Origin: Bryobacterales bacterium
GTDB taxonomy: Bacteria; Acidobacteriota; Terriglobia; Bryobacterales; UBA6623
Length of the DNA stretch: 64,000 nt
Assembly (NCBI GenBank): GCA_963422375.2
Contig: CAXXKD010000001.1
Location: 96,001-160,000 of the forward strand
Direction of reading: 5' to 3'
Shown here: positions 1 through 64,000 of the stretch, piece after piece
Layout of the letters: every line of letters starts with the position of its first letter
How positions within the stretch are numbered: position 1 is the first letter of the stretch
Made by a program: the position numbers and the translations under genes
Notes under the pieces: model-generated
What the model saw: the letters and a program-made list of their open reading frames with translations, nothing else
The model's database searches: none
What the model was told of the DNA's origin: nothing

Positions 1-194
1 GTCCCGATTCGCGCGCCCGGCAGGGCCTGTACGGTCCTAGGCCGGGCCCTCGTCCGCAGTCACCGCCCGCCACCCCGGTTCGCAGTGTCCGACGGCCGGT
101 CAGTGGCGCCCTATCCCGAAGGTCGACTCATGCGCCCCGCGGAGGGGAAGACGGTCTCGACAGCCCGCGACGGCCTGCCGCTCCGGGCTACCCG

Positions 195-578
195 TCAGTC
201 TTCCCGGATGAGGTGGGATGGCCAGAGCGCCAGCAGCGTGAACAGGCCTGCGCAGATTCCGAGGCCCGCTGTCCACGAGAATCCCCAGATCGAGAGCGGC
301 AGCAGGGCGTCGAGGGCGCCGGAAGCGTCCTCGCGCCAGAACACCAGCAGCGCGGCGACGGTGGCCGGCACTAGGATCTGGGGCCACGACTCCAGCAGCG
401 CCACGGCGGACCGCCTCCGGTTGCGCTCCTCCACCTCCGCGAGCAGGCGAATCAACGCCGCCCCGGGCACGCGACTGCACTGGACCTCGATCTCCCGGGC
501 GAATTCGGCACGAAGCATGTCGGCTACTGCCTCGTCAGGCAGTTTCCCGCGCTGCGGGTCGGTACGGGGGGCGGTCAT
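195..578 (-). CDS. Putative membrane anti-sigma factor
   Basis: 127 aa with a soluble N-terminus and hydrophobic C-terminal segments; ATGA overlap with the stop of the upstream ECF sigma gene. Function inferred from context. Confidence 0.6.
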   Translation of the reverse strand: MTAPRTDPQRGKLPDEAVADMLRAEFAREIEVQCSRVPGAALIRLLAEVEERNRRRSAVALLESWPQILVPATVAALLVFWREDASGALDALLPLSIWGFSWTAGLGICAGLFTLLALWPSHLIRED

Positions 579-1102
579 GCACGCACCTCTTCGGAGTCAG
601 GGCCGCGCTCCGCGATGCTGCGCGCCAGCTTCTTGCGGACTCGGAACGCGAGCACTCTCACGCTGCCCCGGCTCAGGTTCATGATCTTAGCGACTTCCTT
701 GTGGGAGAAGCCTTCTGCGTACAGCAGCCAGAGCAGCTGGCGCTCGCGACGCGACAGCTCTCGGAGCGCCTCGCGCAACGCCAGGCTCTCGGCGAGGGTC
801 GAGGTCGGATCCCGCGTTTTCGGTGGCGGCGCCTCGACTGTCTGGAGCCGCCGTCGGCGCTGCAGTTCCCGCCCGTGGTCTGCGATGACGCTCGACGCGA
901 TCCGGTAGAGATACGCTCGCGCTTCGGGTGCGTCCGGCTGGCTCGCCATCCGGCTCCGGAGAAACCTGATGTACGTCGACTGAAAGAGGTCGTCGGCGGC
1001 GTCCCGGTCGCTGCAGTGCCCGAGGATGTAGGCCCGGATCGCGGGTGCCGTGGCCCCGTAGAAGCGGTCGAAAGCGTCCTCGCCGGAGGCAGGCCGCCCC
1101 AT
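575..1102 (-). CDS. ECF-type RNA polymerase sigma-70 factor
   Basis: Region 2 (DAADDLFQSTYIRF...AYLYRIA) and region 4 (LSRRERQLLWLLYAEGFSHKEVAKIMNLSRGSVRVLAFR); 175 aa. Confidence 0.92.
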   Translation of the reverse strand: MGRPASGEDAFDRFYGATAPAIRAYILGHCSDRDAADDLFQSTYIRFLRSRMASQPDAPEARAYLYRIASSVIADHGRELQRRRRLQTVEAPPPKTRDPTSTLAESLALREALRELSRRERQLLWLLYAEGFSHKEVAKIMNLSRGSVRVLAFRVRKKLARSIAERGPDSEEVRA

Positions 1103-1129
1103 GAGTCGCGGTCCCTTCCTTGCCGGGCG

Positions 1130-1600
1130 CTAGGGCCCGTCCGAGGTCCGCTGATCGTCCGGGCGGTCGGAACCACCGGTCCTCTCCGCGTCTTCTCTCT
1201 CGCGTTTCTCGACTCGCCATGCGAGCAGCGTGGCAACCAGCAGCCCCGCCCCGACCGCTCCGATGGTGATCCCCGGGATGATCAGGTCCCTGTCTTCCAC
1301 GGCCGCCAGGATCAGGAACCCGAGTCCGATGAACGTGAGGACGAACGCCGGCACGGCCAGTCCGAGCCAGGTCTGTCTCGGTTTCCTGCCGCCCTCCAGC
1401 GCCAGGGCGTCGGCCAGCGTTGCGCCCGCTGGTCCCTGCAACGCCTGCGCGAAGTCCTCGCCGGACGAGAACTTGTCGATCAGCTGTCGGAGTATCTCCG
1501 CTTGGCGCTCCTTCTCTTGGCGACGCCCGACGGTCTTGAACCAGACGATCAGGACCACCATGGCCATGACGCCTAGCGGAACGAGAATTTCGACATGCAT
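1130..1600 (-). CDS. Membrane protein upstream of ECF sigma (DUF6249-like)
   Basis: 156 aa, three hydrophobic segments; SD-like AGGGAG before ATG; pattern resembles small membrane proteins that precede ECF sigmas. Confidence 0.7.
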   Translation of the reverse strand: MHVEILVPLGVMAMVVLIVWFKTVGRRQEKERQAEILRQLIDKFSSGEDFAQALQGPAGATLADALALEGGRKPRQTWLGLAVPAFVLTFIGLGFLILAAVEDRDLIIPGITIGAVGAGLLVATLLAWRVEKREREDAERTGGSDRPDDQRTSDGP

Positions 1601-1663
1601 AGGTCTTCTCCCTTTGCGCGCCGCTTGCCGACGCTTCCGTCGCGATGAGCAATCTATCGGAAA

Positions 1664-1692
1664 TAACGTCCGCCCGCGGATCCCGGTTAACC
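1664..1692 (-). promoter_or_regulatory. Putative ECF sigma autoregulatory promoter
   Basis: Minus strand GGTTAAC-N17-CGTTA about 65 nt upstream of the operon start; fits the general ECF AAC/CGT consensus. Confidence 0.55.
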
Positions 1693-1768
1693 GGCGGCTG
1701 CCGCCGGCGGGGTGCTGTCGGGCGTTCCGCGGGCGACTCCCGGCTGGGTGCCGCTTGCCGGGCGAGGC

Positions 1769-2905
1769 CTAGCAGCCGGCGACCGTGGTCTCGACCAGCG
1801 CGTCAACCACCTGCCTGAGCGCGTCCCTGACCGAAGCGCCGCGCTCCAGCGCGCGCTCGTACGTCGCGATCTGGGAGTGCGCGCTGGTGCCGCGGGCCAC
1901 GATGTCCCGGGCGTGGCGGATGTCGTCCCAGCAGTCGAAGAACTCCGCGTCCGTGCGGAGCAGCTCCAGCAGCTCGTCGACGAGGTCGGCGCAGGGAACG
2001 ATCTTGCCGCGCCCGAAGTCGACCAAGCCCTCGTCCAGCCCGTAGCGCTGCGCGCGCCAGCGGTTCTCGTCCACGAGCATCCGCACGTAGACGCGCCAAC
2101 GCTGGTTGTCCCGGCGCAGGCGGTACAGCATGCGGCACAGGCAGCGGAACAGGGAGGCGCAGCAGATGGCGTCCTCGACCCGCGTGCAGACGTCCGTGAT
2201 GCGCATCTCCAAGGTGGGAAAGCGGGCGCTCGGGCGCGCGTCCCACCACAGCTTGGTGCTGTCCTCGAGCACGCCCGCCTCGATCATCAGGTCCACGGCC
2301 CGCCGGAACTCGCCGTAGCTGTCGAAGCGCTCGGGCAGGCCCGTGCGCGGCAGCTCGTCGAACACGCACAGCCGGTACGACTTGAGCCCGGTCTTGGTGC
2401 CGGCCCAGAAGGGCGAGGAGGTGCTCAGCGCCAGCAGGTGGGGCAGGAAGTACGTCACCTGATTCAGGATGTCGATGCGGAGGTTGTCGTCCTCGATCCC
2501 GACATGCACGTGCATGCCCCCGATCAGCAGCCGGTTCGCCACTACCTGCATGTCGCGGTGCAGCACTTCGTAGCGCTCCTTCGGGGTGTGCTTCTGCTCC
2601 TTCCATTCCGCGAAGGGATGGGTCGAGGACGCGATCGGCGCCAGCCCGTGCTTGGCTGCGATCTCGGCCACGGTCCGGCGCAGGTGCCGCAGGTCCGCTC
2701 CCGCCTCGGCCGTCGACCTGCTGATCGAGGTGCCGACCTCGACCTGGGGACGCAGGAATTCCCGGCTGAAGTGCCCCGCTAGGCGGGACTCGTACTCTTC
2801 CATGAGGGCGGGCGGCGGCTCGCCCACCAAGTTCCGCGACTCGAGGTCGACTAGGAGGTACTCTTCCTCGATGCCCACGGTGAAGCTCGGCTCTGCGAGC
2901 GGCAT
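1769..2905 (-). CDS. ybdK: Carboxylate-amine ligase, GCS2/YbdK family
   Basis: FTVGIEEEYLLVD, GMHVHVG, LLALSTSSPFW, WWDARPS..FPTLEMRITD motifs. Confidence 0.92.
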   Translation of the reverse strand: MPLAEPSFTVGIEEEYLLVDLESRNLVGEPPPALMEEYESRLAGHFSREFLRPQVEVGTSISRSTAEAGADLRHLRRTVAEIAAKHGLAPIASSTHPFAEWKEQKHTPKERYEVLHRDMQVVANRLLIGGMHVHVGIEDDNLRIDILNQVTYFLPHLLALSTSSPFWAGTKTGLKSYRLCVFDELPRTGLPERFDSYGEFRRAVDLMIEAGVLEDSTKLWWDARPSARFPTLEMRITDVCTRVEDAICCASLFRCLCRMLYRLRRDNQRWRVYVRMLVDENRWRAQRYGLDEGLVDFGRGKIVPCADLVDELLELLRTDAEFFDCWDDIRHARDIVARGTSAHSQIATYERALERGASVRDALRQVVDALVETTVAGC

Positions 2906-3792
2906 CAGCGCGCTCCCAAAGCGGGCGTCGCGGCCGCTAGGGCGGTTTCGAGGGCGTCACCGAGCAGCCCGGCAAGCCTCGCGACCCCCTGCTCGTCGCG
3001 GATCAGATCCTCCCTGATTTCGACGAGCGCGCTCGGCAGGCCTGCCGTGGTGGCGTGGTGCTCCTGCGAGAAGTCGAAATGGTCGCGGGCCGAGTACGGC
3101 TCGTTGTCCCCCACGGAGATGCCGGGGTTGGCCCTAAGCGCCTTGATCAGCGGCACTGCGATCCGAGGGTCCCGGTCCCAGAGCACGCCGAAATGCCATG
3201 GCCGAGGCGGGCCTCCGTCAAGCTGGCTCGTGAAGCTGTGGATGGCTACGTAGACCGGCTCCGGGCCGCGCTGCCGGGCGCACTCCAGCTCCCGCGAAAT
3301 CGCTCGGTGGTAGGGCACGAACAGCGTCGCGGCGCGCCGCGACGCCTCCTTGGGGCCGATGCCGGCGTTGCCTGGAATCCTGACGCCGTCGCTGGACTCG
3401 ACGATGGACGCGGGGGACCCCAGCCGCCGGTTGCAGTCGATCACCAAGCGGGAGTACCCGGACAGGACGGCCGGGGCGTCCAGCCGCCTCGCCAGCCGGA
3501 TGGCGACGTTCGCGGCCCCGATGTCCCAGCCAATGTGGCGGCGGAGATCCCGCGCGTCGACCCCGAGAGTGCCTAGGCTCCTCGGCACGGAGTGCGAGGC
3601 GTGGTCGCAGGTCAGCACCACGGGGGATCGACCGGTCGGGTTCTCGATGCGGAAGGCGGGCCGCTCGTCCTCGGCGAGGAGCGACGGGAGCGACCGCGAC
3701 CGCCAGTCAATGCCCGCGGGAATCCAAGACCTGTCTCTGCGCGCCACCGGGCCCGCGGCGGCAGGCATTCTCGGCCGGCGGTCGGTCTGCAT
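2905..3792 (-). CDS. N-formylglutamate amidohydrolase family protein
   Basis: VVLTCDHAS, HIGWDIGA, YSRLVIDCNR, PYH, AIHSFT, GDNEPY, LVEIREDLI motifs; TGATG coupling to ybdK. Start uncertain. Confidence 0.88.
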   Translation of the reverse strand: MQTDRRPRMPAAAGPVARRDRSWIPAGIDWRSRSLPSLLAEDERPAFRIENPTGRSPVVLTCDHASHSVPRSLGTLGVDARDLRRHIGWDIGAANVAIRLARRLDAPAVLSGYSRLVIDCNRRLGSPASIVESSDGVRIPGNAGIGPKEASRRAATLFVPYHRAISRELECARQRGPEPVYVAIHSFTSQLDGGPPRPWHFGVLWDRDPRIAVPLIKALRANPGISVGDNEPYSARDHFDFSQEHHATTAGLPSALVEIREDLIRDEQGVARLAGLLGDALETALAAATPALGAR

Positions 3793-3817
3793 GACGCGCT
3801 TCCCGCGACGGCGTCGA

Positions 3818-5068
3818 TCAGTGCGCCAGGAACAGCGGCGCGATGTGCCGGACGAACAGATTCTCGGTCACGTTCCTCGAGATCGACTCCTCGCACTCGC
3901 GCAGCATGCCGAGGTAGCGGTCCCCCATCCTGGCCGCGATCTTGTATCCGACGTGCAGGAGCTGGCGAAAGTGCGGGTTGAAGGCCGGGCACGCTTGGTC
4001 GTGCCGGAGGGCCGCCGTGTACTCGACGGCGCCCCACCCCGCGACCTCCGCCGGCTCGGGCAGCCGCCTCGCGTCTATGTCGATCACGGCCGCGTAGGGA
4101 GCGCACAGCGCGTCCCGGGCCGCGTGCGCCTCCGCGTAGACCTGCTTGGCCAAGGCCAGCCCGGCGCCGCCGGCTTCGGCGAGGCCGATGAGCTCCTCGA
4201 GCCAGTTCGTGCCGGCGGTCTTGACGTGGACTCCGGCCCCGAACCTGCGTGTTCCGTCGCGGATCGCGCCGTAGATGGAGAACTTGTCGGACCCCGAGTG
4301 GACGCTCAGCTTCAGCTCCTCGGGCAGCCCGTAAGCCTGGACCGCGTGGCGCAGGACGGCGACGTCGTCGGAAAACTCCCTGGCGAACTGGTCCCGGTCC
4401 CCGACGTAGTCCACGCCTTTGTTGAACCGGCCCGTGAACTTGGGCGCGATCGTCTGGATCGGGATGCCCTCGTCGGCGATGGCCGCTAGGATGACGAGCA
4501 GTTCTGCGGGCGTCTGCGGCTTCTCTGTTTCGTCCATCGAGACTTCGGTGACGAAGTTGCCCCGGCCCTTGGCGGACTCGATGTGCCGGTAGATCCGGCC
4601 TGCCTCCTGGACCGCGAACAGGAATTGCGCCGCGCAGCGCTGCACGCTCTCGCGGGTACTCTCGAAGGGCTCCACGATGCCGCTGACGGACAGCGTGCCG
4701 ACCAGCTCGGGATGGGAGCGGATCAGAGCGTGGATGGCGGCAGGCTCCGCCGGGCGCCCGATCGCGTAGGCCACGTCGAGGGTGAAGAAGTCGCTGGTGT
4801 CGATATAGCCGTCTACTGTGTCGAGGTTGATGTGGTCGGCATCGACGTAGTGAGGCCGCGACCAGCCGAGCTCGCGGACTGCCTCGTCAGCGGCGAGGCG
4901 CGCGCCGGCGGGCTCGGTGCCCACCGTAGTGTGCTCCCGGTGCGATTTGTTCCATACGGGGATCACCTCGGCGCCCCGCTCGGCCGCCATCATGCAGGCC
5001 CGCAGCTGGGGTCTCGCCTGATGGGCGAACCGGTCGCCCACCCCGAACGTGAACTTCTCGATATTCAT
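3818..5068 (-). CDS. uxaE: Tagaturonate/fructuronate epimerase family (UxaE)
   Basis: Start taken at MNIEKFTFGVGDRF; DADH, EVSMDETE, APKFTGRFNKGVDY, KLSVHSGSDKF, HVKTAGTNWLEE motifs. Confidence 0.85.
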   Translation of the reverse strand: MNIEKFTFGVGDRFAHQARPQLRACMMAAERGAEVIPVWNKSHREHTTVGTEPAGARLAADEAVRELGWSRPHYVDADHINLDTVDGYIDTSDFFTLDVAYAIGRPAEPAAIHALIRSHPELVGTLSVSGIVEPFESTRESVQRCAAQFLFAVQEAGRIYRHIESAKGRGNFVTEVSMDETEKPQTPAELLVILAAIADEGIPIQTIAPKFTGRFNKGVDYVGDRDQFAREFSDDVAVLRHAVQAYGLPEELKLSVHSGSDKFSIYGAIRDGTRRFGAGVHVKTAGTNWLEELIGLAEAGGAGLALAKQVYAEAHAARDALCAPYAAVIDIDARRLPEPAEVAGWGAVEYTAALRHDQACPAFNPHFRQLLHVGYKIAARMGDRYLGMLRECEESISRNVTENLFVRHIAPLFLAH

Positions 5069-6040
5069 GCGACGGCTTCGCCCGGGACGCGAGCGGCCGC
5101 CTCGCCCCGCCAACTCATGGTAGCGAAAGCGGCCCGGATCACGCGGTCGGCTGCCCGCGGAGCCTCGGAGGGGGCGTACGCGAAGATCCCCAGCGGCTCG
5201 AACCGGCCCTTCAGGATCGACTCGGTGTTCGCGCATCCTCTCCACTCCGCGATCATCGTGGCATGGACGCGGCGGAATTCGGCGGTCAACCTCAGGTTGC
5301 CGTTGGCGGTATCCGCCAGGCGCGGCGGCGCGCCGCAAGAGCCCCCTTGCAGCTTCCGCCAAGACACGAACATCGGGCCGTCGGTGCCCTGATCGGTTCC
5401 TTGGCTGGCGATCTCCTCGATGCGGCGGCCGAAATCGGTGAAGATAGTCACGGCCAAGTAGTCCCCCCGCCCGATCCTCGCGACATCGTCGACGAAGGGC
5501 CTCGCGGCGTCTGCGGCGTACATCAGAATGCGGCTGTGCAGGTCCGGCTTGGTGGATGTGCGCGTCGAAGCCGTTCCCGCGGTAGGCGACGTCGCAGACG
5601 CGGGCCGGGCGACCGGCGGAAATCAGGGCGGCCACCTTGCGGAGATCCACGGCAAGCCCCCGGCCGATACCGTAGTCGACCGGCGTGGTGTAGGATGCCC
5701 ATGCGTCGGCGAACTGGCGCGACGCTCCGTGATGCATTCCGCGCCGTGGACCTGAGGAACTCGAGCGAGGGGTTCTCAGGTTCTAGATCGAGGTCGAACT
5801 TCCCGACTGCGCGCTTTTCCTTCTCTCTGCCCGTCCGCTTGAGATGCGCCGCGTCGTCGAAGACCAGCGGGGAGTGGATCTCGCCCCGGACCGCGAGCGA
5901 CAGTGCGCTGGCGATGTTGATGACGGCGTTGGGCGTCCGTGTAGCGTCCGACCCAGCCCAGCCGCTCGCTTCGATGCGGAACCCCGGTACGGCCGAAGCC
6001 CATCGAGGCGAAGTGCGAGAGGCTGGGCTTGGAATGGATG
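5065..6040 (-). pseudogene. Frameshifted DUF1501-family gene remnant
   Basis: Fragments spread over three frames: VAALISAG..RV...GFDAHIHQ, then IFTDFGRRIEEIASQGTDQGT..PMFV...GNLRLTAEFRRVHATMIAEW. Boundaries approximate. Confidence 0.7.
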
Positions 6041-6049
6041 CCTCCGTAG

Positions 6050-6460
6050 CGGGTGTTGAAGTCCCCGTCCGCGCCCGCCAGCATGCTCGCGGCGGCGTCG
6101 CCCGAGCGAGCGGCGTTGCCGATGTCCATACCGCGGGCAAGACGCTCGGCCACTCTTCGGTACGTTCGGGGCGGGCGTCGGTCAGGGTGGCCGAAGTCTT
6201 CCGCCGACCGACGGAATGGGACGCTGCGGATCGCGTCGCCTCGGTCCTGGAGCGTGGCCGGAGTGATCCAAGTCCGGCCTCCCGGCCAGCCGGCCACGTT
6301 GGACGGGTACGACCGCGACTGGCCGAGGCCGCCGGTTACCGCGTTGAAGTCCGGCACGGTCGGCGCGATCGCTAGCCCGATGTACCTCGGGTCATCCTTG
6401 CGCGCCGAGGGCGGCTCGTGCGGAGCCCCCGCTACGTCCGGATCGGGAACGGTTACCGAG
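6050..6460 (-). pseudogene. C-terminal remnant of a DUF1800-family gene
   Basis: LGQSRSYPSNVAGWPGGRTWITPATLQDR resembles the DUF1800 C-terminal PPNVAGWPGG..WI motif; lies upstream of the DUF1501 remnant, the usual order. Boundaries approximate. Confidence 0.65.
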
Positions 6461-6665
6461 AATGCGCTGGCCGACCGGGAAGCGGCGCCGCGTTCCGAGT
6501 AGCATGATCCTGTGATCCCGAAGCCGTGAGGCGTCGGTGGTCGGCGACCCGGCTCGGCTCGTCCCGCACGGCCTCCGGGCGGGCGAAGGCTCCGAGCGCG
6601 GGCTCGGAGCCTATCGCTTGGGACTCGGATCCCGCAGCCGCGCCGCCGGGGAGAATGGAACGACG

Positions 6666-7886
6666 ATGGAGGGAATACTCGATGGGGTCCGCGTGTTGGA
6701 CTTCGGCCGCTACATCGCGGGGCCGTGGTGCGCCGCGCTGCTGGCTGACTTCGGCGCGGACGTGATCCGCGTGGAGAAAGTCGGCGGGGGCGAGGACCGC
6801 TTGCTCTGCCAAGTCAGCCGGGACGACGGCAGCGGCGCGATGTTCCTGCAAGTGAATCGCAACAAGAGGTGCCTCGCGCTCGATCCGACGACTGAGGCGG
6901 GACTCGAGATCCAGCGCAAGCTGGTGGAGACTGCGGACATCGTGGTCGCCAACATGCCGGCGCGAGCGCTCGAGAAGCTCGGTCTCGACTACGCCTCGCT
7001 GCAAGCGGTCCGCCCGGACGTGATTCTCGTTTCGAATACGTGCTTCGGCGCGCAAGGGCCGTACTCGCGCAAGCTCGGTTTCGACGGGCTCGCCCAGGCG
7101 ATGTGCGGGAACATGCATCTGACCGGCGAGCCCGGCGCGCCGATGAAGTCGTACTCGCCGTGGGTGGACTTCGGCACGGCGGCTCTCTGCGCCCTCGGCG
7201 CGACGCTTGCCCTGATGGCCAGGCGGCGGACCGGGCGCGGCCAGGAAGTCCAGGGTTCCCTCCTGGCGACGGCGCTCACAACCGCAAGCCCCTCGCTGAT
7301 CGAGCAGGCCGTCAACTCTCCGAACCGCGTAGCCACCGGGAACCGAGGCCAGCTCAACGCTCCGTCCGACGTGTTCGCGACGCGGGACGGGCACGTCATG
7401 GTTCTGGTGAGCGGAGCGCCGATGTACGAGCGCTGGGCGCGGCTGCTCGGAGAGCCCGAGTGGCTGGCGGACGAGAGATTCCGGTCGGACGACTCCCGCG
7501 GCGAGCACGGAGACATTTTCAGCGCCCGCATGGCCAGGTGGTGCGCCGAACGCACGACGGATGAGGCGCTGGCCGTGCTCGAGAGTGCGCGCCTTCCCGC
7601 CGGGCCGGTCTACACGCCGCAGGAGGCGCTCGACGATCCGCAGGTTCGGAGTGGCGGCTTCCTGCAGGAGGTCGACTATCCCGGGGCGCCTGCCGCCGCT
7701 CCACTCGTCACGACGCCGTTCCGCCTGCTGGACACGCCGGGATCGATTCGCGTGCGGGCCCCGCGGCTGGGCGAGCACTCCGCCGAGATTCTCCGGGAGC
7801 TGGGTTACACCGGCGGCACCATCGACGGTTTTCGCTCGTCCGGCGTGGTCTCGTTTCCTGACGATTGTGGTCCGAGGGGGGACTAG
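6666..7886 (+). CDS. CoA-transferase family III (CaiB/BaiF)
   Basis: LDGVRVLDFGRYIAGP, LADFGADVIRVE, NRNKR, WVDFGTA, RAPRLGEHSAEIL motifs; start moved to ATG 6666. Confidence 0.92.
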   Translation: MEGILDGVRVLDFGRYIAGPWCAALLADFGADVIRVEKVGGGEDRLLCQVSRDDGSGAMFLQVNRNKRCLALDPTTEAGLEIQRKLVETADIVVANMPARALEKLGLDYASLQAVRPDVILVSNTCFGAQGPYSRKLGFDGLAQAMCGNMHLTGEPGAPMKSYSPWVDFGTAALCALGATLALMARRRTGRGQEVQGSLLATALTTASPSLIEQAVNSPNRVATGNRGQLNAPSDVFATRDGHVMVLVSGAPMYERWARLLGEPEWLADERFRSDDSRGEHGDIFSARMARWCAERTTDEALAVLESARLPAGPVYTPQEALDDPQVRSGGFLQEVDYPGAPAAAPLVTTPFRLLDTPGSIRVRAPRLGEHSAEILRELGYTGGTIDGFRSSGVVSFPDDCGPRGD

Positions 7887-8013
7887 CTGCGACCAGCCGG
7901 TCCCGGTCCGTTCGCGAGCGAGGCACAAGCCCGGGAGGGCGGTGAATCTGTTCCTTGAACGGTCCGACCGCGCCCGCGATGCCGGTCAGCCCGCGATTGC
8001 CGGCACGACGCGC

Positions 8014-9429
8014 CTAGGGCCCAGTGTCGAGGAGCTTGCGGAGAGTGCGAGCAGCATCGGCGCGAGGCACCTCCTGCTGGCCAAAGCGCGCTCGCCTCCA
8101 CTCCTCGTGCGCTTCGATCCCCGTGCCGCGCTCGCGTGCCACCCCCATCTGCTTCACAGTGACCATGCCGCGTTCCGCCTCGTCGGAACCCATCAGCACT
8201 ACGAAGGGAATCCTCAGCCGGTCGGCCCGCTTCAGCTGCTTGCCCAGCTTGCCCGGAGCGGCTTGCAGTTCCGTGCGAATCCCGGCCCGCCGCAGGTCGA
8301 AAGCCAGCGACATGCATTCGCCGGCGAGCGATTCGTCCATGACCGCTACCAGCACCTGCGCGCTCGTGCGCGCCTTCCCGACGTTGCCTAGGTACTCCAT
8401 CGCGGCCAGCAGCCGGTCCACCCCCATCGAAGCCCCGGTTGCTGGAATCGGGGGCGCGCCGAAGCGGGCTACGAGGCCGTCGTAGCGGCCGCCGCCGAAC
8501 ACCGAGCCGAAGCGCGGGGCGTCCAGAAGCACGGCCTCGAAGACCGGGCCGGTGTAGTAGGCCAGTCCGCGGGCAATGCTGACGTCGATCGCGACACGGT
8601 CGCTGCCGTACCCTAGGGCGTCGAGGCTCTCCGAGATGCCCCGGACGACCTCGATTTCCTCCCCGCTTCCTTCCACGTCGGAGAAGAGCTCGCCGACTCG
8701 ATCCAGGACCTCGGCCCGTGTCGCTCCGGAAATCGCCAGGAATTGCTCGATGACCTCGACCTGGCTGCCGGACAATCCCAGGCCGGCGATCGGATCGCCC
8801 GAGGAGTCCGTGTAGCCGGCGGTCAGCTCGAGCTTGACTCTCTCGAGGCCGACCTTGTCGAGCTTGTCGAGGACGCGGAACACGTCGGACGCCATTCCCT
8901 CTTCGATGGGCGCCCGACGCAGCAGCAGATTGAGGATCTGTCGGCTCGAGAAGCGCACGCGATACGGTCCGACGCCGATAGCGGACAGCGCGTCGCAGAT
9001 CGCCGCGATGATTTCGACATCGGCCCGGCCGCAGGGCGCTCCGACGGCGTCCAAGTCGAACTGCGTGAACTGCCGGTACCGCCCGGGATCCGGCTTTTCG
9101 GCACGCCACACTTGCGCTACCTGGTAGCGGCGGAACGGCAGGGGGAGCCCTCGGTGCTGGCTGACCACGCGGGACAGCGGGACGGTGAGATCGAACCGCA
9201 GGCCGAGCTCCTCGCGCTCGGGGCTGGAAACTCGGAATATTGACTGCTGAGCCTCCTGTCCGGCTGATCCCGACAGGACGTCCAGATACTCGATGGCCGG
9301 GGTGTCGAGAGGCGAGAAGCCGTATCTCTCGTAGACTCCGCGGGCCGTGTCGATCAGCCGCTGGCGTGCGATCATGCTCTCCGGGAGCAGGTCACGCAGG
9401 CCCCGCGAGAGGCGTGGTTCGATGCTCAT
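8014..9429 (-). CDS. hisS: Histidine--tRNA ligase
   Basis: RGLRDLLP, LRFDLTVPLSR, WRAEKPDPGRYRQFTQFDLD, ARGLAYYTG, GGGRYDGL, C-terminal anticodon-binding domain. Confidence 0.97.
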   Translation of the reverse strand: MSIEPRLSRGLRDLLPESMIARQRLIDTARGVYERYGFSPLDTPAIEYLDVLSGSAGQEAQQSIFRVSSPEREELGLRFDLTVPLSRVVSQHRGLPLPFRRYQVAQVWRAEKPDPGRYRQFTQFDLDAVGAPCGRADVEIIAAICDALSAIGVGPYRVRFSSRQILNLLLRRAPIEEGMASDVFRVLDKLDKVGLERVKLELTAGYTDSSGDPIAGLGLSGSQVEVIEQFLAISGATRAEVLDRVGELFSDVEGSGEEIEVVRGISESLDALGYGSDRVAIDVSIARGLAYYTGPVFEAVLLDAPRFGSVFGGGRYDGLVARFGAPPIPATGASMGVDRLLAAMEYLGNVGKARTSAQVLVAVMDESLAGECMSLAFDLRRAGIRTELQAAPGKLGKQLKRADRLRIPFVVLMGSDEAERGMVTVKQMGVARERGTGIEAHEEWRRARFGQQEVPRADAARTLRKLLDTGP

Positions 9430-9547
9430 GAGCGTCTGAAGCCCACCATATCACGGCGTTTCTCGCCCCCAGTCCGATCGGCCGGGTCTGACAGCCGCTT
9501 GCCGAACGGGGGAAAGGCGTACCGGGTCGGTCGATGCGCAGCGATGC

Positions 9548-9577
9548 GGTAACCTCGGGAGCGGCTCGATTCGTCTA
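9548..9577 (+). promoter_or_regulatory. Putative ECF-type promoter
   Basis: GGTAAC-N18-CGTCTA 19 nt before ATG 9597. Confidence 0.4.
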
Positions 9578-9596
9578 TACCGCTAAGGGGGTACCT

Positions 9597-10553
9597 ATGC
9601 CTGCTCAATCAAGACCTACGGCCTCCGTCCTGGTCCGCTTGGCGCTAGGGCTCGGCATTCTGTCGGCAACGCTCTGGGGTGCCGGCTTCTGGGACAAGAA
9701 GGACTTCACCCAGTGGACGGCCAAGGAGGTCCAGAAGACCTACATGGACTCGCCGTGGTCCAAGAAGGTCACCCTGACGGGGCCGAATCCGATGAACGCC
9801 CTCGGCGGCGGCAGCGCTAGCGGTCGTCGTGGCGGCGGCGGGGGAGGAGCGCCGGGCGGCGGCGGTGCGCCGGGCGGCGGCGGTCGTCGTGGCGGCGGCG
9901 GTGGCGGCGGATTCGGCGGTGGCGCGACGCCGATGCCTTCTCCGACTCTCACGCTGATCGTCCGCTTTGCCGAGGCGCTGCCGATCAAGCACGCCAAGGT
10001 CAGGTTCAACATGGGAGAGAGCTCCGAGGTGACACCTGCGATGCAGCAGTATCTCGACAACGAGGAGCCGTACTACGTCGTGGCCGTGGCCAATCTTCCG
10101 CAGGTGTTGTCGCGCTTCGAGGAAGAGACGGAACGGCTTGCGACCTCTGCCCGCCTTCGTCGCAAGAACCACGAGGACCTCCTGCCGGCGAAGGTCGAAG
10201 TCACTCCCGAGGAGGGAGTCACGTTCAGGTATTTCTTCCCGCGCCACGACCCGATTGAGGTCGCGGACCGGGAGGTGGAATTCTACATGAAGCTCGAGCG
10301 CCCGCAGGGAATGGGCCGCCGCCGCCCCGACGCCGGAGGACCGGCGCGCGGCCAAGGCGGTCAAGGGGCTGGCGGCAGGCCCCAGCAGCGCGGAGGCGGT
10401 CAGGGCCAAGGGGCCGGAGGAGCTCAGGGCCAGAGAGCCGGAGGCCAGGGAGGGCGCGGCGCGAACATGGGCGTGACGCTGATCTTCGGCAAGGAGATCA
10501 AGCGCAAGTTTCGCCTCAAGGACATGGTTTATCGGGGCGAACTGCCCCTCTGA
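9597..10553 (+). CDS. Secreted hypothetical protein with two Gly/Arg-rich low-complexity inserts
   Basis: SD AAGGGGG, signal peptide-like N-terminus, WDKKDFTQW...SPWSK motif, host-like codon usage. Confidence 0.8.
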   Translation: MPAQSRPTASVLVRLALGLGILSATLWGAGFWDKKDFTQWTAKEVQKTYMDSPWSKKVTLTGPNPMNALGGGSASGRRGGGGGGAPGGGGAPGGGGRRGGGGGGGFGGGATPMPSPTLTLIVRFAEALPIKHAKVRFNMGESSEVTPAMQQYLDNEEPYYVVAVANLPQVLSRFEEETERLATSARLRRKNHEDLLPAKVEVTPEEGVTFRYFFPRHDPIEVADREVEFYMKLERPQGMGRRRPDAGGPARGQGGQGAGGRPQQRGGGQGQGAGGAQGQRAGGQGGRGANMGVTLIFGKEIKRKFRLKDMVYRGELPL

Positions 10554-10935
10554 CCGAAGCTTGGAGCGCGGGCCTTCCCTTGGCCCGTTGGCTTGCGGAA
10601 GCCCGTGCCGCTCCTCGCGGGACCGACGAGCAGCGCCTCGTCGGGCTGGGTGCAGCGATGTTCCTGAAGGCGGTCGGCCTGCCCGCGCGAGCGACGCTGG
10701 CGGGCACCGTCCCGAGCGCGGCTAGACTCCAACGGGTCGCCGATCCGCAATCGGGTGGTAACGCCCTTCCGGCGCGGCCGGGGCATTCCACGGCATGTTG
10801 AGCGGTCCCGGCCACGGCAGTGGACAGCAAGGATCCGGTCGCATGTAACCCGCGGGCGATTCTGCTCGAAAGGCCGGTCGCTCCGGCGTTGCCTCGCCGT
10901 CTGCCGGGATTCCGGGTCGGCGAGCGTTGGCCGGT

Positions 10936-12840
10936 TCAGGCCCGCGCGAGTTCGATCGCGCCCCGTTCGGCATCGAGCTTCGTGATGCGGAACGAATGCA
11001 CCGAGCCCGGCGTCAGCGGGTCTTCGCGGTCGTCAGGGCCCGCTTCCGGTCCGCCCTTCCAAGCCGATTCGAGCATGGTCTTCAGCGACGAGAGGTCCGA
11101 TGTCTGACCGAGCTGGACGCCCTTCCTTGAGACGCTGCGGGGCTTCTTCGTCGCGCAGACCGCATGGACGCCGCTACCGACCTCGATGATCGCCTCGTCG
11201 CCCTGCATCTTCACCACTCGGCCCGTGACCGTCTCCCCGACCTCTACTTGGGACAGGAATGTGTCGAGCTCGGTGGGCTCGAGCTGCTTCATGCCGACCT
11301 TGACACGCCTGCGAGCCGTATCGATCTCGAGAATCTTGACGCGCACCTGGTCGCCCTCGCGCAGCATCTCTGCCGGGCTGTTCAAGCGCCTCTCGGAGGT
11401 AATGTCCGAGATGTGCAGCAAGCCGTCCACGCCTTCGATGATCTCGATGAACGCGCCGAAGCTAGCGATCTTCCGCACGGTTCCTACCACCGCGCTCCCC
11501 ACCGGATGCAGTTGGCCTACTCGCTGCCAAGGGTCGCCGAGCGCCTGCTTGAGGCCTAAGGCGATCCGCTTCTGCTGGGGCTTGACGTCCAGCACCAAGA
11601 CCTCGACCACGTCCCCGACAGTGACGATCTCGCTCGGGTGGCGCACGCGACGGCTATACGACATGTCTGAAATATGGACAAGGCCCTCGATGCCGGGGAG
11701 CACCTCGACGAAGGCTCCGTACCGCTCGATGCGGGCCACTTTGCCCCGGACACGGTCGTTCGGCTTGAACTGCTCGCCCACCACGCTCCAAGGCTCGGTC
11801 TGCAACTGCTTCAGCCCCACCCCGATGCGCTGAGCCTTGTGGTCGACCTTGATGATCTCGACTTCGAGCTCCTGTCCTATGCGCAGCACGTCGCTCGGCT
11901 CGTTGACGCGCTGCCAGGAGATATCGCTCACGTGCAGCAGGCCGTCGATCCCGCCGAGATCCACGAAGGCCCCGAACTTGCGGATCGAGCGCACCGTGCC
12001 GTGCACGCGGTCGCCGCGACTCAGTCTCTCCAGCGCCTCCTGGCGCTTCTGGGCGCGCTCCTCCTCCAGGATGGCCCGCCGGTCGAGGACGACGTTCCGG
12101 TCGGCCTCGTCTAGCTGGACGATGCGTGCGTGGACCTGCTGTCCGACAAGGGACTGGAGTCCCTCCTCGGTTCGCTCGCCCGAACGCGAGGCCGGCATGA
12201 ACGCCCGCACGCGCACGCCGACGTCAACCGACAGCCCGCCCTTGATCGTGTCGATCACCTTGCCCACCACGCTGCCGCCCGAGTTGAAGGCGATCTCGAG
12301 CTGCGCCCAGTTCCTCGGCTGCTGCGACACTAGGCTGCTCAGCAACGGATAGCCTTCCGAAGACTGGCCGACCACGACAACCTCGACGGTCTCGCCAACG
12401 GCTAGCGGCTTGTCTAGGCCCGAGTCTGGCGAGACCGGGAGGAATGCCTCGGACTTCCGTCCGATGTCGACGAACACGCCGTCGGCCCGCGTGCCGACGA
12501 CCACGCCTCGCAGCCGCTCCGACGACTGCTCGTCGGGCTGCGCCGCCGGCCTGGATTCGCTTCGGACAATGCTCTCGTACTCGACATCTTCCGGGATATC
12601 GTAGTCGTCGTCTTCCGCGTCATCGCCGAGGGCCTCGCCCGGCATGGCCGGCGAGGCCGGCACTCCCGGCACGGGAGCGCTCTGCTGCGTCGCCGCTACC
12701 GGGATACCGGGGACCGTCGGCGGGGGCGGGACCGCCGGTTGGTGCGTGCCCTCACCTTGGCCGGCGGGCGGTTGCTCGGTTGCGGGGGCGCGATCTTCTT
12801 GCACCGGCCCGCCGGGCAACTCTGGGACTTCCGAATTCAC
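10936..12840 (-). CDS. rpsA: 30S ribosomal protein S1-like protein with Pro/acidic N-terminal extension
   Basis: Repeated S1 domains (FGAFVDLGGIDGLLHVSDISW, YGAFVEVLPGIEGLVHISDMS, FGAFIEIIEGVDGLLHISDI); SD GGGGAG before GTG. Confidence 0.88.
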   Translation of the reverse strand: MNSEVPELPGGPVQEDRAPATEQPPAGQGEGTHQPAVPPPPTVPGIPVAATQQSAPVPGVPASPAMPGEALGDDAEDDDYDIPEDVEYESIVRSESRPAAQPDEQSSERLRGVVVGTRADGVFVDIGRKSEAFLPVSPDSGLDKPLAVGETVEVVVVGQSSEGYPLLSSLVSQQPRNWAQLEIAFNSGGSVVGKVIDTIKGGLSVDVGVRVRAFMPASRSGERTEEGLQSLVGQQVHARIVQLDEADRNVVLDRRAILEEERAQKRQEALERLSRGDRVHGTVRSIRKFGAFVDLGGIDGLLHVSDISWQRVNEPSDVLRIGQELEVEIIKVDHKAQRIGVGLKQLQTEPWSVVGEQFKPNDRVRGKVARIERYGAFVEVLPGIEGLVHISDMSYSRRVRHPSEIVTVGDVVEVLVLDVKPQQKRIALGLKQALGDPWQRVGQLHPVGSAVVGTVRKIASFGAFIEIIEGVDGLLHISDITSERRLNSPAEMLREGDQVRVKILEIDTARRRVKVGMKQLEPTELDTFLSQVEVGETVTGRVVKMQGDEAIIEVGSGVHAVCATKKPRSVSRKGVQLGQTSDLSSLKTMLESAWKGGPEAGPDDREDPLTPGSVHSFRITKLDAERGAIELARA

Positions 12841-13036
12841 TCTGCTCTCCCCGAATCTGAACTTTCATTGTTTCACATGCCTGCCCGGCCGTCACATCCG
12901 GGCGAACCCGGAAGCTGCGGCAACCGTTGAGCCGCCCGCTACCGTGCGGCTGCCCAGCACGTACGCGCAACCCATAGTCCCCCGCGAGCCCGCAGGGGCG
13001 AGCGACGCGGTCAGCGTAGAGACCGGCGCGGGCGCA

Positions 13037-14323
13037 TCAGATCCAGGCCGAGAACACCTCTGCGCCGGCGTAGACGGCTTGGGATCCGAGCTCCGCCTCG
13101 ATCTCCAGCAGCCGGTTATACTTCGCCACGCGGTCGCTGCGGCAGGTCGAGCCGGTCTTGATCTGCCCTCCGCAGCAGGCCACGGCCAGGTCCGCGATAG
13201 TGGTGTCTGACGTCTCTCCCGAGCGGTGCGAGATGATGAAGGTGTAGCCGCTGTCCTGCGCCAGCGCGATGCAGTCAATCGTCTCGCTAACGGTCCCGAT
13301 CTGGTTGAGCTTGATCAGGATCGAGTTCGCGATGCCGTCGGCGATGCCGGCGCGAAAGATCTTCGGGTTCGTGACGAACAGGTCGTCGCCGACTAGCTGC
13401 ATCTGGTTTTCAAGCGCCTTCGTGCCGACCTCCCAGCCTGCGCGGTCCACCTCGGAGAAGCCGTCCTCGAGCGAGAGCAGCGGGTACTTCGCTTGCCAGT
13501 CGCTCCACATCGCGGCCATGTCGCTCGCGCTGCGGCGGCTCCCGTCGGACTGTTCGAAGACGTACTCGCCGCCGACGTAGAACTCGCTCGCGGCCGCGTC
13601 GATCGCGATGAATATGTCCTTGCCGGGCTCGTAGCCTGCCTTGGAGATGGCCTCCACTAGCAGTTCCATCGGCTCTTCGTTGGACTTCAGTTCGGGCGCG
13701 AAGCCGCCCTCGTCCCCGACCGCTGTGCCGTAGCCCTTCGACCTGAGGAGTGCCTTCAGCCCGTGGAATATTTCCGCGACCGCCCGGAGCGCCTCCGAGA
13801 ACGAACGGAGGCCGACCGGCAGGATCATGAACTCCTGGATGTCGACGTTGTTGTCCGCGTGCTGGCCACCGTTGAGGACATTGCACATCGGCACGGGAAG
13901 CCGGTAGTTATCCCGGCTGGCAATGCGGCGGTACAGCGGGATTCCTAGCTCGGATGCCATGGCATGGGCCACGGCCATCGAGACGCCTAGGATCGCGTTC
14001 GCCCCGAGCCGACCCTTGTTGTCGGTGCCGTCCAGTCTGATCAGCGTCTCGTCGATGCTGCGCTGGTCGTCCGCATCGTGGCCCTGCAGGGCCACGAGCA
14101 TTTCGGAATTGACATTGTCCACCGCCTTGCGGACGCCCTTGCCCAAGTAGCGGAGCCTATCGCCGTCGCGCAACTCTACGGCCTCGTTGAGGCCAGTCGA
14201 TGCGCCGGAAGGAACGCGCGCGGCCCCTCGCGCGCCGGAGGCTAGAGTGACGCGCACCTGCAGCGTAGGATTGCCGCGCGAATCCAGGATTTCCAAGGCT
14301 TGCAGGTTGGTGATTGCGGACAT
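13037..14323 (-). CDS. eno: Enolase
   Basis: [48 protein letters not shown]; start at MSAIT (14323). Confidence 0.98.
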
Positions 14324-15063
14324 CGGATCCCTCTGTCGGGACGGGAGGGGCCGCGGTCGCGGCCTAGAGGCACTGTCGTGCGGGCAGCAGGCCCGCTGTC
14401 CCCGACTCACCAGCGTAGCACGGGCTGCCGTGGCGACTGCCCGCGGCCGGATTGCACGCTTGCTCTCGGACCGGACTTCTTGGATCCTCGCTAGCGTCTG
14501 CGCCATGCCGAGGGGGTTGCGACGGTCCCGCCAGATACCGAACGCCGAGGTGACTGGCCCTGACTTGCACCGTACGAGACGACCAAGGACGCGCCGGCGG
14601 GACCATCGGAACCTCGGAACTGGCGGGCATCGCGGACGGGCCGGTTGGCCAAGGGAACCGGTGCCTCGCCCGAAGGCGGACGGATGCATTCTCCCATGGC
14701 GCGTCGCACTGCCCGGTGAGCTGGAATGGGCCTCTTGCGGGTCTCGCTCTCGCCTGTAGCGTCGAGTTGCCCGTTCTTTCTAACCGAGAGGCAATCACTC
14801 GTGAATTGCGGTTCAAGCTCCGTGACAGTCAATGCCCATAATACAATGCCAGATTGATATCGGAAATCCCTTGGTACAGGATTACAAATATGGCTCACAA
14901 TAGAATTGATCGATCATGTTCAATCTTGGTAATAAAGACAAGATATAGTGGCCGACATAATTCATATATGCGCAGAGAAATATCAGCCATATATTAGACA
15001 TATTTTGGAATTTACTCGAAGTAAATCCGAATAGATTCCATATCTATTCTACGAGGATTCCAA

Positions 15064-15890
15064 CGCCCATTCAACTCCGAAGTGCGACAGGCGCCGAGCC
15101 ACAAGATGGCAGGGAGGGGAGAGGGGGGGGCAGCGAGCGGTGGTGTCGCGGCAGTAGGCTGGTAGGTGCTGGAAGGAGCAGGGAGGCGGATGCGGAAGAG
15201 CTACACGCACGTGACGCAGGAGGAGCGCTGCCGGAGCGAGACGCTGCGGGCGGCGGGCTGGGGAGCGGACAGGATCGCCGCGCAGCTGGACCGCAACCGG
15301 GCCACGATCTACCGGGAAGTGAGCCGCAACGGCCGACCGGCGGAGGGCGAGCGCGCGGCGAGCTACAGCTGGGGGAGCGCGCAGGAGCGCGCGGAGCGGC
15401 GGCGGCGCGCGGCGTCGTACCGGCCGCGCAAGCTGACGTCGGCGCTGCGGACGCGGAGCGAGGACTGCCTGCGGCAGGACTGGAGCCCGGAGCAGGAGCC
15501 CGGAGCAGGTCGCGGCACGGCTGCAGCGGGAAGGGGCGCTGGAGATCAGCCCTGAACGGATCTACCAGCTGGTGCGCGCGGAGCGGCGGCAGGGGGGCCG
15601 GCTGTACCGGCACCCGAGGCAGGGCGGCCGCAAGCGCGTCCGGCCGGACGGCCGGACGGCGGGCCGCGGCCTGATCCCGGGGCGCGCGGACATCGCGGAG
15701 CGCCCGGCGGAGGCGCAAGCGAAGGCGCGCGTCGGCGACCGGGAGGCCGACAGCGTGATCGGCGGGCAGCGCCGCGGGGCGCTGGTGACGCTGGTGGACC
15801 GGTTCTCTAAGTACCTGCTAGTGCAGCCGGTTAGCCGGCGCACGGCGCGGCTGGTCGGGGCGGCGATGACGGCCATGCTCGCAGGGAGCC
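15064..15890 (+). mobile_element. Truncated IS30-family element (left IR plus transposase pseudogene from 15190)
   Basis: IR-like CGCCCATTCAACTCCGAAGTGCGACA; YTHVTQEER...IAAQLDRNRATIYREVSRN HTH, WSPEQ, RVGDREADSVIG, LVTLVDRFSK; 13-bp duplication frameshift at 15482-15507; 3' half absent. Confidence 0.88.
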
Positions 15891-17064
15891 CTCGTACCGA
15901 GCGTGCAGCGCACCGAGCGTGAAGCGCGCGCCCGCAGCGGGCTGCCGCGCTCAGCGCGGCGGGCGCCGCTCAGGCCGCGACCGCGGCCTGGCCGGTCAGC
16001 TGCCGGCCGGTCAGCGTCCGGCCGACCAAGCCCCGTGCCATGCGCCGCATCCGTTCCGCCGTGTCGCAGTCGCGGTCGTTGTACCGTCCCGCGAACTCCG
16101 TGAGGTAGCGGCCGAGATGACGGACGCTCATCCGGTGATAGGTTCCGTAGAGGCCGCGCTTGAACAGGGACCAAAATGACTCGATGCCGTTCGTATGCGC
16201 CGCCCCGCGCACGTACTCGCCGCCGGAGTGCCTGATGGCTTCGTGCGGGAACTCCGCCATGCCGGCGCAGGCCGCCGCCTCGTCGGAGTAGAGCTGCGCC
16301 CCCGGCGCGACGCGGGCGCGCACGAAGCCCTGCAGGTCGCCCTTGGCGGTGCCCGGCAGCGGCCGCGCGGCCGCTGCGTTCGTGGCGCGGTCCCGCGCCC
16401 CCGCCACCGGGGTCTTGCCGGCGGGCCCGCGCCCGGCGCGGGCCTTCTTCCTCTCGTGCTTGTTGCGTTCCTTGCCGCCGACGTAGGTCTCGTCCACCTC
16501 CACCGGGCCGGCGAACAGGCCCCGATCCCGCTCCCGGCACGCGCGGATGCGGTGCGCCAGGTGCCAGGCCGACTTCCGGCTGATGCCTAGGTCGCGGTGC
16601 AGCTTCATGCTCGAGACGCCCTTGATGCCGGTGGTCAGCAGGAACAGGGCGACGGCCCAGGTGCGGTAGCCGAGCTCGGTGTCGGCCATCACGCTGCCGG
16701 TGCGCACGGAAAAGCGCTTGCCGCAGCCGCGGCAACGGTACGGCATCGAAGGGTGGGCCGCGTCGGACTGCACGCTGGAGCCGCGGCAGCGGGGGCACGC
16801 GGGACCGTCCGGACAGCGCATGGAGGCGAACCACTTTTCCGCGGATTCGTCATCGGGGAACATGGCGATCACTTCGATCAATGTGATGCCTTTACGGAAC
16901 CACTTTCCGGGACCTGATTTCTTCATTTACGGTATCCCATACTGGAACTATTCTACCAAGAAACACCACAGAATGTCAACGGAAATTCGGAAGAAATATG
17001 AAATATTATTATGGCTTGATAATTTGCCGACTTGATTCCCTCGGCACTCAGATATATAATTCCC
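15888..17064 (-). mobile_element. IS1595-family element copy 1 (right end missing)
   Basis: Left IR GGGAATTATATATCTGAGTGCCGA ending at 17064; homology to copy 2 stops near 15888. Confidence 0.92.
15970..16926 (-). CDS. IS1595-family transposase (open frame, several degenerate residues)
   Basis: Zn ribbon CPRC...CRGC, KGVSSMKLHRDLGI, VEVDETYVGG, YSDE, HTNGIESFWS. Confidence 0.92.
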   Translation of the reverse strand: MKKSGPGKWFRKGITLIEVIAMFPDDESAEKWFASMRCPDGPACPRCRGSSVQSDAAHPSMPYRCRGCGKRFSVRTGSVMADTELGYRTWAVALFLLTTGIKGVSSMKLHRDLGISRKSAWHLAHRIRACRERDRGLFAGPVEVDETYVGGKERNKHERKKARAGRGPAGKTPVAGARDRATNAAAARPLPGTAKGDLQGFVRARVAPGAQLYSDEAAACAGMAEFPHEAIRHSGGEYVRGAAHTNGIESFWSLFKRGLYGTYHRMSVRHLGRYLTEFAGRYNDRDCDTAERMRRMARGLVGRTLTGRQLTGQAAVAA

Positions 17065-17229
17065 AAATAATTCCGCCTGATCAGAACACGACAGTCAATT
17101 CTATGACGCTCATAAACTGGTAGTAATACTATGTACATAAGGCAGTATATGACACAGATTGTCGGTGCTATTCATACAAAATATCTCCGGTAGACAATGC
17201 TTTCAACTCTTATCTAGAGTTCGAACTTA

Positions 17230-18379
17230 CTGAGGGGAGCAAGAGTCGATCTTCCCGTTCGCGCACTCTGCTGAAACCAGTTCCGAAAATTGAATGTGGT
17301 AGAATTTTTGCATGAATCCCTTCCAATGCGACGACTCTCGGCGACTTCGCAAGAAGCTTAAGATCACCGTCCGGAAGTTCGTAGTCACGCAATCCACCCT
17401 CGGCTATGTTCCGGAAGAACTCGCGACGAAATTCGGCATCGGAACCGGAACGGTCAAGTCCTGGGTGGCTAGGTTCATCGCCGGAGGCATGGGGGCACTG
17501 GACGACTGGCCCAGAACAGGGCGCCCTCGCATCCTGACCGAGGAGCACGCCCAGTGGATCTTCCATACCGACGTCGATAAGAATCCCCGGCAGCTCAAGT
17601 TCGAGTTTGCCTACTGAACCGTCCAGCGAGTCCGCCGGGCCTTCATCGACGAGTTCGGCATCGATGCGAGCCGCTGTACCGTCCGCCAGGTCATGCGTCG
17701 GCTCAGGCTCACGCAGCAGAAGCCTCGCTTTCGGGCGTTCCAGCGCCGGATGGGAAAGTCGCGCAATGGATTGACACGAAGATCCCGGAAATCAAGCAGG
17801 ATACCGAGCGGGAATGGGCCTTGATTATGTTCGCTGACTAGGCCGGAATGTGCTCCGACTATTACGTGGGAAGTACGTGGGAATTTCGTGGAAATATGAC
17901 CGCGATGACCTGCACTGTCAAGAAGTTTCTCTTCAACATGTTAGCAGCAATCAGCCCGTACATCCGCATCCATTACATGCTGCACAAGGGCACGAAAGAT
18001 GCTGGAATGTTCTGCTTTTTCGTGAAAAATGGCGGAATAGACTGGCAGAAAGGTGCGCTTTGTGGTGCACGTATGCCGGATTTACACGGCGCTAGAGGTG
18101 GCAAAGTTCCTCGATATGGAATTCGATTATGGCCACGTTTGGATTCATACTCTTCCGGTATACTCCCCGAATATGAATCCATATGAGCTGGTATGGCCGA
18201 ACGTGAAGTGGATGGTGAGCCAGAAATTCTTCAACACTAAGGACGATCTGTTGCGCCTGTTCGAAGCGGACTTCAAGTCGCCAAGGGACCTGACTGACAA
18301 GGTAACTCGATTCTTGAAAGAGCCCGATTGCCAGTACATTCTGGCGTGACCCGACCGATATGACTCTTGCACTCATCAG
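17230..18379 (+). mobile_element. IS630-family element, transposase pseudogene (17312-18349)
   Basis: Imperfect 18-bp IRs (CTGAGGGGAGCAAGAGTC / CTGATGAGTGCAAGAGTC, 15/18) each flanked by TA; HTH, PRQLKFEFAY*T, FAD*AG, LPVYSPNMNPYELVW; internal stops and frameshifts. Confidence 0.88.
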
Positions 18380-18503
18380 TAATGACGACCTTGACATCTA
18401 AGGACAAGTCTAAGAATGGGGAATTATATATCTGAGTGCCGAGGGAATCAAGTCGGCAAATTATTAAGCCATTATAAGATTTCATATTTCTTCCGACTTT
18501 CCG

Positions 18504-18533
18504 TTGACATTCTGTGGTGTTTCTTGGTAGAAT
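18504..18533 (+). promoter_or_regulatory. Sigma70 promoter of the IS1595 transposase
   Basis: TTGACA-N18-TAGAAT upstream of ATG 18557; identical in copy 1 (16950-16979, minus strand). Confidence 0.7.
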
Positions 18534-18556
18534 AGTTCCAGTAGGGGATACCGTAA

Positions 18557-19524
18557 ATGAAGAAATTAGGTCCCGGAAAGTGGTTCCGTAAAGGCATCAC
18601 ATTGATCGAAGTGATCGCCATGTTCGCCGATGACGAATCCGCGGAAAAGTGGTTCGCCTCCATGCGCTGGCCGGACGGTCCCGCGTGCCCCCGCTGCCGC
18701 CGCTCCAGCGTGCAGTCCGACGCGGCCCACCCTTCGATGCCGTACCGTTGCCGCGGCTGCGGCAAGCGCTTTTCCGTGCGCACCGGCAGCGTGATGGCCG
18801 ACACCAAGCTCGGCTACCGCACCCGGGCCGTCGCCCTGTTCCTGCTGACCACCGGCATCAAGGGCGTCTCCAGCATGAAGCTGCACCGCGACCTAGGCAT
18901 CAGCCAAAAGTCGGCCTGGCACCTGGCGCACCGCATCCGCGCGTGCCGGGAGCGGGATCGGGGCCTGTTCGCCGGCCCGGTGGAGGTGGACGAGACCTAC
19001 GTCGGCGGCAAGGAGCGCAACAAGCACGAGAGGAAGAAGGCCCGTGCCGGGCGCGGGCCCGTTGGCAAGACGCCCGTGGCGGGGGCGCGGGACCGCGCCA
19101 CGAACGCAGTGGCCGCGCGGCCGCTGCCGGGCACCGCCAAGGGCGACCTGCAGGGCTTCGTGCGCGCCCGCGTCGCGCCGGGGGCGCAGCTCCGCTCCGA
19201 CGAGGCGGCGGCCTGCGCCGGCATGGCGGAGTTCGCGCACGAAGCCGTCAGGCACTCCGGCGGCGAGTACGTGCGCGGGGCGGCGCATACGAACGGCATC
19301 GAATCGTTCCGGTCCCTGTTCAAGCGCGGCCTGTACGGAACCTATCACCGGATGAGCGTCCGTCATCTCGGCCGCTACCTCACGGAGTTCGCGGGACGGC
19401 GCAACGACCGCGACTGCGACACGGAGGAACAACGGAGGAACAGATGCGGCGCATGGCGCGGGGCTTGGTCGGCCGGACGCTGACCTGCCGGCAGCTGACC
19501 GGCAAGGCCGCGGTCGCGGCCTGA
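18557..19524 (+). pseudogene. IS1595 transposase, frameshifted near the C-terminus
   Basis: Near-identical to copy 1; 11-bp duplication ACGGAGGAACA (19421-19442) shifts the frame; W>R at 18824 and 19310. Confidence 0.9.
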
Positions 19525-20857
19525 GCGGCGCCCGCCGCGCTGAGCGCGGCAGCCCGCTGCGGGCGCGCGCTTCACGCTCGGTGCACTTCACGCTCGGTGC
19601 GAGGGTCGCAGCGGATCCGGCATGCCCCGGTGCGACCCCGGTCCGGCCCGGACCGTCCATGCAGGCCGTCGAGCGCCGGGGATCCGCTGTCTTCGGCCCT
19701 CGCAGGGCTTGCAAGCGGCTTGCAAGGGGTGCCCTGCCACCGCCAACCGGGTTCCACCGGGGCATGCGAGGTGGCCTCTCTAGTCCGTTCCTCGTCAAAC
19801 CCGTTGGCAGGCTCGATTCAGATACGATCCCACCCCTCCGTGCCTGCCGCGGCCGCACTCGAATGACCCGAGCTCGACACCGACCTCCCTGCGCAGAGCA
19901 GTTCTCGTCGGACATGGCGTCGTCGGCACTCAGATATATAATTCCCTAAGAATGCCTCGTGAACGTCTTATCACGGAGATCGTATCCATCGAAACACCAC
20001 GCAAGTGACTATTCATATTCCCCAGAATAACTCCCGATTACTACAAGAAATTAGGATCGATATGGGATTGTTCATGTCTAGGAATGGCCGCAGTTAGTCG
20101 TTGTCATGGGATGTGATGGTTGCGTCCACTTCCTAGAATCGATTGATCTGTCGCTTTGCTAGGTTGAGGACAGTTGCGAGATGATCATCAGTTAGAATTC
20201 TCAGAGCTTCTACTATATGTTGCGCCGTCTTGACATTGAGAGGGTAGAGATCAGGATTCCAAGACAGCTGAGAAGGCGGCAGAGGCCCGACGCCTCGAAC
20301 AGACGCCATCAGGTGCATCCTAGCGAGCTCCTCGACACCGAGTTGTCCCGGTTGTTCTCCAACTGACCATGGGGCTGAGCCGAGAAAGTTCACGATCCTT
20401 CCGTCGGAGACGTAGCCTTGCTAGGTGCCCACGTTGCATAGCATTCGCTCCTGCTGTGACTCGAATGACTCGCGTCCCGCGCGCAGAATGCGAGTGAACC
20501 CACCTCGACCAACTTCTCCGTGCCTGGCGGGCGCCATCTCTCCACGGAGCTCACGTTGACGCCTAGGCAGATCGATCTGCGTCCGCCCGCTGGCACCGGT
20601 GCCATGTGATCTGATTCTGAGCCGTCCGCTAGATCGCATGTCGGAAGCGGTGCGGCAACGGTCGGTTCGACTGGCTCGAATGGCTCGGCCGTCGGGCCGG
20701 CGGCTGTGCCTGCTCTCAGCGAGCGCGCATTGGCTGCGCTTGGAACTGAGCTCTGAGAGCAGGATTCCGGGCTAGGCGCCGCGGATCTGTCGGGCGACCG
20801 TACCGCCTTGACCCGCTGCCGTCAAGGGCTTGTCGGCGCCCTTGCTAAGATCGGATT

Positions 20858-22015
20858 GTGGCCTTCGTATCCGTTGAGGAGGCGCTTGAAGAGTTTCGCC
20901 GGGGCCGCATGATCGTCGTTGTCGACGACGCGGACCGAGAGAACGAAGGGGACCTAACGCTCGGCGCGGAACACGCCACGCCCGAGGCGATCAATTTTAT
21001 GGCCAGGCACGGCCGAGGGCTGATCTGCCTCGCCATGACCGAGCAGCGCTTGGACCATCTCGGGATTCCCTTGGTCTCGCAGCGGAATACGTCGATGTTC
21101 GGCACGGCCTTCAGCGAGCCGATCGATGCGGCGCGCGGAGTGACGACCGGCATCTCGGCTGCGGACCGCTCGCATACCATTCGAGTGGCGACCGCGCCGG
21201 GGACGCGCGCCGCCGATCTGGCCCGGCCCGGTCACGTGCAGACCCTGCGAGCGCGCCGGGGCGGCGTGCTTGTGAGGGCCGGTCAAACAGAGGCGGCTGT
21301 CGACCTTGCCCGCTTGGCGGGGCTAGTGCCGGCAGGCGTGATCTGCGAGATCATGAATGACGACGGAACCATGGCCCGCGTCCCGGACTTGCTGGAGTTC
21401 TGCCGGACGCATGGCATGAAAATGCTCGCGGTCGCGAGCCTGATTCGCTACCGTCTCGAGCACGAGACCTTCGTTAGGCGCGCCGCGGAAGGCTTGGTCG
21501 AGACCGAGTTCGGCGAGTTCAGGGTCGTCGCCTACCGGACCGACTTGGATGACGAGGTCCATCTGGCGCTCGTCGCGGGCGACTTAGAGAGCGTCGATTG
21601 CGCCATGGTGCGCATGCACTCGCAGGACCTGTTCGGAGACGTGTTCGGCTCCGTCTTGAATCCTAGCTATCGGCAGGTGCATGACTCGCTGCGCATGATT
21701 GCTGACAATGGCGCGGGAGCGCTGGTCTACCTGCATCACGGCGCGCTGGGATTCGACGTCGACGAGCAGGCGGAACGCAGCGGCACGATCCGGCCGCACC
21801 CGCAGCTGGCGCGCGGGCCTGCGGCGCGCCCGGGCTCGCGCCTGCAATACAGGGTCGGCATCGGCGCCCAGATACTCAAGGATCTCGGACTGACGAGGAT
21901 CCGTCTCCTGACCAACCGCCCGCGGCGCGTCGCCGGGCTGGAGGGATTCGGAATTCAGATCGTCGAACAGACCCCCATTCGCACTGCGGACGGCGCGGTG
22001 CTCGCGGCTCGCTAG
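20858..22015 (+). CDS. ribB: 3,4-dihydroxy-2-butanone-4-phosphate synthase fused to a degenerate GTP cyclohydrolase II domain (RibBX-like)
   Basis: DDADRENEGDL, TTGISAADR, RPGHV, RAGQTEA, ICEIMNDDG; C-terminal VRMHSQDLFGDVFGS lacks the Zn cysteines. Confidence 0.93.
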   Translation: MAFVSVEEALEEFRRGRMIVVVDDADRENEGDLTLGAEHATPEAINFMARHGRGLICLAMTEQRLDHLGIPLVSQRNTSMFGTAFSEPIDAARGVTTGISAADRSHTIRVATAPGTRAADLARPGHVQTLRARRGGVLVRAGQTEAAVDLARLAGLVPAGVICEIMNDDGTMARVPDLLEFCRTHGMKMLAVASLIRYRLEHETFVRRAAEGLVETEFGEFRVVAYRTDLDDEVHLALVAGDLESVDCAMVRMHSQDLFGDVFGSVLNPSYRQVHDSLRMIADNGAGALVYLHHGALGFDVDEQAERSGTIRPHPQLARGPAARPGSRLQYRVGIGAQILKDLGLTRIRLLTNRPRRVAGLEGFGIQIVEQTPIRTADGAVLAAR

Positions 22016-23307
22016 CGCCTCTGCGACCCGATCGCCCTCGTCAAGTCGCTCGGAAGGCCGCCGGCCCGCATCGCCTGCCGTTCGCGCTCTGCGATCTGCC
22101 TGTGCAGTTCCCGCTCCCGCTTGGCCTCCCTGCTCTTGCCGAGCCGCTGGTAGACCCGCGCGAGCCGGTAGTGCGGCTTGGACGAGTCCGGATTGAGGCT
22201 GGCGGCGCGTTCCAGATGATCCCGGGCTGATTCGAAGTCGCGCCGCTTGTCCAGCAGCACGCCCAGCTCGTAGTGTGCCTCCCAGAAGTCGTCCTTGCGC
22301 TTGATGGACTCCCGCAGCAGGGCTTCGATCCCTGCCATGGCCCCGGGGTCGGGGCGCGGTCCGAGCCGGGCCAGCTGCACCTGGCCGTACAGGAAGGGGC
22401 CGAAGTGGGTCTCGGAGTGCTCCTCGTGGAAGATCCGCAGGCGCCCCTCGACGTCGTCGATGCGCTTGCCCGCGTGCTGCAGCAGGCGTCCGAGGAATGC
22501 GTGCGGCTGTTCCATGCCCGGGGCGAGCTCGGCCGCCCGCAGGAACCGTTCCACGGCCTCGTCGAAGCGGCGCTGGCCGTACGCGGCGATGCCCAGCCCG
22601 ATCTCGATCGCGACGCTCTTGTCGAAGAACCTGCGGCCGACGAGAAAGGCCTGGCGGGCGGCTTCGAAGTCCTGCCGCCGCAGGAAGAAGTAGCCGAGGT
22701 CGTAGTGCAGCGATTCTTCGTACGGTTCCGACTCGACTGCCTGCCTGAGGTGACGCAATCCCTCCGCGGGCCGGTCCGACATCGCATAGGCCTTGCCGAG
22801 GGCGTTATGCAGCGCGGCGGACTCGCCCAACTCTAGCGCCGCCTTTCCGACCTCGGTGGCTCGCAGGGGCATGCCGGCCTGCAGGTACAGCGAGACCGTG
22901 CGGAGAAACGCCTCCGGGTCCTCTCTCGCTCGCGCGAATCTCTCCTCCCACTGCGCCGCTTCGGCCGTCTCGCCGTAGTCGCTGTAGAACATCGCTAGCG
23001 CGTGCTGGATGAGAGGATCGTCCTCGCCCCGCCTGGCGGCCTCGGCCGCGTGCCTGGCGGCCTGCGCGTGCAGGTTCAGCGTGACGTAGACCTGCGCCAG
23101 GCCGATCCACGCGCGCGCCTCGTCCGGGGACTGCTGGATTACGCGTTCCAGGATTTCCTGCGCTTTGGGCAGGTCGCGCGCCTGGAGGGCGATGAGTCCC
23201 TGACGGATCATCGCCTCGGTGGGAGAGCCGTCCGGCTGGGCGCTCGCCGCAGCGCTCGCGCAAAGCGCGAGCGCCCAGCACGCCAGCCACGCTCGGAACC
23301 GCGACAC
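22012..23307 (-). CDS. Exported tetratricopeptide-repeat protein
   Basis: Signal peptide-like N-terminus after GTG 23307; multiple TPR helices (AWIGLAQVY, LHNALGKAY, AHYELGVLL, PHYRLARVYQRLG). Confidence 0.88.
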   Translation of the reverse strand: MSRFRAWLACWALALCASAAASAQPDGSPTEAMIRQGLIALQARDLPKAQEILERVIQQSPDEARAWIGLAQVYVTLNLHAQAARHAAEAARRGEDDPLIQHALAMFYSDYGETAEAAQWEERFARAREDPEAFLRTVSLYLQAGMPLRATEVGKAALELGESAALHNALGKAYAMSDRPAEGLRHLRQAVESEPYEESLHYDLGYFFLRRQDFEAARQAFLVGRRFFDKSVAIEIGLGIAAYGQRRFDEAVERFLRAAELAPGMEQPHAFLGRLLQHAGKRIDDVEGRLRIFHEEHSETHFGPFLYGQVQLARLGPRPDPGAMAGIEALLRESIKRKDDFWEAHYELGVLLDKRRDFESARDHLERAASLNPDSSKPHYRLARVYQRLGKSREAKRERELHRQIAERERQAMRAGGLPSDLTRAIGSQRR

Positions 23308-23370
23308 CGAATTCCAATATAGATCGTCGGCACCCGCCGGGCGCTCGGCGCCTTCGATACACTGCACTGG

Positions 23371-24924
23371 ATGCTCCGAAAACCGTTGGCCGGCGGGGCC
23401 GTCTGCCTCCTCCTTGCAGCCTGCTCTTCGACCGGCGCGTCCGATCGTCCGAACATCCTCTTCGCGATCTGGGACGACGTATCGTATCCCCACGTTTCCG
23501 CCGCAGGCTCGAAGATGGTCTCGACACCTGTCTTCGACCGTGTCGCGTCGGACGGAGTGCTGTTCCGCAACGCATACGCGCCCGCGCCCGGTTGCAGCCC
23601 GACGCGGGCTGCGTTCCTGACGGGGCGTCATATCTGGATGATCGAGCAGGCGGGCACGCACGCCAGCTCGTTCCCGCGAGCCTACGTGTCCTATCAGGAC
23701 CTGTTGGAGGAGGCGGGCTACGCCGTCGGCTACACCGGCAAGCCTTGGGGGCCCGGCAGGTGGGAGAAGTCGGGCCGCACCCGCAACCCGGCCGGGCCGG
23801 GGTACACGGAGAAGACCTTGGACCCGCCGTACGACGGCATGCGCGACTGGGACTACGCTGCCAATTTCGAGGCCTTCTTCGAGTCCAAGCCCGAGGGGCG
23901 GCCCTTCAGCTTCTGGGTCGGCGGGAGCGAAGCGCACCGGCGGTTCGAGAAGGGCTCGTGGAAGAAGGCCGGGAAACGGCTAGAGGACGCCGAAGTGCCG
24001 GCGTTCTTGCCGGACGTCCCGGAGATTCGCGAAGACTTGCTCGACTACGCCGTCGAGATCGAGTGGTTCGACTCGCAGGTCGGACGCATTCTCGACTTCC
24101 TCGAGCAGAAGGAACAGATCGACAGCACGCTGGTGATCTTCACATCCGACAACGGAATGGCCTTTCCGCGAGCGAAGGCCAATCTCTACGACTACGGCAT
24201 CCACATGCCGCTGGCGGTCCGCTGGGCGGGCACGGGCCGGGCGGGCCGGGCGGGCCGGGCGGTGGACGACATCGTGCAGTTTGTGGACCTCACGGCTACG
24301 ATCTTGGACTTGGCTGGAGTGCGCCACCCCGGCGGCACCTCCGCGCCGGTCGGACGAAGCGTCCGCGGCATTCTCGAGTCAAGCGACGACGGCCTAGTGG
24401 ACTCCACCCGCACTCGGGCCTATTCGGGACGCGAGCGGCACTCCTCGTCCCGCTGGGCCAACCTGACGTACCCGCAGCGGTCGATGCGAACCCCGCAACA
24501 CCTCTACATTCGCAACTTCAAGCCGCAGCGCTGGCCCGCCGGCGCGCCGCAGAAGTACGCCGCCGACGGTCGGCTGGAGCCTATGCACGGGGCCTACCAC
24601 GACATTGACGCGTCCCCGACCCTGACCAGGTTGGTCGAGGGGCGCGCCGAGGAAGGCGTCGAGCAGTACCTTGAATGGGCGGTCGGCAAGCGCCCGGCGG
24701 AGGAGCTGTTTGATGTCGAGGCCGACCCCGGCTGCCTCGACAACCTCGCGCTCAAACCCGAGCACGCGATGCTCCTCGGTGAGCTCCGGGACGAGCTGGA
24801 TGCCTACCTGCGCGAGACCGGCGATCCGCGGGCGACGAGCGCTGGCGGCATCTGGGACGACTACATCCGCTACTCGCCCGTGCGGGTCTTCCCCAAGCCG
24901 CCCGACTACGGCCCGGAATACTGA
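23371..24924 (+). CDS. Sulfatase (N-sulfoglucosamine sulfohydrolase-like), probable lipoprotein
   Basis: RPNILFAIWDD, CSPTRAAFLTGR formylglycine motif, FTSDNGMAFPRAKANLYD; lipobox LAAC. Confidence 0.92.
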   Translation: MLRKPLAGGAVCLLLAACSSTGASDRPNILFAIWDDVSYPHVSAAGSKMVSTPVFDRVASDGVLFRNAYAPAPGCSPTRAAFLTGRHIWMIEQAGTHASSFPRAYVSYQDLLEEAGYAVGYTGKPWGPGRWEKSGRTRNPAGPGYTEKTLDPPYDGMRDWDYAANFEAFFESKPEGRPFSFWVGGSEAHRRFEKGSWKKAGKRLEDAEVPAFLPDVPEIREDLLDYAVEIEWFDSQVGRILDFLEQKEQIDSTLVIFTSDNGMAFPRAKANLYDYGIHMPLAVRWAGTGRAGRAGRAVDDIVQFVDLTATILDLAGVRHPGGTSAPVGRSVRGILESSDDGLVDSTRTRAYSGRERHSSSRWANLTYPQRSMRTPQHLYIRNFKPQRWPAGAPQKYAADGRLEPMHGAYHDIDASPTLTRLVEGRAEEGVEQYLEWAVGKRPAEELFDVEADPGCLDNLALKPEHAMLLGELRDELDAYLRETGDPRATSAGGIWDDYIRYSPVRVFPKPPDYGPEY

Positions 24925-24979
24925 TTCGCCGGACAGGCGCGAGGGCGTGGGCGGTCGCGCCCTCGGAGCCGCCGCGGGC

Positions 24980-25666
24980 TCACGCCCCGTGAAGCAGGCG
25001 GACCGCTATCCGCAGTACCGGCCGGAACAAGACGGCGATGAAACACCAGGCTAGGAACAGGCCTAGAATTCCGAAGACTTGGTCTCGCGTGAGGCTGAAC
25101 CACCGTCTGGCGGCATGTTCCGGCATCAGCAGGCCGATCGCGGTATTGCCGTCCAGCGGGGGGACAGGCAGCAGGTTGAACGTCATCAGCAGGACGTTTT
25201 GAGTGAACAGGATGCTCAGGAACTGAGCGATCGGGGCCAGGTCGCCCGAGGCATCGACGACCTTGAAGAAGGTGATCGACGCTGGCACCTCGAATCCGCC
25301 CGTGGCCACGCCCACCCTGATCAGCACGGCCGCCGCGAAAGCCAGCAGGAGATTCGCGGCCGGTCCGGCCAGTGCCATCCACCCAGCCCTGCGAGGGTAC
25401 CGCTGCTCCCACATCGCGCTGTACGGGGCGGACGCCCATCCGATCATCCAGTTGTTGATGGCGAATGTCAGCAACGGGACCGCGACGGTCCCCAGGGGCT
25501 CGCGTCGGATGTGGGGCAGGGGATTGAGCGTGACCTGCCCGGCCGCGGCGGCGGTGTCGTCTCCGCCCTTCAGCGCGGCGAGCGCGTGCGCTGCTTCGTG
25601 GCACGTCAGCGAGAGCAGGAACGCTACGTACCACAGGCCGCCGAGGGCTATCAGGTGGGGGTCCAT
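24980..25666 (-). CDS. Site-2 protease, M50 family
   Basis: HEAAH, ALAGPAAN, FNLLPVPPLDG; hydrophobic. Confidence 0.93.
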   Translation of the reverse strand: MDPHLIALGGLWYVAFLLSLTCHEAAHALAALKGGDDTAAAAGQVTLNPLPHIRREPLGTVAVPLLTFAINNWMIGWASAPYSAMWEQRYPRRAGWMALAGPAANLLLAFAAAVLIRVGVATGGFEVPASITFFKVVDASGDLAPIAQFLSILFTQNVLLMTFNLLPVPPLDGNTAIGLLMPEHAARRWFSLTRDQVFGILGLFLAWCFIAVLFRPVLRIAVRLLHGA

Positions 25667-25699
25667 GGCGGATTCGCTCAGTCTATCCCAGCGAAGCGG

Positions 25700-27214
25700 T
25701 CAGCGTGACCGCCCGGCGTTGCGGACCCTATCCAGGTCCCGGCGCAGTTCCGCGGCCTTCGCTTGTCTCGAGACGGCCAGATTGCGACGCTCGCCGGGAT
25801 CCTCGCTGAGGAGGTAGAGCTGCGACGGGTGTTCCTCCGAGGGGCCGAGGATACGCCCCTTGGGGGAGGAGAATCCGCCGCTGCCGTCTCCGAGGATCAG
25901 CTTCCACGGGCCCTTCCGGACGGCGAACAGGCCCGCGAGGCTGTGATGGACGGTGAGCTTGCGCGCATGCGCCCCACTTCCGGTCAGCGCCGGCAGGAGG
26001 CTGTGGCTGTCCTCGCCAGAGCCGTCGGGCATGTCGAAGCCCACGATCTCGCTGAACGTGGCGAAGAGATCCGTCAGGCATACCGTGCGCTGGGAGACCG
26101 CTGCCGGCGGCACGGTGCCGTCCCAGCGGACGACCAAGGGCACTCGGTGACCCGCTTCCCAGGCGTCGGCCTTCAGCCCGCGCCAGGGAGCGTTGGGCAC
26201 ATGCGAATAGAGTTCCGTTACCGTGCGCGTCGCTCCGAAGCTACCGATGCCGCTTCGCGCCGGCGACCCGTTGTCGGAAGTGAAGACCACGACCGTGTTC
26301 TCGATGGTGCCGGTCCTCTCGAGGACCGCGACGACCTTGCCGAGGATCGCGTCCATCTGGTGGACCCAGTCCCCGTAGGGCCCGGCCTCGCTCTTGCCCC
26401 TGTGCTCGGCGCTCGGAACGATGGGAGTATGCGGGCCAAGTAGCGGCATGAACAGGAAGAACGGCGTGTCCGGAGCGGCCGCTCGATCCTCGAGCCACTG
26501 GATCGCCCGTGCGGTGATGGTGGGCTGGGCGGCCCAGAGATCCCATCGGGGCATCATCGGGCCGGCGCGCTGGCCCTTGTTCGCAGGCATCCGGTCGGCC
26601 GGATTGTCGAGCACGCGGTCGTTCTCGATGAACGCGTACGGCGGGAAGTTCGGCACGTCGTCCCCGAAGTAGTAGTCGAATCCGCGGGTGACGGGCCCCT
26701 CCTTGACCGGCCTGGCAAAGTCGATCCGCTGCCCGTAGGTCTCGTAGTTCGGGCCGACGTTGACCCCCTCCAACTCGTCGGAAAGGTAGCCGCCCCCTTG
26801 CACCGGCCAGTCCCAGCCGAGGTGCCACTTGCCAATGCAGGCGGTCGCGTAGCCCTTGGACTGCAGCGCCTTGCCGAGAGTGAGGCGGTCCCGGGCGATG
26901 ACCGGGCCGCCCCAGCTGTTGACAATCCCGACCGGGAGGCGCGACCGCCACGGATACCGGCCGGTGAGCAGGCCGTAGCGCGAGGGCGTGCAAACGGAAG
27001 AAGTCGCGTGCGCGTCGGTGAAGCGCATGCCGCGGGCGGCGAGGGCGTCGATATGAGGTGTCGGGATGCGTGATCGCGGATTGTAGACGCGCGGGTCGCC
27101 AAAGCCCATGTCGTCCGCGAAGACGATGACTAAGTTCGGAAGGCGCGCTGCAGCGGGGGCGAACGCGCCAATCGACAGCAGGAGCGCGCTTGCAGACGTC
27201 AGGCGGCGCAACAC
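25700..27214 (-). CDS. Arylsulfatase A-like sulfatase
   Basis: PNLVIVFADDMGFGD, CTPSRYGLLTGRY, GKWHLG, FTSDNG, WEAGHRVP; signal peptide. Confidence 0.93.
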   Translation of the reverse strand: MLRRLTSASALLLSIGAFAPAAARLPNLVIVFADDMGFGDPRVYNPRSRIPTPHIDALAARGMRFTDAHATSSVCTPSRYGLLTGRYPWRSRLPVGIVNSWGGPVIARDRLTLGKALQSKGYATACIGKWHLGWDWPVQGGGYLSDELEGVNVGPNYETYGQRIDFARPVKEGPVTRGFDYYFGDDVPNFPPYAFIENDRVLDNPADRMPANKGQRAGPMMPRWDLWAAQPTITARAIQWLEDRAAAPDTPFFLFMPLLGPHTPIVPSAEHRGKSEAGPYGDWVHQMDAILGKVVAVLERTGTIENTVVVFTSDNGSPARSGIGSFGATRTVTELYSHVPNAPWRGLKADAWEAGHRVPLVVRWDGTVPPAAVSQRTVCLTDLFATFSEIVGFDMPDGSGEDSHSLLPALTGSGAHARKLTVHHSLAGLFAVRKGPWKLILGDGSGGFSSPKGRILGPSEEHPSQLYLLSEDPGERRNLAVSRQAKAAELRRDLDRVRNAGRSR

Positions 27215-27449
27215 GAAATTTCGAGTCTACCAGCGTTTCGCGAGAAGGTCTGAGACGGCCGGCCCCGCGCCGAGCTCCTCGCTTTGCGTCGCGGTTGCAC
27301 CACCGCCGGCGGTGCCGGGAAGGCCATGGCGCCGCGCCGGCGGCCGGTCCTAGCCGAGTCGCGGAACCCGTCGCGAGCGCCGGTTCGGCAGCTTCCGCCG
27401 GGCTTCAGGCGGGTGTCCCTCCGGCAGGGGCGCGATATGATCCTCTTCT

Positions 27450-29351
27450 GTGAGCGAGCCGATCATTCTCACCGTCGCCACTCTCGGCTGCGCGGCGTAC
27501 TTCGCCGCGGCCGTGTACCGGCGTCTCCAGCCTCTGCGGACGGCGAAGGAGCGCAATCTCCGCTTCGACCGGCTGGGCCGGCGCCTGTGGGCGGTGCTCG
27601 CGGAGGTGGTCCTGCAATCCAGAGTGATCCGCGAGCGACCCGCGGCCGGAATCCTGCACGCCCTCGTGATGTGGGGATTCTTCGCTTTCGCGTGGGTCAG
27701 CCTGGAGCACTTCGCCGTCGGATTCCGGGGACTGGATGCGGTCGCCGGCGGCTCCTCTTGGTACGCCGCCTTCGCGGGCGCGTGGGCGGTTGCCGTGCTG
27801 GCCGGAATCCTCGGGCTGAGTTTCCGTCGTTTCGTCCTGCGCCCGCGGGCGCTTGGCGAGAGGCTGTCGGGCAGCTCGGCCCTCGTGGCCTTCCTAATTG
27901 CCGTTCTAATGGCTACCTATCTCGCGGACTGGCTGGCGCTCGAGCCGCCGTCGTCGGCCTGGCGGGCCAACTGGTGGGCGCACACCGCCGCGCTGCTCGG
28001 GATGCTCCTGCTGATTCCGAACTCCAAGCACCTGCATCTCGTGCTCGCTCCTCTAGCGATATTCTTCCGCGGTGACGTAACCAGTTCGGTCCGTGCGCTG
28101 CGCGACGAGGATGACGACGATCTCGGCATGCTCGCCTTTTCCGACCTCTCGCAGAAGGACATCCTCGACTTGAACTCGTGCGTCGAATGCGGGCGCTGCA
28201 CCGAGAGCTGCCCGGCGAACGCGGTCGGCGGCTCGCTCGATCCGAAGAACATCGTCCTGCAGATGCAGAAGGGCCTGCTTGCCGGAGGGGACGTGATCGC
28301 TGCGGACGAGTCGCTCGTCGACAGGGGCGAGGCGTGGGTAAGCGAGCGGGATCTCTACCAGTGCCTGTCCTGCGGCGCCTGCGAGCAGTCCTGCCCCGTC
28401 GGGATCGAGCATGTGGGCCTCAAGATCCTCGACCTGCGCCGCGGCCTGGTCAGCGAGGGACGGACCGCGAGCGACAGGCTGCGGGCCATGTTCACCACGA
28501 TGGAGCGAGCGCCTCACAATGCTTGGGGCGTCTCGCAGCAGGTGCGCCGGAAGCTGCTCGAGACGGAGCGCCTGCCGATCTTCGACAGCAAGTCCGAATG
28601 GCTTTTCTGGCTAGGCTGCGGGTGCAGCTACGACTCGAACGGCCACGGTGTCGTGCGCTCGATGCGAACGATCCTCGATGCCGCGGGCGTTTCGTGGGGC
28701 GTTCTCGCATCCGAGAGCTGCTGCGGAGAGCCCGCGCGCCGCGCCGGGAACGAAGGTATCTACTTCGACCTTTCCGAGAAGGTGATCGGGTCGCTGCGCT
28801 CGCAGGGCGTGAAAAGGATCGTGACGTGCGACCCGCATTGCGCCCGTATGTTCGACGCGGACTACCGCCAGCAGCCGGAGTTTCGGGACTCGGGCATCGA
28901 GGTTCTGCATCACACGGAGCTGCTGGCCCGTCTGGTCGGCTCGCTACCGCTGGAGAGCGCCGCGGGCAAGGTCACCCTGCACGACCCGTGCTACTTGGCG
29001 CGGGGCCGGGGAGTCGTCGAGCAGCCGCGCCAGGTGCTGCGGGCCGCGGGCGCCGATCTGGTGGAAATGCGACGGCACGGCGCGGGCACGTTCTGCTGCG
29101 GGGCCGGCGGCGCCCAGCTGTACATCGCCGACGACAGCGTCGAGCTGCCGGGTGGGCGCGTCAACCACAAGCGATTCGACCAGGCCCGGGCCACCGGCGC
29201 CCGGACGGTCGCCGTGGCTTGTCCCTACTGCGGCATCATGCTCCGCGACGCCGCCGGCCGGGCGGGGCGCGACGATATCCGCGTGGCGGACGTCGCCGAG
29301 CTCGTGGCCGCGGGCCTCGCGCGGCGCGACGGCGCTCCGGCTATCGGTTGA
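27450..29351 (+). CDS. Membrane-anchored Fe-S oxidoreductase (HdrD/GlpC/FadF-like, CCG domains)
   Basis: N-terminal TM helices, CVECGRCTESCP and CLSCGACEQSCP, CCGEPARRAG, HDPCYLAR, CCGAGG, ACPYC. Confidence 0.9.
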   Translation: MSEPIILTVATLGCAAYFAAAVYRRLQPLRTAKERNLRFDRLGRRLWAVLAEVVLQSRVIRERPAAGILHALVMWGFFAFAWVSLEHFAVGFRGLDAVAGGSSWYAAFAGAWAVAVLAGILGLSFRRFVLRPRALGERLSGSSALVAFLIAVLMATYLADWLALEPPSSAWRANWWAHTAALLGMLLLIPNSKHLHLVLAPLAIFFRGDVTSSVRALRDEDDDDLGMLAFSDLSQKDILDLNSCVECGRCTESCPANAVGGSLDPKNIVLQMQKGLLAGGDVIAADESLVDRGEAWVSERDLYQCLSCGACEQSCPVGIEHVGLKILDLRRGLVSEGRTASDRLRAMFTTMERAPHNAWGVSQQVRRKLLETERLPIFDSKSEWLFWLGCGCSYDSNGHGVVRSMRTILDAAGVSWGVLASESCCGEPARRAGNEGIYFDLSEKVIGSLRSQGVKRIVTCDPHCARMFDADYRQQPEFRDSGIEVLHHTELLARLVGSLPLESAAGKVTLHDPCYLARGRGVVEQPRQVLRAAGADLVEMRRHGAGTFCCGAGGAQLYIADDSVELPGGRVNHKRFDQARATGARTVAVACPYCGIMLRDAAGRAGRDDIRVADVAELVAAGLARRDGAPAIG

Positions 29352-31527
29352 ACAGGAACGCGTTCGAGTTGATCAGCGCCCAGAGCAGGTCCTGGGCCTT
29401 GGCGGCCCGGCCCGGCGAGGCGCCGATGTAGGTCAATGCTGCGTCGAATTCCTCGGCAGTCGGGAATCGCGCCAGGGACGCGAGGTACAGCTCCTCGATG
29501 AGTTCCCGGTCGCTGCGGCCCGCGAGGATCGCCTGCGCGATGCGACCGTCGGGGCTGGCGATCGCGTCGGCGAGAACCGGCCCGTTCACCAAGCTCATCG
29601 CCAGCGGCAGGCTCAGGTCGTTCCGTCGCTCGCACTCGCAGGGCGACTCCCGCTCCGGCCGCCCGAACGTGTTGAGGAAGCCCCCGGCGTCGACGTGCGG
29701 GTCGGGCAGCTGCTGCGCGCTGAAGTCCTCCGGCACCTCGGGAATGTCCGGCCTTGATCCGGTAGCGATGGTCATCGCGTCCAAGAGCGATTCCGCCGGC
29801 AGGCGGCGCGGCTCGAAGTGGGAGAAGTTGATGCTGTCGCTCTGGTTCCACTCGTTCGTCTCGATGGCCGTCTGGTAGGCCCGCGAGCTGACGATCCTGC
29901 GGATGAGGTGCCGCAGGTCGAACCCGCTGTCCACGAAGTCGCGTTCCAGCGCCGCCAGCAGCGCCGGGTTGGCCGGCGGGTTAGAGCCTCGGATGTCGTC
30001 GACCGGCTCGATGATCCCGCGCCCGAAGAAATAGCTCCAGACGCGATTCGCGATCGCCTGCGCGAAGTACGGGTTCTTCTCGGAGGTCAGCCATTGGGCC
30101 AGGGCCGCGCGGCTGTCCCCGAATGCTCCCACAGGCGGCACGCCGGCCGAGGCGAGCAGGTACTCCGGCTCGACCGGCTTGTTCGTCTTCGGGTGCAGGA
30201 AGTCGGTGTCGTCGCGCTTCAGGTAGACGATCTGCTCGTCGCTGTCGAAGCCCGGTTTCATGCCCACCGCCGCGAAGAAGGCGGCGAGCTGGAAGTACTG
30301 GTTCTGCGTCCAGCGCTCGAAGGGATGGTCGTGACACTGGGCGCAGACCATGCGCACCCCTAGGAACAGCTGCGTGGTGGTCTCCATCGCCAGCTTCGGG
30401 TCGTCGTTGACTCGGAAGTAATTGGCGGCGGGAGTCTGGTAGGTGCTGCCTACCGAGGTGAGCAGCTCGCGCACGAAATCGTCGTACGGCTGGTTGGAAG
30501 CGATCGCGTCCCGGATCCACTGCCGGAAGGCCCACATGCCCTTCTCGCCGAGATGCTTGCGGTTGGACTGCAGCAGGTCGCCCCACTTGAGGGTCCAGTG
30601 GTCGACGTAGCCGCGACTGCCCACCAGCGCGTTGACCAGGCGCGCCCGCTTGGCCTTGGACGTGTCCGGATCCTCGAGAAAGGCGCGGGCCTGCTCGGGG
30701 GTCGGCGGGATGCCCGTCAGGTCGATGTACACCCGCCGCAGGAACGCCGCGTCGCCGGCCTCCTCGGAAGGCTGGATCTTCAGCCGCTTCAGCTTGGCGT
30801 CGATGTGCTCGTCGATGTAGTTGTACTGGGGCGGCTCCCGCCAGGCGAAGCCGGGAGCGGGGTTCAGCACCGTTAGCGGCACGGTGGTGAACTTGCCCTC
30901 GTAGCGCACCATGATGGCGGCCTCCCCGATACGCTCCCCGCGCACCGCGCCGCCATCCACGACCTTGGCCGTGCTGGTGGAGTTGCTCTCCACCACGGCC
31001 AGCTTCGTGACGTCCCGGGTCGATCCGTCCCCGTAGTGGGCGATCACTTCGAGCGCCTGGTCGCGGCCGGGCTCGTCCAGCAGGACCTCCTCGGGCCGGA
31101 CGACCAGCTTGGCCACGCTGTCCATTTCGGGGTCGCCGTACGGCGCGCCCTGCGAGATCCACCGGGCGATTGTCCGGAAGGCGTCCGAGTCCTCGTCGAA
31201 GCGCTGTCCGCCCTCGTGCGGAACGCGCATGGTCGGCTTCGCCAGCATGAGGCTGGCTGCGGGGACCGCGCGATTGAACCGCCGCCCGGACACCTCGAAC
31301 AGCAGGGCGCGGTAGTCGAACTCCGCGTCGTACCCGCGCAGCGACAGCTTGAATCCGTTCTTGCCCTTGGCCGCGCCGTGGCAGGCGCCGGCCGTGCAAC
31401 CGGCGCTGTTGAGGATCGGCATCACGTCGCGCAGGAAGCTGGCGCGGCTCTCCTCGGCGGCTGCGACGGGGCGGCCTAGGGCCGCCAGCACGGCTAGGGT
31501 GGCCAAGAGGCACTGCATTGTCTTCAT
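29341..31527 (-). CDS. DUF1549/DUF1553 (Planctomycete PSD1-type) protein with Ig-like domain
   Basis: Signal peptide; CTAGACHG..KGKNGFKLSLRGYD, FLRRVYIDLTG..PT, CAQCHDHPFERWTQ, NRVWSYFFGRGIIEPVDD, FGRPERESPCECER, DLLWALINS. Confidence 0.9.
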   Translation of the reverse strand: MKTMQCLLATLAVLAALGRPVAAAEESRASFLRDVMPILNSAGCTAGACHGAAKGKNGFKLSLRGYDAEFDYRALLFEVSGRRFNRAVPAASLMLAKPTMRVPHEGGQRFDEDSDAFRTIARWISQGAPYGDPEMDSVAKLVVRPEEVLLDEPGRDQALEVIAHYGDGSTRDVTKLAVVESNSTSTAKVVDGGAVRGERIGEAAIMVRYEGKFTTVPLTVLNPAPGFAWREPPQYNYIDEHIDAKLKRLKIQPSEEAGDAAFLRRVYIDLTGIPPTPEQARAFLEDPDTSKAKRARLVNALVGSRGYVDHWTLKWGDLLQSNRKHLGEKGMWAFRQWIRDAIASNQPYDDFVRELLTSVGSTYQTPAANYFRVNDDPKLAMETTTQLFLGVRMVCAQCHDHPFERWTQNQYFQLAAFFAAVGMKPGFDSDEQIVYLKRDDTDFLHPKTNKPVEPEYLLASAGVPPVGAFGDSRAALAQWLTSEKNPYFAQAIANRVWSYFFGRGIIEPVDDIRGSNPPANPALLAALERDFVDSGFDLRHLIRRIVSSRAYQTAIETNEWNQSDSINFSHFEPRRLPAESLLDAMTIATGSRPDIPEVPEDFSAQQLPDPHVDAGGFLNTFGRPERESPCECERRNDLSLPLAMSLVNGPVLADAIASPDGRIAQAILAGRSDRELIEELYLASLARFPTAEEFDAALTYIGASPGRAAKAQDLLWALINSNAFLFNR

Positions 31528-33953
31528 TTCGATAGGCTCCCGGGCGGCAGCCGCGCCGTCCCAATTGTATCCGTGTCCCCGATGACCAGGACCGTCTCGA
31601 CGGGCGGGATGTTGTATGGCACCGCCTCCTTGCCCCGGCCGGCTAGGACCGAGCGCGGCGCGATCTCCACGGCGTACTCGCCGGGTTCCGCCGCCGCTCC
31701 GGCCCGGCACTGCAGCGCGTAGCGCTCCGGGCTGCCGCCGACGCCCTGGCTGTCGCAGGACACGCCCGGGGGTAGGTTGATCGCTTCCACCACGACCTCG
31801 GAATCGAACTCCGGCTCGCGCGAGAAGCGGCCGGCAATCTCGAACGCGGCTCCGGGGCGCGCCGCGACCGGCCCGTCCGGGGCGCCGACGTCGTACCCTT
31901 GCACGATGTCCACCACGATGGCAGGCGAATGGATGGTGTGCGCGACTCCCTCGTGGCGCACGCGGGCTTCCAGCACGAGGTCGAAGCGCATGGCCGGGGT
32001 GCCCATCGTGGTGTTCATCTCGAGCAGGCCTTCCTTGTCGCCCGGACGGATCTTGGCGTCGCCTAGGACGCGCAGGTTGGCCACTGCGGGCTGGTTCGCC
32101 AGCCGGACCGGCGCGAGCGCCTCGACGCCCGCCTGTTGCGTGGAGTACTTCCAGCGGATGTCGTGCTTGAGGCCTTGGATCAGGCGCAGGGCCCGACCGG
32201 AGAGCACCTCGATGCTCGCGGGAGGCGAACGCACCACCTTGGCGTCCACCGAGGGCCGGCGCGCGGGGATGCGCAGGGGCCTCTGCTGCTCGCCGGCTAC
32301 CGGCGTGACCACGAGCGAAGCGAGCGCGGGTCGCCGGAACAGGCGGCCGTCGTCGGTCCGGCCCTCGCCGTAGAACCGTACCGCCGTCTCCCCCCCCGCC
32401 GCGTCGGGCGAGGCGGTCAGAGCGAGGCGTCCGTTGCGGGAGGTGCGCTGGGTGGTCATGCCGCCGAATTCCGCCGGGATGTTGCCGCCCTCGGCGGCCA
32501 CGCCCGCGGGCAGCCCCTCGGCCACGATCCGCACGGCGCCTTCGTAGCCCCTGCGGTCCATGGTGAAGGCCACGCTGGTGCTCCCGCCGCGCGGCACGTT
32601 GACGTGCGTCTCGTCGAGGCGGAGGATGAAGTCGGCCGGCTGCCGCCGGGCGACCAGGCGATAGGCGAACCCGGGCCCGCCCCGGCCGAGCAGGTCCTCG
32701 ACGCTGAGTTCCAGTTCGGAGACTCCCCCCGGCACGCGCAGGCCCAGCGCGGGGTCGCCGAAGGTCTCCGCGCGGGTCGAGATGTTCGAGAGCAGCTCCT
32801 CCGGCGGCTGGTCGCCGGCGGAGGCCAGCTTGATGCCGTCTTGGTCGCGCATCACCAGCAGGGTGTACAGCCTTGACGTGCCGAGGACCGCGGCCTGCGT
32901 CTCGATCATCCACTCCTCGCCGGGGCGCACCTTGAGCCGGTAGCGGTCGACCTCCCCGGGCGCGGCGATCCGCCCGTTCATCACGCGGCCCTCGCGGAGC
33001 CGCTTCCTGGCCCGGCCCTTCGGCTCCAGAGCTTCCGGCTCGGCGCTCCGGAGCAGCGGGATCGGCAGCCCGCGCAGCTCCCCCGGCAGCGCCGCGCGGT
33101 CCCCGGCGGCCTCGACCTCGAGCGGCGTGTCGAGCGTCCCGCCGGAAAGCCGCACGCGCACGGGCTCCCCCGCCGTCCAGCCGAGGGGGAAGACCGCTTC
33201 GGCGTATTCGAGCGGGCCGGCCAGCAGGCGATAGAAGTTGGTCCGCTGCTTGCTGAAGCGGGCGTCATGCACTTCCACGAGGTAGTCGCCGTCCGCGGGG
33301 GCCGTGAAGTCGATCCGGGCGTCGGCTCCGATTCCGGCCGCATCGTCGCTGCGCGCCAGCAGAGCGCCGCCCGGGGAGCGCACGGCCAGCACCGGATCGA
33401 CGGCCGAGCCGAGCCGCCTGGCCTCGACTTCGAAGACGACGCGCTGGCCCGCCCGGAGCGCGGCGCGGTACACGTCGCGGTCGGCCTCGCCAAGCGTGCC
33501 GCTGACCGCCACGGGCGTCTGGATCGGCTGCGCGCCGCCCTCCGAGTCGTTGCGCGACGCGCGCGTGCGCAGCGATTCGGCCTCGGCCGCCTCGGGCAGG
33601 GAGGAGACGCTGAACAGCCAGGCGTTCGTCAGGCCGTCCTCGGTCTCGAGGGCCAGCGCGTACGCGCCGATCTCGGCGTCGGGCGCGATCTCGAGCAGGT
33701 ACTCGCGGGCGCTGCCAGCCGCGCTGAGCTCCGTCAGCGAGCCCGGGATTGCCGAGCGGACCCGCGCACGGCCGCCGAGTCCGTTGCCCTCGACGGCGAG
33801 CCGCACGGCCGTACCGCGCTGGCCGCCGGGCGGGGAGACCCGCGTCAGGGTGGGGCCGGCGCACAGCGGCTGCAGCACGGCCGCGGCCAGCGCCAGCAGG
33901 CCGGCGAATCGAAGCTCCCTAGGCCGCGAGGGGCGCGCGCGGTGCGGTCGCAT
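31524..33953 (-). CDS. Planctomycete-type PPC-domain protein
   Basis: PPGGQRGT, DRDVYR...VEARRLGSAVDPVL, FTAPADGDYLVEVHD, NGRIAAPGEVDRYR; ATGA coupling with the downstream gene. Confidence 0.85.
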   Translation of the reverse strand: MRPHRARPSRPRELRFAGLLALAAAVLQPLCAGPTLTRVSPPGGQRGTAVRLAVEGNGLGGRARVRSAIPGSLTELSAAGSAREYLLEIAPDAEIGAYALALETEDGLTNAWLFSVSSLPEAAEAESLRTRASRNDSEGGAQPIQTPVAVSGTLGEADRDVYRAALRAGQRVVFEVEARRLGSAVDPVLAVRSPGGALLARSDDAAGIGADARIDFTAPADGDYLVEVHDARFSKQRTNFYRLLAGPLEYAEAVFPLGWTAGEPVRVRLSGGTLDTPLEVEAAGDRAALPGELRGLPIPLLRSAEPEALEPKGRARKRLREGRVMNGRIAAPGEVDRYRLKVRPGEEWMIETQAAVLGTSRLYTLLVMRDQDGIKLASAGDQPPEELLSNISTRAETFGDPALGLRVPGGVSELELSVEDLLGRGGPGFAYRLVARRQPADFILRLDETHVNVPRGGSTSVAFTMDRRGYEGAVRIVAEGLPAGVAAEGGNIPAEFGGMTTQRTSRNGRLALTASPDAAGGETAVRFYGEGRTDDGRLFRRPALASLVVTPVAGEQQRPLRIPARRPSVDAKVVRSPPASIEVLSGRALRLIQGLKHDIRWKYSTQQAGVEALAPVRLANQPAVANLRVLGDAKIRPGDKEGLLEMNTTMGTPAMRFDLVLEARVRHEGVAHTIHSPAIVVDIVQGYDVGAPDGPVAARPGAAFEIAGRFSREPEFDSEVVVEAINLPPGVSCDSQGVGGSPERYALQCRAGAAAEPGEYAVEIAPRSVLAGRGKEAVPYNIPPVETVLVIGDTDTIGTARLPPGSLSK

Positions 33954-33957
33954 GGGC

Positions 33958-35331
33958 TCAGCCCGCGTCGCCTGCTGCCGCGGAGGCGCCGGCGCGCTCG
34001 AGCGGCACGGGCACGAACGAGCTGGCCGGCGCGCCCGTCCGCGCGTCGTAGACGCGGACAACGCCGTCGAAGCCGCCGGTCGCGACGCGGCTGCCGTCCG
34101 GGTGGAAGGCCACCACGAAGATGCCGCCTTCGTGGCCGGTGCAGGTCGCCACGCGCTCGCCCGATTCGGTGTCGTAGACCGGCACCTCGCCGGCGACCCC
34201 GCCGACCGCGATCCGCGACCCGTCCGGGCTGAAGGCGAGCGCGAAGATCTTGCCCTCCTGTTCCTCGAACTCCCGGACGAGCGTCGAGTCATCGGCGATC
34301 TTCAGCGCCCTGGGCCGGTCCATCGTGTACAGGTAGGGTACGCGGTCCTCACCTCCGATCAGGACGTAGTCGCGCAACGGGTGGCGGGCGATCGCGTACA
34401 GCTTGTCGCGCAGGAAATTCACGTTCTCGAGGAAGGCTCCGGTGGCGGCGTCGGCGAGCTTCGCCGCGCGGTCGCGGCCGATGGAGACCAGCCGCTTGCC
34501 GTCGACGCCGAACACCGCCTGCAGCACCCAGTCCTCGTGGTGCCCGGCCTTGAACAATTCCTCGCCGCTGGCGAGATCGACCATGCGGACCGTCTTGTCG
34601 GCGGCCCCGAATACCGCCCTGGTCCCGTCCGGCGACAGATCGCCGGCGAACAGCGTGTCGGAGGTCGCGGTATAGGAATGCACCTGCTCGCCTAGCTCGA
34701 GATCCCAGACCTGCAGCTCGCCGAAGCGCGCCGGCGTGCCCCCGACGGCGATCAGCCGGCGGCCGTCGGGCGAGAAGTCGATGGAATGGATCTTGTCGGC
34801 GCGGCCCAGCAGGCGCGCCTCGATGGACGAGCCGTCCGCCTTGTGCAGGAGGATCTCCTGGAACCCCCCGACGGCCAGCAGGGCGCCGTCGGGCGAGTAC
34901 GCCAGGCCGGTGATCGTGGGGGCTTGGGCGTAGGTCGGGGGTTCCGACGGCACCTGCGGTGCCTTGGCCTCGGCCGGGGTGTCGTCCTCGGCTCCTTCGC
35001 GCACCCAGCGCTCCAGCAGGTCGACGGCCTGCGACGCCAGGGGGCCCCCTCCCATCGGCATGCGGGGCTCCATCTGCCCTGTTACCAAGTTCACCAGCGG
35101 GCTGTTCCCGGGGGCGCCCTTGGCCACCGCGGCGCCGTGCTTCGCCCCTCCGCGAACGATCCCGGGGTAATTCGTGATGTCGAGCCCGCTCATGCTGTTG
35201 GCAGGCTGGTGGCAGCCCGAGCAGTGGACCTGGAGCAGCGGGCGCACCTCCTCGAAGTAGCTGACGGGCTCGGCCGCCCCCGCGATGGCGATCAGCGCGG
35301 TCACGGCCGCGAGGAGGCGCAGGTAGCACAT
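33958..35331 (-). CDS. Planctomycete cytochrome c domain plus WD40 repeat protein
   Basis: Signal peptide, VRPLLQVHCSGCH, RMPMGG..WVREGA; WD40 repeats (AYSPDG, DFSPDG, AFSPDG, AFHPDG..ATGGFDGVVRVYD). Confidence 0.92.
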   Translation of the reverse strand: MCYLRLLAAVTALIAIAGAAEPVSYFEEVRPLLQVHCSGCHQPANSMSGLDITNYPGIVRGGAKHGAAVAKGAPGNSPLVNLVTGQMEPRMPMGGGPLASQAVDLLERWVREGAEDDTPAEAKAPQVPSEPPTYAQAPTITGLAYSPDGALLAVGGFQEILLHKADGSSIEARLLGRADKIHSIDFSPDGRRLIAVGGTPARFGELQVWDLELGEQVHSYTATSDTLFAGDLSPDGTRAVFGAADKTVRMVDLASGEELFKAGHHEDWVLQAVFGVDGKRLVSIGRDRAAKLADAATGAFLENVNFLRDKLYAIARHPLRDYVLIGGEDRVPYLYTMDRPRALKIADDSTLVREFEEQEGKIFALAFSPDGSRIAVGGVAGEVPVYDTESGERVATCTGHEGGIFVVAFHPDGSRVATGGFDGVVRVYDARTGAPASSFVPVPLERAGASAAAGDAG

Positions 35332-35585
35332 GCGATTACGGTTCCCACAGTATTGTAGGCGCTAGGCTCTCCCCGCTCAAGGGGGGAGGGGCGGGCAGCT
35401 GCCCGCATTCCGTCGACGCGGGCCCGGGCGGACGTCGCGCTGCCCTTCGCCCGGCCTCGGAGCGGCCCCGGCTTCGGTTACCTAGATATCCGGCGGGCCA
35501 TCGGTGGATCGCTTGCGGGCGGAGCAGATGGCGAGCGGAGCGCTGCCCGCGAGTCGCTTCTTGGTCCGGAGTCGTATCTGAACGA

Positions 35586-37425
35586 GTGCGTCAGACCCTC
35601 AAGAGGGCCGCAAGGAAGCTTCCCCGCCAGAAGCCCGAGGAGCTTTGCAAGCTCGCCCTGCGGGCGCTCGGCTCCGGGGACGCCAAGCAGGCCTTGGACC
35701 ACCTGAAGCGGGCGCGCTTCAGGGGAGCGACGCCCGAGCAAGCGGACCCTCTCCTTCACTACGCGTACGTCGCCCGGGCCCGGGCGCTCGAGGCGCGGGG
35801 CCTGCCCAGAGAGACCCAAGCCGCCCTGGGACACGCCGAGCGGTATCGCGACGCCTCCGAGGGCGCCGAGGTCTTGGCGGACCAGCCGGTCCCGATCCTG
35901 AAGGCGCAGGGGGCGCGGAGTGTTTCCGGACGTACGCCCGATTCCTGCGATCCAACGGGCCGTATCGCGAGGCCGAGGCGGACCTGGCGAACCGGCTCGT
36001 CGTGCGTCGCGACTTCGCGCACGCGAGCGAGCTTGGCGACCGCGCCGCCTTCAGGCGCGACGCCGAGCTGCTGGCCTCGGCGCTGGACCCGATGGACCGG
36101 GGCGACTGGGAGTCGCCCGCCGAGGCGCTCGGGTCGCTGTCCGACGCCTCGCCGTTCGTGCAGCGGTCTACGCTCTGCCGTGCGCAGGGGCGACATGACC
36201 GAGATGCAGAGCTTGATCCGACCGCTGGCGCACGGCTTCCCCATCCGGTCCGCGGCCAAGGCGCTGCGGGCGGTCGCCAGGGAAGGGCGCTCCGATTCCG
36301 CAGCCGCGGCGCGATCGCTCGGAATGCACGGCGCGAGGGCCGTCCTGGCGGGCCGCGCTCTGCGCGAGGCGGTCTAGCGCGGTCGCCGCGGACGAGGCGC
36401 CGGAGCTGCGGACCGAGCTGGCACGCGCTCTGCATCCTAGAACGCGGTCCGACGAGCCCGTCAGCGGGCTGGAGTACGACGACTGGCTCGAGGTGGTCGA
36501 GCGCGCCGTTCCGAATGCTCGCCAGGAAGCCGAGGAATGCCACGCGGACTTCCAGATGCCGGGAGTCGACCCGGCACCGAAGTGGGAGCCTACGAAGCCT
36601 AGGAAATCCTCGACGTGCTGGACGATCTTCTGCCCGATCCAGCGGCGCGCCGGATCGCGCGGGCCCGCGTCCTATTCGGGCTGGCTCGGCGCTACGAGCA
36701 CATAGACTGCTGGGATTTCGAGGACGGAGCGTACGACACCCTGCTCTCGCTGCGGACGCACGGCCCATCTAGGTCCCATCGGCAGTTCGTGATGGGCCCG
36801 CCCTCAGCCTCGGCCTCCTTGCTGAAGATGGCCGTCGATGATGACCCAGCCTTTCGCGAGGCTCACGAGAAGCGGGTCTCGCTTCTCAAATTCTTCAGGT
36901 GGGTCTCGACCGCGGAAGTCATCTCGGCGCTCGAGGCGTGGGCGCAAGGCTTGCCGGAGGATTCCGACGCGTGGATCGGACTCGCGGAACAGCGCTTGCA
37001 GAGCAATGCCCATCGCAAGGCCGGGGCCGCCCTGGCGAAGGCGTGCGCCGACGCGGGCCCGGACGAGCGGGTGACCGACCTGCAGGCCGCGTCGCCCCTC
37101 ATGGCCGCTGGGAGCTTGCGCGCGAGGACGTCAAGGCCGCGCCCCTGTCCGCCGGGCGCAAGCCGGAGCCCTTTGCGGGAGCATGGAAGGCGATCATCGG
37201 CAGCGCGCCGGGGCGCGACTCCCAGCTGGCGGATGCCGTTCGCGCCGAGTTCGACGTGATCCCGCCGGTCGTGCGGGCGCGAGCCGTCTGCTGCGTGTTG
37301 GACGTGTTCGATTGCGCCGAGTACCGTCTGGCCCCGGACCGGGGCACGCCCTGCAGCGCTCGCCCGAAGTGCTGCAAGCGGCGGCGCTGGCAGAGCGGGA
37401 CCTCCCGTCCGCGCTGGCGAGCTGG
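35586..37425 (+). pseudogene. Fragmented helical/TPR-like protein gene
   Basis: Protein-like helical segments alternate between frames (ALGSGDAKQALDHLKRA; EAEADLANRLVV; LEAWAQGLPEDSDAWIGLAEQ); several frameshifts; ends approximate. Confidence 0.6.
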
Positions 37426-37485
37426 AGGGAATGGCGCTCGGCGGCGGTGTGCTAACATCGGCTCGTCGCAGCGGCGACGGAGCGC

Positions 37486-37770
37486 ATGGCGGACAACCGG
37501 CTTCCTTGCTTCGTGATCGGGCTGGGCGTGGGTGCCGCCTTGGGCCTGCTCGCGGCGCCGAGCCGGGGCAGCAAGACCCGGGGCGACCTGCGCCGCGCCG
37601 CCGAGCGGGGGCGCGAGTTCGTGACCCGCGGTTCCGCGGACCTGCGCAAGTGCGCCGAGGTGGCCGTCGAACGCGGAAGGGAGACCGTCCAGGAGCAGCG
37701 GGCGAACCTTGATTCCGCCTACCGCGCGGGAATGGACGCGTATCGCCGCGCGGCGGGCGAGCATTGGTAA
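37486..37770 (+). CDS. YtxH-domain protein
   Basis: FVIGLGVGAALGLLAAPSRGSKTRGDL signature. Confidence 0.88.
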   Translation: MADNRLPCFVIGLGVGAALGLLAAPSRGSKTRGDLRRAAERGREFVTRGSADLRKCAEVAVERGRETVQEQRANLDSAYRAGMDAYRRAAGEHW

Positions 37771-37813
37771 GGGGCGGGTCCCGGGCGCGCTGCTTGGCGC
37801 GCCGTTGCATGCC

Positions 37814-38323
37814 ATGACCGAAACGGACACGCTGCTGACGGTGATTGCCGTGCTCGCCTTGGTGATTGCGGCGGTTATGATGGTTATCGCGTGGTCGGCC
37901 TACACCACCGCACATACGGTCCGTCGCTTGGAGCGGCGCGCCAACGAGTTCTTCGACGCGTGGCAGCCGGCCGCGGGGGAGCTGCGGCAGTCGGTGCAGG
38001 ACTTCACCGAGCAGTCCGGCGAGCTGCTGTCCAGGCTTAACGGCCTGTCGGCCCTCCTGCACAAGCAGGCGCTCAAGTCCGAGTCGGCGGTGCAGAAGGT
38101 CGCCGAGGCGGCGAGCCGCAACGTCGAGGAAGTGGACGCGGCGGTCCGAGCGGTCCTGGCCCGGATCCGGGCGGCGACCGAGGCGCTGGAGCGTGCGGTG
38201 AGGGTGCCCGTGACCAAGGTGAGAGCCGTGGCCGTGGGCCTTCGCGAGGGGGTCCGGCAGTACTCCCGCGGCGCCTCCCGGGACCCCGGACGGGTGTCCA
38301 CCGACGAGGAGATGTTCATCTAG
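37814..38323 (+). CDS. Membrane-anchored coiled-coil protein (DUF948/YoxC-like)
   Basis: N-terminal TM helix then helical repeats; adjacent to YtxH. Confidence 0.7.
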   Translation: MTETDTLLTVIAVLALVIAAVMMVIAWSAYTTAHTVRRLERRANEFFDAWQPAAGELRQSVQDFTEQSGELLSRLNGLSALLHKQALKSESAVQKVAEAASRNVEEVDAAVRAVLARIRAATEALERAVRVPVTKVRAVAVGLREGVRQYSRGASRDPGRVSTDEEMFI

Positions 38324-38359
38324 GCCGCCGCCGCGGCGCGAGGACCGGAGGAGAGAGAC

Positions 38360-39517
38360 TTGAAACCCAAGGAGCAGGCAGCCGGCCAGGAGCGGACCTA
38401 CCGCGTGGCGCTTCTCGGCACGAAGTTCATGGGCAAGGCCCACAGCCAGGCCTACCGCAACGTGAACATGTACTTCCCCGACGCGCCGTCGGTCGAGCGG
38501 GCGGTGATCTGCGGGCGGAGCCCGGAGGAGACCGAGCAGGCAAGGCGGGCGTTCGGCTGGGACGAGGCCTCCACCGACTGGCGCGCCGTCGTCGCCAGAC
38601 CCGATATTGACATTGTCGACGTGTCGACGCCGGGGAACTTGCATTGCGACATGGTGCTCGCGGCCGCGGCGGCCGGCAAGCACGTTGTCTGCGAGAAGCC
38701 GCTTGCCAACACGCTGGGCGAGGCCAAGCGCATGCTGCAGGCCGTCCGGGCGGCGGACGTGTCGCACCTGCTGATGCACAACTACCGCCGCGTGCCGGCC
38801 GTGGCCCTGGCCAAGCGCATGGTCGACGACGGCCGGGTCGGCCGCATATACCACTTCCGGGCCCGCTACTTCCAGGACTGGGCTCTCTCGCCCGACCTCG
38901 AGCTGGTATGGCGCTTCGACGCCAAGCTGGCGGGCAGCGGGGCTCTGGGCGACTTGGGAGCGCACGTGATCGACTTGGGCCGGTACCTCTGCGGGGAAAT
39001 CGCCGAGCTGGCGTCGACCTGCGAGACGTTCGTCAATCGGCGCGCCGTGGTAGCGGGCTCCAGCCGAATGGCGGACGTGACGGTCGACGATGCCGTCGCG
39101 ATGTGCGTGCGATTCGAGAACGGGGCCATCGGCACGATCGAGGCGTCACGTTTCGCGCCCGGACGCAAGAACCACAACACGTTCGAAATCAACGGGAGCA
39201 AGGGGTCGATCGCGTTCGACCTCGAGAACCTCAACAACCTCCGCTACTATTCCACCGAGGACGCGGCGGACGCGCAGGGCTTCCGCCAGATCATCGCCTG
39301 CTCGCTAGGCGCGCATCCGTACGCGGACGCATGGTGGTTCGACGGCCACCTGCTGGGCTACGAGCACAGCTTCACGCACACCGTCTACGACTGGCTGACC
39401 GCCCTGGCTGCCGGGTCGTCGACGCACCCGGACTTCGGGGACGGGCTGCGGAACCAGCAGGTGCTGGACGCCGCCATGCGGGCTGCGGCGAGCCGGCGCT
39501 GGGAGACCGTCGGATAG
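38360..39517 (+). CDS. Gfo/Idh/MocA family oxidoreductase
   Basis: GTKFMGKAHS, KHVVCEKPLA, GSGALGDLGAHVID, TVDDA. Confidence 0.93.
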   Translation: MKPKEQAAGQERTYRVALLGTKFMGKAHSQAYRNVNMYFPDAPSVERAVICGRSPEETEQARRAFGWDEASTDWRAVVARPDIDIVDVSTPGNLHCDMVLAAAAAGKHVVCEKPLANTLGEAKRMLQAVRAADVSHLLMHNYRRVPAVALAKRMVDDGRVGRIYHFRARYFQDWALSPDLELVWRFDAKLAGSGALGDLGAHVIDLGRYLCGEIAELASTCETFVNRRAVVAGSSRMADVTVDDAVAMCVRFENGAIGTIEASRFAPGRKNHNTFEINGSKGSIAFDLENLNNLRYYSTEDAADAQGFRQIIACSLGAHPYADAWWFDGHLLGYEHSFTHTVYDWLTALAAGSSTHPDFGDGLRNQQVLDAAMRAAASRRWETVG

Positions 39518-39724
39518 CGCGGGACGTCGTCGTCGGCTTCCCGCATTTCGGCGAGCCCTCGGTTTGCTAGCGCCCGGCGACGGCTGGCTTGCGCTGCTCC
39601 CGCGCGGCCCGCGTTCCTCCCCCGTGGAACCCTTCCCCCGAAGTCGGCCCGCGCTCCTCGCGGGTGCCGGCCACGACCGCCGGGCCTCCGCACGCGCCGC
39701 CGAACGCTCCTGTAAAATGGGGAT

Positions 39725-40498
39725 TTGCGCGTCGCAACCTGGAACGTGAACGGCCTGCGGGCGCGACTCGGGTACGTCCTCGGCTGGCTGCGGGCGAGGC
39801 AGCCCGACGTCGTGGGCCTCCAGGAACTGAAGCTGCGCGACGAGCAGTTCCCCGCGTCCGCGTTCGAAGACCTGGGCTACCGGGCCGCGACGCACGGCCA
39901 GAAGGCCTGGAACGGGGTGGCGATCCTTGCCCGGGAGCCTCTCGCGGTCACTCAGGTAGGGCTGCCCGGCCAGGAGGACCTCGGCGCCCGCTTGCTGACC
40001 GCGGAAGTGGGCGGCCTGTCCTTCACGACCGTCTACGTGCCGAACGGCAAGACGCTGGAGCACCCGGATTTCCCCCGCAAGCTGGCTTGGCTGGACGACC
40101 TCGCGAAGCACTTCGGCGAGCGCCAGGCGCCGGACCGCGCCGCCATCTTGTGCGGCGACTTCAACGTCGCCCCCGCCGGCATCGACACCTGGGACGAGGA
40201 GCGGCTCGCCGGAACGCTGTTCCACACTGAATCCGAACGCGAGCGGCTTGCGTACCTGCTACAATGGGGCCTAAAGGATCTATTCCGGCACAGGCATCCC
40301 GACAAGAAGATGTTCTCTTGGTGGGACTACCGCGCCGGGGCCTTCTACCGTAATCTAGGCCTGCGGATTGACTTCCTGCTGGGCACGGCGACCATCGTCG
40401 AGCGGCTGGAGTCGGTTTGCATCGACCGCGACTACCGCAAGAAGAAGGACGGCTTGGTCGCGTCGGACCACGCCCCTGTCATCGCGGATCTCTCCTGA
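39725..40498 (+). CDS. xth: Exodeoxyribonuclease III / AP endonuclease
   Basis: ATWNVNG, LQELK, YVPNG, GDFNVAP, FSWWDYR, GLRID, SDHAPV. Confidence 0.95.
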   Translation: MRVATWNVNGLRARLGYVLGWLRARQPDVVGLQELKLRDEQFPASAFEDLGYRAATHGQKAWNGVAILAREPLAVTQVGLPGQEDLGARLLTAEVGGLSFTTVYVPNGKTLEHPDFPRKLAWLDDLAKHFGERQAPDRAAILCGDFNVAPAGIDTWDEERLAGTLFHTESERERLAYLLQWGLKDLFRHRHPDKKMFSWWDYRAGAFYRNLGLRIDFLLGTATIVERLESVCIDRDYRKKKDGLVASDHAPVIADLS

Positions 40499-40548
40499 GC
40501 ATCTTCCGATCGTGCGAATCTGACTGAAAGGGGTCGCAACAACCAATC

Positions 40549-41325
40549 ATGCGTAGCACCCGATGCTTCCGCGCCCTGCTTGGGCTGGCGGTGCTGGGCG
40601 TTCTCCCGTCCGGCCTGTCCGGTCAGGACGATCCCGCTTCCCAGCGTCGTAGCCCGAGGGTCGAGTTCGAGAGATTCTCCATGGGCTTCCGCCTCGGCTA
40701 CCAGGTCACCGCCCAGATCACGGAGGGCACCGACGAGCAGACCAGTACCTCCACGATCCCGGCCACCCTGTTCAAGGCCACCTCCGAGCCCCAGCAGGAC
40801 TCGTGGGGCATGGGCGGCGGCGTGCAGTTCAACATCCTCCCGCGCTGGGGCGTCACGGCCGATCTCATCGCCCACAGCATCCGGTTCAGGACGGGCACGC
40901 GCATCGAGCGGCGCGAGACGGCGACCCGCGGCAGGCAGCTGATACTGAACGAGTTCCTAGTAACGGAGGCGAACCACTGGGACATCCCGGTGACGGTTCG
41001 ATACTACCTGAACGGCCCGCGGCAGAGAGCGCGGCCTTTCATCTCCGGTGGCGTCGCGATGCGCATGGTTCGGAACGCAAAGGCGACGCGCGAGATCGGG
41101 GCCATCGACGGAGGGGAGAGCGAGTTCGTGGCAGTGACCCCGAAAGTGGCGTCCGAAACCACCATGGGCGCGGTCGGCGGCCTTGGTTTCGAACTGATCG
41201 ACGACATCAAGCTCAAGCTGAGCGTGGAGGGGCGCTACATGCGCTGGCAGAACAAGTCGTTCGAGATCGGCTTGGCCAACGCCCTGCGCAACCACGTGGA
41301 GATCGTCGTAGGGCTCTCCTGGTAG
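40549..41325 (+). CDS. Outer-membrane beta-barrel protein
   Basis: Signal peptide, alternating beta-strands (WDIPVTVRYY, RPFISGG, VEGRYMRW), terminal aromatic GLSW. Confidence 0.82.
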   Translation: MRSTRCFRALLGLAVLGVLPSGLSGQDDPASQRRSPRVEFERFSMGFRLGYQVTAQITEGTDEQTSTSTIPATLFKATSEPQQDSWGMGGGVQFNILPRWGVTADLIAHSIRFRTGTRIERRETATRGRQLILNEFLVTEANHWDIPVTVRYYLNGPRQRARPFISGGVAMRMVRNAKATREIGAIDGGESEFVAVTPKVASETTMGAVGGLGFELIDDIKLKLSVEGRYMRWQNKSFEIGLANALRNHVEIVVGLSW

Positions 41326-41493
41326 CCGGGCCGCATCGGACGGCGAGCCCGGCCCGAAACACGGCGCAGCCGCCTTCCCCGGGCGGGCCCTCGCCAAGGC
41401 ACGGCGGACGCCCGCGGCAGGACATGCGCCCCTAGGCGGCGGGAAAGGTCGCCCGCGAATCCGGTCGGCATCGGACTGATACTATCGCGAGAG

Positions 41494-43620
41494 ATGCCGA
41501 ACCGGCTCGCGCTCGAAACCAGCCCCTACCTGCTCCAGCACGCCGAGAATCCCGTTGACTGGTATGCGTGGGGCGAGGAGGCCCTCGCGCGGGCCCGCCG
41601 GGAGGACAAGCCGATCTTCCTGAGCATCGGGTACGCCGCTTGCCACTGGTGCCATGTCATGGAGCGGGAATCCTTCGAGGACGAAGGCGTAGCCGACATC
41701 CTCAACGAGGGCTTCGTCTCGATCAAGGTGGACCGCGAGGAGCGGCCCGACCTCGACGAGATTTACATGGCGGCGACGATGCTTTTCTCGGGCGGGCACG
41801 GCGGTTGGCCGATGAGCGTATTCCTCGCGCCGACGCTGAAACCGCTCTACGCAGGAACCTACTTTCCGAAGGATGACGGGCACGGCCGGCCCGGGTTCAA
41901 GACGTTGCTGCGGTTCCTGCTGGCGAAATGGGGCGGCGAGAGGCCCGCGCTTCTGGACGGCGCCGAACGGGTCACGCAGGCCATGGTCGACATGAACCGC
42001 CGTGAGGCCGGGGAGTCGCTGCCCGGGCCGGAGCACGTCGTCACCGCGGCCAGCGCGATCTTCCGAGCGGTCGACCACTCGCAGGGCGGCATAGCGAGCG
42101 GAAGCAACAAGTTTCCGCAGTCCATGTCGCTGGAACTGCTCCTGAGGGCATACCGGGCCACCGGCGAAGCCCGCTACCGCGCAGCGGTGGACCTGACGCT
42201 GGAGCGCATTTGCTCGGGCGGGATTTACGACCATCTCGGCGGCGGCCTTCATCGCTACGCGACGGATCCCCGCTGGCTTGTGCCGCACTTCGAGAAAATG
42301 CTCTACGACCAGGCACTGGTCGTATCCGTCCTCCTCGACGCGTGGCAGGCCACCCAGGACGGCTCCAGGAAGCGCCTCTTCGCGAGCCGGGCCCGCGGCA
42401 TCTGCGATTACGTGCTGCGCGACTTGCGCAGTCCGGAGGGGGCCTTCTACTCCAGCGAGGACGCTGACAGCGAGGGCAAGGAAGGCAAGTTCTACGTCTG
42501 GACCCGCGAGGAGATCGAGGGTGCGCTCGGGCCCGACGACGCCCGTCTCTTCGCCTCGCACTACGACGTGTCCGCCCACGGCAATTGGATGCATCCCGGC
42601 GATGCTCACGTGCCCGCCGGCCCGAAGAACGTGCTGCATGTGGTCCGCCCGGCGGAAGTGATCGCGGGACTGGACCGCATCGACGTCGAGTCGGTGGAGG
42701 CATCGCTGGCCCGTTCCAAGGCCCGGCTGCTGGAACTGCGGACCTGCAGGGTGCGTCCGGCACGGGACGACAAGGTGCTCACGGGTTGGAACGGCCTGAT
42801 GATCGCCGCCCTGGCGAAGGCCGCGGCCGTGCTGCAGGAGCCCCGGTACGGCGACGCTGCCGCGCGGGCGGCCGACTTCCTGCTGCGCGAGCTGCGCCGG
42901 GACGGCCGGCTGCTCGCCACCTTCGGACGCGGCCAGGCGCGCCTGGCCGCCTACAGCACGGACTACGCGTTCCTCGTGGAGGGCTTGCTGGCGGCCTACG
43001 AGTGGAGCGGCGACCCGCGCTACCTGTTCGAATCGGAGAGCCTAGCCGACGCGCTGATCGAGCATTACTGGGACAGCGACCTCGGGGGCTTCTTCCTCAC
43101 GGCATCCGATCACGAGGAGTTGCTGCTGAGGAACAACACCGTCCAGGACGGAGCCACCCCGTCGGCCAATTCCGTCATGGCGCTGTGTTTCCAGAAGCTG
43201 GCCGTCCTGCTAGGCCGAGCGGACTTCCGGAATCGGGCCGGGTCGATACTGAAGGCCTTCGTTGATCCCTCCGCGCGCTTGGTATTCCAGCAGGAGCGCC
43301 TGCTATGCGCCTTGGACGACTGGCACCGGGGCTGGGACGAGATCGCCGTGGTCGGGCCGAGGGACGATCGCCGCACGCAGGCGCTGCTGACCCGCGTGCA
43401 TCGCGACTACCGCCCGAGCAAGGTCGTGGCGCTTCTGGCGCGGCCGGGCTCCGCCGAAGCGCGGGGGCTGCCCCTGCTCGCGGCCCGCGGCTTGGTCGAC
43501 GGCCGGCCCGCGGCGTACGTCTGCCGGAACTACGCCTGCGAGAGGCCTGTCACCGATCCGGAGGCCCTGTTCCCAGTGTCTCGCCCCGCACCGGCTCCCG
43601 GGCCGGCTCGGGCGAATTGA
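41494..43620 (+). CDS. Thioredoxin-domain YyaL/SSP411 family protein
   Basis: [57 protein letters not shown]. Confidence 0.95.
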
Positions 43621-44042
43621 ACGTGTCGACGACCGAACCCGCCGGCCGCCCCGGCTGTTCGGCCGTGGCCGTGCGCCCGGCGAGGCCCGGCGAAATGGCC
43701 CGGATTCGCGATCTGATCGCGCTGTTTCCTCGCGACCTCCTCCAGTCCGACCTGCCTAGGTTCCCATCCTTCTTCGTGGCCGAGCAAGGCGGCTCGATCA
43801 TCGGATGCTGCGCGTTGCAGGTCTATTCCAAGAGGCTGGCGGAAGTTCGCAGCCTTGCGGTTCACCCCGACTATCGCGGGAAGGGCGTGGCCGGCCGCCT
43901 TGTCGACGCCTGCCGCGCGAGAGGGCGCGAGCGGGGAATCAAGCAGCTGCTCGCGGTTACGAGCGAGCCGAAGTTCTTCGAGGCGCGGGGCTTCACCGTC
44001 CACTCGGGCTGGAGGACCGCGGTCTTCTCCGATCTTGAATGA
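43617..44042 (+). CDS. GNAT N-acetyltransferase (short ArgA-like)
   Basis: IIGCCAL...[30 protein letters not shown]; start TTG 43617 or GTG 43623. Confidence 0.85.
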
Positions 44043-44074
44043 GGGCAAGCGGGTCTCGCGATTCGGAAGCCATG

Positions 44075-44107
44075 GTCAGACGCGATGGAAAGTCAGACGC
44101 GATGGAA
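44075..44107. repeat. 17-bp-period tandem duplication
   Basis: GTCAGACGCGATGGAA-A-GTCAGACGCGATGGAA. Confidence 0.9.
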
Positions 44108-44520
44108 CTCTGCCAATTCGCCGACCGAATCCAAGTGCAGGCCCAATCGACGCGCGCCGGGATCACCCCCGGATATGACGGATGCGGTATCCGCGCGGCG
44201 ATCCGTTCGAGGGGGTCCGGCATGCACCCTGCCGGCCTGCCCGCGCTTGTCGCAGCGCGGCCCACGACGCGGAACGCCCCAGGCTGCCCCCGCGTCGCGG
44301 GCCGCATGCCGCACATCGAGTCATTGACCTGCTGCAGCGAATCCGCACGGACGCGGCGGTCGCCGGTGGCGCGCCGGCCGGTCGCCATTGCCTCGTCAAT
44401 CAAGGTCGGAAGCGGCTAGGCGGCCACCAGTCGGTCCGCTGCCGACCGGGTCGGCCCCGGTCCGGCTGTGGCACCATAGGACTCGGGCCTGCCTCCGCAG
44501 GCGCGTCGCGGCGAGCGGGC

Positions 44521-45012
44521 GTGCATTGGAGTCGCACAATCCTGGTTGGCGGACTGGGCGGCGCCGTCCTCGTCGCCGGCCTGATCGTCCTCTACAACTG
44601 GGGCGCCACCCCCCGCCTGTCGGGCGAGATCACGGAGGTGCGGACGCTCGGGATGGACAAGGCGAGCTCCGTGGCGATCGTCAACTTCGAGGCGTCGAAC
44701 ACGTCGAACTACGAGCTCTCGATCAGTCGGCGCGAAATGGCGGTGGTGGACTCCTCGGGCAACCTTCTGGAAGGCCGGATCCTGAGCGTCTTCGACGTTC
44801 AGAGCCTGTTCAAGTACTTCCCGGCGCTCGGGGGCATGAAGGACGAGCCCTTGCTGGACCGGAGCTTCCTCGATCCCGGCGAGACGATTCGCGGCCTGGT
44901 CGCCGCCCGCTTCGAGATTCCCAAGCACGAGCTCGACTCGCGTCGGGAGCTCGTGGTCCGCACGGTCGATGTCAAGCACCGGAAGACCGAGATACGCAAT
45001 TCAAGCGACTAG
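44521..45012 (+). CDS. Membrane-anchored hypothetical protein
   Basis: N-terminal TM helix then beta-rich domain; host-like codon usage from GTG 44521. Start uncertain. Confidence 0.72.
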   Translation: MHWSRTILVGGLGGAVLVAGLIVLYNWGATPRLSGEITEVRTLGMDKASSVAIVNFEASNTSNYELSISRREMAVVDSSGNLLEGRILSVFDVQSLFKYFPALGGMKDEPLLDRSFLDPGETIRGLVAARFEIPKHELDSRRELVVRTVDVKHRKTEIRNSSD

Positions 45013-45022
45013 GATCTGCATC

Positions 45023-45385
45023 GTGTACAGCGAGGCTCTTCTCGACCATTTCCGGAACCCGCGGCGAGTCGGATCTCTGGACGCGCCGGCCGTGACGGTG
45101 CGCGTGGAGAACCCCATCTGCGGGGACATCATGACGCTGTCGGCCATGGTTGCCGACGGGACGGTTCGCGACGCGCGGTTCCGGGTGCGCGGATGCACGG
45201 CCTCGATCGCGGCCGGTTCGGCGCTGACCGGGATACTGATCGGACGGTCGGCGAAAGAGCTCTCCCGCATCGTGCCGGAACTGGTCGAGAGCGCGCTTGG
45301 CGGGCTGCCCAACGAGTCCAAGCACGCGGCTAGGCTCGCTGCCGACGCGGCCAGGGCCCTAGCGGACAGCCTTCCGGCGGACTGA
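45023..45385 (+). CDS. IscU/SufU-like Fe-S scaffold protein
   Basis: YSEALLDHFRNPRRVG, NPICGD, RGCTASIAAGS. Confidence 0.88.
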   Translation: MYSEALLDHFRNPRRVGSLDAPAVTVRVENPICGDIMTLSAMVADGTVRDARFRVRGCTASIAAGSALTGILIGRSAKELSRIVPELVESALGGLPNESKHAARLAADAARALADSLPAD

Positions 45386-45416
45386 CAGCGCTGCGGCCCG
45401 CGCTCGGCGGGTGCCG

Positions 45417-46763
45417 CTAGGTGGCCCTCTGCCTGTCCCGGTCGTCGTGGAAGATCGCGACGAATAGCGCCAGCACCAGCGCGGACAGGACGGCCGGCAG
45501 CGCCCAGATGGCCCGCCAGTCGATCAGCCCTTGGGCCTCGTGCAGCTTTGCCGACTGCTCGTCTTGGATCTCCCGGATGCGCGGCCCGTCCGATCCGGAC
45601 TCCTCGAGGCGGGACAGCTCGCTCCCCAGTACTTGGACCTCGGCCATCAGCTCGCGAGTCTGCGGCGGGGTGTTGCGCTCGTCCCAGACGCCTGCGACCC
45701 GAGCGCCAATCAGCATGCCGAGTCCGAGCGTGAACAGCACCAGCATGCCCTGGGCTTGGGCCCGGATCTCCTTCCTGGCCGCCAGGTCGGTGTAGATCTG
45801 CCCGGTGACGAACAGGAAGTCGTAGCAGATGCCGTGCAGGATGATGCCGCCGTACATCATCCACACGATGGCGTCCGGAGTTCCGATTGCGAAAAGGGCG
45901 TAGCGGGTCAGCCAGGCCAGCATGCCCACGGCGAGCATCCACTTCACCCCCAGCTTCCGGAAGAAGAACGGCATCAGCAGCATGAAGAGGATCTCGGAGA
46001 CCTGCCCGTAGCTCATCGCCTGGGTCACGTCCTCGATTCCCGCCAGCTGAACCGCCTTGGCCGCGAGCTGGAAGTAGAACGCGAGCGGGATGCAGATCAG
46101 GAACGTGCTGAGCATGAAGATCGCGTAGGAAGGCTTGCGGAGGAGCTCGAACGCGTCGGCTCCCGCGAGCTGGCGCCATGAAGCGCTCCGGCCCTTGGAG
46201 GGGGGCGGCGTGCGCGGGAGGCTCAGGCTATAGGCTCCCATCAGGATGCCCGCGGCGCCCGTCAGCTGGAACATTTCGCGCCGGTCGCCCCATCCGACCC
46301 AAGCCAGGGCGAAGCCCGCCGCGATCCAGCCGATCGTCCCGAACACCCGGATCAGCGGGAACTCCTTTCGGGAGTCCGTCATGTGATGCAGCGCGAGCGC
46401 ATTCGTCAGAGCCAGCGTCGGGAAGTAGCACAGCGTGTGACCGAGGAACACCAGATTGATCAGGTCCGGCGACGCGGGCGCGGCCGGATTCATGAGCGCC
46501 GCGGCGAGCAGCATGAAGCTCCCTCCGACGACGTGCAGGACGCACAACATGCGCTCCGTCGCGAAGTACCGGTCGGCCACCATGCCGACGAAGAACGGCG
46601 ACACCATGCAGGCGATCGGCCCTACGGCGTAGGTCCAGCCCAGGTCGCTTCCGCTGAAGCCGATCTTGACGAGGTAGAGCGGCGCCCCGACGTACCAGGC
46701 CCCCCAAGTGAAGAACTGGAGGAACATCATCGCGCCGAGGCGCGGGCCCATGCCTGCCTGCAT
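45417..46763 (-). CDS. MFS nucleoside:H+ symporter family permease (NupG/XapB-like)
   Basis: MMFLQFFTWGAW, GMVADRYF, FPLIRVFGTIGWI, MSYGQVSE, LHGICYDF. Confidence 0.9.
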   Translation of the reverse strand: MQAGMGPRLGAMMFLQFFTWGAWYVGAPLYLVKIGFSGSDLGWTYAVGPIACMVSPFFVGMVADRYFATERMLCVLHVVGGSFMLLAAALMNPAAPASPDLINLVFLGHTLCYFPTLALTNALALHHMTDSRKEFPLIRVFGTIGWIAAGFALAWVGWGDRREMFQLTGAAGILMGAYSLSLPRTPPPSKGRSASWRQLAGADAFELLRKPSYAIFMLSTFLICIPLAFYFQLAAKAVQLAGIEDVTQAMSYGQVSEILFMLLMPFFFRKLGVKWMLAVGMLAWLTRYALFAIGTPDAIVWMMYGGIILHGICYDFLFVTGQIYTDLAARKEIRAQAQGMLVLFTLGLGMLIGARVAGVWDERNTPPQTRELMAEVQVLGSELSRLEESGSDGPRIREIQDEQSAKLHEAQGLIDWRAIWALPAVLSALVLALFVAIFHDDRDRQRAT

Positions 46764-46800
46764 CGCCCTATCGTAGATGACCTGTCTTACGATGATGCCG
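46764..46800. promoter_or_regulatory. Symmetric bidirectional promoter region
   Basis: TACGAT on both strands (46770-46775 minus, 46788-46793 plus), 6-7 nt from divergent ATGs. Confidence 0.55.
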
Positions 46801-47346
46801 ATGGCCCGAGTTCGCGTGCCGCCTGGAAAGATCGCGGGCGAGGCCCTGTACGAGTACGCCTTGCGGGCCCTGGGCCGCCGGGCCCACACGCTGGCCGAGC
46901 TCGAGGCCAAGCTGCGCCGCCGCTCCGTGGCGGAAGAGGATGTCGAGTTCGTGGTCGGGCGCCTGCGGGAGCACGGGTATCTGGACGACACCCGTGTCGC
47001 TGAGGTCCATTCGTCGGTCCGGCGCGGCTTTCACTTGCTCGGCAGGAAGCGCGTGCTGGACGAACTGGAGCGACGGGGCGTGGACGAAGCGACGGCCGAG
47101 GGCGCCGTGTCCGAAGCGTACGAGGACTGCGACGAGTCCGAGCTCGCCAAGGCCTTCCTGCGGCGCAAGCTCGGCGCCTCGCCCGAGGGCGGCGCGGTCC
47201 GGGATCCGAAGCGCCTGGCGCGGCTGTACCGGTCCTTGGCGCGGGCCGGGTTCGACCCGTCGGCGGCTCGCGACGCCCTCAGGGATATATCCGGGAATGC
47301 GGAGGCGCTGGAAGCCTTGGAGGAGAGGGTCGGTGAGGGGAACTAG
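46801..47346 (+). CDS. recX: Regulatory protein RecX
   Basis: YALRALGRRAHTLAEL..KL, GRLREHGYLDDTRVA, GRKRVLDELERRGV, LYRSLARAGF. Confidence 0.88.
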   Translation: MARVRVPPGKIAGEALYEYALRALGRRAHTLAELEAKLRRRSVAEEDVEFVVGRLREHGYLDDTRVAEVHSSVRRGFHLLGRKRVLDELERRGVDEATAEGAVSEAYEDCDESELAKAFLRRKLGASPEGGAVRDPKRLARLYRSLARAGFDPSAARDALRDISGNAEALEALEERVGEGN

Positions 47347-47386
47347 CACCCGCGCGCCCGGCCCGGCCCGCGACAGGCCGGAGAGC

Positions 47387-48535
47387 ATGCTGGTCGCCGG
47401 AATCATGAGCGGCACCTCGGCCGACGGGATCGACGTCGCCCTAGCTCAGATCTCCGGTCGGGGTTTCTCGCTGGACGTGCGCACTGTCGCGTTCCACTCG
47501 CTGCCATACCGGGAGTCGGTGCGGCAAGAGATTCTCGCCGTCACGGAGGCGGCGTTGCCCGCGGCTCGCGTCAGCCAGCTGCACTTCCTGCTGGGCGAGG
47601 CCTTCGGGTCTGCGGTTGTCGGAGCCTGCTCGCGGTCCGGGGTGCGGCTAGCGGATCTGGACTTGATCGGATCCCACGGCCAGACGATCTACCATCAGCC
47701 GGATCCGACCGACTGCTGCGGCTCCGCCGTCCGGAGCACCCTGCAGATCGGCGAAGCGGCCTTGATCGCGCGCAGCACGGGCGCGCCCGTGGTCTCCGAC
47801 TTCCGCCCGGCGGATCTTGCCGCGGGCGGCCAGGGAGCGCCTCTCGTTCCGTTCGCGGACTACGTCCTGTTCCGTGATCCGGACGTCAGTCGCGTCGCGC
47901 TCAACATCGGGGGCATCGCCAACGTCACCGTCATTCCCGCCGGCGCGGGGCCGGAGGAAGTGAGCGCGTTCGACACGGGCCCGGGCAACATGGTCATGGA
48001 CGGGCTGGTCGGAGCGCTGACGGGCGGAGCCGAGCGCTTCGACCGCGACGGGAGAATGGCGGCGCGAGGAACGGTCGACGAGGGCCTGCTCGGGTATCTG
48101 CTGGACGATCCCTATTTCGATCTGGCTCCGCCCAAGAGCACGGGCAGGGAACGGTTCGGCGTTGCGTTCGTGGAGCGCCTGCTCCGCACGGGACTGGCCG
48201 GCGAGACTCTCGTGGCGACCGCCACCCAGCTGACGGCCCGCTCGGTCGCCGGGGCTCTCGAGGCGTTCGCCCCACGGGTCGAGCGGATCGACGAACTGGT
48301 GGTGTCCGGCGGCGGCTGGCGGAATCCCGCGATCATCGGGGCGATCCGCTCGCTGCTCCCCGCCGTTCGGGTGCGCCCCAGCGACGACTTCGGAGTCGAG
48401 CATGCAGCCAAGGAGGCGGTGGCGTTCGCGATTCTCGCCTACGAGACCTATCACGGTCGGCCGTCCAGCCTGCCCTCCGCGACGGGGGCGTCGGGGCATG
48501 CGGTCTTGGGCAAGGTCGCGCTCCCGCCTTGCTGA
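47387..48535 (+). CDS. anmK: Anhydro-N-acetylmuramic acid kinase
   Basis: GIMSGTSADGID, GSHGQTIYH, GGQGAPLVP, NIGGIAN, FDTGPGN, KSTGRE, KEAVAFA. Confidence 0.96.
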   Translation: MLVAGIMSGTSADGIDVALAQISGRGFSLDVRTVAFHSLPYRESVRQEILAVTEAALPAARVSQLHFLLGEAFGSAVVGACSRSGVRLADLDLIGSHGQTIYHQPDPTDCCGSAVRSTLQIGEAALIARSTGAPVVSDFRPADLAAGGQGAPLVPFADYVLFRDPDVSRVALNIGGIANVTVIPAGAGPEEVSAFDTGPGNMVMDGLVGALTGGAERFDRDGRMAARGTVDEGLLGYLLDDPYFDLAPPKSTGRERFGVAFVERLLRTGLAGETLVATATQLTARSVAGALEAFAPRVERIDELVVSGGGWRNPAIIGAIRSLLPAVRVRPSDDFGVEHAAKEAVAFAILAYETYHGRPSSLPSATGASGHAVLGKVALPPC

Positions 48536-48570
48536 GGAGAGCCGCAGGCTGGGAGTCAGGCCCGTCCGCG

Positions 48571-50922
48571 TCAGCCGGAGCTCGCCGCGGGCCGCTGGTC
48601 CCCGGCCCGGCGGAGGAATGGCGTGCTGGTGACGATGCCGTCGATCAGCGCCGAGAAGCGGTAGCCCGATGCCTTCAGGTCGCGCAGGATCGCGTCGATG
48701 GCAGGGTTGTCCCGACGGTCCACGCCCCGGCCCAAGGCGTACGTCAGGAGCTTCTTCGCGAGCGTCCGGCAGAAGGCGTCGCGCTCCGTCTCGACCAGGA
48801 TGCCGCGCAGCTGGGCGGGCGTCTCGAACGAGCGCCCGCCCGGCAGCGTGCCCGAAGTGTCCAGCGGGACGCCGCGGTCCTCCGTCCGCCAGCGGCCCAC
48901 CGGGTCGTAGTTCTCGAGCCCGAAGCCGATCGCGTCCATCACCAGATGGCAGGACATGCAGCCCTCGTTGGCGCGGTGCGCCTCGAGCTGCTGCCGCAGC
49001 GTTCCGTGCATCTCGCCTTGGACGGCTTCAAGCTCCGGCACGTCGGGCGGAGGCGGGGGCGGGGCCTGTCCCAGGATGTTCTCGAGCACCCACAGGCCGC
49101 GCAGAACCGGGGAAGTGCGCGTCGGGTACGACGACACGGTCAGCATGCTCGCCTGTCCGAGCAGCCCTCCGCGCCGCCCGTCCGGCAGCGCGACCCGCCG
49201 GAATTCGTCACCTTCCACCCCCTCGATCCCGTAGTGACGGGCCAGCGGCCCGTTGAGGAAGGTGAAATCGCTGTCGAGGAACTCCAGAACGCTTCGATCC
49301 TCCCGCAGGACGCCGCTGAAGAAGAGCTGGGTCTCCCGCTCCATCGCGGCGCGCAGCCCGTCGTCAATGCCAGGGAAACGCTCCGGGTCGGGCCGAATGC
49401 GGGCGAGGTTGCGGAGTTGCAGCCACTGACCGGCGAAGTTCCGAGACAGGGCGGCGGACCTCGGGTCGGCCAGCAAGCGGCGGACCTGCCGGCGGATCTC
49501 GGCGGGCGAGTCCGCCAGACCGGCCTCGGCGGCGGCCAGCAGCTCCTCGTCGGGCATGCTGCTCCACAGGAAGTACGACAGGCGCGAGGCCAGCTCGTAG
49601 CTGTCCACGGAGCGCGTCGGCTCGGCGCCGCCGGGGGCGGGGTCGCGCTCGACGCGGAACAGGAACTGTGGCGCGACGAGCACGGCCTGCAGCACGGTCT
49701 GGACCATCCCCTCGAAGCTCTCGCCCCCGCGCATCGAGGCCTCGGCCAGCGCCATCAGGCGTCGCAGTTCCGCTTCCGTCGGAGGTCGGCGGAAGGCGCG
49801 CCGCGCGAGCCTCTCGACGATCCGGCGCGCGCAGGGCCTCCAGGGCTCCTCCCCCTCCGGCCGGCACGTGATCAGCCGCCGGTGGCTCTTGGGGAGCGGC
49901 AGCGGCGCGGCGTCGAACGGCCCGTTGATCTCGAGGTAGTCGACCCAGATCTTCCGCGTCGCGTACCCGGCGTTGGGATTCATCGGCGCTCCGCTGAAGT
50001 CGATGAATCCCAGCCAGATCTCCGTCTCTCCCGGTCCCATCCGGTGGGTCGCCCTCTCGCTGCGGTCGAAATACTGGGCCGCCTCGACCGCCTTTGTCGC
50101 CATCCTGCGGCCGTCTACGGTCAACGTCATCAGCCGGGGCGGCGGCGGCTCCATGTCGGGGAGGTACCGCCCGTCGTCTTCGGACCGCTGCCTTCGGTCC
50201 GTCGCGCCGAACGCGAACCTGTAGAAGCCCGCCGCGGGGAACCTGTGGGCGAGGCGCATCGAGCCGTCCGCCGTGAAGGGCGAGACGTTGCCGATCGCGG
50301 CGGGGTTCTCCGGGTCGCGGACCGCCTGGATGCGGAAGCGGGTCGGCTCGGCCAGCCGCGGGCGGTTCCAGATCGCCGCCCGGGCGAGCTTGCCGGCGGC
50401 GTCGAGATACTTCTCCATCAGCAGAGGGGACACCGACAGCACGTCGCCGATGTTGTCGAACCCGTAGCCCGAGTCGTCCACGGGGAAGGAGTCCGCCGGC
50501 CGCAGGCTCACATCCAGCAGGTCGCGGACCGTGTTGTTGTACTCGTCTCGGTTCAGCCGCCGCGCGGTCACGCGCCCCGGCCGCTCTGTCCGATGCCGCT
50601 GCATCGATGCGCCGCGGCTCTCGATCCAAGCCGCGAGCGCGTCGAGCTCGGACGCCGCCGGCGCGCTGCTTCCCGGCGGGGGCATCCTGCCCGAGCGGGT
50701 CATGCGCAGCACGTCGTCCCAGACATCGGGATGGCGCAGGGCCTCGGACTCCTCCGCGAACTGGTCGAGCCGCAGGTCGGCCATCTGCATGCGCTCGCCG
50801 TGGCAGGTGGCGCAGTGCTCGGCGAGGAACGGTTTGACGGACTCCTCGAAGGTGTCGGCCGGCAGGGACCAGGAGGTCAGAGCGACGGCGAGGATGCGGA
50901 CTGCTCGCGCCACCGCATCCAT
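48571..50922 (-). CDS. DUF1592/1588/1585/1587/1595-family protein with c-type haem motifs
   Basis: CATCH and CMSCH; RRLNRDEYNNTVRDL, YGFDNIG, LASRLSYFLWSSMPD, FAGQWL, RTSPVLRG, LLTYALGR. Start 50913, 50922 or 50934. Confidence 0.92.
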   Translation of the reverse strand: MDAVARAVRILAVALTSWSLPADTFEESVKPFLAEHCATCHGERMQMADLRLDQFAEESEALRHPDVWDDVLRMTRSGRMPPPGSSAPAASELDALAAWIESRGASMQRHRTERPGRVTARRLNRDEYNNTVRDLLDVSLRPADSFPVDDSGYGFDNIGDVLSVSPLLMEKYLDAAGKLARAAIWNRPRLAEPTRFRIQAVRDPENPAAIGNVSPFTADGSMRLAHRFPAAGFYRFAFGATDRRQRSEDDGRYLPDMEPPPPRLMTLTVDGRRMATKAVEAAQYFDRSERATHRMGPGETEIWLGFIDFSGAPMNPNAGYATRKIWVDYLEINGPFDAAPLPLPKSHRRLITCRPEGEEPWRPCARRIVERLARRAFRRPPTEAELRRLMALAEASMRGGESFEGMVQTVLQAVLVAPQFLFRVERDPAPGGAEPTRSVDSYELASRLSYFLWSSMPDEELLAAAEAGLADSPAEIRRQVRRLLADPRSAALSRNFAGQWLQLRNLARIRPDPERFPGIDDGLRAAMERETQLFFSGVLREDRSVLEFLDSDFTFLNGPLARHYGIEGVEGDEFRRVALPDGRRGGLLGQASMLTVSSYPTRTSPVLRGLWVLENILGQAPPPPPPDVPELEAVQGEMHGTLRQQLEAHRANEGCMSCHLVMDAIGFGLENYDPVGRWRTEDRGVPLDTSGTLPGGRSFETPAQLRGILVETERDAFCRTLAKKLLTYALGRGVDRRDNPAIDAILRDLKASGYRFSALIDGIVTSTPFLRRAGDQRPAASSG

Positions 50923-50974
50923 TATCGCATCCATTATATCGTTGCGTCCGCCGCTATATCGTTGCGTCCGCCGC
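50914..50974. repeat. Two overlapping tandem duplications (12 bp x2 and 20 bp x2)
   Basis: CGCATCCATTAT at 50914 and 50926; TATATCGTTGCGTCCGCCGC at 50935 and 50955. Confidence 0.92.
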
Positions 50975-51040
50975 CCCTTTGACGGTCCGCGGCCCGTGCC
51001 CGGGCAAGCCCGTTCGATTGATAGCCTATGAGAGGGACGC

Positions 51041-54000
51041 ATGAGAAAGCTCCTAGCTGCCAACCGCGGCGAGATCGCGATCCGCATCCTGCGCGCTGCC
51101 ACCGAACTCGGCTTGCGCACTGCGACGGTTTACTCCAACGAGGACCGCCTCAGCCTGCACCGGTTCAAGGCGGACGAAGCCTACGAGGTGGGCGGGGGCA
51201 AGGGCCCGGTCGCGGCCTATCTCGATATCGACGGAATCGTCGCGCTGGCTAGGGACCGCGGCTGCGACGCGATCCACCCGGGGTACGGCTTCCTGTCCGA
51301 GAACGCCGCTTTCGCGAGGGCCTGCGCGGACGCTGGCATCGCTTTCGTCGGCCCGCCCCCCGAGCTGCTCGAGGCGCTAGGCGACAAGACCCGCGCCCGC
51401 CGGATCGCCCGCGAGGCGGGCGTGCCGATCATTCCCGGGAGCGATCTCGCGGGAACCGATCCCGACCGGTTGCGCGAGCAGGCGGGAGAGATCGGCTATC
51501 CGCTGATCGTCAAGGCGTCGTTTGGCGGCGGCGGCCGAGGCATGCGCGTCGTACGCGACGAGGCCGAACTGCTCGGCAGGCTCGAGGAAGCCCGGACCGA
51601 GGCCCGCCGGACGTTCGGCGACGGCTCGGTTTTCCTGGAGCGCTACATCGCCCGGGCGCGGCACATCGAGGTGCAGATCCTAGCCGACAGCCACGGGTCG
51701 ATCGTGCATCTGTGGGAGCGCGACTGCTCGGTGCAGCGGCGCCACCAGAAGGTCGTCGAGCTCGCTCCCGCGGCGAATCTGTCCGAGGAGTTGCGCGCTT
51801 CGATCTGCGGCGCGGCGATTCGCGTCGCCCGGGCGACCGGCTACGTCAACGCGGGCACCGTGGAGTTCCTCGTGGACGCGGACCGGGGCGAGTGGTATTT
51901 CATCGAGGTCAATCCGCGGATTCAGGTCGAGCACACCGTCACCGAGATGGTGACGGGCATCGACATCGTGCGCTCGCAGATCTTGGTGGCCCAGGGCTGC
52001 CACCTACACGATCACCCGCTCGCGCTTCCGCTGCAGGAGGCAATCCAGCGGCGCGGGTTCGCCATCCAGTGCCGGATCACCACCGAGGATCCGCAGGACG
52101 GCTTCTCGCCCGACTACGGTCGCTTGCAGGCGTTCCGCTCGGCCGCGGGGTTGGGAATCCGCCTCGACGGCACGGCCTACGCGGGGGCCGTGCTGAGCCC
52201 GTTCTACGACTCGCTGCTGGTCAAGCTCACGGCTTGGGACTCGACCTTGCGCGGCGCCTGCTCGCGGGCTGAGCGGGCGCTGCGGGAGTTTCGCATCCGC
52301 GGGGTCAAGACCAATATCCAGTTCCTAGAGAACGTCGTCAATCACCCGGCGTTCCAGTCGGGCGAGATCACGACCGGATTTCTCGAGCAGACGCCGGAAC
52401 TGATTCGCTTCCGCCCGCGGCGCGACCGGGCCAACCGCCTGCTCAGCTACATCGGGGACACGATCGTCAACGGGAATCCGACCGTCGCGGGAAAGGACCG
52501 CCCTGCTCGGTTCGAACGGCCGCCGGAAGTGCCGTTCGAGCGCGGCACCGCGCCGCCCCCGGGGACCCGCCAGCGGCTGCTGGAAGCGGGTCCCGAGAGA
52601 TTCTGCGAGTGGGTGCGGGACCAGCAGCGGCTCCTGCTCACCGACACGACCTTCCGCGACGCGCACCAGTCGCTCCTCGCGACGAGAGTCCGCACCTACG
52701 ACCTGCTTGCCACCGCCCCGGCGGTCGCCCGCAGGCTCTCCAACCTGTTCAGCCTCGAGATGTGGGGCGGGGCTACGTTCGATTCCGCGCTGCGCTTCCT
52801 CTACGAGGATCCGTGGGAGCGCCTGAGGCTGCTGCGCCGGGCCGTCCCCAACATCTGCTTCCAGATGCTGCTGCGGGCGTCGAACGCGGTGGGGTACACG
52901 AGCTACCCGGACAACGTGGTCCGCGAGTTCACGGTCGAGGCCGCCCGGCAGGGCATCGACGTGTTCCGCATCTTCGACTCTCTCAACGATCTCGGCAACA
53001 TGCAGGTCGCCATGGACGCGGTCCGGAGCACGGCCGCGATCTGCGAGCCGGCCATCTGCTACACCGGCGACATTCTCGATCCGAGGCGTCCGAAGTACAG
53101 CCTGAACTACTACCTGGACCTTGCCCGGGAGCTCAAGTCCATGGGAGCGCACATGCTCGGCATCAAGGACATGGCCGGCCTGTGCCGCCCGTACGCGGCC
53201 TACGAGCTGGTGCGGGTGCTGCGGGGCGAGCTCGGCCTGCCGGTGCATTTCCACACGCACGATTCCAGCGGGCTGAACGCCGCCACGCTGCTGAAGGCAT
53301 CCGAGGCCGGGGTCGACGTCGTGGACGCCGCCGTCGCGGCTCTCTCGGGCTCGACCAGCCAGCCGAACCTCAACTCGCTGGTCGGCACCCTGAAGGGCAC
53401 TCCGCGCGACAGCGAGCTCGACTCGGACGCGCTCGGGGACTGCTCCCTGTACTGGGAGACGGTAAGAGCCTACTACCTGCCGTTCGACAACGCGCCGAAG
53501 TCCGGGAGCGCCCGCCTGTACTCGCACGAGATCCCCGGCGGCCAGTTCACCAACCTGCAGCAGCAGGCCGCGGCGATGGGCTTGGCGCAGCGCTGGCGCG
53601 AGGTCGAGCAGATGTACGCCGACGTCAACCAGCTGCTGGGCGACATCGTTAAGGTGACGCCGTCCAGCAAGGTGGTCGGCGACCTGGCGCTGTTCCTGCT
53701 CGCGAAGGGCATGACGTGCGAGGAGGTCCGCAAGCTCCCGCGCAACCACAACGTGGGCTTTCCCGACTCGGTCGTGGACATGATGCGCGGCTCGCTCGGC
53801 AGCCCGCCGGGGGGATGGCCGGAGGACGTCCGCCGGATCCTGCTCAGCCGGAAGAAGCCGCTGGCCGGCCGGGCCGCCGCGAAGCTGCCCCCGGCCGATC
53901 TCGACGCGGCGCGGGCGAAGGCGGCGAAGCTGCTCGGACGCAAGGCCAGGCCCTGCGACGCGATCGGCTACCTCCTCTACCCGGACGTCTTCGCCAAGTT

Positions 54001-54481
54001 CGCCGAAACCCGCCGCAAGCATGCCGACGTGGGCGTGCTGCCGACGCCGGTGTTCTTCTACGGATTGGAGAAGGACGAGGAGTGCGTCATCGACATCGAG
54101 GCCGGCAAGCGACTGATCGTCAAGTTCCTGACATTGGGCGAGCCGCAGCCGAACGGCACGAGGACCGTCTTCTTCGAGCTCAACGGCCAGCCCCGGGAGG
54201 TGCGCGTGCGCGACCGCTCGCTGCAGGCGGACCGGCCCGCGGCGCGGAAGGCCTCCAGCGGGAATCCGGATCACATCGGAGCGCCGACGCCGGGCTTGGT
54301 CACGGGGCTGTTCGTCGGGCCGGGAGACGAAGTCGAGGCGAACGCGAAGCTGCTCACCCTCGAGGCGATGAAGATGCAAAGCACGATCTACGCTCCCAGG
54401 ACCGGCAAGATTCGGGAGATCCTCGTGGAGGCGGGCAGCCAGGTGCAGGCCAAGGATCTGCTGGCGATCCTAGGCTCCTAG
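51041..54481 (+). CDS. pyc: Pyruvate carboxylase
   Basis: ANRGEIAIR, HPGYGFLSEN, RDCSVQRRHQK, DTTFRDAHQSL, IKDMAG, HFHTHD, biotin site EAMKM; 1146 aa. Confidence 0.98.
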   Translation: MRKLLAANRGEIAIRILRAATELGLRTATVYSNEDRLSLHRFKADEAYEVGGGKGPVAAYLDIDGIVALARDRGCDAIHPGYGFLSENAAFARACADAGIAFVGPPPELLEALGDKTRARRIAREAGVPIIPGSDLAGTDPDRLREQAGEIGYPLIVKASFGGGGRGMRVVRDEAELLGRLEEARTEARRTFGDGSVFLERYIARARHIEVQILADSHGSIVHLWERDCSVQRRHQKVVELAPAANLSEELRASICGAAIRVARATGYVNAGTVEFLVDADRGEWYFIEVNPRIQVEHTVTEMVTGIDIVRSQILVAQGCHLHDHPLALPLQEAIQRRGFAIQCRITTEDPQDGFSPDYGRLQAFRSAAGLGIRLDGTAYAGAVLSPFYDSLLVKLTAWDSTLRGACSRAERALREFRIRGVKTNIQFLENVVNHPAFQSGEITTGFLEQTPELIRFRPRRDRANRLLSYIGDTIVNGNPTVAGKDRPARFERPPEVPFERGTAPPPGTRQRLLEAGPERFCEWVRDQQRLLLTDTTFRDAHQSLLATRVRTYDLLATAPAVARRLSNLFSLEMWGGATFDSALRFLYEDPWERLRLLRRAVPNICFQMLLRASNAVGYTSYPDNVVREFTVEAARQGIDVFRIFDSLNDLGNMQVAMDAVRSTAAICEPAICYTGDILDPRRPKYSLNYYLDLARELKSMGAHMLGIKDMAGLCRPYAAYELVRVLRGELGLPVHFHTHDSSGLNAATLLKASEAGVDVVDAAVAALSGSTSQPNLNSLVGTLKGTPRDSELDSDALGDCSLYWETVRAYYLPFDNAPKSGSARLYSHEIPGGQFTNLQQQAAAMGLAQRWREVEQMYADVNQLLGDIVKVTPSSKVVGDLALFLLAKGMTCEEVRKLPRNHNVGFPDSVVDMMRGSLGSPPGGWPEDVRRILLSRKKPLAGRAAAKLPPADLDAARAKAAKLLGRKARPCDAIGYLLYPDVFAKFAETRRKHADVGVLPTPVFFYGLEKDEECVIDIEAGKRLIVKFLTLGEPQPNGTRTVFFELNGQPREVRVRDRSLQADRPAARKASSGNPDHIGAPTPGLVTGLFVGPGDEVEANAKLLTLEAMKMQSTIYAPRTGKIREILVEAGSQVQAKDLLAILGS

Positions 54482-54485
54482 CGGC

Positions 54486-55403
54486 GTGCCGGCGCGGAGT
54501 TCGCGATTCACCGTCGCGGCCTGGCTGTTCGTCGCGTACTTGGTGGGCGTCATCCTGTTCGGGGCGTGGGTCCGCATCAGCCACTCGGGGGACGGCTGCG
54601 GCAGCAACTGGCCGACCTGCGGCGGGGAGGTGGTGCCGACCGATCCCTCCGCCGCCACGCTGGTCGAGTTCACCCACCGCGTGACTAGCGGTCTGTGCGG
54701 GGTGTTCGGAATCGCCCTGCTTGCATCAGCTTGGAAGCGCTTCGGCTCGGGGCCGGTCACGCGCTCGGTCGGCCTGACGCTGCTCTTCATCGTCTTCGAA
54801 GGCGCGATCGGCGCGGGCCTAGTCCTGGGCGAGCTGGTGGCGGACGATGCCTCCGTCGCCCGGTCGGTCGTGATCGGGCTGCACTTGACGAATACGCTCG
54901 CCTTGACCGCGTTCGCGTCCCTGGCCGCTCGGCGCTCGGCGCGTCCCGGCCCCGTCGAATTCCTGCCGCGGCGAAGGGCGGCCTTCTCGATCGGCATCGC
55001 ATTGGTCGTGGGGGCCTCAATAAGCGGGGCGGTCACCGCCCTCGGGGACACGCTCTTTCCCAGGGACGCGGTCGTCGGCGAGAGCCTGCTCGCGGGGGTC
55101 CGGGCCGACCTGTCGGCAGGCAACCACTTCCTGGTGAGGCTGCGCGTGCTGCACCCGGCCGTGGCCGTCGTGGCCGCGTCGTACGTGATCTGGCTGCTCG
55201 GCAGGGAGGCCGACACCAACCGGTGGGCCAGAACTGCAATGTATCTGGCGGCGACCGAGGTAGCGATCGGGTTCTTAAACGTGGCGCTCGCGGCGCCGGG
55301 CTGGTTGCAGCTCGTGCATCTGGCGGGGGCGCAGGCGTTCTGGATGGCGCTTGTGCTGACATGCGACTCGCTCGTAGCGGATCCGGCACAGCCCGCGGGC
55401 TGA
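54486..55403 (+). CDS. ctaA: Haem A synthase, COX15/CtaA family
   Basis: GAWVRISHSGDGCGSNWPTC, VEFTHR, IGLH, LHP, LVHL; multi-TM. Confidence 0.82.
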   Translation: MPARSSRFTVAAWLFVAYLVGVILFGAWVRISHSGDGCGSNWPTCGGEVVPTDPSAATLVEFTHRVTSGLCGVFGIALLASAWKRFGSGPVTRSVGLTLLFIVFEGAIGAGLVLGELVADDASVARSVVIGLHLTNTLALTAFASLAARRSARPGPVEFLPRRRAAFSIGIALVVGASISGAVTALGDTLFPRDAVVGESLLAGVRADLSAGNHFLVRLRVLHPAVAVVAASYVIWLLGREADTNRWARTAMYLAATEVAIGFLNVALAAPGWLQLVHLAGAQAFWMALVLTCDSLVADPAQPAG

Positions 55404-55656
55404 CCTCAGTCTCGCGGGCGTCTCAGCCGTGATGTGGCGAGCTGCCTTCGGCGGCATGGGGCCGACGCTGGAGCGGCCCGGCGGCGAAGGCTGAACCTGA
55501 GCATCCGCTGGGAACCAGTCGATCCTGGAAAAAGCTCTCTTGCGGGACCGGGTTTCCTTTGACTCGCAGAGCGCTTCGGTGGTACAGTGGCAGCGCTAGA
55601 GGCCGAGGGCCGTCCGAAGGGTTTGGATGGTGGCCTCCAGCCATTGGGGGTGAATC

Positions 55657-58600
55657 ATGAACTTGCACTGGACGAACGGCCTGATGCTCGGTGCGGTCGC
55701 GGTCCTTATCTTGGTCGTTCCGTCGGTGGCTCTCGCCCAAGGATCGGGCGGAACGATCAACGGCACGGTGACGGATGTGACGGGCGCGGTCATCCCGGGC
55801 GCTCTCGTCGAGGTCACAAATCTCGAGAACGGCGTCGTCACGTCCACCGAGACGGGCGCGAATGGCGTGTACTACCTGCCGAACATGCCCTTCGGGGAGT
55901 ACAGCATCGCAGCGGAATCGGAGGGCTTCAAGAGGGCCGAGGTCAGCGGCGTCCGACTGAACGCTTCCGCCGAGATCCAGCAGTCGTTCGCGCTGGAGGT
56001 AGGCGCGCTCACTGAGGTGGTCGAAGTGAATGCGGCCCAAGTGCAGGTCCAGACGACTTCCGGATCGGTGGGTTCCACCGTTCAAGTCGAGCAAATGATG
56101 GAACTGCCGCTCGCCGGCCGGAACATCTTCAACTTGGTCAACCTCGTGCCCGGCGCCTATCGCTCGAGAAACGGCAACATTTCCATCGGCGGGGGCCGCA
56201 CGCGCTCCGCGGGCTCGTTCATCGACGGCATCAACAACACCCGCGGCGGACTGGGCGTGCAGAACATCGAGATGGTGCCGCCCATGGAATCGATGCACGA
56301 GTTCAGGGTCGAGGTGAACTCGCAGGGAGCGGAGTACGGGCGGAGCTCGGCCGGCGCCGTGCATGCCGTCACGAGGGCCGGCAACAACGAGATCCACGGC
56401 GTGCTCTACGATTACGTGCGGAACGACGTGTTCGACGCGATCAGCTGGAACAACAAGCGCAACGAGAATCCCACGAAGCCCAAGTTGCGGCAGAACCGGG
56501 GCGGGGCGGGAATCCGTGGTCCCATCGTCAAGAACAAGACATTCTACGCCTATACCTTCGACTTGTTCCTGAATCCCAGAAACGTGAATCGGATCCGCTC
56601 GGTCGGCCGTCCGGAATACCGTGTCGGAGATTTTTCGAATGCCACGCAGAATCGGAGGCAAAAGGCCGTTCTGGTTCCGATCTTCGATCCAATGACACGG
56701 AAAGCAGGTTCGTTCATTCGCCCGCGCCTTTCTGATCCGTTCCCTAACAACAAGATTCCGGCGAGCAGGTTCGACCCCGTAGCCGTAAAGGCTCTGAGCT
56801 ATCTTCCGAGCCCCAACAAGACTCCGAACAATCTCTTCAATTTGGCTGGGAATTGGAGCGAGCAGGTTCGACTTGTGACTAACAGAACGTATCACGTTGG
56901 CAGGATCGACCACAATTTCACCGACAAGTGGCGTGTGTTTTTGCGAACTATCTTCAGCGACACTAACGTCAACAATGCCTACTCGGAGGGATATGGAGTC
57001 GCGGACCTCAACGGCAGTACAAGCCATCAGCGTCGGCAGAACTGGGGTTTGGACAGCACCTACACTTTCAATCCGAACTTCTTCATGAGGCTGACTGCGG
57101 GCTTCAACAGAGTCCATTTGGAAAACCACCAAGGCGACTGTTGCGATACGAATTATGCCGAGGTTCTCGGACTTCCTGGCCTAGAAAAAGGCGGCGAGTC
57201 ATTCCCCCGCATGCAATTCAATGGTAGAATTCCAATGACGAACATCGGAGGAGGATACGCTAGGCGTGTCGCAGCATTCACCAACTTCGACTATGATGCG
57301 AACTTCACGAAGATTCGCGGAAACCACACTATCAAATTCGGAGGCAAATACACGTCGTTCCAAGGTAACGAGCTTGCTCGGCAGCGGCCCTCGGGCCAGT
57401 GGGTCTCAAGTGGCGCGTTTACGCGCAAATGGCCCAAGAAGGGAGGGGCCAACGTCAACACGGGCGTTCCGCTCGGTGATTTTCTTCTCGGTCATATCTG
57501 GACCGTGAATGCGCGAGTCGCTCCGCCGATTGGAAAGCGTATCAAGTACTGGGCAGGCTATCTTCAGGACGACTGGCGAGTCACGCCTAGGCTTGTGATC
57601 AACATTGGATTGCGCTACGAGACCGAGACACCAATTTACGAAGTTGGGGGTCGCATGAACGGGTTCTGCGAGTACTGCGCCCATCCGCTAGCGGGTCAGA
57701 ATGGAATTCCAGAAGACGCGATCGGTCGCGTTCTCTTTCCGAATCGCGATGGAACTGGCAAGTATCTCTGGAATTGGGACTGGAACAATATTGCCCCGCG
57801 ATTTGGCTTTGCCTACCGTATCAAGGACGACTCGTCCATGGTATTGCGAGGTGGATTCGGAATCTATTACGGCAATCCGTATGATCGCAATTCCATCCAG
57901 CCTGGGCGAGCAGGATTCGACAATATCTTTGCGCGACGGAACGGAATTGACACCTACCTTCGCGACGGTCTTCCAGCCGGAGCTCTGGACTACATCCCGG
58001 AAGAGGAGTTGACCGGCGGTTTCGGGTCAATGGGCACGCGTTTCCCGACTTCGACGATCCAGTACTGGAACCAAGAACGCGAAATGCCGTATTCTCAGAA
58101 TTTTAACGTCATGTTGCAGATGCGCTGGAAGGGCGTACTTTGGGAATTCGGTGGCATGGCAAGCTTGGCTCGCCACCAGAATTTCAATAACATCAATATC
58201 AATCAGATCCGCCCGAAAGACTTAATTGAAGCCAACTCGAAAAACGATGCTTACCGCGAGACCTTCTATCCTTGGAGGGCTTGGGAGGCGATGGAGGACC
58301 AGATTCAGCTGATGTCTCCCAACTGGGGAATCTCGAATTACTATGCGGGAACGTTCAGGTCCGAGAAGCGCTATCAAAACGGCTTGGGCTGGACGGTGGC
58401 CTATACGCATACGCAGTGGATCGACAACGTTCGATTCATCGGGAATGCCGATACGTTCGGCAACAACTTCTACCCTCAGTCGGTCTACGACCTGAGGAAC
58501 GAGCGGTCCAGTTCTGGAAGCCGCCTGCCGCACCGCATTGTGTTTGCTCCGATATTCGAGCTGCCATTCGGGCGCAACAAGCGCTGGGGCGACCGCTGGC

Positions 58601-59109
58601 CGAAAGTGCTTGACGCGATTGCGGGGGGATGGCAGATGTCGACAATCTCCACGATTCAGAGCGGTGGGTATGTCGGTGCCATCGTCAATAATGGCGGTCA
58701 GGTGAAGGGAGATCTTAGCGCCGGTCATGTATTGCGACCTAATCTGACAGGCGCACCGTTCAAGTCTCCTATTCAGAGGAAGCCAGTCGAGGGAGTGTAC
58801 GGGTTCCACTGGCTCAACGACGACGCTTTCGAAGTGCCGGAGCGATTTACGCTCGGAAATGCTTCCCGTAACCTGCCGGGCATTCGAGGGCCGGCTCTTT
58901 TTGATTTCGACGTGATGCTTGCCAAGAATTTCTATTGGGGCAAGGACCGCAACTGGCGAGCCATGCTGCGGGCGGAGGCCTACAGCTTGACCAACACGCC
59001 GCAATTCGCTCAGCCGAATCCGCAAGTGGACAGCGGAAACTTCGGTTTGGTCACAAGCGCGTTCGGAGGGCGGAGGGTCATGGAGTTCGGCCTGAGGATC
59101 GATTTCTAG
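55657..59109 (+). CDS. TonB-dependent receptor, Oar-like with N-terminal carboxypeptidase-regulatory-like domain
   Basis: GTVTDVTGAVIPGA, LPLAGRN, EFRVEVN...AEYGR, YLQDDWRV, NIAPRFGFAY, C-terminal FGLRIDF. Confidence 0.93.
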   Translation: MNLHWTNGLMLGAVAVLILVVPSVALAQGSGGTINGTVTDVTGAVIPGALVEVTNLENGVVTSTETGANGVYYLPNMPFGEYSIAAESEGFKRAEVSGVRLNASAEIQQSFALEVGALTEVVEVNAAQVQVQTTSGSVGSTVQVEQMMELPLAGRNIFNLVNLVPGAYRSRNGNISIGGGRTRSAGSFIDGINNTRGGLGVQNIEMVPPMESMHEFRVEVNSQGAEYGRSSAGAVHAVTRAGNNEIHGVLYDYVRNDVFDAISWNNKRNENPTKPKLRQNRGGAGIRGPIVKNKTFYAYTFDLFLNPRNVNRIRSVGRPEYRVGDFSNATQNRRQKAVLVPIFDPMTRKAGSFIRPRLSDPFPNNKIPASRFDPVAVKALSYLPSPNKTPNNLFNLAGNWSEQVRLVTNRTYHVGRIDHNFTDKWRVFLRTIFSDTNVNNAYSEGYGVADLNGSTSHQRRQNWGLDSTYTFNPNFFMRLTAGFNRVHLENHQGDCCDTNYAEVLGLPGLEKGGESFPRMQFNGRIPMTNIGGGYARRVAAFTNFDYDANFTKIRGNHTIKFGGKYTSFQGNELARQRPSGQWVSSGAFTRKWPKKGGANVNTGVPLGDFLLGHIWTVNARVAPPIGKRIKYWAGYLQDDWRVTPRLVINIGLRYETETPIYEVGGRMNGFCEYCAHPLAGQNGIPEDAIGRVLFPNRDGTGKYLWNWDWNNIAPRFGFAYRIKDDSSMVLRGGFGIYYGNPYDRNSIQPGRAGFDNIFARRNGIDTYLRDGLPAGALDYIPEEELTGGFGSMGTRFPTSTIQYWNQEREMPYSQNFNVMLQMRWKGVLWEFGGMASLARHQNFNNININQIRPKDLIEANSKNDAYRETFYPWRAWEAMEDQIQLMSPNWGISNYYAGTFRSEKRYQNGLGWTVAYTHTQWIDNVRFIGNADTFGNNFYPQSVYDLRNERSSSGSRLPHRIVFAPIFELPFGRNKRWGDRWPKVLDAIAGGWQMSTISTIQSGGYVGAIVNNGGQVKGDLSAGHVLRPNLTGAPFKSPIQRKPVEGVYGFHWLNDDAFEVPERFTLGNASRNLPGIRGPALFDFDVMLAKNFYWGKDRNWRAMLRAEAYSLTNTPQFAQPNPQVDSGNFGLVTSAFGGRRVMEFGLRIDF

Positions 59110-59152
59110 CGAGGCCGTGCCCTAGCTTGGATTACCCAGGAGGGTTTGGATT

Positions 59153-60200
59153 GGGAATTATACATCTGAGTGCCGACGACGCCATATCCGGCTAGAAGTG
59201 CTCTGATTGGGGACGTCGGCGTCTACCTCGGGTCATTCGTGTGCGGCTGAGGTGGGCACCGAAAGGTCGGTTCGTATCTGAATCGCGCCTGCAAGCGGAT
59301 TTGGCGGCGCACGGACTAGTGAGGCCGCCTCGGGCGCCCCGGTGGAACCCGGATTGCCGTGGAGAGGCTCCCCTTCCAGGGCGGCTGCATCTATGAATCG
59401 TCCGGGCTGGACACCGGTCGCGGCGCGGGATTCCGGATCCGGAGCGCCCTTCGCACCGAGCGTGAAGAGAGGCCGCAGCGGACCGGCCAGGCCGTGCTCG
59501 GGCCGCGACCGCGGCCTTGCCGACCAGTTGCCGGTAGGTCAGCGTCCGGCCGACCGGGCCCCGCGCCATGCGCCGCATCCGTTCCGCCGTGTCGCAGTTG
59601 CGGGCGTTGCACTGTCCCGCGAACTGCGTGAGGTAGCGACCCGGATGACGGACGCTCATCCGGTGATAGGTTCCGTAGAGGCCGCGCTTGAACAGGGACC
59701 GGAATGACTCGATGCCGTTCGTATGCGCCGCCCCGCGCGCGTACTCGCCGCTGGAGTGCTTGACGCCCTCGTGCGGGAACTCCGCCATGCCGGCGCAGGC
59801 CGCCGCCTCGTCGGAGCGGACCTGCGCGCCCGGCGCGACCCGGCCGCGCACGAAGCCCTGCCGGTCGCCCTCGGCGGTGCCCGGCAGCGGCCGCGCGGCC
59901 GCTGCGTTCGTGGCGCGGTCCCGCGCGCCCGCCACCGGGGTCTTGCCGACGGGCCCGCGCCCGGCGCGGGCCTTCTTGCTCTCGTGCTTGTTGCGCTCCT
60001 TGCCGCCGACGTAGGTCTCGTCCACTTCCACCGGGCCGACGAACAGGTCCCGGTCCCGCTCCCGGCAGGCGCGGATGCGGTGCGCCAGGTGCCAGGCCGA
60101 CTTCCGGCTGATGCCCGGGTCGCGGTGCAGCTTCATGCTGGAGACGCCCTTGAGGCCGGTGGCCAGCAGGAACAGGGGCACGGCCCAGACGCGGTAGCCG
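59153..60200 (-). mobile_element. IS1595-family element copy 3, 5'-truncated, transposase pseudogene (59498-60200)
   Basis: Right IR GGGAATTATACATCTGAGTGCCGA at 59153; transposase lacks the N-terminal Zn ribbon; stop codon changed to CGA at 59498-59500. Confidence 0.92.
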
Positions 60201-60654
60201 CAGCCTAGCCTGCGGTTCACCAATCATTGGATCGGGGTGTACAATCCCTCCAACCCGCTGCGACCTAGGGAATCGGGCGTATCCGGGACACCGTGAGGAG
60301 GACCCTCCGCCGGAGCCGAGCGGGACTGGCCCTATCGCGAATCCAGCCAGTCCACACGACCCGCTAGTCCCTAGGGAAGGTCTGATCTGGAGTCGCGATC
60401 CCCTCGCTCCGCATTCCGGCCCTAGGGCGGAGCCCATCATGGCAGGAAAGCATGGTGCCACAGGAGCCGAACCGCTGTGCTGTCAGCGCCCGGGTTGGGG
60501 GTGCCGGGCAGGCCCGACAGCAGGCAGGAAACCTATGCTCCCGGGGACTGCCTCACGCCCTGCGCACTCCCTCTGTCGCTCGACCGAGCCGCCGAAGAAG
60601 CGACCCGCGTGAAGGCGACCGGGCAGGGCGGACGCCCGGTCGCCGCGCACCGGG

Positions 60655-63600
60655 CTAGAAGATGAGCTTCAGGGCGAACTGGTTGGTCCGCATCTCGCGG
60701 GCGCTTGTGATCACGCCGAAATTGCGCGAGCGCGGGTTGCTGTTGGGATTGTTCCAGTTGGGGTGGTTCGCGAAATTGAAGGACTCGAAGCGGAACTGGA
60801 GCGTGTACCGTTCGCCGACAGCAAAGTCCTTCATCAGCGAGAAGTCCCAATTGCTGAAGCCGGGACGCTGCAGTGTGTTGCGTCCACGGTTGCCGTCGCG
60901 GTAGGTCAGTTCGTTGAAGCCGGCAGCGTCCGGCGCGTTGCAAGCGATCGTGGCCGAGCGGCCGTCCGCATCCTTCTTCCAGAACTCCTGGGGCGTGGGA
61001 CTGCTTACTTGCGGGTCGCCGATGGCGTCGCCGCGGTTGTTCTGTCCGTTGCCGTTAAGGTCGCTGCAGTGGCCCCCGTAGATCGGCGTGCCGTTTGACA
61101 GCGTGACGATCGATCCGAGCTGCCAGCCTCCCGCGACGGCCTGCGCGGCCCTGTTCTGGAATCGGACCGGCAGCTGGTACAGCACGGAGGCCGTGAAGCG
61201 GTGCGGCGTGTTGAATTGCGACAGGCCGCGCTCCTTGCGAAGGTTGTAGTTGTTCGTCGGGAAGAGCACGTCGCCGGAATTGGTGCGGATTGCCGAGCCG
61301 CTGTCGATCGACTTGGCCCAGGTGTACCCGATCAGGTACGTCAGGCCCTTGGAGAAGCGCTGCTGCACCTTGACGCCGAGCGCGTTGTAGTTGGAGTTGA
61401 CCACGTTGCCGATCGTCTGGATGCGGCCGTAGGCGTCGCCGAACGGACGGCGATCCCTGGTGGACGTGCGGTCCAGGGGCCCGCTGCGCTCGACGGGGGT
61501 GTTGAAGCCGTACATGCGCTGGAGCTTGTGGCCGGCGCTGCCTGAATAGCCGACCTCGAAGAGCAAGGTGTCGGTCAGCTGGTGCTGGACGTTGAACAGG
61601 TACTGATGGACATAGGGCGTGCGCCGGTTAGCGTCGTTGGCGAACGTGTACAGGCGGACGAAGCAGGGCCCGGTGTAGTCGCCGCAGCCCGAGGAGCGCT
61701 GGTTGGCCCAGGGATCGTCAAGGTTGTCCAGCGGGAACAGGTCCTGGGAGCGCGCCGTTTGGCGCACGCCGAAGTTGCGCCCCATGTCGAAGACCGGGTT
61801 GCCCGTGTCCTGGGCGTAGTACACGCCGTACCCCGTGCGGATGGTTGTCCTGTCCCCCAAGCGGTAGGCGAGGCCGAAGCGCGGGGCGAGGTCGTTGGTG
61901 TCGAGGATCTGGGTTGCGTGGTTGTGCAGGATGTCGTCGCCGGTGGCCTTCGGAACGATGTCGGCTATGCGGAATCCCAGGCCCTCGTGAAAGTCTCCGT
62001 CCCCTGGCCGGACGAGCACGGGCATCTGGCAGTCGGGATCGATAGCCCGCTCGGACGCTCCTGGGCAGAACAGCTTCACGTTCATGATGCCGCGGTAGCG
62101 GTCTCTGAACGGGGGCGTCAGCTCGTACCGCAGTCCGATGTTGAAGGTGAGGCGCGGCGTGGCCTTCCAGGAGTCCTCCAGGTAGAGCGAGAAGGCAGTC
62201 GAGCGGAACTGGACATTGGCGATGCCGGGTGCCCGAGTCGCTTGGCGCGTCCATCCGAGCAGGCCCGTGGCGAACGCGTCGCCGGTCGAGGTCAGCCGCG
62301 CGGGGTGGGCCGTGTACTGGCTGGGGAACTGGAAGTGGCCGCGGGGGAACTGGTTGCCGATCTGGTTGTAGCGGCGATCGATCACGTCCCCACCGAATTT
62401 CAGGGTGTGGTTGCCGCGGACCCAGCTCGCGTTGTTCACGATCTGGTACGTCCGGTTGCGGTTGATGAACGGCCCGCCGGTCTGCTCGCCCCATCCAGCG
62501 ACCTCGCTGTTCCCGTTGAAGCTGATCTGCGGGGTGCCCCATGCCGCCTCGATCGGTGAGTCGAGGCCCGGGATGCCCAGCTCTGCCGTGACGTCCCGGA
62601 TTCCGTTGAAGTAGGTGAGCCGGTCGTTGTCGAATAGGTTGGCTCCAAGGCGCAGTTCGTTCACCAAGGTCGGGGAAAAGGTGCGGATGTTCGAGAGCAT
62701 GACTTGATCGACCTTGGTCGTTGTGCGCAGGTCGCGGAACTCGAAGTTCTGACCGCTGACGAGGCGCTCGTCGCCCCAGCTGTAGCGCCCGTACCATTGC
62801 GAGGACTCGCTCTGATGGAAATCGATGCGGGTGGTGAACTGGTCCCAGTCCAAGGGGTCCGGCGCGTTGCGCACATAGTTCCACGGCGGGTCCGAGCCCC
62901 CCACTACCGCCCCGGACATGTTCGGCTCCGGATAGAACTCGAACATCTGCACGAAGGGCTGCTTGAAGCGGGCCAGCGGGATGCGTCTGTTCGTGAACGG
63001 GGTGGCCGTCCCTCCGGTTTCGCTGTCCTGGATTGTGTCCGGATCGTAAATCTCGAAAAGGTTGGGGTTCGAAAAGTCGCCCGCGCGCATGGCCGCGTCG
63101 GCCACCGTGCTCCGCCGGACACGCTGGATGCGCTGCCGGAAGCCCTCGTAGTTGGCCATGAAGAAGAGCTTGTTCCTAGACACCGGTCCGGCTACGGTGA
63201 ACCCGTACTGGTTGCGACGGAACGGGTTCTTGTCGCCGTCGAGCTGCCAAGGCCTCGCTTGGATCTTGTCGTTGCGCAGGAACTCGAAGAAGGCGCCGTG
63301 GAATTCGTTCGTGCCGGCGCGGGTGGTGACGTTGATCTGCGCTGTCGACTTGCCGAACTCGGCAGAGTAGACACCGGTCTGCACCTTGAACTCCTGCAGG
63401 GCGTCCACGGAAGGCCGGACCACGAAGGTGTTGAAGTTCGGGTCGGTGTTTTCGACGCCGTCGAGCGTGAAGCGGTTGTACTGCTGGCGCTGGCCGCTCA
63501 CGGAGATCGCTTGGTTCGCTCGCTCGCCGCCCTGCCGCGAGTTGGCCTGCCCGCCGGAGCCCATCTCGGCCGACACGTTCGGGCTCAGCTTGACGAGGTT

Positions 63601-63999
63601 CAGGTAGTTGCGCCCGTTGATCGGCAGGTCGACGATGCGCTGCTGCTCGATGACGGTGCCCAGTGCGGTCGAAGACGTTTGCAGCATTTGCGCCCCCGCC
63701 TCCACCTCGATGATCTGGGTGATCACGCCGATCTCAAGTGCGAAGTCCACGCGGGCCACGTCGCCGACTTGGAGGGTCCAGTCTTCCTGCCGGGTGGTCT
63801 TGAAGCCTTCTGTCTCGGCCTGCAGGTCATACACGCCCGGGTTCACGAAAGGTACGGTGTAGTTTCCGGCCTCGTTTGTTTCGGCCTCCCGGGCCGCGTT
63901 GGTCGCGATGTTGGTGATGGTGACCTTGGCTCCCGCGATGACGGCACCAGTCGAGTCGGTTACGGTTCCGGTGAACTCGCCGAATGTCTGCGCCTGCGA
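60655..63999 (-). CDS. TonB-dependent receptor, Oar-like (5' end runs off the window)
   Basis: Frame open to the window edge (AQTFGEFTGTVTDSTGAVI); LPINGRNY, LQEFKVQTG..SAEFG, YLEDSWK, LAPRFGLAY, QFALKLIF. Confidence 0.93.
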   Translation of the reverse strand, partial: SQAQTFGEFTGTVTDSTGAVIAGAKVTITNIATNAAREAETNEAGNYTVPFVNPGVYDLQAETEGFKTTRQEDWTLQVGDVARVDFALEIGVITQIIEVEAGAQMLQTSSTALGTVIEQQRIVDLPINGRNYLNLVKLSPNVSAEMGSGGQANSRQGGERANQAISVSGQRQQYNRFTLDGVENTDPNFNTFVVRPSVDALQEFKVQTGVYSAEFGKSTAQINVTTRAGTNEFHGAFFEFLRNDKIQARPWQLDGDKNPFRRNQYGFTVAGPVSRNKLFFMANYEGFRQRIQRVRRSTVADAAMRAGDFSNPNLFEIYDPDTIQDSETGGTATPFTNRRIPLARFKQPFVQMFEFYPEPNMSGAVVGGSDPPWNYVRNAPDPLDWDQFTTRIDFHQSESSQWYGRYSWGDERLVSGQNFEFRDLRTTTKVDQVMLSNIRTFSPTLVNELRLGANLFDNDRLTYFNGIRDVTAELGIPGLDSPIEAAWGTPQISFNGNSEVAGWGEQTGGPFINRNRTYQIVNNASWVRGNHTLKFGGDVIDRRYNQIGNQFPRGHFQFPSQYTAHPARLTSTGDAFATGLLGWTRQATRAPGIANVQFRSTAFSLYLEDSWKATPRLTFNIGLRYELTPPFRDRYRGIMNVKLFCPGASERAIDPDCQMPVLVRPGDGDFHEGLGFRIADIVPKATGDDILHNHATQILDTNDLAPRFGLAYRLGDRTTIRTGYGVYYAQDTGNPVFDMGRNFGVRQTARSQDLFPLDNLDDPWANQRSSGCGDYTGPCFVRLYTFANDANRRTPYVHQYLFNVQHQLTDTLLFEVGYSGSAGHKLQRMYGFNTPVERSGPLDRTSTRDRRPFGDAYGRIQTIGNVVNSNYNALGVKVQQRFSKGLTYLIGYTWAKSIDSGSAIRTNSGDVLFPTNNYNLRKERGLSQFNTPHRFTASVLYQLPVRFQNRAAQAVAGGWQLGSIVTLSNGTPIYGGHCSDLNGNGQNNRGDAIGDPQVSSPTPQEFWKKDADGRSATIACNAPDAAGFNELTYRDGNRGRNTLQRPGFSNWDFSLMKDFAVGERYTLQFRFESFNFANHPNWNNPNSNPRSRNFGVITSAREMRTNQFALKLIF

Positions 64000-64000
64000 C

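Follow-up and report, generated by a model that had tools for sequence, protein, structure and literature searches.

Shared A/T-to-G/C changes in the insertion sequences of a Bryobacterales genome: probable short-patch, GC-biased conversion between copies

Why do insertion sequence (IS) copies in this Bryobacterales genome carry many damaging changes toward G and C and so few stop codons? The question arises from a stretch of 64,000 nucleotides (the window), for which the original prediction was that GC-rich IS copies decay by T>C and A>G changes, often creating CCGG, possibly through repeat-directed mutation or biased conversion. The elements concerned are the following:

15064..15889, plus strand: IS30-family element (its left 813 bp out of 1377; HTH_38 match)
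15889..17064, minus strand: IS1595 copy 1 (PF12762; left terminal repeat at 17064)
17228..18381, plus strand: IS630-family element (nearest sister 86.3% identical)
18419..19946, plus strand: IS1595 copy 2 (full length, with a 24-bp terminal repeat at each end; ORF 18557-19483; PF12762)
59153..60200, minus strand: IS1595 copy 3 (truncated on its 5' side; right terminal repeat at 59153; PF12762)

The match to DDE_Tnp_IS1595 (PF12762) was above the cut-off in all three IS1595 copies, whose terminal inverted repeats were located at 17064, 18419, 19946, and 59153; a scan of the window against Rfam gave no matches. All of the IS1595, IS30, and IS630 changes that had been named were found at the positions given for them. 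Copy 1 (transposase ORF 15970-16926, 3' end missing) has Q117R, V185A, and Q292R, which are common to other copies, and the private changes W38C and V231I. Copy 2 has W90R (at 18824), Y213R, and W252R (at 19310), and copy 3 has L113P, L271P, TTG>CCG, V239A, L198R, Y213R, and W252R as well as Q117R, V185A, Q292R, and the stop change TGA>CGA; the sharing of Q117R and V185A by copies 1 and 3 is as described earlier. The TAC>TGC change at codon 220 is indeed present in copy 2 but is not peculiar to it, as copy 1 also has TGC. The IS1595 frames lack internal stops as stated, but 11 bp are duplicated close to the 3' end of copy 2 (about 19420-19440). The IS30 element shows the expected W>R (CGG at 15740, present in every covering copy genome-wide) and L>P (CCG at 15614, 10/23 copies), and its frame is shifted by a 13-bp tandem duplication near 15485-15510. 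The IS630 element has TGG>TGA at 17615 plus further stops. The IS1595 changes are mostly not private to one copy but common in the family: of the about 105-117 IS1595 copies that cover these positions, 98 carry W90R, 99 Q117R, 92 Y213R, and 76 Q292R.

The genome contains 134 IS1595 copies, most of them 88-97% identical to copy 1, besides other IS families. Changes were polarised using codons conserved in relatives, and an allele was counted as shared when present in at least 10% of the copies. This level was reached by T>C at 69 of 466 sites and by T>G at 21 of 484 sites, in comparison to C>T at 3 of 601, C>A at 4 of 823, and T>A at only 1 of 484. Hence, both weak-to-strong classes are favoured and the weak-to-weak class T>A is not, and the GC-ward spectrum expected originally persists after polarisation with relatives. 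The Fisher p-value for T>C versus C>T (~1e-22) is too small, because the sites are not fully independent. At the codon level W, Y, L, Q, V, and H are changed to R, C, P, R, A, and R, respectively, and no stops are made; stop alleles are rare in IS1595 (7 among 128 copies). For three smaller IS families, the sites shared by at least three copies numbered 17, 8, and 4 for T>C versus 0, 1, and 1 for C>T, and a family of 10 copies is as loaded as families of 100. The majority consensus looks damaged in all eight IS families examined, seven of which were compared with outgroups; the F16 family, which has no outgroup and which we take to be IS1380-like, was used in singleton counts only. This shared A/T-to-G/C load is, in our view, probably best explained by short-patch, GC-biased conversion between the IS copies.

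The T>C changes are strongly dependent on sequence context. At least 10% of copies carried the change at 41 of 81 sites where T precedes GG or AGG (the motif), in comparison to 28 of 385 sites elsewhere. All six TAGG sites reached this level, as did 35 of 75 TGG sites, which form the main class, and one of six TTGG sites; the motif CTWGG of the E. coli Vsr does not describe this pattern, as it fits TAGG but not TTGG, and CCWGG is depleted genome-wide (0.67). The association with CCGG that had been noted is seen as an enrichment (24/51 CCGG-creating sites versus 45/415 others), but of the 2770 T>C alleles just 949 create CCGG, and a rule confined to CCGG gives way to the TGG/TAGG motif. The T>G changes at this level occur mostly after another T (16/96 versus 5/388). 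Additionally, the ratio CTGG/(CTGG+CCGG) is 0.22 in repeats with at least 10 copies versus 0.33 in single-copy ORFs, and the corresponding CTGC control ratios are 0.36 and 0.35.

The copies have swapped sequence with one another, and the exchanged tracts are no longer than tens of bases. At non-transition sites, linkage (r2) falls from 0.26-0.33 at distances of up to 10 bp to 0.05 beyond 50 bp, linkage among the copies fading within about 25 bp, and all four gametes are found in 80-89% of distant site pairs. This mosaic structure also made a tree of 89 near-full copies unstable. In the pooled comparison, the r2 for driven sites (0.079, 26 pairs) did not differ significantly from that for neutral sites (0.213, 16 pairs; p=0.31). 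Examples of single sites nevertheless fit patches of a few bases: W90R is carried by 78/92 copies of one background and by 18/21 of another, the two differing at a distance of 2-3 bp, and a neighbouring variant that creates CTGG turns the change on (29/33 versus 0/76). The CTGG sites are bimodal, with 10 of 36 at zero and 18 of 36 at a frequency of at least 0.44, and identical 7-mers (CGGTGGC, CCGTGGT) differ in their T>C frequency (0 versus 0.84-0.93), which is expected if a donor allele must already exist before it can be copied.

New mutations appear without a GC lean. Among the variants seen in a single copy in eight families, C>T numbers 811 per 8164 G/C sites (0.099) and T>C 320 per 3641 A/T sites (0.088). 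Because these variants are balanced, including at the motif, where T>C occurs at 32 of 311 sites versus 288 of 3322 elsewhere, the bias sits in the spread of alleles and not in their origin. These results bear upon a mutator directed at repeats, either RIP in reverse or an adenine deaminase that attacks repeats when they are paired, which would create T>C separately in each copy at TGG and TAGG. Such a mutator would account for the strength of the motif, for the limitation of the effect to multicopy DNA, and for the occurrence of the same allele on differing backgrounds, as with W90R. However, T>C is not elevated at the motif among the single-copy variants, nor significantly so among low-frequency variants (motif 11/40 versus 64/357 off motif, p=0.14); the identical 7-mers at 0 and 0.9, and the recombination demonstrated at non-transition sites, also stand against it, and the T>G class would demand a second mutator. 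We thus regard this explanation as unlikely, and the analogy with a reverse RIP that was drawn initially is not upheld.

A context-dependent bias of mutation or repair acting on the whole genome, and merely unmasked in dead IS DNA, is quite unlikely in the light of the controls, although some observations favour it. In ordinary genes, T is scarce before G at fourfold sites (C_GG 0.08 and C_GA 0.07 versus 0.39 for C_CC), so that a weaker genome-wide bias may exist, and the singletons are balanced instead of AT-biased. However, single-copy broken genes show no motif excess of T>C (5/205 at TGG/TAG versus 43/1229 elsewhere, counts in which paralogue divergence is mixed in), which agrees with the prediction for single-copy pseudogenes, and CCGG is present genome-wide at 1.04 of expectation. 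The orphan IS630 element in the window, for which ordinary decay had been proposed, bears this out with its stops and with AT-ward private changes (C>T 28, C>A 15, T>C 6, and T>G 2), AT-ward decay being fourfold per site. Four other orphan pieces of IS630 are only mildly AT-ward (S>W 0.08-0.10 versus W>S 0.06-0.08), and the shared polarised changes in four close IS630 copies show a weak lean (T>C 12, T>G 8, C>T 10, and C>A 2). Private changes at the DNA level were used for IS630 because its protein homologues, just 30-45% identical, are too distant for a codon tally; no IS630 relatives were found in 30 other genomes of the genus at E 1e-25. Additionally, mutS and mutL are whole, above cut-off, and without stops, and the predicted MutS retains the F-x-E motif, which also argues against a loss of mismatch repair.

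A founder effect, in which amplification in trans started from a few damaged copies and unbiased conversion then mixed them, is very unlikely. It would fit the adjacent double change TA>CG, whose two parts travel together (92/108 copies, with two intermediates), and the fixation of some changes across whole families. However, it has no preferred direction, whereas the T>C motif skew recurs in seven unrelated families, almost without shared C>T.

It is highly improbable that the variants result from methylation-linked base-calling errors or collapsed repeats. The assembly consists of only three contigs, and is thus probably based upon long reads, and the sequencing platforms of the runs X1-X6 are not on record. 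However, contigs from X2 and X4 showed no differences from the assembly over 19,982 single-copy bases, and the listed pieces from X1 and X6 were likewise identical over single-copy DNA, in a comparison that spans three studies, one of which may be the source of the assembly. The same IS alleles are present in the X1 and X2 contigs (e.g., T>C at 18894, depth 9798/22474), and the concern about assembly artefacts raised at the outset can largely be set aside. The rpoBC region is also clean, with no TGG>CGG change among 42 conserved W positions and no change at 96 conserved Y positions, the only two residues for which this control set, which includes shadow frames, was used. Strain SNPs that could provide a neutral spectrum were absent from 20 kb of single-copy DNA.

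Other candidates were rejected. Mutagenesis by diversity-generating retroelements (DGRs) changes A to any base on a single (template) strand; here the high-frequency changes comprise 41 T>C and 28 A>G on the coding strand, with T>A at 1/484. Changes on both strands likewise exclude RNA editing, host selection for inactivation would presumably favour stops equally, and RIP-like mutation is contradicted by the unraised new T>C at the motif and by C>T at just 3/601 sites.

Short-patch, GC-biased conversion would operate as follows. Near-identical IS copies would pair and swap short patches, and the mismatches would be repaired toward G/C. In the paired DNA, T:G before GG or AGG would become C:G, probably through an orphan Vsr, and A:G would become C:G, probably through MutY. 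A G/C allele, once present in one copy, would sweep through its family, whereas stop alleles, which mostly arise by G/C-to-A/T changes, would stay rare, and copies without a close sister would decay ordinarily. The T:G to C:G repair proposed originally suits the T>C class, but it is not the whole story, because the T>G class cannot arise from T:G repair. The process is likely a by-product of repair and not a dedicated defence against transposons.

The search for repair genes that had been suggested was productive. A vsr gene is present at G000:C2:2578614 (PF03852 and TIGR00632 above cut-off), and the genome has 18 matches to the C5-methyltransferase family PF00145, several of them broken, none within 1.5 kb of vsr. 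A MutY-like HhH-GPD gene (G000:C2:826560), named from its sequence and not from a family call, and recA are also present; the mutT candidates are two Nudix matches, both below the curated cut-off. It counts against the explanation that Vsr is found in 30 of 31 genomes of the genus, yet the IS copies of nine relatives carry no motif load; their T>C changes per 1000 conserved codons number 0-10 in eight relatives versus 27-103 in this genome and 27, without the motif, in the relative G023; the copies compared were top hits, hence biased toward young, intact ones. We advance only tentatively the further suggestion that an orphan Vsr and MutY acting upon paired IS DNA constitute a genome-wide, motif-specific drive, which disables every long-resident family without stops and leaves lineage-specific signatures (TGG/TAGG>C here, CA>CC in G023).

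GC-biased gene conversion has been proposed for bacteria from the relation of gene-level GC content to recombination, with mismatch repair suggested as the source of the bias (Lassalle et al., 2015; PMC4450053). As in that work, G/C is favoured here in spread and not in origin, the effect extends to transitions as well as transversions, and harmful alleles are carried along; in contrast to it, our case concerns dispersed paralogous IS copies within one genome and an allele-frequency spectrum that is strongly motif-dependent. Very-short-patch repair converts T:G to C:G in short patches in E. coli (Vsr/Dcm; PMC2715241), the multispecific Neisseria enzymes V.NgoAXIII/XIV cut CTGG/CCGG (PMC6116569), and VsrA of Caulobacter is a further case (PMC12907096). 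The T:G to C:G direction, the GG-containing motifs, and an orphan vsr with C5-methyltransferases provide the likeness here; unlike these systems, the motif is TGG/TAGG and not the CTWGG of E. coli, the substrate would be a heteroduplex between copies and not deaminated 5mC, and the T>G changes are left unexplained. The action of MutY on A:G and A:C in recombination heteroduplexes has been modelled for H. pylori (PMC2582958); removal of A from these mismatches would yield T>G and T>C in short patches, although that model concerns transformation and not ectopic conversion of IS copies.

No report of directional, motif-specific conversion among bacterial IS copies was found in a literature search that covered few subscription journals. 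Samrakandi and Pasta reportedly described in 2000 a pneumococcal hyperrecombination involving MutY-type repair, and Cordaux is said to have described in 2009 gene conversion among dead IS copies of Wolbachia wBm. The non-functional copies studied here would resemble those of wBm in being homogenised by conversion, but they stay several percent apart and the process is directional. In fungal RIP, context-specific C-to-T changes in repeats inactivate transposons; the repeats studied here likewise gain context-specific, directional, inactivating changes, but these are opposite in direction and shared rather than private, and mutation at the motif is not raised.

Thus far, the debate on whether GC-biased gene conversion shapes the base composition of bacteria has relied on indirect correlations. 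With hundreds of paralogous copies in a single genome, the origin of alleles can be told apart from their spread by the frequency spectrum, orphan copies and single-copy pseudogenes serve as built-in controls, and the motif points to testable enzymes. If our explanation is correct, these IS elements are one of the rare cases in which GC-biased gene conversion can be seen directly in a bacterium. It would also be clear how IS families can die while their reading frames stay open, and why neither an open frame nor a consensus sequence is a safe guide to activity. If the drive by Vsr and MutY also proves true, it would give GC-biased gene conversion in bacteria a concrete molecular mechanism and would be a functional counterpart of RIP in bacteria that is built from repair.

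The genome (6.0 Mb, 67% GC, three contigs) contains 134 IS1595 matches of at least 300 bp. Further IS families number 105, 64, 33, 24, 24, 15 and 10 copies, and IS630 elements form a small group. The elements lying in the window are:

15064-19946: truncated IS30, IS1595 copy 1 (minus strand), IS630 and IS1595 copy 2
59153-60200: IS1595 copy 3

The damaging substitutions listed in the original prediction were confirmed in the window sequence. The IS1595 majority consensus itself, however, carries W90R, L113P, Q117R and Y213R in the transposase, where copies from related genomes mostly have W, L, Q and Y (or H), and most changes in the window are therefore family-wide alleles. At 15889 the IS30, truncated after 813 of its 1377 bp, abuts copy 1, truncated after 1185 of its 1535 bp, tail to tail at a single base, which suggests a deletion between them, and the IS630 is flanked by the divergently oriented copies 1 and 2. 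The AT-rich left end of IS1595 (consensus 20-150; window about 16915-17045 and 18440-18570) occurs in at least two types, its polymorphism being far above that of the coding part. Copy 3 adjoins a 54-58% GC island with an ORF of 1150 aa (55657-59109) that gave only weak family matches.

Changes were polarised against 7-21 outgroup loci of the genus: nonsynonymous single-base changes were scored at codons for a residue that these loci conserve to at least 80%. Four families were tallied (copies kept: 128/134, 104/105, 62/64 and 24/24), leaving out 49 codons whose conserved residue was absent from every copy. With complementary changes pooled, T>C was present in at least 10% of copies at 69/466 sites and T>G at 21/484, compared with 18/843 for C>G, 4/823 for C>A, 3/601 for C>T and 1/484 for T>A; in the rare classes, some of the frequent changes probably stem from lineage replacement and not from decay. 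The spectrum is thus neither symmetric nor AT-biased, and the proposed GC-ward bias is upheld. The pattern recurs in three smaller families, where sites common to at least three copies numbered 17, 8 and 4 for T>C, 4, 3 and 6 for T>G, and 0, 1 and 1 for C>T. Both strands are affected (coding-strand T>C 41, A>G 28), and only seven stop alleles were present in the 128 IS1595 copies.

The T>C sites reaching 10% of copies are concentrated where T precedes GG or AGG (TAGG, 6/6; TGG, 35/75), as against 21/163 for other T-purine, 3/21 for T[C/T]GG and 4/201 for other T-pyrimidine contexts. The context of T>G is different, this change being found mainly after another T (16/96 versus 5/388). Creation of CCGG, emphasised in the original prediction, is enriched (24/51 sites versus 45/415) but accounts for just 949 of 2770 alleles.

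Variants confined to one copy are balanced: in eight families C>T and C>A numbered 811 and 309 per 8164 G/C sites, and T>C and T>G 320 and 209 per 3641 A/T sites, with no rise of T>C at the motif (32/311 versus 288/3322 elsewhere). Further, the same 7-mer can yield opposite outcomes, CTGG sites being either untouched or mostly converted. The bias therefore lies in the spread of alleles among copies, and de novo mutation directed at repeats is an unlikely explanation. W90R is equally frequent on two backgrounds differing 2-3 bp away (78/92 and 18/21), and a neighbouring variant creating CTGG switches the T>C change on (29/33 versus 0/76 without it); both observations fit repair patches of a few bases, although recurrent mutation would look alike there, and a pooled linkage test for such patches was not significant (p=0.31).

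A bias acting on the whole genome finds some support in ordinary genes, whose fourfold sites also avoid T before G, which counts against full repeat-specificity. We nevertheless regard it as quite improbable. The 71 broken loci scored comprised 38 single-copy, 15 low-copy and 18 multicopy loci, with paralogue divergence mixed into the tallies; the 38 single-copy loci showed no motif excess (T>C at TGG/TAG 5/205, at other T sites 43/1229; C>T 63/2326). The ratio CTGG/(CTGG+CCGG) was 0.22 in high-copy repeats versus 0.33 in single-copy ORFs, a depletion absent from the CTGC control. The window IS630, 86.3% identical to its nearest sister, has private changes of C>T 28, C>A 15, T>C 6 and T>G 2, and four other orphan IS630 pieces lean only mildly toward AT. 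The contrast originally drawn between this element and its neighbours would thus reflect the lack of a close partner copy rather than its lower GC.

The IS copies exchange sequence. In a set of 89 near-full IS1595 copies, linkage (r2) of non-transition sites fell from 0.33 (1-3 bp) to 0.26 (4-10), 0.13 (11-25) and about 0.05 (>50), and all four gametes were found in 80-89% of distant site pairs. A founder effect is judged slightly less probable still than a genome-wide bias. An artefact is very improbable, as contigs of sequencing runs X2 and X4 had 0 differences over 19,982 single-copy bases, the listed X1 and X6 pieces likewise (three studies, one of which may be the assembly source), and the X1 and X2 contigs carry the same IS alleles. 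The identity of positions 21019-41000 of the window (about 20 kb) across runs of three studies from 2015-2023 suggests a nearly clonal population.

Per 1000 conserved codons, T>C amounted to 52, 60, 98-103 and 27 in the four families of this genome and to 0-10 in eight congeneric genomes (G003, G007, G008, G015, G021, G044, G045 and G046), whose sets of 3-10 best-hit copies each are biased to young copies. The old, heavily decayed IS1595-family fragments of another relative, G023 (loci L190-L201), contain 12 stops, and T>G makes up 99/194 of their classified changes (71/99 before G, CA>CC), a load that a differently biased conversion or a mutT-like mutator could produce. G045, the sole genome among 31 of the genus lacking a vsr match (95% complete), has C>T 15 versus T>C 6 in its decayed copies and is a possible natural control.

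As anticipated, no causative gene lies in the window. Elsewhere in the genome recA, mutS and mutL are whole, and vsr, a MutY-like gene, two UDG-family genes and 18 C5-methyltransferase matches are present, a search for vsr and C5-methyltransferase genes having been proposed at the outset; no methyltransferase match lies within 1.5 kb of vsr. Three loci (L022, L023, L024) carry one C5-methyltransferase gene, scoring identically at each, and at two of them a fragmented second methyltransferase adjoins it. Genome-wide, CCWGG is at 0.67 of expectation, CCTAG at 1.27 and CCAAG at 1.19, a pattern that does not suggest efficient repair of the E. coli type at CCWGG; with GTGCAC (0.19) and AAGCTT (0.56), these deviations are traces left by restriction avoidance or by cytosine methylation. 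Since vsr is found in 30/31 genomes of the genus, its presence does not account for this genome standing out, which we attribute by inference to the long residence of very many IS copies.

We consider it probable that near-identical IS copies pair and that mismatches between them would be repaired toward G/C within short patches, T:G probably by the candidate orphan Vsr and A:G probably by the candidate MutY, so that G/C alleles would sweep through the copies while stops stay rare. The data demonstrate the exchange, its direction, the motif and the balanced origin of variants; the heteroduplex and the enzymes are the inferred part. GC-biased gene conversion (PMC4450053) works alike, Vsr repair (PMC2715241, PMC6116569, PMC12907096) has a similar short-patch, motif-specific flavour, and MutY heteroduplex repair (PMC2582958) a similar short-patch one. 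The driven contexts, however, do not match the E. coli Vsr motif CTWGG, and the suggested likeness to a reverse RIP fails, as the defining features of RIP are lacking. Conversion among dead bacterial IS copies was reportedly described by Cordaux in 2009, a study listed among the references of PMC3004938 and PMC3205602; literature searches that covered few of the subscription journals turned up no account of conversion between IS copies that is directional and motif-specific. The GC-ward bias in the alleles that the IS copies share is real, and its probable cause is a directional, motif-specific form of the already known process of gene conversion.
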